Shown: piece by piece, positions 1 through 32,000 of the stretch
Layout of the letters: each line of letters opens with the position of its first letter
Numbering within the stretch: position 1 is the first letter of the stretch
NCBI GenBank assembly: GCA_001898405.1
Contig: MKTW01000018.1
Coordinates: 182,432 to 214,431 of the forward strand
DNA from: Sphingobacteriales bacterium 44-61
GTDB taxonomy: Bacteria > Bacteroidota > Bacteroidia > Chitinophagales > Chitinophagaceae
Reading direction: 5' to 3'
DNA length: 32,000 nt
Program-made: the position numbers and the translations under genes
The notes under the pieces: generated by a model
Databases searched by the model: none
What the model was told of the DNA's origin: nothing
The model's input: the letters and a program-made list of their open reading frames with translations, nothing else

Positions 1-260
1 TCTGATACGATTAGCTCTGCCATTCTTTCAACTGGAGCAACTTCCAGAATCAGGTCACCAAAATCGCTGGCAAAAGGCTTTAATTTAACAATCTTACTTG
101 CCTTGCTTTTGTCAATTAAGTCCCGAATCTCAAATGCAAATTCAGAATGGCCCAATTTGGCTTCGTAGGCAGCAATCTGCAGGGCCAACGTCGTAAAACG
201 AATTTGGTCATTATCTACGTGTGCCTTGATCAGACTTTTTACTTGTTCCGCGTTAGCCAT
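1..260 (-). CDS. Hypothetical protein, N-terminal 86 codons only (continues beyond the window edge); helical N-terminus resembling those of some bacterial AAA+ ATPase family proteins
   Basis: Absent from the ORF track because it has no in-window stop. The reverse complement of 1-260 starts with ATG (258-260) and stays open to the edge: MANAEQVKSLIKAHVDNDQIRFTTLALQIAAYEAKLGHSEFAFEIRDLIDKSKASKIVKLKPFASDFGDLILEVAPVERMAELIVS. The family guess is from memory only. Confidence 0.45.
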   Translation of the reverse strand, partial: MANAEQVKSLIKAHVDNDQIRFTTLALQIAAYEAKLGHSEFAFEIRDLIDKSKASKIVKLKPFASDFGDLILEVAPVERMAELIVS

Positions 261-672
261 AAGGGATTTTCTTCAAAAAAGATTAATATACTTCTTTTTT
301 TTCAATGCAAAGTAACTAAACCTATCTGAAAAATTTCATAGTAAGTGTCTGTGTCTCAATAAAAAGCAGGAAGTTCTTGAATTATTCTTTTTTCAGCACC
401 CCTAACTTATAGGATCATCCTTTAACACCGCCTCTCTGGTTCGTGAAATCTCGCTCCCGGGTATCGCAGCAGTTCAGGTGACCGCTAAGGCTTTTAATTC
501 AATTTTCTGACCGGCGATAGCTAAACCTCTCTATAAGATCTTATATCTGATTAGACTGATATTCAATTAATATTTTCAAATAATCTAAATCTTATTCAAA
601 AAAAATTAATACATAAAATTATATAAGTTGTATATATTTCAAATATGTACTTATCCGAGATGAAGCAATGAT

Positions 673-1776
673 TTATTTCTCTTTCCAAATGGCAGTACTT
701 CCAGGTTTCCTCTCATCAGTAGCCCTAACCACGATGGTGTCATTATTACTGAGATTCCCAAATACCTCTATGCCCTTATCAGTAGACATCCCCTGCCTCA
801 CATCGATCCAGACTGCTTTCCCATCCTTCACCCCGATAACAAATTTCCGTTCCTGATTGGTAACAATAGCAGAAGGAGGAACAATAAACGAATTGCCAGT
901 TCTTTGTAATTCCAGTTTTACATAAGCAAAGGAACCGGCTTTCAGATCATGACTTTTATTATCATAGATGTATTCCCAGGTTTCCGTTCTTGTTTGTGGA
1001 TCAATGCTTTCGCTTTTCCGGGCAAGGGCCGCTTGAAATAATTTATTGGGATATGCGTCTACTCTAAAAGGAGCTGTTTTGGAAACAGCTCCGGATGCAA
1101 TATATAATTCAGGCACTGCTACTCTTAACCTGAGTTTGCCATTATGCTGTATGGTCAGGATTGCCTGATTGTTACCTACCAATGTTCCCCTGTCAGCTTT
1201 CCGGGCTGTAACAACGCCATCAAAAGGAGCATGAAGCACAAGGTAGCCCGCAACTTCTTTGTAAGATTGGGCCAGCAGGTGTGCAGCTTCATAGCTGGCA
1301 CTGTCAGCGAGGTACTGGTTCCGGCTACGTTCAAGATCAACAGGCGTTACAATGCCCGGTGTTTTCGCCTGGGCTGCTTTGGAAAGGCGTTGATAAACAT
1401 CCATACTGCTCAGGTATTTTGCTTTTGCAGCTTGCAGAGACGACTGAAACTCTGCATATTTTGTTTGCAATTCTGGGGCTTCAATGATGGCAAGTGTTTG
1501 TCCCCGTTTTACCTGGTCGCCCATATCAACCCTCAGGTCTTTTAGATAACCCTGCACCCTTGCAAATAGTTCTGCCTGTTCGAAAGGCAATAACTCAGCG
1601 GGAAGTTCAATACTTTTAGTGAGGTTGGTATCATGCAATACCAACACAGGTACTGTGTCTGGTGGGTTAGTTGGTGCTGAAACTGCTGGCGAAGAGGCAT
1701 TATTCTGACAGCTGATCAAAGAATATGCCCATAGCACCACTAAAAAATATTTTATAGACTGATTGTTGCTTTTCAT
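673..1776 (-). CDS. Efflux RND transporter periplasmic adaptor subunit (membrane fusion protein, HlyD family), lipoprotein
   Basis: 367 aa. Lipoprotein signal (AYSLISCQNN). Typical MFP layout with alpha-hairpin, lipoyl and beta-barrel segments (GQTLAIIEAPELQ..., LHAPFDGVVTARKADRGTLV). Its start overlaps the pump stop by 4 nt (1773-1776). Confidence 0.9.
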   Translation of the reverse strand: MKSNNQSIKYFLVVLWAYSLISCQNNASSPAVSAPTNPPDTVPVLVLHDTNLTKSIELPAELLPFEQAELFARVQGYLKDLRVDMGDQVKRGQTLAIIEAPELQTKYAEFQSSLQAAKAKYLSSMDVYQRLSKAAQAKTPGIVTPVDLERSRNQYLADSASYEAAHLLAQSYKEVAGYLVLHAPFDGVVTARKADRGTLVGNNQAILTIQHNGKLRLRVAVPELYIASGAVSKTAPFRVDAYPNKLFQAALARKSESIDPQTRTETWEYIYDNKSHDLKAGSFAYVKLELQRTGNSFIVPPSAIVTNQERKFVIGVKDGKAVWIDVRQGMSTDKGIEVFGNLSNNDTIVVRATDERKPGSTAIWKEK

Positions 1777-4700
1777 TGTTCATTATAATTTTTGCTGTTC
1801 ATATCGTCCGGATCAAGTGATGCAGAAACATATTTTCTATTTCCCATTGAGTAATGATATATCTGAGGCAGGAAGAATAACACACTTATTGTGGAAAATA
1901 CCAGGCCTCCGATCACTGCGACACCCAGCGGAGCGATCTGATCACCACCCTCACCTAATCCCAAGGCCATGGGGGTCATGCCTGCTATCATAGCAAGGCT
2001 TGTCATAATAATGGGACGTAGCCTGCTTTCAGAAGCTATCAAAGCTGCACGGGGGTTTCCTGCCTTGCGCTGGCTCTCTGCTGCTGTTATGAATAATACT
2101 GCATTGGCAATGGCAACACCAATGGACATAATACAACCCATATAAGATTGAATGTTCAGCGTTTTTCCTGTAAGCAGGAGAAAGAATAATGAGCCCGTCA
2201 CCACTGCAGGAATAACAGAAAGTATAATGAGCGATAGCCGGAAGGACTGAAAGAAAACCGTCATCAGTAACAGGATTACCACAATAGCAACTAATAGTCC
2301 GAATTGCAGGCTGTACAATGTGTCTTTCAGGAGTTCGGGCTGGCCGCGCAGTAAGACTTTTGAACCTTTAGGAATAGGGGCCTGACTGATAATTTTATTT
2401 ACTTCCTTGAAGGCTCTGCCAAGGTCCTCCCCCTGCACATTAGCGGTGATGGTAATATAACGCTGTTGATTTAAGCGGTCATATTCACCGGGTATATTGA
2501 TGCGTTTCCAGGAAGCCACTTCATTGAGCAGATGAAGATTTCCATTACCGGAAGAAACAGGGATCATCTCGAGTTGCGAAGTACTATTCATCCGGTATTC
2601 TGGGTATTGCACCTGTATGATGTAGGCCGTTCCGGTTGCCTTGTCAAGCCAGTATGCGGGTGAAGTAAAACGGCTGGATGATGTGGCTGCAGTAGTAGAA
2701 CGTGTAATCTGATCTGTAGTAAGGTCCAGTTGTCCGGCTTTCACACGATCCACATCAATTTTGATGGCCGGGTAATCAAGAGGTGTTGCGATCTGAATAT
2801 CTCTGAGGAATGAAACAGCTGAAAGCTGATTATACAACCAGGTAGCGGTTTTCCTGCCATCTTCCAGGTTTTTGTTGATCACGGCTATCTCAACAGGATT
2901 GGTTGAACCAAGATTAAGGACCTGTTCAGACAGATCACCGGGTTCAAAAGAAATTTTAGCATCTGGTACTTCTTTAACGATAGCCATTCTTAGCTGTTCT
3001 TTAAATCTGTCTAAAGCAATACTTCCTGGCTTCAGTTTGATCTTTGTAACGGATTCATGCGGCCCGCCGGTCCACAGATGGATATAATTCACGGGGAAAC
3101 TGGATGGCTGGGTTCCCACGAAAGCAGACGTGATAAGTACATTTTCTTTTCCGGCGATCCGGTCCACTTCATTCAGCAAAATACGGGTGGCATCTTCTGT
3201 TCTCTCCACCCTGGTACCTACCGGTAAACGCAGCCTTACCTGTGTTTGACCTGTATCTGTTTTAGGGAATAGCTCTGTCCCAATCATCGTGAAAAGTAAA
3301 ACAACAGCTCCAACGGATAGCACAATAAATATTCCTGTAAGCATTCCGCCTCTTTCCTGAAGCCAGTTGCTGTATTGTGCATACCTGCTTTTGAACCGTT
3401 CAAAAAAACCTGGCGATCTTTCCTTGTTGCTTAAATGATGCTTCATGAGCCAGTTGCCCATCACAGGAACAAATGTCTGAGATAACAGGAATGATGCAAT
3501 CATGGCAAAGCCCACAGCAAGCGACAAAGGAAGAAACATGGCTTTAGGAACACCATTCATAAACAAAGAAGGAACAAATACAGCAAGAATACTTAGCAGT
3601 ATCAGCAGTTTGGGAATGGCTATTTCTTTGGATGCATCTGCAATGGCTCTTGCCTTGCTTTTGCCTGCCTCCATGTGCCGGTGTATATTCTCAATGGTCA
3701 CGGTAGCTTCATCTACCAGTATCCCTACCGATAAAGCAAGACCACCCAGGGTCATGATATTGATAGTTTGGCCGGTGAGGTATAAAAGTGTGGCTGAAGA
3801 GAGTAATGCTAATGGGATCGTTAATACAACGATCAGCGCACCTCTTCGGTCGCGCAGAAATAACAAGACCATTAAGCCGGTAAGAATGGCCCCCAACCCT
3901 CCTTCAAATAATAAACTCTTAAGGGAATTGATCACATAGCCAGACTGGTCAAACTCATAGGAAACCTTGATGTCGTCAGGAATAGCAGCCTGCATATCGG
4001 GTAAAGCAGCTTTTACCCGCTGCACCACATCCCAGGTAGAAGCATCAGCTCTTTTAGTAACGGGAATATAGACAGAGCGTTTGCCATTGATCAGTGCATA
4101 GCTGGTAGTTACATCAGAGCCCAATGCAACGGTAGCAATATCTTTTACATACACGGAAGGGCCACTACCTAATTGCAGCGGGGTATTCTGCAATTCATTT
4201 AGGTTTTCGATAACGCTGTTTTGCGGTGTAATGTAGGTACTGTCTCCTATCCGCACATTACCCGCCGGGCTGATCGTATTAGTTTTTACCAGTGTCTGTA
4301 CTACCTGATCTGGTGTAAGGTGATAATTCCTGATCTTGTCAGGATCAACTGTGATCAATACTGTTTTCTGGTTACCTCCAAATGGTGGAGGAGCAGAAAC
4401 GCCGGGCAGGGTTGAGAACATTGGGCGAACCCTGAAAAGCGCCAGATCGGAAATCTCCCCCAGTGAGCGGGTTTCACTACTGAAAACCAATTGACCTACA
4501 GGCACGCTGCCTGCATCAAAGCGGGTAATGAATGGAGGAACAGTCCCGGGTGGCATAAAAGCTCTTGAGCGATTCACATAACCTACCACTTCTGCCATAG
4601 CCTGGCTCATGTCGGTGCCTTCATTAAATTCTATTTTGATGATGGCAGCCCCCTGAATAGATTTTGAATCTACATATTTTACTCCGGTAATATAGAGAAA

Positions 4701-4910
4701 ATGATATTCATAATACGAAGTGATGAATCCTTCCATTTGTTCCGGTGACAAACCTCCATAAGGCTGGGCTACATATACAGTTGGCAAACCCAGCTTTGGA
4801 AATATGTCAACCTTAGTATTCCGCATCGCCAACCAGGAAAAGAACAGGATGGCCAGTATTGCTACCAGTATGGTGACAGGACGTCGTAACGCAGCTATAA
4901 TGAGCTTCAT
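1773..4910 (-). CDS. Efflux RND transporter permease subunit (AcrB/CzcA superfamily); substrate class not determinable
   Basis: 1045 aa. N-terminal MKLIIAALRRPVTILVAILAILFF followed by a large periplasmic loop. Two blocks of hydrophobic TM helices separated by soluble domains, the classic 12-TM RND architecture. Flanked by an adaptor and a TolC-like gene. Confidence 0.95.
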   Translation of the reverse strand: MKLIIAALRRPVTILVAILAILFFSWLAMRNTKVDIFPKLGLPTVYVAQPYGGLSPEQMEGFITSYYEYHFLYITGVKYVDSKSIQGAAIIKIEFNEGTDMSQAMAEVVGYVNRSRAFMPPGTVPPFITRFDAGSVPVGQLVFSSETRSLGEISDLALFRVRPMFSTLPGVSAPPPFGGNQKTVLITVDPDKIRNYHLTPDQVVQTLVKTNTISPAGNVRIGDSTYITPQNSVIENLNELQNTPLQLGSGPSVYVKDIATVALGSDVTTSYALINGKRSVYIPVTKRADASTWDVVQRVKAALPDMQAAIPDDIKVSYEFDQSGYVINSLKSLLFEGGLGAILTGLMVLLFLRDRRGALIVVLTIPLALLSSATLLYLTGQTINIMTLGGLALSVGILVDEATVTIENIHRHMEAGKSKARAIADASKEIAIPKLLILLSILAVFVPSLFMNGVPKAMFLPLSLAVGFAMIASFLLSQTFVPVMGNWLMKHHLSNKERSPGFFERFKSRYAQYSNWLQERGGMLTGIFIVLSVGAVVLLFTMIGTELFPKTDTGQTQVRLRLPVGTRVERTEDATRILLNEVDRIAGKENVLITSAFVGTQPSSFPVNYIHLWTGGPHESVTKIKLKPGSIALDRFKEQLRMAIVKEVPDAKISFEPGDLSEQVLNLGSTNPVEIAVINKNLEDGRKTATWLYNQLSAVSFLRDIQIATPLDYPAIKIDVDRVKAGQLDLTTDQITRSTTAATSSSRFTSPAYWLDKATGTAYIIQVQYPEYRMNSTSQLEMIPVSSGNGNLHLLNEVASWKRINIPGEYDRLNQQRYITITANVQGEDLGRAFKEVNKIISQAPIPKGSKVLLRGQPELLKDTLYSLQFGLLVAIVVILLLMTVFFQSFRLSLIILSVIPAVVTGSLFFLLLTGKTLNIQSYMGCIMSIGVAIANAVLFITAAESQRKAGNPRAALIASESRLRPIIMTSLAMIAGMTPMALGLGEGGDQIAPLGVAVIGGLVFSTISVLFFLPQIYHYSMGNRKYVSASLDPDDMNSKNYNEQ

Positions 4911-4914
4911 ACAA

Positions 4915-6315
4915 TCATTTGAGTTGATCTAAAAATAAATCCAGGTTCCCTTTGGCAACAGCAACAGACAATAAAGAACGCCATAGCTGTAATTGTGCAG
5001 TTGCATTGTTGAGTTCTGCTCTTGTTAATTCGTATTGCGATTGGTATATTCTGGCATAATCAATTAAGCCAGCTTCATAACTAAGCTTTAAACCATCATA
5101 TACATCGGTAGCGATTTTTAATTGAAGAGGTGTTTTATCGGCAATTTGAGCATCCTGCCTGTATTGCAGCTCTGCGCTTTCAACCTGTTTGACAATATCA
5201 AGCCGTACCTGCGCCAACCTTTCTTCATCTGATTTCAATAAGTAACCATATTGTTTTTTACGAATGTTGAGTTTGCTGAATTGCAGGATCGGAAAACTAA
5301 GTTGCAGACCAATTCCTGCATTGGTCCTGGAAAGTCCCCAGCCATCGGTCTTATTGATAAGGCCATTGGCATTTACTCCTGAGCCCCGGGCATAAACATT
5401 ACCCCATACATCCAGTTGAGGAAGCCACGAACGTTGTATTTCCCGCAAACCAGCGGCTGTGGTATTTCTCTGTGCTTCTATAAATTGATAATAAGGATGA
5501 CTATTGAAAGAGGTGGAGTCCAGAAAAAGCAATGAAGGCTTAAGCGTTGTGTCGGTTAAAAGGATATTGCGGGCCGCATCTGTAATTCCTGTTAAACGGG
5601 TCAATTCTGTCAGTTTTTGCAGATAAGTTTTTTCTGTTTGGAGATACTCAATTTCTGCCTGGATTATAGCGGACTGAAATTGCACCGTATCAATCCCGGG
5701 TTTTAACCCCGTTTTTGCCAGCACCAAAGATTGTTCAAGATTGATTTTATTCCTTTCAATAACTGCCGATGAAATACGATCAAGATTTCTGAGATAGAGG
5801 ATCTCGAGATACAGATTAATTGCGGCATACTGATACTGAAACAACTGTTCATTGTAGGTTGCATTTGCCTGCTTGTATTGTGCGGTTGCCTTTTCAATAG
5901 CGGCATTGCGTTGCCCGAACGTAAAGGGGTTCCATTTGATAAGCGCTCCCAAGGCTGTACCAGGTATAAAATTCATTTCATTGCCGGCAGATGGTGGCCC
6001 GCTTATTGGTAACAGAAAACCAGGATAACTCATCCCCGTAATGTTGTTAAAGGTGGCCATATTTACCTGGTAACCTGCTACGAGATCAGGCATAAGGCTG
6101 TTTTTCGCGAGGGGGATGTTTTCCTTGGCAGCTTCCTCCTGTAGGCGGTAGGCTTCCAGTTGAGGAAGATTATGTTGAACCTTATTCAAGGTCTCCCTGA
6201 TAGAAAGTCTAATCTGCTGAGCACCGGCATTTTCAGAGCCAGTAACCATGAAAAGGAAAAGAAGTAAAATAACTACCAGGTATTTTTTAGCCCCTGATTG
6301 GCTGATTGTAAACAT
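4915..6315 (-). CDS. TolC-family outer membrane efflux protein
   Basis: 466 aa. Signal peptide ending GSENAGAQQ. Two repeated coiled-coil/beta halves typical of OMF proteins. Its stop lies 4 nt upstream of the RND pump start. Confidence 0.9.
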   Translation of the reverse strand: MFTISQSGAKKYLVVILLLFLFMVTGSENAGAQQIRLSIRETLNKVQHNLPQLEAYRLQEEAAKENIPLAKNSLMPDLVAGYQVNMATFNNITGMSYPGFLLPISGPPSAGNEMNFIPGTALGALIKWNPFTFGQRNAAIEKATAQYKQANATYNEQLFQYQYAAINLYLEILYLRNLDRISSAVIERNKINLEQSLVLAKTGLKPGIDTVQFQSAIIQAEIEYLQTEKTYLQKLTELTRLTGITDAARNILLTDTTLKPSLLFLDSTSFNSHPYYQFIEAQRNTTAAGLREIQRSWLPQLDVWGNVYARGSGVNANGLINKTDGWGLSRTNAGIGLQLSFPILQFSKLNIRKKQYGYLLKSDEERLAQVRLDIVKQVESAELQYRQDAQIADKTPLQLKIATDVYDGLKLSYEAGLIDYARIYQSQYELTRAELNNATAQLQLWRSLLSVAVAKGNLDLFLDQLK

Positions 6316-6528
6316 TGCCTTGTTTAAAATTTTGGTTGCACTATTTGATTACGGAACGACTATTTGCCAATTACCTGTTCAATACTATACCTGAAAACAA
6401 CAAGAAAAGCGGATCAGGTCTACAGACCGTTATCCGCAAATCGTTGAATGACAAATATTAGAATTTGAACTGACAACTCTATGGTATATTTGAAAATAGT
6501 ACGGTATTATTGATTGATCCTGGAGCAA

Positions 6529-7251
6529 TCAACGAAGGGGGGTAAACTGTGACAATTCATATATACCCAAACGCTTTTCAATGCCGGCGACTTTCTCAAC
6601 CATCATATCAAAACCGTCTTTTCCAAACCGTTTATGCTCATTTTTCTCAAACTCCTCTCCCAGCGAATCGTATTCATTTTGGGAAACGATTTTACGGAAC
6701 GCAGGAAATAATACTGTGTCTTCCCTGGCTTCATGCGGGCGATACATGTAATTGAAAGAGGTCAGTGCCTGTATCAGTTGCTGCTTTTCAGTGTCTGATG
6801 CTGTTGAGGATCCGGATAACTGTATGATCTGGTCGGTAAGCCGCCTGCCTGCCTGATGCTGGCTTAATAATGTGTCTACCAGGTCTTCAAGCTGGTGCGC
6901 CTTTTTGAAACGTCGGAATAAATAATCCTCTTCCTGCTTTTCGTGATAGTCTTCCACAAAGTTTCTTACAATTCCGGCTGCGCTTTCAAGTGCCTCGGCA
7001 GGAAAAGATTCTTTGTTGGTCAGGCTGGCTCTGCAGTGATCATATATCAGCAATATCCGGTTTAGCAGGCCATGTTCCTGCATCAGGTCCTCAGGCGGGG
7101 ATACTTCTTTTTCTTCACCACTCTGCTTCTTCCCGCAGGATGCAAGCAGGCCGGTGCCGATCACACCACTAACGAATGTAAATTTTAAGGTCTGGGTAAT
7201 AAATTGCCTGCGATCATTCCCATTATTTTCTATCCCACCGGTCATTTTCAT
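6529..7251 (-). CDS. Hemerythrin-like metal-binding domain protein with twin-arginine signal and lipobox
   Basis: 240 aa. N-terminus has DRRQFITQTLKF (Tat-like RR motif), a hydrophobic stretch, then LLASCGKK (lipobox Cys). The body carries His/Glu-rich helices typical of hemerythrin-like domains (LMQEHGLLNRIL, EDYHEKQEEDYLF, SQHQAGRRL, PHEAREDTVLFP). Confidence 0.8.
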   Translation of the reverse strand: MKMTGGIENNGNDRRQFITQTLKFTFVSGVIGTGLLASCGKKQSGEEKEVSPPEDLMQEHGLLNRILLIYDHCRASLTNKESFPAEALESAAGIVRNFVEDYHEKQEEDYLFRRFKKAHQLEDLVDTLLSQHQAGRRLTDQIIQLSGSSTASDTEKQQLIQALTSFNYMYRPHEAREDTVLFPAFRKIVSQNEYDSLGEEFEKNEHKRFGKDGFDMMVEKVAGIEKRLGIYELSQFTPLR

Positions 7252-7392
7252 ACGCTTACATTTATAGCATGGGTGTTAGCTATGGTTCAATTAAAGTCAA
7301 ATCGTTCGGCCAGATTGCCAGTTTAAACATCCTTTATAAAAATCACAGCAACAAACAGGCCATGTCAGGGCGTAATTAAAATACCAGGGATA

Positions 7393-8220
7393 TCATTCGC
7401 CTGATAAGCGAAAGACTTGTGGGGTTTGTCCTGTAATACGCTTAAAATATTTGACAAAATGAGAGGCGTCGACAAATCCAAGTGCAAATGCAATCTGGGA
7501 AATTGTGTGGCTTGTGTAAATTAATAGACGTTTTGCCTCTCTGGTAATAAATTCTGCCAGCACCTCGGAAGCAGACTGGTCCGATGCCTTTCGGCAGGCG
7601 GCATTCAGATTTTGTGGTGATGTATTTAACTGCCCGGCATAGTATTGAACTGAATTTCTGACTACACTATCACCCTGTAAGAGTTCGAGGAAGGATTGGT
7701 ACAAATCTGATTTCATCTCCGATAGACTAGCAGTGGGAAGAGCAAGATCAAGGATCTTGGCCAGTAGCGCTTTCAATAGCCCTTCGATCACATGAAAACT
7801 GTGCTCATTATTGATTGCATACTCCTGAGCCAGCAGCTGAAAAACCGGTTGAATAATTGAATCATCTTTTAAAAAAAGGCAATTCTGGTTGTTGAGCTTC
7901 TCTAATAATCGCTTCAACTCATTGTCGAGGCTTTTTTGAATAAAGCCCTTTTTAATAATAGCAACAAACCCTTCCGGCTCTCCCTCCATGTCAAAGAAGT
8001 GGATTTGCTCTCTACGAATAAAAAAAATAATTGGTACGGATATGGCAAATTTTCTCGAATCAATTGTGTGAAACCCAACTCCTCCTGAAAGATAGATGAT
8101 CTCAAAATAGTTATTATGCTTGTGGGGCTGCGTTTTTCTGATTCCCTTTTTGAAAGGTGTAATAGTAAAATCCGCATTGGGCTGAGATTTATCTTTAATA
8201 TCAATCCTGGATAAATTCAT
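7393..8220 (-). CDS. AraC family transcriptional regulator (cupin-like N-terminal domain plus C-terminal HTH)
   Basis: C-terminal AraC HTH signature (ISQIAFALGFVDASHFVKYFKRITGQTPQVFR). The ORF track starts at a TTG at 8244. The first ATG (8218-8220, MNLSRIDIK...) is the more likely start. Confidence 0.85.
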   Translation of the reverse strand: MNLSRIDIKDKSQPNADFTITPFKKGIRKTQPHKHNNYFEIIYLSGGVGFHTIDSRKFAISVPIIFFIRREQIHFFDMEGEPEGFVAIIKKGFIQKSLDNELKRLLEKLNNQNCLFLKDDSIIQPVFQLLAQEYAINNEHSFHVIEGLLKALLAKILDLALPTASLSEMKSDLYQSFLELLQGDSVVRNSVQYYAGQLNTSPQNLNAACRKASDQSASEVLAEFITREAKRLLIYTSHTISQIAFALGFVDASHFVKYFKRITGQTPQVFRLSGE

Positions 8221-8463
8221 ATGAGTACGCTTATTCTTCTCCAAAAATATATTTTTGCCAAACTATAAAACGATATTTCTGGTACCTACTGATTATGTTG
8301 TTTCTCCAAAAAGTTATTCTGTCACGGTTCATAAAACAGATTACTTGCGTCAACTGCTTTCTGAATCAATTCTGATCAAAGGGATTTTTTGAAAAAGTGG
8401 AGGGACTCAATGAACTTCTTATTTAACACGTATAACTAACCTATTTAGTATCAATCGATTAGT

Positions 8464-8613
8464 GTTTTCGGAAAATTTACGGATCGCCATAACTTGATTG
8501 ATAATCAACATATTATGATCCCCAGCAGGGGGAGCTAAAGCGTTCTTAATGAACGATAAAAACCGTTGATTTTCGCCAAATGTTTTCGGATTGTTTTCGG
8601 AAAGTTTACGGAT
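8464..8613. repeat. Two 21-bp direct repeats (20/21 identical) plus a 10-bp half copy; five same-orientation TTTWCGGA octamers
   Basis: GTTTTCGGAAAATTTACGGAT at 8464-8484. GTTTTCGGAAAGTTTACGGAT at 8593-8613. GTTTTCGGAT at 8582-8591. Octamers at 8465, 8476, 8583, 8594 and 8605. All read directly from the sequence; function unknown. Confidence 0.6.
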
Positions 8614-8869
8614 TTTACCCCAGTTTTTTGATTATGTCCCCTGAAATGGCCTATTTGCAAGTATAGGAACACGCGCAGGTATATTTACTGCCAATGCGTC
8701 TTCAAATTCTATTCGCAACAAGAATGTGGATATACTCTTGCACTTTATGCTTACATAAAACAAGAACACACCTCAACCTGGATTAACTTTTTAACACCTG
8801 GTATTAAATCCGATTTTTTGCGAAGCGAACTATTTATTTATACTCATGAAGACATAGTCCTTAAATAAT

Positions 8870-9013
8870 TCAACGACCTCTAAAAGGCGGGAAGTCTTGT
8901 CGAGAAACAGGGTTTCTAAAAAACAAAATAGCCAGTATATACAAAATAGCCGCTATCAGCATCAGATAGACTATCCATTTAGGAAGGCTATTATTGTCTT
9001 TACTTTTCTTCAT
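8870..9013 (-). CDS. Possible small membrane protein (47 aa), hypothetical
   Basis: Below the ORF-track size cutoff. The reverse complement reads MKKSKDNNSLPKWIVYLMLIAAILYILAILFFRNPVSRQDFPPFRGR*, with one clear hydrophobic helix. No other support. Confidence 0.25.
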   Translation of the reverse strand: MKKSKDNNSLPKWIVYLMLIAAILYILAILFFRNPVSRQDFPPFRGR

Positions 9014-9327
9014 TATTGCCTTTGTCTAATTTCAGGTATTATTTTTATTTGAGTTCCCTCCTTTATAAAATCTTTACCATTTGTAAGTGTCCCTATATAA
9101 CGGACAGTATAAAGTTAGAGTGAAAAGTTTACAACACGAGTAATTAATACAAGGTTGTATCTATTCAAAAATATTGAATGTAAAGATCATATTCCCAGGG
9201 TCTAATTCATGTACCGAATGCATTTCCCCGCATCCTATTCACCACGTTATTGAGTTTAAACTTTAAAAATTACTCGAAGAGTGGTCACTTTTTAGTAAAA
9301 GTTTGAAAGACGATATTCAAACGACCT

Positions 9328-9801
9328 TCAGTCCTTTGCCTTGTTTTTGGGGTTCAACAACGTATCTAACTGTTTAAAGACCTTTAACATTTCTGCTCTT
9401 GAAGAAGAATCTAGTTCCATGGGTATTATATTATTTTCTATTCCTTTTTTATTATGTACTATCACAGTATCATTATTCGCGTATGTATCTTTCGAACTAG
9501 AAAATGTTACATCAATATTGCTTTTTCTTTGTAATACATTACCCAGCATAACCTTGAAGTCGGACTCTTTAGGTAGTTTGTATTTATCTTTTATAGTCAA
9601 TTTAACTACGATCCATTTATCACTCAGACTTAACTCTTCTACCTTCCCAATAATCACCCCTCTGGATATCACAGAAGAACCCGCATAAAGCCCGTCTGCA
9701 TTATCTAAAAGCAAATACAGATTATTATGTCTTCCGGCGCATCCACAAAAAATGAAAAGGATAATTAAAAAAAGCCTTACTGGATATATATTTTTATACA
9801 T
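9328..9801 (-). CDS. MlaD/MCE-domain-like lipoprotein (orphan; no MlaE/MlaF partners nearby)
   Basis: 157 aa. Lipoprotein-type signal (LIILFIFCGCAGR). The following segment DGLYAGSSVISRGVIIGKVEELSLSDKWIVVKLTIKDKYKLPKES fits the MCE/MlaD beta-barrel pattern (GL..G..V...GV.VG.V..I). The gene is very AT-rich. Confidence 0.55.
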   Translation of the reverse strand: MYKNIYPVRLFLIILFIFCGCAGRHNNLYLLLDNADGLYAGSSVISRGVIIGKVEELSLSDKWIVVKLTIKDKYKLPKESDFKVMLGNVLQRKSNIDVTFSSSKDTYANNDTVIVHNKKGIENNIIPMELDSSSRAEMLKVFKQLDTLLNPKNKAKD

Positions 9802-10108
9802 TGATTACTATTTCTTCTCGGATTGATTTATATACTGGAATATAATAACAGAATTTGGGCCTTGATAATACCGCCGTAGCTGTTGCAGAGTCCTTGCGTG
9901 CCAGTTTCCGCTTTAATTTACTTTCCTGCTTTAAAAATTGGGTGATGATTTTTTCTGATTGCTTATCCAGCTTTTGCTTTAACTGACCGGCTTTCTTATT
10001 TACTGCGTCAAAATACTTGCCATCAACGGAGAAGGAAGAGTACCTAATTGACCGTACAATTCCGTATAAATCAATAGAATTGCCGTTAGCAATATGCAGT
10101 GGTGCTGG
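9794..10108 (-). pseudogene. 104-codon open frame with no ATG/GTG/TTG start, ending in an ATGTATAA overlap with the MlaD-like start; likely a 5'-truncated or decayed gene
   Basis: Hand translation of the reverse complement: PAPLHIANGNSIDLYGIVRSIRYSSFSVDGKYFDAVNKKAGQLKQKLDKQSEKIITQFLKQESKLKRKLARKDSATATAVLSRPKFCYYIPVYKSIREEIVINV*. Bounded upstream by TGA (10109-10111). The stop (9794-9796) overlaps the ATG at 9799-9801. Confidence 0.3.
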
Positions 10109-10238
10109 TCATGGAGGGGTTTCAGTTGGTATTGGGATGTAGCCTCTTCACTTTTTTCACACGGTTCAATGGCAGCAGGTGGACGTCCTCTTTTTGAAGT
10201 ACTTATATCCGATCAACAAAGTTGTATAAGCAATACAA

Positions 10239-10258
10239 GATAAGATAAGATAAGATAA
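10239..10258. repeat. Pentanucleotide microsatellite (GATAA)x4
   Basis: Read directly: caaGATAAGATAAGATAAGATAAgc. Intergenic. Confidence 0.9.
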
Positions 10259-10380
10259 GCGTTTTTTCACCCCTTTTATAGAGAGTGATAACACGGTAAA
10301 GAATAATCTATAAAACATTTGATGGAGTGTAGCCGCAGGGATAACTATTCAAGGGAAAACAAGTAATCATCATCCAGAAG

Positions 10381-10407
10381 GTCGCCTTGGCGACTTTCTT
10401 TGTTTTT
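10381..10407 (+). terminator. Intrinsic-terminator-like hairpin plus T-tract with no annotated upstream gene
   Basis: GTCGC-CTTG-GCGAC stem-loop (10381-10394) followed by TTTCTTTGTTTTT (10395-10407) on the plus strand. The reverse strand has no T-tract. Confidence 0.35.
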
Positions 10408-10431
10408 GATAGTAAAGAAAATAAAATTTGC

Positions 10432-10474
10432 GCAACCGTTCGGCTTCACATATATTTGCAACCGAACGGCTTCA
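10432..10474. promoter_or_regulatory. Candidate ArsR-family operator: two 17-mers differing only in the central dinucleotide
   Basis: GCAACCGTTCGGCTTCA (10432-10448) and GCAACCGAACGGCTTCA (10458-10474). The cores CCGTTCGG and CCGAACGG are reverse complements, so the pair is both a direct and an inverted repeat. It ends 12 nt upstream of the ArsR ATG (10487). Confidence 0.5.
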
Positions 10475-10486
10475 TAATTATAACTC

Positions 10487-10807
10487 ATGAGACGCGACAT
10501 TTTTCAAGCAATTGCAGACCCCACCCGACGAGCTATCCTTGTCCTCGTCGCCGTGCAGGCAATGACTCCCAATGCCATTGCGGAACATTTTGACATCAGA
10601 AGGCAATCCATATCCAAACACCTGCGCATCCTGTCCGAATGCGACCTCCTGGTTCCAAGACAGGAAGGCAGGGAGATCTTCTATGAACTGAAAATCGATA
10701 AAATGAAAGAGATCGATACCTGGCTCGACCAGTTCCGGAAGATCATGGAAGAAAGTTTCAAACAACTCGACGATGTATTATACACCTTAAAAAATAAGAA
10801 AAAATGA
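10487..10807 (+). CDS. ArsR/SmtB family transcriptional regulator (winged HTH)
   Basis: 106 aa. [18 protein letters not shown]...[43 protein letters not shown] is the canonical ArsR HTH_20 pattern. ATGA overlap with the next gene. Confidence 0.9.
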
Positions 10808-11301
10808 ACTTGCTATTTGATTTTACCGTAGACAAAGCAGCGCAAAAAGTATTCATCACAAGAGAATTCGATGCTGACCTGTCGCTTGTATGGGATGCTT
10901 TTACCAAAGCAGAGATCCTTGACCAATGGGTAGCCCCCAAACCCTGGAAGTCAAAAACGAAATTTATGGACTTCAAGGTTGGGGGACGAAGATTTTATGC
11001 CATGGTAAGCCCCGAAGGATTGGAGCGTTGGGCAATTCAGCAATACACTTCAATTAGCCCAAAAACCAATTTCAAAATGTTTAATGCTTTTGCTGACAAA
11101 GATGAAAACCCTGAATTACCAGGTTCTGATTGGGATTACACTTTTAGCGAACAGAACGGAAAGACAACAGTGCGTATTACTATTTATAATGAATCCCTTG
11201 CCCGTATGGAGAAAATGATTGAAATGGGCTTTAAAGAAGGATTTACTATGAGCATGACCAACCTGGAAAACCTATTGACGACTTTGTCGAAACAGTCCTG
11301 A
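10804..11301 (+). CDS. SRPBCC-superfamily protein (AHSA1 / activator of Hsp90 ATPase homolog-like domain)
   Basis: 165 aa. [31 protein letters not shown]...GGRRFYAM... matches the AHSA1-type SRPBCC pattern. This family is commonly paired with ArsR regulators. Confidence 0.85.
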
Positions 11302-11497
11302 TCGCGATAGCTGACATGATGATAAGGCAAAGTAAGCCCTACCATATCTCGTTGAGAAACAACGTTACTTGTTTTCAATTGAATGACTTATTAATTCCAT
11401 ATACACTTATGGGCTTACGTAATTACTAAACGCTGGCTGGTAATTGCAGGCTGTTATAACAGATTGGTGTAACTTGGTTAACCAATTGCGTAAGTTA

Positions 11498-12754
11498 ATG
11501 CATTACCACAAAAGCTTATTGCAACTGATTTTTATTTGCATGGCAACAGTTGCCAGTGCACAGGTAGATCAACAACGCGCCACGGAATATTTCAAAGAAG
11601 CTCAGGCTCTTTGCGAGCGGGATAATGGCCGTTTATGGGGGATTTCCATCTGTGGGCCAATGGTCATCTTAGACATGCAAACAAAGACGATTGCTACCAG
11701 CAAAACTGCGCCAGATGAAACCAGGCCCCGGCTTCTTGGTCTTGTGAATGCACCTATTCAATGGGGCGGGGAAACATGGGGAGCTTACATCTGGAACGAT
11801 GTAGCCGCCAAATCTCCACGTGACCGAAAAGAACTTTTTCTTCACGAATTATTTCATGGCATTCAACCTCAGCTCAAATTAGGTGCAGCGGCGGGTACAC
11901 CCGAACATCTTGATTTGAAGGAAGGCAGATATTGGTTGAGACTCGAGTGGAAAGCATTGGAGAAGGCACTTCGCAGTTCCGGCAGGCAGCGAAAGCAAGC
12001 TATTTCAGATGCTCTTGCATTCCGGAAAGCCCGGCGACTTCTTTTTCCTGCCAGTGTCGAAGACGAACGAGGACAGGAAATTACCGAAGGACTTGCTGCC
12101 TATACTGCTACAGTGCTTGTAGCGGATTCAGATAGTGATGCTATCGGTAGTGCTCTTGATTTGCTTGTCCATACTGAAAGGATTGCTAAGGATGCCAGCT
12201 TCGTTCGCACATTTGCTTATTTTTCTGGTCCCGCATATGGACTTCTGCTCGATGCAAGTTCTCCCGATTGGAGAAAGCGAATAAAAAATACAGATGATCT
12301 TGCTGTACTCCTGATGCAAGCGTTAAATATTAAACCGGGCCGTAAGGCCAGCATAGCTGCTGCCAGGTATGATGGTGCAGAAATTCTTTTGTCTGAACAG
12401 AAGAGAGAGGAAGATCGCCAGGCTCGCCTCAATGAGTTGCGTAAGACTTTTGTTGAAGGCCCGACGCTTTCGTTTCCTGGCGGCAACCATAGTTATGATA
12501 CCCGGGGAGCTGTTTCGCTCCAGGGAATCGGAACGATATATTTCGGTCCTTTTCGTGCCTCAGGTGCATGGGGAAAGCTGGAAGCGGAGAAGGGTGTGCT
12601 CGTGTCGAGTGATGGCAGTTTTCGTCGTGTTGCAGCACCAATTAAATCCGATGAAACTACTTTTTCGGGAGACGGTTGGAAATTATATTTATCACCTGGG
12701 TGGATTGTGAAAGAAGGTGAAAGAAAGGGAAGCTTTGAGGTAGTGAAGGAGTAA
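11498..12754 (+). CDS. Secreted hypothetical protein with an HExxH zinc-metallopeptidase-like motif
   Basis: The ORF track starts at a TTG at 11444. ATG at 11498 gives MHYHKSLLQLIFICMATVASAQ, a clean signal peptide. LFLHELFHGIQ carries HExxH, and a downstream acidic ligand candidate lies in EITEGLAAYT. I do not recognise the family. Confidence 0.75.
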   Translation: MHYHKSLLQLIFICMATVASAQVDQQRATEYFKEAQALCERDNGRLWGISICGPMVILDMQTKTIATSKTAPDETRPRLLGLVNAPIQWGGETWGAYIWNDVAAKSPRDRKELFLHELFHGIQPQLKLGAAAGTPEHLDLKEGRYWLRLEWKALEKALRSSGRQRKQAISDALAFRKARRLLFPASVEDERGQEITEGLAAYTATVLVADSDSDAIGSALDLLVHTERIAKDASFVRTFAYFSGPAYGLLLDASSPDWRKRIKNTDDLAVLLMQALNIKPGRKASIAAARYDGAEILLSEQKREEDRQARLNELRKTFVEGPTLSFPGGNHSYDTRGAVSLQGIGTIYFGPFRASGAWGKLEAEKGVLVSSDGSFRRVAAPIKSDETTFSGDGWKLYLSPGWIVKEGERKGSFEVVKE

Positions 12755-12812
12755 AATGTATTTAGCACAGCATAACAAAAAATGTTAGTCCGGCAATTCG
12801 CTGAAAGCGATT

Positions 12813-12835
12813 AACTCTTCCCAGTTAGAAGAGTT
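12813..12835 (+). terminator. Possible transcript-end hairpin downstream of the HExxH gene (no T-tract)
   Basis: AACTCTTC (12813-12820), loop CCAGTTA, GAAGAGTT (12828-12835): an 8-bp perfect stem 59 nt after the stop. It is followed by CATAAAAT rather than a U-run. Confidence 0.3.
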
Positions 12836-13009
12836 CATAAAATATGCCATGACCCAATTCATCTAGCTGCAGAAATCTGAAGCAGTTAAGAACTTCTTTC
12901 CCAATAATATAAGCCAAATCCAAAAAAATATTTTTCTGAGTGCAATTTAATTTATTTACTTTGTAATTCAAAGTACTTTTTATTTATTCAAATGATAAAA
13001 ACCTGACCT

Positions 13010-14329
13010 ATGAAGATTAAACTATTATTAGGGATCATACTATCATTAGCCATCTTTAGCAGTGCTTCTGCACAGCCATTAGATAAAGCAAAACTTGACC
13101 AACTTTTTGACCGCCTCCTCGAAAAAAACAAAGGCATGGGAAGTATCACCATCGCTAAAGACGGAAAAGTCCTTTATACCCGCTCTTTCGGCTATGGCCA
13201 GATCACAGAAACAATAAAGGCCCCGCTCACCGACCAAACCAAATACCGGATCTCATCGATCACAAAAATGTATACTGCCGTCATGATCTTTCAATTGATA
13301 GAAGAAGATAAACTGAAACTCAGTGACAGGCTTGACAAGTTCTTCCCGCAAATCCCCAATGCTACAAAGATCACTATCGATCAAATACTGTCGCATCGCA
13401 GCGGAATACCTAACGTCGTCCCCGACGGCTCAGGAATGCAGCCAAGGACAGAAGAGGAAAGAATTGCTGAAATCGCCAGATTGCAACCTGATTTTGAACC
13501 GGGCTCCAGGCATCTTTACAGCAACTCCGGTTATGTGCTGCTGGGTTATATTGTAGAAAAAGCAGGTGGTCAATCTTACCAGCAAGCATTGAAAGACCGC
13601 ATCGTTTCTAAGCTCGGTCTTCAAAACACCTACATGGGAACCGGAAACACAAACGTAGCCAGGAATGAAAGCCTTTCCTACAGGTATGTAGGTGGATGGA
13701 GAGAAGCGAGGGAACCGGATTTCAGCATCGTTGCCGGTGCAGGCGCAATCGTTTCGACTCCCACAGATATGGTAAAATTTATCCAGGGCTTGTTCGACCT
13801 AAAACTGATCTCACAAAACAGCCTTGATCAGATGAAAACAATGATCGATGGCGAGGGTATGGGAATGGAACCATTCACCTTCGCCGGGAAAAATTTATAC
13901 GGCCATACTGGTGGAAGCTCAACCTCAGGAGCATGGCTCGCTTATTATCCGGAAGAAAAACTGGCAATGGCCTACACTACAAATGCGAAGATTTACCCGG
14001 TAAAAGATATAGTCAACGGCGTTTTTGATATTTACTGGAACAGGCCGTTTGAGATCCCTTCTTTCGATGTGCTTAAGATAAACCCGGAAATTCTCGATCA
14101 ATACACAGGTGTCTATACTGCGTCCGGTGCACCGGTAAAATGGATAGTTACAAGAAAGGACTCAACGCTTTTCATTCAGCAGGAAAGTGGCTCTGCTATA
14201 CCAGTCGAACCTATTGATGAAAATAAATTCACGATCACTACCGGAGTAATGTTGGAATTCGATACTGCCAAAAAGCAAATGACCATCAAACGTCCGCAGG
14301 GTGAACGGGTATTCACGAAGGAAAATTAA
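13010..14329 (+). CDS. Serine hydrolase of the class C beta-lactamase / DD-peptidase fold (secreted)
   Basis: 439 aa with a signal peptide (AIFSSASAQP). SxxK motif in YRISSITKMYTA, YxN in LYSNSGYVLLG, and HTG (KTG-equivalent) in LYGHTGGSS. Confidence 0.9.
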   Translation: MKIKLLLGIILSLAIFSSASAQPLDKAKLDQLFDRLLEKNKGMGSITIAKDGKVLYTRSFGYGQITETIKAPLTDQTKYRISSITKMYTAVMIFQLIEEDKLKLSDRLDKFFPQIPNATKITIDQILSHRSGIPNVVPDGSGMQPRTEEERIAEIARLQPDFEPGSRHLYSNSGYVLLGYIVEKAGGQSYQQALKDRIVSKLGLQNTYMGTGNTNVARNESLSYRYVGGWREAREPDFSIVAGAGAIVSTPTDMVKFIQGLFDLKLISQNSLDQMKTMIDGEGMGMEPFTFAGKNLYGHTGGSSTSGAWLAYYPEEKLAMAYTTNAKIYPVKDIVNGVFDIYWNRPFEIPSFDVLKINPEILDQYTGVYTASGAPVKWIVTRKDSTLFIQQESGSAIPVEPIDENKFTITTGVMLEFDTAKKQMTIKRPQGERVFTKEN

Positions 14330-14448
14330 ATATAACCTGGGAGTAGATAATACTTCAGATTAATGGTTTTGTGACTATTTCTCAGATAAAATCCAGGTCT
14401 CGAAGTCTTTATTACAGTAAGCATTTTAAAACATCCCACAACAAAATT

Positions 14449-15957
14449 TCAAAATCCCGCATTCCTAACCCTGATCAATTTCCCATTAACCTCATCAGAA
14501 AGTATATACAACTTACCTGCAGGACTCTGAACCACTTTCCGGATCCTTACCCTGTCATCCGCAAAAAGCTCCTCCGCACTTTTTATAGTTTCACCCTCTA
14601 TCACCATACGCCATAAACTACCCCTCGATAACCCGCCCACAAGGAGATTATGATTCCAGGCCGCAAATTCATTACCCGAATAAAAATGCAAACCTGTAGG
14701 AGCTACTGTTTGTAGCCAGGCCCATACAGGATCAGTATAATTATTCTCTGGAATCGGCAAAGGAGCATATTCTGCATAGCGGTATTTCCCTGTCGTCTTT
14801 ATTGGCCAGCCATAATTCGCTTTTGCCTTCAGCACATTGATCTCATCTCCCTGGTGTGTGCCATGTTCACTGAACCATATTTTCCCGGTGGATGTATCAA
14901 GTGTGATACCCTGCGCTGCCCTGATGCCGGTTGCGTACAGGCCCGGAGTCGCCTTTGATCCAAAATCCGGGTTATCATCCGGGATGGTCCCGTCAGGATT
15001 GATACGGTAGACCTTTCCTCTCCTGTCATGAATATCCTGAGCTATCGGAACAATAGGTTGATCTTTTTCTGTGAACAACCGCTCACCGATTGTAAAATAT
15101 AATTTCCCGTCTTTTCCAAACACCATCCCACCGCCATAGTGAAAACGTTCATGTGTATAGGGTTCTGCCACAAAAAGAGTTTTGATCTGCCGCAAAGAAT
15201 TTTTTTCCAATACGGCCCTGATGATCCTGGTGGTTCGCACAGCACCTTTTTCGGCAGCGTATGACAGGTAGATATATTTATTATTACTAAAATCAGGATC
15301 CAGCAATATTTCGAATTTGCCGGTATTATCGCCAAATCCGGTGAGGCTGTCTGCCATATCAGTGGGAAAGCCTTCGATCCTGACCTTTTCCTTCTTCTGT
15401 AAATTTACTTTTACCAGGTCACCTTCTTTCTCTGAGATCAGTGCTTCATCTTCCGTTATAAAAGCGATACTCCAGGGGCGCTTCAATCCTTCCAGGATCG
15501 TTTCTTTTTCCAGCCGTATAGCATTTACATCGAAGGTCCTGTGGGATGTCCGGGTAGATACCTTATCGGCGATCACCCAGCCTTCGTTGGTCTTCATAAG
15601 ATTGAAATAGTCTGTAAAAAGATCCCGTTCCGTGCTGATCTCCACCTTCGCACTCCCCATGCCATTGGTAATATCAAGCGATACGATACGCGCGCTGAGA
15701 TTTTTAGGCCTGGGATGTGGTTTGAAAAAACTCAGATACTCACTTCTGGAATATTGAATGAATTTCCCGTCCCGGTAGTTTTTTAAATGACAGGATGGAT
15801 GCATGGTTTTACCCAGTTTAACGGTATCACCAGTTGCCCAGCCATCAAAATATAGCTGGATCACATTTTCTATCATTTGTCTTTCAGTGGCCGCATTCTG
15901 GGAATAGGCAGGAATAAGAGCAACAGATAAAGCAGTTAGCAGAAGCAATTTTTTCAT
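14449..15957 (-). CDS. Fusion of an NTF2-like (lumazine-binding-like) N-terminal domain with a PQQ-dependent sugar (glucose/sorbosone) dehydrogenase beta-propeller
   Basis: 502 aa with a signal peptide (SVALIPAYSQ). Residues ~25-135 (IENVIQLYFDGWATGDTVKLGKTMHPSCHL...NEGWVIADKV) look like an NTF2/SnoaL-type domain. The rest matches the GSDH family (PWSIAFITEDEALISEKEGDL, HYGGGMVFGKDGKLYFTIGE, GDEINVLKAKANYGWP). Confidence 0.85.
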   Translation of the reverse strand: MKKLLLLTALSVALIPAYSQNAATERQMIENVIQLYFDGWATGDTVKLGKTMHPSCHLKNYRDGKFIQYSRSEYLSFFKPHPRPKNLSARIVSLDITNGMGSAKVEISTERDLFTDYFNLMKTNEGWVIADKVSTRTSHRTFDVNAIRLEKETILEGLKRPWSIAFITEDEALISEKEGDLVKVNLQKKEKVRIEGFPTDMADSLTGFGDNTGKFEILLDPDFSNNKYIYLSYAAEKGAVRTTRIIRAVLEKNSLRQIKTLFVAEPYTHERFHYGGGMVFGKDGKLYFTIGERLFTEKDQPIVPIAQDIHDRRGKVYRINPDGTIPDDNPDFGSKATPGLYATGIRAAQGITLDTSTGKIWFSEHGTHQGDEINVLKAKANYGWPIKTTGKYRYAEYAPLPIPENNYTDPVWAWLQTVAPTGLHFYSGNEFAAWNHNLLVGGLSRGSLWRMVIEGETIKSAEELFADDRVRIRKVVQSPAGKLYILSDEVNGKLIRVRNAGF

Positions 15958-16065
15958 CTTGTAAAGTATTTTTGATTATCAGAAAGGAACAATCATTGTT
16001 CGATTCCGAAAGTATTTAATACTCTAAAAATGAAGGTATTATGATCTGAATCCCGTAGTACGGAT

Positions 16066-17121
16066 TTATAAATCCGGAGTAACTGACTGTTGGTAAGCAC
16101 TGGGTGTAGTGCCTTTGATCTTCTTAAAGGTTGCAAAAAAAGTAGACTTGGAATTGAAACCAACCTCTTGACCAACAGCCTCTATTGTCAGGTTTATACG
16201 TTGCGATAACATGTGACAGGCTTCATTTATCCTGTATTCATTGACAAAAAGTGTAAAATTCTTCTGGATATTATCATTGAGAACCTGCGATAACTGGTGA
16301 TCGGAAATGTTGATCTCCCGGGCAAGATCATTCACTTTCAGATTGGGATTTTTAAAGAGCTCCTTCTCAGCCATACTTTTTTTCAGCCGGCCAATGATCA
16401 ACTCCGCTTCTGCCTGACCAAGTTTTTTGTCAACATATCGCTGGGCAGAAGAAGAGAACAGGTCATTTGCTTTTTTACGATAGAGTAATACAAACACTAC
16501 TGAATAAATGATCAGGGAAAACCAGAGCGCACCGTTGATATAACTACCCTTCGTAATATTCAGGATAGCCCATACATAGCACACCAATAATATGGTCACA
16601 GCTCCACAAATAGCCAATATCCATCTTTCAAAAGGCTTTACAGCTTCCCCGCTGGCTATTTTTTTCAAGGTAGGGATCAATAACAATACAGATAAAGCAA
16701 CATACACACCCCATTGCAGGTAAATAAGTGGTATAATGTATTTTCTCCATAGCGAAGGAAAACGCTCATAGGGATAAATAATACCCACTAACAAAATAAC
16801 GAAAGCCCAAAGAATGAATTGCCAAAGCCATGGCTTTGGCAGCTTCCTGATCTGCCTTGTTTCAGCCCTGACATAGAAATACAAACAGGGACCGATAAAA
16901 AAGCAGGCAGTCAAACCAATCTGCAAGTATGTTTTGAGCAGCTGATAATTAAAAAAATAAGCAACCGATTTTCCGATCCTGATACTCAGGGCAAGCAGTA
17001 AAAAGCCCAGCAGGTAACTGGACAAGTGCTTTTTGGACGTAAAAAAGAAAAAGTAAATACTCAGTATGAGCCCATTGAATACACCCAGGCAACTAAAAAA
17101 GAAGAGGGCTTTACTACTCAT
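16066..17121 (-). CDS. Membrane-anchored AraC family transcriptional regulator (multi-TM N-terminal domain plus C-terminal HTH)
   Basis: 351 aa. About six or seven hydrophobic helices in the first ~215 aa. The C-terminus carries an AraC HTH (VNDLAREINISDHQLSQVLN...TIEAVGQEVGFNSKSTFFATFKKIKGTTPSAY). Confidence 0.85.
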   Translation of the reverse strand: MSSKALFFFSCLGVFNGLILSIYFFFFTSKKHLSSYLLGFLLLALSIRIGKSVAYFFNYQLLKTYLQIGLTACFFIGPCLYFYVRAETRQIRKLPKPWLWQFILWAFVILLVGIIYPYERFPSLWRKYIIPLIYLQWGVYVALSVLLLIPTLKKIASGEAVKPFERWILAICGAVTILLVCYVWAILNITKGSYINGALWFSLIIYSVVFVLLYRKKANDLFSSSAQRYVDKKLGQAEAELIIGRLKKSMAEKELFKNPNLKVNDLAREINISDHQLSQVLNDNIQKNFTLFVNEYRINEACHMLSQRINLTIEAVGQEVGFNSKSTFFATFKKIKGTTPSAYQQSVTPDL

Positions 17122-17205
17122 GATAAGGTTTCATTTTACCTATCCGGTTTAAATAATTAGACACACAATTTAGCGAAATTGTATTGTCATTATTCGCTCC
17201 ATACA

Positions 17206-17234
17206 ACAAAAACCCCGACACTCTTGTGTCGGGG
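17206..17234 (-). terminator. Rho-independent terminator closing the susC-to-ALDH gene string
   Basis: The minus strand reads CCCCGACAC-AAGA-GTGTCGGGG followed by TTTTTGTTGT. This is a 9-bp GC-rich stem (17213-17221 / 17226-17234), about 30 nt after the ALDH stop. Confidence 0.8.
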
Positions 17235-17266
17235 CGCTGATATTTCCCATACCGCAATAATCCCGC

Positions 17267-18796
17267 TTAAATATTAAACTCGATCCCCTGCGCCAATGGC
17301 AAATCCTTCCCGTAGTTTATCGTATTCGTTTGCCTGCGCATATACACTTTCCATGCATCTGAACCACTTTCCCTGCCGCCGCCTGTTTCTTTTTCCCCAC
17401 CAAAAGCACCGCCGATCTCTGCTCCGGAAGTGCCGATATTGACATTCGCTATGCCACAGTCTGAGCCTGCCGCGGACAGGAATAGTTCTGCTTCACGGAG
17501 GTTTAAGGTCATGATAGCCGAGGACAAGCCTTGCGGCACATCATTCTGCATAGCAATGGCTTCCTCTATATTCCTGTATTTCATCACATATAAAATGGGA
17601 GCAAAAGTTTCTGCCTGCACAATAGCAAAATGATTTTCTACTGCGGCGATACAGGGTTTTACATAACAACCCGAAGCGTATTCTTTTCCTTCTACTATAC
17701 CACCCTCCACTATAAATTCACCGCCTTCCTTTTTTATTGCATCCAGGGCTTTCATATAGCTGGCAACTGCATCTTTATCAATCAAAGGACCAACATGATT
17801 TTTCGCTTCTAATGGATTCCCGATCTTCAATTGCGCATACGCCCCTTTCAACTTTTCGGTGAAACTGTCAAAAACGCTTTCATGAATGATCAGCCTCCTG
17901 GTTGAAGTACACCGCTGACCGGCCGTGCCAACTGCGCCAAATACAGCACCGACAAGTGTCATATCCAGGTCTGCATCTTTGGAAACGATGATGGCATTGT
18001 TTCCACCTAATTCCAACAGGCATTTGCCCAGTCTTGCTGCAACAGTTATGTTAACAGCTTTCCCCATTCTTGTTGAGCCCGTTGCTGAAACCAACGCTAC
18101 GCGTGTATCCTGCGCAATCCATTCTCCTAAATTCCTGTCGCCCTGTACGAGGTTGCAGAGCCCTTCCGGCAAATTATTCTTTTTAAAAACTTCAGCAATG
18201 ATCTGAAAACAAGCTTGTGCAGATAATGGTGTTTTTTCAGATGGCTTCCATACACAAACATCGCCGCAAACCAATGCCAGCATGGCGTTCCAGCTCCATA
18301 CCGCTACAGGAAAATTGAACGCTGAAATAATCCCTACAATTCCTAAAGGGTGCCACTGTTCGTACATTCTGTGATTGGACCTTTCTGAATGCATGGTTAG
18401 TCCATGCAGTTGTCGTGACAAGCCTACCGCGAAATCACAGATATCAATCATTTCCTGTACTTCTCCCCTGCCTTCCTGCAGGCTTTTTCCCATTTCGTAA
18501 GAAACGAGTTTCCCCAGGTCATCTTTATATACCCGCAAGGCTTCGCCTATCTGACGAACGATCTCACCACGCTTGGGTGCCGGAACAGTTCGCCAATACA
18601 GGAAGGCTGTTTGTGCCTTGGAAATGATTTTATCGTATTCTTCTTTTGTAACGGTTTGCGTGTCCGCTATTCTATTACCATCAACAGGCGACCAGGAAGT
18701 AATGGTTTTTCCCGAGGAAGGAATAAAGTTTATGCCATCAGAGGCGCCGGTATTTTGTTCATTAATGGAAAATGTTCTTAAAATAGCTGCTATCAT
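17267..18796 (-). CDS. ALDH7-type aldehyde dehydrogenase (alpha-aminoadipic semialdehyde / piperideine-6-carboxylate dehydrogenase-like)
   Basis: The ORF-track start (18955) overlaps the upstream gene. ATG at 18794-18796 (MIAAILRTFSINEQNTGA...) gives 509 aa. Diagnostic ALDH7-like block EGRGEVQEMIDICDFAVGLSRQLHG. Catalytic regions LELGGNNAIIV and GTAGQRCTSTRRL. Confidence 0.9.
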   Translation of the reverse strand: MIAAILRTFSINEQNTGASDGINFIPSSGKTITSWSPVDGNRIADTQTVTKEEYDKIISKAQTAFLYWRTVPAPKRGEIVRQIGEALRVYKDDLGKLVSYEMGKSLQEGRGEVQEMIDICDFAVGLSRQLHGLTMHSERSNHRMYEQWHPLGIVGIISAFNFPVAVWSWNAMLALVCGDVCVWKPSEKTPLSAQACFQIIAEVFKKNNLPEGLCNLVQGDRNLGEWIAQDTRVALVSATGSTRMGKAVNITVAARLGKCLLELGGNNAIIVSKDADLDMTLVGAVFGAVGTAGQRCTSTRRLIIHESVFDSFTEKLKGAYAQLKIGNPLEAKNHVGPLIDKDAVASYMKALDAIKKEGGEFIVEGGIVEGKEYASGCYVKPCIAAVENHFAIVQAETFAPILYVMKYRNIEEAIAMQNDVPQGLSSAIMTLNLREAELFLSAAGSDCGIANVNIGTSGAEIGGAFGGEKETGGGRESGSDAWKVYMRRQTNTINYGKDLPLAQGIEFNI

Positions 18797-18812
18797 AATT
18801 GAGAAAATATTG

Positions 18813-19700
18813 CTAGTTGCCTTTTGTTTGCGAGGTATAAGTGCTTTCAAAAATCTTGTCTGCATTGCCTGTTTCAAAACCATCACGGCGATGTTCCCTA
18901 CGTATCTGCTCCTTGGGCAGATGGGCAAACTGGTCCAGTACTTTTCTTTCTGCAAATTCTACATATGAACCTGCAATCATTTTCTTTTTACCATCTGCAA
19001 AAGTGGCTTCGATCATTTCGGCAACAGTAGAACTTTGCAGCAGCTTTCCGTCGGGGCTTTTTTTGATCTCGCTGCCTGCTGTATTTAACTTAAAGCCATT
19101 ACGTTTCAGGAATACATTAAATTCTTCCAGTGTGTTGAAGCCTTCAGGAAGATTATGAACGCTGACAGTAAAATGGTTGAGATAATAATGGTTTAGGATC
19201 ACCCAGGCTGCATATTCAGTTTCTGCAAGCAAGGCATCATAATCTTCCAAAGTAGGGGTACGCCAAAGACCGCTATGCAAATATTTGTCTACGGCAACGG
19301 CATCATCCAGGTTGATCCGGGAAACGGGATCAACTTTCACTTCATCAGTATAGCTGCGGATGATCTTTTGTATGCTTTCGCTCAGATCACCTACCCGTAG
19401 CTCGCTTATAAAGATGCGTGGGTAACGGTTTTCGGGTGGGGCATACCAATAAGCGTCCAGTTTCTTTTCTTTAAAAAAAAGATGGCTCTTCTTCTGATAC
19501 CCGTAATGGAGAAACACTTTTTCCAAAGATTGAATCCCCAGTTTTTCCACACCCATCGTACGGAAGGCGATATGATCATTCTCAATATCACCGGCATTTT
19601 CAATAATGCCTTCTCTTATCATAGCCTCGATGATCGCGCTTACATCCGGCACACGCTCTTTGTAGCGCTGCATCAGCCCATCTAATATATTATCCAACAT
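18813..19700 (-). CDS. DUF1338-family metalloenzyme, putative 2-oxoadipate dioxygenase/decarboxylase (HglS-like)
   Basis: 295 aa. Metal-ligand-type blocks as I recall them for DUF1338: ENDHIAFRT, YYLNHFTVSV, GSYVEFAER. C-terminal RRDGFETGNADKIFEST. Family call from motif memory; function inferred from the characterised HglS. Confidence 0.7.
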   Translation of the reverse strand: MLDNILDGLMQRYKERVPDVSAIIEAMIREGIIENAGDIENDHIAFRTMGVEKLGIQSLEKVFLHYGYQKKSHLFFKEKKLDAYWYAPPENRYPRIFISELRVGDLSESIQKIIRSYTDEVKVDPVSRINLDDAVAVDKYLHSGLWRTPTLEDYDALLAETEYAAWVILNHYYLNHFTVSVHNLPEGFNTLEEFNVFLKRNGFKLNTAGSEIKKSPDGKLLQSSTVAEMIEATFADGKKKMIAGSYVEFAERKVLDQFAHLPKEQIRREHRRDGFETGNADKIFESTYTSQTKGN

Positions 19701-19706
19701 AATTGA

Positions 19707-22016
19707 TCAATTTATATGATTTTGACTCATCACTTCATTCAGGGCCACCACCATGTCCTTTGCATTCTGTTCATTAAAAACCAATGGTGGTTTTATTTTC
19801 AAAACATTGTACAAAGGCCCGTCTGTACTGAGCAGAAAACCCCGTTCTTTCATTTTTTCCACCACAAGATTAATTTCCGCCACAGCAGGTTCCTTTGTAA
19901 CCCGGCTTTTTACAAATTCAGCACCCACAAAAAGCCCATGGCCACGTACATCGCCAATAATGCTATACTTATCCATTAGTTTCTTCAGGCCTTCCAGCAA
20001 AACCGTTCCAACCTGCCGGGCATGGCTTTGCATGGCTTCATCTTCTATTACCTGCAACACCGTATTGCCCGTAACCATTGACACCGGGTTCCCTCCATAC
20101 GTATTAAAATACTCCATGCCATTATTGAATGCATTCGCTATCTCATCAGTTACCACTACGGCAGCTAAGGGATGACCGTTGCCAATGGGCTTACCCAATA
20201 CTACAATATCCGGCTCCACACCCTGCAATTCAAAACCCCAGAATGCCTCGCCGACACGTCCAAACCCTACCTGCACTTCATCTGCAATACATAAGCCACC
20301 GAAAGCACGAACATGCTCATACACCTTTTTCAGGTAACCATCCGGTAAAGGGATCTGCCCGCCTACGCCTAATAAAGTTTCGCAGATAAACGCTGCAGCG
20401 CCTTTGTTGTTTTGTTTCAGTCCATTTAAGATATCCAGTACGCTTTCGGCATATTTTTCACCAGCATCTGTATCACCGTACTGATAGCCTCCACGATACA
20501 TATCCGGTGACACGGCCTTATGAATATAAGGCTGCTGCCCTCCGCCACCTTTACCGTCAAACTTGTACGGGCTCATTTCAATAGCTAATGTGGACGTGCC
20601 GTGGTACGCATGGTCCAATACGATCACATCCTTTTTACCAGTAAAATGCCGCGCCATTCTTATTGCCAGATCATTGGCTTCACTTCCTGAATTAGTAAAA
20701 TAACAAACCGAAAGCTTTGCAGGAAGCTTTGCCGTGAGTGCTTTTGCATAATCCATCATTGCATCGTTCAGGTAACGCGTATTTGTATTGAGGGTGGCTA
20801 TCTGCTTTTGCATGGCTTTTACCACTACCGGGTGGCAATGTCCTACATGACTTACGTTGTTGACACAATCAATAAAAGTGTTACCCTTATCGTCGTATAG
20901 GTACTGGAATGCTCCTTTCAGGATTTTCAAGGGCTTTTTATAACTGATGCTGAGATTACGTCCAACATGCTCCTTTCTTTCAGATAATAATGATGCATAA
21001 TCATCTTCCGCCTGGATGAGTGAATGAAAGCCGCAGGCTTTTCTGAAACTGTCGGAAGCTTTCACCGGGTTGGTTTGCAATAACTGAAACAACAGCTTCC
21101 AGGCAGGCTGCTCCGTCAGGAAATGATGCTCATTATCACTGTTATGGGATGCTTTTTCTGCTGATTGTGTTACACTGATGCAAAGTCTTGCAGCAATCAG
21201 GTAATATAAAATATCCGTTTCCTGTACTGTTAAAGGATATTGCTGGTGATAGGATTTGACAATATGCGACGCTACAGAAATGGGATCATCTGTGTGTAGC
21301 ATAGCGTAGGTACAGGCTACAGCCAGGTTATTGATCAATGCAGACCATACCATATCGCCAAAATCGATCAGTCCGCTTACCTTTCCGTTTTGTACTAATA
21401 CATTATAGTCATTCGCATCATTATGAATACAGGCTTTTCGCAATGATGAAAGAAGGGGTACTACTTCTGTCTGGAACTGCAGCAGGAAGTACGCAGCCAC
21501 TCTTCTTTTCTCATGATCATGGATATGATGCAAATCTTTTTCGGCGTCAGGTGCACGGCTGATATCCCATTCATAAGAACGCTCTACAGCTTCATGATAC
21601 AGTCCCTTCAGTGCTTTGTCCATTGAACCCAGGAATGTACCCAGGCTTTCATACAATGCGGCAGTTTTTTCTTTTTCTTCCACCCAAAAATTTCCTTCCA
21701 GGAAACTCAGTATTCTCACATAGTACATTTCGCCTCCCTGGTTACAAAATGAGACGACTGCACCTTCCTTATTAAACACATATTCCTGAAAGAATGGTTT
21801 CACCAGCGTTTTTGCCAGATGCTGTGTTACCGCTATCTGCGCATTAATGAATGCCAGATTGATATTACCGGTCGCTGCCTTAAAAATGTACTTCTTCCCG
21901 TCAGTCGCACGCAATAAAAAATTCTGCTCTTCATAGCCATTCAGCGTGGTGGCTACTGCATCTATGTTATAATACGTTTTGGCAATTTGCTGTACTGATT
22001 CCTGATGAAGCGGCAT
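19707..22016 (-). CDS. Bifunctional fusion: APH-fold kinase (hydroxylysine-kinase-like) plus class-III PLP enzyme of the AGXT2L phospho-lyase type (5-phosphohydroxylysine phospho-lyase-like)
   Basis: 769 aa with no signal peptide. The N-terminal ~330 aa carry kinase motifs CIHNDANDYNVLV (HxDxxxxN) and GLIDFGD. The C-terminal ~430 aa carry HVGHCHPVVVKA, SGSEANDLAIRMAR, IADEVQVGFGRVGEAFWGFE and VLGKPIGNGHPLAAVV (PLP lysine). This closely follows the AGXT2L1/2 pattern. Confidence 0.85.
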   Translation of the reverse strand: MPLHQESVQQIAKTYYNIDAVATTLNGYEEQNFLLRATDGKKYIFKAATGNINLAFINAQIAVTQHLAKTLVKPFFQEYVFNKEGAVVSFCNQGGEMYYVRILSFLEGNFWVEEKEKTAALYESLGTFLGSMDKALKGLYHEAVERSYEWDISRAPDAEKDLHHIHDHEKRRVAAYFLLQFQTEVVPLLSSLRKACIHNDANDYNVLVQNGKVSGLIDFGDMVWSALINNLAVACTYAMLHTDDPISVASHIVKSYHQQYPLTVQETDILYYLIAARLCISVTQSAEKASHNSDNEHHFLTEQPAWKLLFQLLQTNPVKASDSFRKACGFHSLIQAEDDYASLLSERKEHVGRNLSISYKKPLKILKGAFQYLYDDKGNTFIDCVNNVSHVGHCHPVVVKAMQKQIATLNTNTRYLNDAMMDYAKALTAKLPAKLSVCYFTNSGSEANDLAIRMARHFTGKKDVIVLDHAYHGTSTLAIEMSPYKFDGKGGGGQQPYIHKAVSPDMYRGGYQYGDTDAGEKYAESVLDILNGLKQNNKGAAAFICETLLGVGGQIPLPDGYLKKVYEHVRAFGGLCIADEVQVGFGRVGEAFWGFELQGVEPDIVVLGKPIGNGHPLAAVVVTDEIANAFNNGMEYFNTYGGNPVSMVTGNTVLQVIEDEAMQSHARQVGTVLLEGLKKLMDKYSIIGDVRGHGLFVGAEFVKSRVTKEPAVAEINLVVEKMKERGFLLSTDGPLYNVLKIKPPLVFNEQNAKDMVVALNEVMSQNHIN

Positions 22017-22019
22017 AAA

Positions 22020-27136
<5,117 letters not shown>

Positions 27137-27238
27137 AAGAGTATAAGATCCGGTAATGAGTAATGAGCGAGATGCTCAACTCTTAGTCTCGCATCCTCAT
27201 AATATCGCTTTTGACGACACAGATTTATCGTCAAAGAG

Positions 27239-27279
27239 AATAATGTTATCCGGAGCTACGTGTTCCGGATAACATTATT
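27239..27279 (-). terminator. Perfect 16-bp stem / 9-nt loop hairpin immediately downstream of susD (attenuator, partial terminator or processing site)
   Basis: AATAATGTTATCCGGA (27239-27254) and TCCGGATAACATTATT (27264-27279) are exact reverse complements. It begins 10 nt after the susD stop. The trailing sequence on the minus strand (CTCTTTGACG) is only weakly U-rich. Confidence 0.5.
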
Positions 27280-27288
27280 TCAAGCCGT

Positions 27289-28818
27289 TTAATGTACCAA
27301 CGGATTATTAAGTGTTTCCTTCAATGGAAGTGGGTAGTAAACTTTGTCTGCACTGAAACTTCTACCAGCTGCCTGCATGTTTTGTGTTAAGAGCCCCCAT
27401 CTTCTCAAGTCGTAGAAGCGGCTGCTTTCCAGTGTAAATTCCATTACACGTTCGTGCATGATGGCATTAAATACATCCTGCTTGCTGCTGATGTTCAAAG
27501 CAGGCATATTGCCTCTTTTATTCCTCAAATCGTTAATGATAGGCACAGCGTCACCCGATTTACCACTTTCATTCAGGGCTTCAGCATACAGCAACAATAC
27601 ATCGGCATAGCGCATCAATGGCACATTAAGGGCATTGGAGCGGCCTATGCGGTCTGGCGTTGGAGGTATCCATTTCCTGAAGGCGATGGTATTGCTGCCA
27701 TTACCAAACACATCGTCATACGTATCTCCATATACCTGGGGATTGTTGGCATTGTTAAAGTAGCTGTCTTCGAAATAAACTGTACCGTAGATCCTGGGAT
27801 CGTACATTCCGCCGGTAGCGACCTTACCTTCTTTTTTCATTTCAGTAAGCAGGCGCTGCGTACCATAGATCTCTCCATAGCCACCCAGCTCTGCAGCAGC
27901 CACCCAGTCGGCCAGGTAAGACCTGTAGTTAGCCCCGTTAGAAGCATCCGCGGTTTGTTGCAATTCAAATACAGACTCCACACCGTTTTTAGTAGTGCCG
28001 TTGAACATGGCAAGAAAATCAGGGTCTATCTGGTACTGATTTGAATTGATCACATTTTTCAAACTGTTGACTGCATTTGTGTAATAAGCAGCTGCATTTG
28101 TTTGATCTTCTGCTGCACGGTACAAATTCACTTTTCCAATATATGCCTGTGCCGCGCCTTTGGTAATTCTGCCGGCTTCAGCTGCTGGCCGTTCGCTTTT
28201 CAAGGGCAGATCTGTTTCTGCGGCAGCAAGGTCGGCCAGGATCATATCATAAGCATCTTTTCTTTCAGAAAGGCCTTTGGTAAGATCGGCTTCTGATACA
28301 GGCACTTTATCGCGCAGGATTATCTTTTCAAAATTGGTCAACAGTTTGAAATGATAATATGCACGCAGGAATTTTGCTTCAGCAATAATTTGCTTTTTGC
28401 TGGCATCATCAATTCCACCGGCAGGGATTTTTTCGATACCTTCCAGTACCTGGTTGGAAAAGTTTAAGCCTTTGTAATTATCCCTCCATAAAAGATCGAT
28501 GGCATAGTTGCCGGACGTGAAAGCGAAATTATAATGATCAAGCCACCAGGAATAGTTGTACGCATCAGCTCCCGGTACAACATAATCTTCCCTGTAAAAT
28601 TCACGAACCGATCTTGCTTCTACATAGTTGTCCCAGCCTACAAAACTTTCCAGTTGTGAATAGGCAGCGGAAAGGCCGGACAACGCTTTATCTTTTGATG
28701 TCCAGAAATTATCTGTGGTCAATTGGTCCGGCGCCAATTGGTTAAGATTGTCTTTACTGCATGACCACAAAGACGTTGCCACTGCAAAAGCCAACACCGG
28801 AATTATGCTCTTTTTCAT
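27289..28818 (-). CDS. SusD/RagB family nutrient-binding outer membrane lipoprotein
   Basis: 509 aa. Lipoprotein signal (ATSLWSCSKDN). TPR-like helical body. C-terminal SusD hallmark HERVMEFTLESSRFYDLRRWG. Directly downstream of a SusC gene. Confidence 0.92.
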   Translation of the reverse strand: MKKSIIPVLAFAVATSLWSCSKDNLNQLAPDQLTTDNFWTSKDKALSGLSAAYSQLESFVGWDNYVEARSVREFYREDYVVPGADAYNYSWWLDHYNFAFTSGNYAIDLLWRDNYKGLNFSNQVLEGIEKIPAGGIDDASKKQIIAEAKFLRAYYHFKLLTNFEKIILRDKVPVSEADLTKGLSERKDAYDMILADLAAAETDLPLKSERPAAEAGRITKGAAQAYIGKVNLYRAAEDQTNAAAYYTNAVNSLKNVINSNQYQIDPDFLAMFNGTTKNGVESVFELQQTADASNGANYRSYLADWVAAAELGGYGEIYGTQRLLTEMKKEGKVATGGMYDPRIYGTVYFEDSYFNNANNPQVYGDTYDDVFGNGSNTIAFRKWIPPTPDRIGRSNALNVPLMRYADVLLLYAEALNESGKSGDAVPIINDLRNKRGNMPALNISSKQDVFNAIMHERVMEFTLESSRFYDLRRWGLLTQNMQAAGRSFSADKVYYPLPLKETLNNPLVH

Positions 28819-28877
28819 TTGAATATTTTTTGTTTACCCGTTTCGGGATGATTTTTTAATCAATGAATTACCCTGGT

Positions 28878-31800
28878 TTACAAACCGATCTGAAGGCCAA
28901 CCAACCATCTTTTATTTTGCGGATACAGTGCACGGTCCACCCCTGTATTAAGCGGGTTGAACGTACCAACTTCAGGATCCAGTCCGCTGTATTTGGTAAT
29001 AGTGAACAGGTTTTGAGCAGCTACATAAAAGCGCACCCTGTTCAGTTTGGCAAAATTGGTAGCAGAGGCTGGAAGTGTGTAGCCCAGTTGCAGCAACTTC
29101 ATTCTTAAATAACCGCCATTTTCCAGGAAGCGGGTTGATTCGCGGTTGTTACCATTAGGATCAGCCAGTATTGCACGGGGCATATCGGTATTGGTATTTT
29201 GCGGAGTCCAGGCATTTAAAGTGGATGTAAGGAAATTACGTCCGGCATCCATGCCTTCCAGTTCAAAGCGGTAACCGTTGTATATTTTGTTGCCACTTAC
29301 ACCCTGGAAGAATGCAGTGAAATCAAAATTTTTATAATTGATTGACACGTTCAATCCATATTCCAGTTTAGGGAAACCAGAGCCTTTATAGGTTTTATCA
29401 TTCTCATCAATCACACCGTCTCCGTTGGAGTCTACAAACCTGATATCGCCGGCTTTTGCATCAGGCTGCAATGGATCGCCGTCTTTATTTACATAAGCAG
29501 CAGCTTCTGCATCAGATTGGAAAATGCCATCAGCGGTGTACAGGTAAAAAGCACCTATTTCAGTTCCTTCTTTGGTTTGAGTAGGGATATGGTCTGTTCC
29601 GAATTTCAATCCGGTGCCATACAGGGTCTGATCAGGTTGTGCCAGTTTAACTACTTCGTTTTTGATATGAGTAACAGAGCCGGTAATGCCTATATTCCAG
29701 TCATTCCTTGTGTAGTTGTACGTCAGTTCCAGTTCAATACCTTTATTGGAGATAGTGCCCACGTTTAAGATCGGATCATTCACCCCTGCAGATGGAGGGA
29801 CTTCTTTAGTGATCAATAAGCCCTTGGTCTTGTTATTAAAATAGTTCAAAGAACCGGTAAGCTTATTACGGAATAAAGCAAAGTCAGCACCGATATTGGT
29901 TGATTTGTTGGTTTCCCATTTCAGATCACGGTTTTGCAGGTTATAGCTTGCAGAACCGGGCCAGGGTGTAGCTCCGGACCCTTGCACATAACCACCTGAC
30001 CAGGTATTTCTGGTGGTGATCAATGCCTGGTGATCATAATAACCTAAAGCACCTTCATTACCCAACTCCCCATAGCTTGCCCTGAGTTTTAATACATTCA
30101 GCCAGTCGATATTCTCCATGAAAGATTCCCTGTGCATATTCCAGCCAAGAGAAACAGAAGGGAATGTTCCGAACTGATTGTTCTGTCCGAAAATGGAAGA
30201 ACCGTCACGCCTTACACTTACCTGTACCAGGTATTTTCCGGCATAGTCATAGTTAATTCTGCCGAAAGTGGAAAGACGTACATATTTATTATTGGAGCCG
30301 GCTGCACCAAATGTGCCACCCAGGCCTGCATTGATCGTATTAAAATCAGGATTGGAAAAACCGCCTGCCACTTCTTTTTCCACGATAGAACCATTTACCA
30401 CAGATCTTACAACCGTTTTACCATCTGCTGTTACGCTCAGGTATTCGTTTGTTTTTTGCTGTGCAGAATAGCCGGCCAGCACTTTGATGCTGTGATCACC
30501 TTTTTTCCAGTCATAATTGAGCAAATGCTCCATTTGCTGCTCTTTATAATTGGAACGGCTATTATAAACATAAGGATAGGAAACAGCAGGATCATTGGCA
30601 TTGGCCCTGAATGGCGGGTGGTGCGAATAGTCAAAGCTGTTGGCACTGATATAGTTCAACTGGGCTGTGTAGCTAAAACCTTTGAATAATTGCAACCTGA
30701 TCTTCAGGTTATCCGCCAGATATTGCGTTTTGGTATAGCCATCTACATAATGGGCATAACCAACAGGGTTTTGAAACCTGGGTAATCCGTTTGCCGTTAA
30801 AGCATATCCATATTGTTCGTTGGGGTCGAATACTGGCAGCAGCGGAGATTGGAAATACGCATCCCGGAGGTCAAACTTGTATGCTTCGGATTTGGTAGAG
30901 GAGTAAAGGAGGTTGTTTTCTACCGTCAATATGCCTTTTTTGATTTCATTGGTAGCACGGATCGTTTTTTTGTTGAAGTTGGAACCTATCAATGTTCCTT
31001 TTTCATCCGTAAGGTCACCACTGATGCCATATTTCACATTGTCACTGCCGCCCCTGATACCTACATTATAGTTTTGGGCAATACCGGTCTGGTTAACCTG
31101 GTCCTGCCAGTTTGTGTTAACACCTGTATTATTGGTAATGTAAGCAGGAAGCTGTGTACTGCCGGCATTTTCATACATCATACGGTGAACTTTTTTATAG
31201 CCTTCAGCATCCAGCAAATCATATTTGCTGGTCGGCTTTGCCTGGCCATAGTAGCTGCTGAAGTCGATAACAGGTTCGCCTTTTTTACCTTTCCTGGTAG
31301 TGATGATGACCACACCGTTAGCACTATTGGAACCGTAAATAGATGCAGCAGCACCGTCCTTCAACACTTCTATCGATTCTATATCATTGTTACTCAAATA
31401 ATAAGGATCACCAACCACTCCATCAATAATATACAATGGCTGGTGGCCGCCAAACGTACTGATACCCCTCAAACGCACGTCAGACATTTGCCCGGGGTTG
31501 CCGCCAGGACTGGTAATAGACAAACCTGCTACCCTTCCCTGCAAAGCATTAATGGGGTTATTGGTAGCCATTTTGCTAACAACATCCCCTTTCACGGAAG
31601 AAACAGCACTGGTAAGGTTGCCCCGCTTTTGGGTACCGTAACCCACCACCACTACCTCATCCATTTGTTTAGTGGTCGACTCCAGGGTGATCTGCACCTC
31701 CGTTTTTCCTTCGGTTGCCACTTCTTTGGTGGTATATCCCACTGCTGTTACAACCAATACGGGATTGGGAGTGGAGGTATTAATGGTAAAACGTCCTCCA

Positions 31801-32000
31801 TCATTGGCAACAGCGGAGCCCGAACCATTTTTGACGGTAATGGTAGCTCCGGCAACCGGAGTACCGGAGGCGTCCAGAACAACACCCGACACAGAAGCAG
31901 TCTGGGCATATCCTGTATTATATAAAAGGGAAAACAAAAAATAGAGAAGACAAAAGGCTAATGGCCTTTTGCGCCAGGCAATCAATCGAGTCATAAGCAT
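28878..32000 (-). CDS. SusC/RagA family TonB-dependent outer membrane transporter
   Basis: 1040 aa. Signal peptide; carboxypeptidase-D-regulatory-like domain ([20 protein letters not shown]); plug signature ([54 protein letters not shown]); long beta-barrel. No N-terminal STN signalling domain is visible. The ATG sits on the last 3 nt of the window, so an upstream start cannot be excluded. Confidence 0.9.
   Translation of the reverse strand: [1040 protein letters not shown]

What the first reader, a model, noticed from the sequence alone, without database searches (positions are those of the whole stretch)
19707..22016. Single-polypeptide kinase plus phospho-lyase (two consecutive pathway steps fused)
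Seen: one 769-aa frame joins an APH-fold kinase (CIHNDANDYNVLV, LIDFGD) to an AGXT2L-type PLP enzyme (IADEVQVGFGRVG, GKPIGNGHP). Established: in mammals these are separate proteins (HYKK and PHYKPL). The original identification of those enzymes used bacterial gene association or fusion as a clue, as I recall. Inference: fusion would channel the phospho-intermediate. The same architecture could instead act on phosphoethanolamine, since AGXT2L1-type chemistry yields acetaldehyde. The adjacent ALDH7-type and HglS-like genes argue for the hydroxylysine to aminoadipate route.
Basis: partly seen in the sequence, partly recalled or inferred. Interest (0 to 1): 0.65.

Follow-up and report, generated by a model that had tools for sequence, protein, structure and literature searches.

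The report
Fused hydroxylysine kinase and phospho-lyase
This gene encodes a common and already recognised bacterial fusion of an amino-alcohol kinase with a phospho-lyase, and its conserved neighbours (a sugar-uptake pair, an alpha-glucosidase and a beta-galactosidase) suggest it lets soil and freshwater bacteria feed on the sugar-decorated hydroxylysine of collagen.

Summary
The only correction is that the 769-aa frame (19707-22016) lies on the minus strand.

- **Kinase half.** Residues 1-335 form an APH-fold small-molecule kinase with an intact catalytic loop. The AF2 model has pLDDT 90.9, and its best fold match is homoserine kinase II.
- **Lyase half.** Residues 336-769 belong to the AGXT2L phospho-lyase clade. 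They are 53% identical to human ETNPPL (489 bits), while the best non-lyase scores about 180 bits.
- **Novelty of the fusion.** The fusion itself is not new. NCBIfam has models for it, one database entry already calls it hydroxylysine kinase/phospho-lyase, and it occurs in thousands of protein clusters across phyla.
- The gene is the fifth of seven tightly packed co-directional genes: SusC, SusD, GH2 beta-galactosidase, GH63 YgjK-type alpha-glucosidase, the fusion, an HglS-like gene and ALDH7, followed by a terminator.
  - In 65 related loci, 52 carry a beta-galactosidase (GH2 or the unrelated GH42, never both) and 47 also carry GH63.
  - Among 31 relatives, GH63 occurs in exactly the six genomes that have the close fusion.

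I read the enzyme as 5-hydroxylysine kinase/5-phosphohydroxylysine phospho-lyase working on hydroxylysine freed from collagen-type Glc-Gal-Hyl. First-stage notes on this same window had already raised that locus idea.

No enzyme assay exists for any bacterial member. PHYKPL and HYKK could not be compared.

The parts
21012..22016 (-). Kinase half of the fusion (residues 1-335): APH/eukaryotic-like-kinase fold. K46 lies in strand 3, the catalytic loop is H198-N-D200-x4-N205, and D218 of IDFGD is the metal-binding residue.
   Evidence: Pfam APH 1e-17. All these residues are invariant in alignments A1 and A2. AF2 model pLDDT 90.9, pTM 0.90. Foldseek top hits are 2ppq homoserine kinase II (TM 0.72/0.78), amicoumacin kinase, APH(9), NahK and 6ef6 aminopropanol kinase. 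The nearest NCBIfam enzyme families are homoserine kinase PRK05231 and thrB_alt, both weak.
19707..21011 (-). Phospho-lyase half of the fusion (residues 336-769 plus stop): class-III, fold-type-I PLP enzyme of the AGXT2L (ETNPPL/PHYKPL) clade. The Schiff-base lysine is K609 and the pyridine-N aspartate is D579.
   Evidence: Pfam Aminotran_3 6.6e-75. 6tor ETNPPL 2e-145, 5g4i phospholyase 1e-92, next best dialkylglycine decarboxylase 5e-52. 53% identity over 424 columns to ETNPPL, with K609 aligned to chain residue 278.
22020..24002 (-). GH63 YgjK-type alpha-glucosidase with an N-terminal signal peptide. Its stop lies 3 nt before the fusion start. Proposed to remove the alpha-1,2-glucose from Glc-Gal-Hyl.
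   Evidence: Pfam MGH1-like_GH and YgjK_N. E. coli YgjK 3d3i 1e-99, with the WESGMDN and ENYHPMTG blocks aligned to the YgjK catalytic regions. Present in 47 of 65 related loci. Found in exactly the six of 31 relatives that carry the close fusion.
24005..27136 (-). GH2 LacZ-type beta-galactosidase with a signal peptide. Proposed to release hydroxylysine from Gal-beta-O-Hyl.
   Evidence: All five LacZ domains in Pfam; NCBIfam beta_gal_Bga2A 1006 bits, above cutoff 999. 6sd0 1.6e-234. Replaced at the same position by a GH42 beta-galactosidase in Flavobacterium.
27289..28818 (-). SusD-family outer-membrane lipoprotein
   Evidence: Pfam SusD_RagB and SusD-like_3. Conserved upstream of the enzymes in 42 of 65 loci.
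28878..32000 (-). SusC-type TonB-dependent transporter. Its ATG falls on the last three bases of the window.
   Evidence: Pfam CarbopepD_reg_2, Plug and TonB_dep_Rec_b-barrel. The start was confirmed in L091.
18813..19700 (-). Short (295 aa) hydroxyglutarate-synthase-like DUF1338 protein (2-oxoadipate to 2-hydroxyglutarate). It starts 6 nt after the fusion stop.
   Evidence: Pfam HGLS 2.6e-64. 6w1k (rice FLO7, an assayed HglS) 3.6e-63. The NDHIAFRT motif keeps the His and the substrate-binding Arg four residues later.
17267..18796 (-). ALDH7-type 2-aminoadipate-semialdehyde / piperideine-6-carboxylate dehydrogenase. This is a dedicated second copy in the genome.
   Evidence: NCBIfam NF050084 832 bits, above cutoff 730. 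The likely ATG at 18796 was read. A 73% identical paralogue sits in a housekeeping context on contig C2.
17212..17235 (-). Intrinsic terminator (10-bp stem with 7 GC pairs, followed by a T-run) that closes the seven-gene unit
   Evidence: It is the strongest minus-strand terminator-like site between 16000 and 32000. Sequence read.

Best explanation
The gene encodes a cytoplasmic bifunctional enzyme. The N-terminal APH-fold kinase phosphorylates the 5-hydroxyl of free 5-hydroxy-L-lysine. The C-terminal PLP enzyme then eliminates phosphate and ammonia from 5-phosphohydroxylysine to give 2-aminoadipate semialdehyde. This is the chemistry of animal HYKK followed by PHYKPL. The gene is the fifth in a seven-gene transcription unit that I read as a utilisation locus for collagen-type glycosylated hydroxylysine (Glc-alpha1,2-Gal-beta-O-Hyl). 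The proposed route is as follows. SusC and SusD import the glyco-amino acid or a short glycopeptide. The periplasmic GH63 removes glucose and the periplasmic GH2 removes galactose. Hydroxylysine enters the cell through a transporter that has not been identified. The fusion converts it to the semialdehyde, and the operon's own ALDH7 oxidises that to 2-aminoadipate. After an unlinked transamination, the HglS-like enzyme makes 2-hydroxyglutarate, and a YdiJ-type dehydrogenase encoded elsewhere in this genome gives 2-oxoglutarate. Shown here: domain identities, catalytic residues, clade membership of the lyase half, operon layout, and conservation and co-occurrence of the neighbours. Inferred: every substrate, the cellular compartments, and any channelling between the two halves.
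For: Identity of the two halves:
- Pfam hits, conserved residues and the fold of the kinase half.
- The lyase half scores 489 bits with ETNPPL and 315 bits with the Arthrobacter phospholyase, against 181 bits or less for anything else in the PDB. It is 53% identical to ETNPPL.
- One source already names a 65%-identical protein 'hydroxylysine kinase / 5-phosphonooxy-L-lysine phospho-lyase'.

Operon layout:
- Gaps between genes are 59, 152, 2, 3, 6 and 16 nt. One strong terminator follows the ALDH.

Product handling:
- The ALDH passes the equivalog cutoff for P6C dehydrogenase. It is an extra copy beside a housekeeping one.
- The HglS-like protein scores 3.6e-63 with the assayed rice enzyme and keeps the His/Arg motif.

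Glycoside link:
- Of 65 loci with full flanks, 52 have a same-strand beta-galactosidase: GH2 in 23 and the unrelated GH42 in 29, never both. All 47 loci with GH63 also have a beta-galactosidase. 42 have SusC/SusD.
- Gene order differs between Chitinophagaceae/Pedobacter and Flavobacterium. It differs again in three-domain relatives of Flammeovirgaceae and Lewinella, where the fusion is followed by GH2 and GH63.
- Flavobacterium loci add a YdiJ-like gene directly downstream of the fusion; its best NCBIfam hit is D-2-hydroxyglutarate dehydrogenase. This genome has a 59%-identical copy elsewhere.
- Among 31 relatives, the GH63 orthologue is found in exactly the six genomes with the close fusion. 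It is single-copy in all six and directly adjacent in five. Within the window's genus, 3 of 7 genomes have both and 4 have neither.
- GH2 and GH63 start with signal-peptide-like sequences, and the fusion does not.
- The literature says the natural substrate of YgjK is thought to be an alpha-glucoside other than nigerose (PMC9061262). My own memory is that Miyazaki et al. 2013 identified Glc-alpha1,2-Gal. Glc-alpha1,2-Gal-Hyl is the collagen disaccharide unit (PMC8626586).
Against: - No activity has been measured for any bacterial member in the literature I could search.
- The only solved close relative, ETNPPL, acts on phosphoethanolamine, not phosphohydroxylysine.
- HYKK and PHYKPL sequences could not be obtained, so orthology to them is untested.
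- The locus has no inner-membrane amino-acid transporter, no peptidase and no 2-aminoadipate transaminase. No gene in the genome passes the NF049976 cutoff.
- Nine of 65 loci carry the fusion with none of the partner genes, among them Flavobacterium psychrophilum.
- HglS-like genes also occur in relatives without the fusion and are missing from some that have it.
- Three-domain relatives in Rhizobium, Pseudomonas and Actinomycetota show no such neighbours, so the substrate assignment may not hold for the whole family.
- The sampled genomes are related to one another, so the counts overstate independence.
Confidence: 0.68

Rival explanations
1. The fusion is an ethanolamine kinase / phosphoethanolamine phospho-lyase (ETNPPL-type) that yields acetaldehyde, ammonia and phosphate. 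It would be used for phospholipid head-group catabolism.
For: The closest solved structure is human ETNPPL (2e-145, 53% identity). The Arthrobacter homologue 5g4i is also annotated simply as a phospholyase.
Against: No PHYKPL structure exists in the PDB, so the ETNPPL top hit says nothing about specificity. The neighbours are a P6C/aminoadipate-semialdehyde dehydrogenase and an HglS. There is no acetaldehyde dehydrogenase and no eut genes. The conserved, co-occurring beta-galactosidase and GH63 have no role in ethanolamine use.
Confidence: 0.07
2. The fusion acts on a different hydroxylated amine. Candidates are 1-amino-2-propanol (as in the mycobacterial microcompartment kinase/phospholyase pair), another hydroxy-amino acid, or a hydroxylysine isomer from a non-collagen source. 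The adjoining glycosidases would then serve a different Glc-Gal glycoside.
For: Aminopropanol kinase 6ef6 is among the top structural matches of the kinase half. Three-domain relatives in Proteobacteria and Actinomycetota lack the hydroxylysine-type context. This shows that the family need not have a single substrate.
Against: The dedicated ALDH7 copy, HglS and (in Flavobacterium) YdiJ all point to a C6 alpha-amino-dicarboxylate route. An alpha-glucosidase of the YgjK type paired with a beta-galactosidase matches the one well-known Glc-alpha1,2-Gal-beta-O-aminoacid, which is collagen Hyl.
Confidence: 0.15
3. The C-terminal half is a genuine aminotransferase, and the protein is a kinase-transaminase with no lyase chemistry.
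For: The Pfam family is Aminotran_3. Most public names call the protein an 'aminotransferase class III-fold enzyme' or '4-aminobutyrate aminotransferase-like'.
Against: It scores 489 and 315 bits with the two solved phospho-lyases, against 181 bits or less with every transaminase, racemase or decarboxylase in the PDB. No NCBIfam transaminase model comes close to its cutoff.
Confidence: 0.03
4. The position of the fusion next to a PUL is an accident of gene order. The PUL would degrade an ordinary Glc/Gal-containing glycan, and the fusion, HglS and ALDH7 would form an independent lysine/hydroxylysine module.
For: Nine of 65 loci have the fusion alone, and five have GH2 without GH63. HglS is not phyletically tied to the fusion. 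No transcript data could be obtained.
Against: Intergenic gaps are 2-6 nt around the fusion. The link persists through at least three different gene orders and through replacement of GH2 by GH42. GH63 and the fusion co-occur perfectly among 31 relatives, and both are gained or lost together within one genus.
Confidence: 0.07

Closest known systems
Animal hydroxylysine kinase (HYKK/AGPHD1, EC 2.7.1.81) plus 5-phosphohydroxy-L-lysine phospho-lyase (PHYKPL/AGXT2L2, EC 4.2.3.134)
   Same: The same two folds (APH-type kinase and class-III PLP enzyme) and, as proposed here, the same two consecutive reactions giving 2-aminoadipate semialdehyde. That product is then handled by an ALDH7-type enzyme in both cases.
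   Different: In animals these are two separate proteins, whereas here they form one polypeptide with no linker. Here the gene is co-operonic with uptake proteins and glycosidases.
Human ethanolamine-phosphate phospho-lyase ETNPPL/AGXT2L1 (PDB 6tor)
   Same: 53% identity over the whole PLP domain, with the Schiff-base lysine and surrounding motifs aligned.
   Different: ETNPPL is stand-alone and acts on phosphoethanolamine to give acetaldehyde. The gene context of the window protein points to a C6 amino-acid substrate.
Bacterial bi- and tri-domain APH-(M23)-aminotransferase-III proteins (NCBIfam PRK06148 / PRK06149)
   Same: The window protein matches both models end to end over its two domains (963 and 615 bits). 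It belongs to the same very large group of fusions.
   Different: It lacks the central Peptidase_M23-like domain of about 250 aa, so it falls below both curated cutoffs. Those families are annotated only as 'hypothetical protein' or 'aminotransferase', with no assigned substrate.
Aminopropanol kinase / aminopropanol-phosphate phospho-lyase pair of mycobacterial microcompartments (kinase PDB 6ef6), and the Arthrobacter phospholyase 5g4i
   Same: The same logic, in which an APH-fold kinase activates an amino alcohol for PLP-dependent elimination of phosphate. Both are structural or sequence relatives.
   Different: They are separate genes that act on a small amino alcohol and give propionaldehyde. 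They are not linked to glycosidases or aminoadipate enzymes.
Animal protein-glucosylgalactosylhydroxylysine glucosidase (PGGHG, GH65, EC 3.2.1.107)
   Same: It would catalyse the same first step that I propose for the neighbouring GH63: removal of alpha-1,2-glucose from Glc-Gal-Hyl (PMC8626586).
   Different: It belongs to a different glycoside hydrolase family and clan (GH65 against GH63). The bacterial activity is only inferred.

Membership tests
APH-fold (eukaryotic-like) small-molecule kinases, Pfam PF01636 | Profile match above the curated cutoff | tested here: met
   65.1 bits against cutoff 23.2, res 26-257
APH-fold (eukaryotic-like) small-molecule kinases, Pfam PF01636 | Catalytic loop HxDxxxxN, metal-binding Asp of a DFG-like motif, and the strand-3 lysine | tested here: met
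   H198, D200, N205, D218 (IDFGD) and K46 are invariant in 9 and 20 aligned relatives. K46 lies in strand E42-49 of the model.
APH-fold (eukaryotic-like) small-molecule kinases, Pfam PF01636 | Bilobal kinase fold | tested here: met
   AF2 pLDDT 90.9. Foldseek probability 1.00 to 2ppq, 6sui, 3i1a, 4ocv and 6ef6, with TM up to 0.78.
Hydroxylysine kinase (HYKK, EC 2.7.1.81) | Orthology to animal HYKK by sequence or tree | not tested
   No HYKK sequence or structure was available; a PDB search with the kinase half returned nothing. The only indirect evidence is one source's name for a 65%-identical protein.
Hydroxylysine kinase (HYKK, EC 2.7.1.81) | Nucleotide-dependent phosphorylation of 5-hydroxy-L-lysine | not testable with these tools
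   This needs an enzyme assay.
AGXT2L-type PLP phospho-lyases (ETNPPL / PHYKPL) | Class-III fold-type-I PLP enzyme with a Schiff-base lysine and a pyridine-N aspartate | tested here: met
   PF00202 253 bits. K609 aligns with ETNPPL chain residue 278 and D579 lies in ADEVQ; both are invariant.
AGXT2L-type PLP phospho-lyases (ETNPPL / PHYKPL) | Closer to known phospho-lyases than to any transaminase, racemase or decarboxylase | tested here: met
   489 bits (6tor) and 315 bits (5g4i), against 181 bits or less for all other PDB chains.
AGXT2L-type PLP phospho-lyases (ETNPPL / PHYKPL) | 1,2-elimination of phosphate with ammonia release and no amino acceptor; specificity for 5-phosphohydroxylysine rather than phosphoethanolamine | not testable with these tools
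   Only gene context bears on this.
NCBIfam PRK06148 / PRK06149 (APH-M23-aminotransferase fusions) | Whole-protein score above the curated cutoff (three-domain architecture) | tested here: not met
   963 bits against cutoff 1128, and 615 bits against cutoff 973. The protein matches model positions 13-343 and 580-1011 only and lacks the M23 segment. It is a two-domain relative, not a member by the curated rule.
Bacteroidota polysaccharide-utilisation locus (PUL) | Adjacent susC/susD pair co-directional with glycoside hydrolases | tested here: met
   SusC, SusD, GH2 and GH63 lie on one strand with gaps of 59, 152 and 2 nt. The arrangement is conserved in 42 of 65 loci.
Hydroxyglutarate synthase (HglS, DUF1338) for the neighbouring gene | Metal-binding His/His/Glu triad plus the 2-oxoadipate-binding Arg four residues after the first His | tested here: inconclusive
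   The first His and the Arg are present (NDHIAFRT). The LNH..H and YVEFAER blocks align with rice FLO7. I did not map which of these are the second His and the Glu ligands described in PMC7286885.

The most novel reading that the evidence does not exclude
The fusion is the cytoplasmic core of a bacterial pathway that no paper in the held library describes. The pathway would be a SusC/SusD-based locus, spread through Chitinophagaceae, Sphingobacteriaceae, Flavobacteriaceae and some Cytophagia/Saprospiria, that mineralises the collagen-specific glyco-amino acid Glc-Gal-hydroxylysine. If true, it would give YgjK-type GH63 enzymes their long-sought natural substrate. It would also give the orphan 'galactosyl-hydroxylysine beta-galactosidase' activity two non-homologous enzymes (GH2 and GH42).
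Probability: 0.55. Interest if true: 0.7.

Novelty: new member of a known kind. Interest (0 to 1): 0.5.

Why it matters
The fusion itself teaches little that is new. It belongs to the class of bacterial proteins that, as I recall, first pointed to the function of the animal enzymes, and databases already model it.

Its value lies in the context. No bacterial member has been assayed. This locus offers a concrete, cheap test of substrate: hydroxylysine against ethanolamine.

It also offers a test of a wider idea. Glc-Gal-Hyl and Gal-Hyl are collagen breakdown products, and (by first-stage note e1-2453291, unchecked) mammals excrete Gal-Hyl largely undegraded. Common soil and freshwater Bacteroidota may recycle these compounds through a dedicated uptake, deglycosylation and catabolism operon.

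If confirmed, this would supply a physiological substrate for YgjK-type GH63 glucosidases and a first enzyme for Gal-Hyl cleavage. It would also give a complete route from a collagen modification to 2-oxoglutarate.

Tried and rejected
- **Original paper not available.** The original JBC paper (Veiga-da-Cunha 2012) is not held by DOI or PMC id. Its content is cited from memory only.
- **No bacterial pathway paper found.** Literature searches for a bacterial hydroxylysine pathway or a Glc-Gal-Hyl PUL found nothing relevant.
- **No tree against HYKK, PHYKPL and ETNPPL.** The search with the lyase half alone returned only bacterial proteins. The 50%-representative search gave 150 unnamed hits, nearly all fusions. 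Cluster look-up named none as a vertebrate enzyme. I also expect the vertebrate paralogues to be a late duplication, in which case a tree would not settle specificity; that is inference.
- **Kinase half by sequence.** A PDB sequence search with the kinase half found nothing, so I used a fold search instead.
- **Tool failure.** The first genome search failed because the machine was busy and was repeated.
- **Missing transaminase.** The search for a 2-aminoadipate transaminase (NF049976) gave only sub-threshold class-III hits.
- **Promoter scan.** The sigma-70 promoter scan was no better than shuffles (41 sites against 36.5 expected) and does not suit Bacteroidota promoters in any case.
- **Exceptions and distant relatives.** Loci without the glycosidases, and the proteobacterial and actinobacterial three-domain loci, showed no shared alternative neighbours.
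- **AraC regulator rejected as a conserved part.** A homologue lies next to the locus only in the closest relative.
Full report
**1. Observation**

The window holds one ATG-started open frame of 769 codons at 19707..22016. It is on the minus strand, and the plus strand of the same interval is full of stops.

Pfam places an APH phosphotransferase domain at residues 26-257 (E 1e-17). It places a class-III aminotransferase domain at 363-762 (E 6.6e-75).

**2. The kinase half**

Residues 1-335 carry the catalytic loop H198-N-D200-x4-N205, the metal-binding D218 in IDFGD, and K46. All are invariant in alignments of 9 and of 20 relatives.

A sequence search of the PDB found nothing. An AlphaFold2 model built on 20 locus translations is confident (pLDDT 90.9, pTM 0.90). 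Its best structural neighbours are:

- Agrobacterium homoserine kinase type II, 2ppq (TM 0.72/0.78);
- amicoumacin kinase;
- APH(9);
- N-acetylhexosamine kinase;
- the microcompartment aminopropanol kinase 6ef6.

The only enzyme-level NCBIfam hits are weak ones to type II homoserine kinase. The half is therefore a real small-molecule kinase. It most resembles enzymes that phosphorylate a side-chain or amino-alcohol hydroxyl.

The region between the two Pfam domains (about residues 258-340) is well conserved and folds as the helical C-lobe of the kinase. There is no flexible linker.

**3. The lyase half**

| PDB comparison | E-value | Bits |
|---|---|---|
| Human ETNPPL (6tor) | 2e-145 | 489 |
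| Arthrobacter aurescens phospholyase (5g4i) | 1e-92 | 315 |
| Next best: dialkylglycine decarboxylase | about 5e-52 | about 181 |
| Transaminases and racemases | 3e-51 or worse | 178 or less |

BLASTP gives 53% identity over 424 columns to ETNPPL. K609 (VLGKPIGNGHP) aligns with ETNPPL chain residue 278, and D579 sits in the ADEVQ motif.

That criterion is not met.

Whether the half is nearer PHYKPL or ETNPPL could not be tested. No PHYKPL structure exists in the PDB copy, and no named vertebrate sequence came back from the homologue searches.

**4. The fusion is common and already recognised**

- The protein matches NCBIfam PRK06148 and PRK06149 over both halves. It misses their cutoffs because it lacks a central segment of about 250 aa. 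In relatives that segment is a Peptidase_M23 domain.
- More than 7,300 of the 8,000 scored 90%-identity clusters match at E 1e-10 or better. The top 120 all carry both Pfam domains. One Flavobacterium cutihirudinis entry is already named 'hydroxylysine kinase / 5-phosphonooxy-L-lysine phospho-lyase'.
- Of the 150 best 50%-identity representatives, nearly all are fusions of about 770 or about 1000 aa.
- Named relatives include Kiloniella and the alga Vitrella, and Rhizobium, Pseudomonas, Actinomycetota and Planctomycetota.
- Split adjacent genes also occur (L097).
- Within Bacteroidota, 23 of 301 sampled genomes have a match. Among 31 close relatives, 8 do; one of those (G011) matches only the lyase half.

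As I remember the abstract of Veiga-da-Cunha et al. 2012, such bi- and tri-functional bacterial proteins were the clue to the animal enzymes. The paper is not held, so this is memory and not a tool result. In the library I could search, no bacterial member has been assayed.

**5. The surroundings in the window**

The fusion is the fifth of seven co-directional genes:

| Gene | Coordinates |
|---|---|
| SusC | 28878-32000 |
| SusD | 27289-28818 |
| LacZ-type GH2 | 24005-27136 |
| YgjK-type GH63 | 22020-24002 |
| Fusion | 19707-22016 |
| HglS-like (295 aa) | 18813-19700 |
| ALDH7-type dehydrogenase | 17267-18796 |

- The gaps between genes are 59, 152, 2, 3, 6 and 16 nt. The strongest minus-strand terminator of the region (17235-17212) follows the last gene.
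- The ALDH exceeds the equivalog cutoff for L-piperidine-6-carboxylate dehydrogenase.
- The HglS-like protein scores 3.6e-63 with 6w1k, the rice FLO7 hydroxyglutarate synthase, whose activity and structure are described in PMC7286885. It keeps the His and the substrate-binding Arg four residues later.
- The GH63 scores 1e-99 with E. coli YgjK, and the blocks around the catalytic acid and base are conserved (residues as given in PMC13671375).
- GH2 and GH63 begin with signal-peptide-like sequences. The fusion, HglS and ALDH do not.

**6. Conservation across genomes**

I fetched 80 loci with 10-kb flanks from named species and mapped the window's neighbours onto them. The table covers the 65 loci with full flanks.

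| Feature on the same strand as the fusion | Loci (of 65) |
|---|---|
| Any beta-galactosidase | 52 |
| GH2 beta-galactosidase | 23 |
| GH42 beta-galactosidase | 29 |
| GH63 (always together with a beta-galactosidase) | 47 |
| SusC/SusD | 42 |
| At least one of HglS, ALDH7 or YdiJ-like | 38 |
| None of these | 9 |

- GH2 and GH42 never occur together. The GH42 assignment rests on PF02449 (E 1e-112).
- GH42 in Flavobacterium occupies the slot that GH2 has in Chitinophagaceae and Pedobacter. A different family does the same job there. This argues that beta-galactosidase activity itself is under selection next to the fusion.
- Gene order differs by group. Chitinophagaceae and Pedobacter have SusC-SusD-GH2-GH63-fusion-(HglS-ALDH7). 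Flavobacterium has (HglS)-ALDH7-SusC-SusD-GH63-GH42-fusion-YdiJ.
- The YdiJ-like gene's best NCBIfam hit is D-2-hydroxyglutarate dehydrogenase, below its cutoff. The window's genome encodes a 59%-identical copy on another contig.
- Further arrangements occur in three-domain relatives. A Flammeovirgaceae MAG has fusion-GH2-GH63, Lewinella has fusion..GH63-GH2, and a third genome has fusion-GH2. Their glycosidases are only 36-43% identical to the window's.

**7. Phyletic pattern**

- Among the 31 relatives, the GH63 orthologue (E 1e-60 or better) is found in exactly six genomes. These are the same six that carry the close two-domain fusion. It is a single copy in every case, directly next to the fusion in five and about 1.1 kb away in G018.
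- In the window's own genus, three genomes have both genes and four have neither.
- HglS-like genes are distributed differently: 7 genomes, overlapping only partly with the fusion.
- The genome has a second ALDH7 paralogue (73% identical) among housekeeping genes.
- The glycosidases are therefore the tightest partners of the fusion. The operon ALDH7 is a dedicated extra copy. HglS is shared with general lysine catabolism.
- These genomes are related to one another, so the counts are descriptive and not statistical.

**8. Mechanism proposed**

1. SusC and SusD import Glc-alpha1,2-Gal-beta-O-hydroxylysine, or short glycopeptides that carry it.
2. The periplasmic GH63 removes glucose, and GH2 (or GH42 in other taxa) removes galactose.
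3. Free hydroxylysine enters the cell through a transporter that has not been identified.
4. The kinase half phosphorylates its 5-hydroxyl. The PLP half eliminates phosphate and ammonia to give 2-aminoadipate semialdehyde.
5. ALDH7 gives 2-aminoadipate. An unlinked transaminase gives 2-oxoadipate.
6. HglS gives 2-hydroxyglutarate, and a YdiJ-type enzyme gives 2-oxoglutarate.

Supporting literature: Glc-alpha1,2-Gal-Hyl is the collagen disaccharide unit (PMC8626586). [quoted passage not shown] My memory of its reference 34 (Miyazaki 2013) is that the product bound was Glc-alpha1,2-Gal.

What is shown here: domain identities, catalytic residues, clade placement, operon layout, conservation and co-occurrence. 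Everything about substrates, compartments and channelling is inference.

**9. Limits**

- The locus has no transporter, no peptidase and no 2-aminoadipate transaminase. No gene in the genome passes NF049976.
- Nine loci, including F. psychrophilum, have the fusion alone.
- Three-domain relatives in Rhizobium, Pseudomonas and Actinomycetota show no informative neighbours. The hydroxylysine assignment should not be extended to the whole family.

**10. Relation to earlier notes**

Those notes were unchecked.

**11. Verdict**

The finding is real and correctly interpreted. The fused architecture is a known and common kind, so this protein is a new member and not a new thing. It lacks the M23 domain of the curated NCBIfam families.

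Interest is moderate. The interest comes from the conserved glycosidase and SusC/SusD context, which makes the substrate question and a possible collagen-glycan salvage pathway directly testable.

Noticed in passing
L022:7788-9923 and L020:7804-9966 (Flavobacterium loci): In Flavobacterium a GH42 beta-galactosidase sits between GH63 and the fusion, where Chitinophagaceae have a GH2. The two families are mutually exclusive across 52 loci.
   Followed up: yes
L022:12384-15335; G000:C12:364050-366950: A 983-aa FAD-oxidase/4Fe-4S protein directly follows the fusion in 23 of 65 loci. Its best NCBIfam hit is D-2-hydroxyglutarate dehydrogenase YdiJ, below the cutoff. The window's genome has a 59%-identical copy on another contig.
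   Followed up: partly
L099:8487-11513 (= L101), L093, L104: Three-domain APH + Peptidase_M23 + aminotransferase-III relatives in Flammeovirgaceae, Lewinella and another Bacteroidota genome are followed by GH2 and/or GH63 in a different gene order. The role of the M23-like domain is unknown.
   Followed up: partly
G000:C2:210418-211944 (L100:7419-8948): A second ALDH7-type gene, 73% identical to the operon copy, lies among panB, panC, ppk, ppx and an OmpA-like gene.
   Followed up: yes
window 16066-17121 (-): An AraC-family regulator with a long hydrophobic N-terminal region lies just after the operon terminator. A homologue sits next to the locus only in the closest relative (L009), so it is not a conserved part of the system.
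   Followed up: partly
L091:634-2322 (-) and L091:3309-6305 (+), i.e. just beyond window base 32000: Upstream of susC lies a 562-aa TPR protein on the same strand. Further on, on the opposite strand, lies a 998-aa hybrid sensor (7TMR-DISM, HisKA, HATPase, receiver, AraC HTH). Either could regulate the locus.
   Followed up: no
L072 (Flavobacterium psychrophilum), fusion at 10001-12304: The fish pathogen F. psychrophilum carries the fusion without any glycosidase, SusC/SusD, ALDH7 or HglS neighbour. It lies between a DUF7935 gene and dnaK.
   Followed up: partly
L097:8978-11292 (G155): In one high-GC Bacteroidota genome the kinase (338 aa) and the lyase (432 aa) are separate adjacent genes. A DAO-type FAD oxidoreductase lies upstream.
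   Followed up: no
P0291 (Vitrella brassicaformis, 1227 aa): A eukaryotic alga encodes a long protein that contains the same lyase domain (51% identity). UniRef labels it an aminoglycoside-phosphotransferase-domain protein, so the fusion also exists outside bacteria.
   Followed up: no
window 14449-15957 (-): This secreted glucose/sorbosone dehydrogenase propeller has an N-terminal lumazine-binding-like (PF12893) domain, which is an unusual combination.
   Followed up: no
window 11444-12754 (+): This 436-aa ORF has no Pfam or NCBIfam match at all.
   Followed up: no
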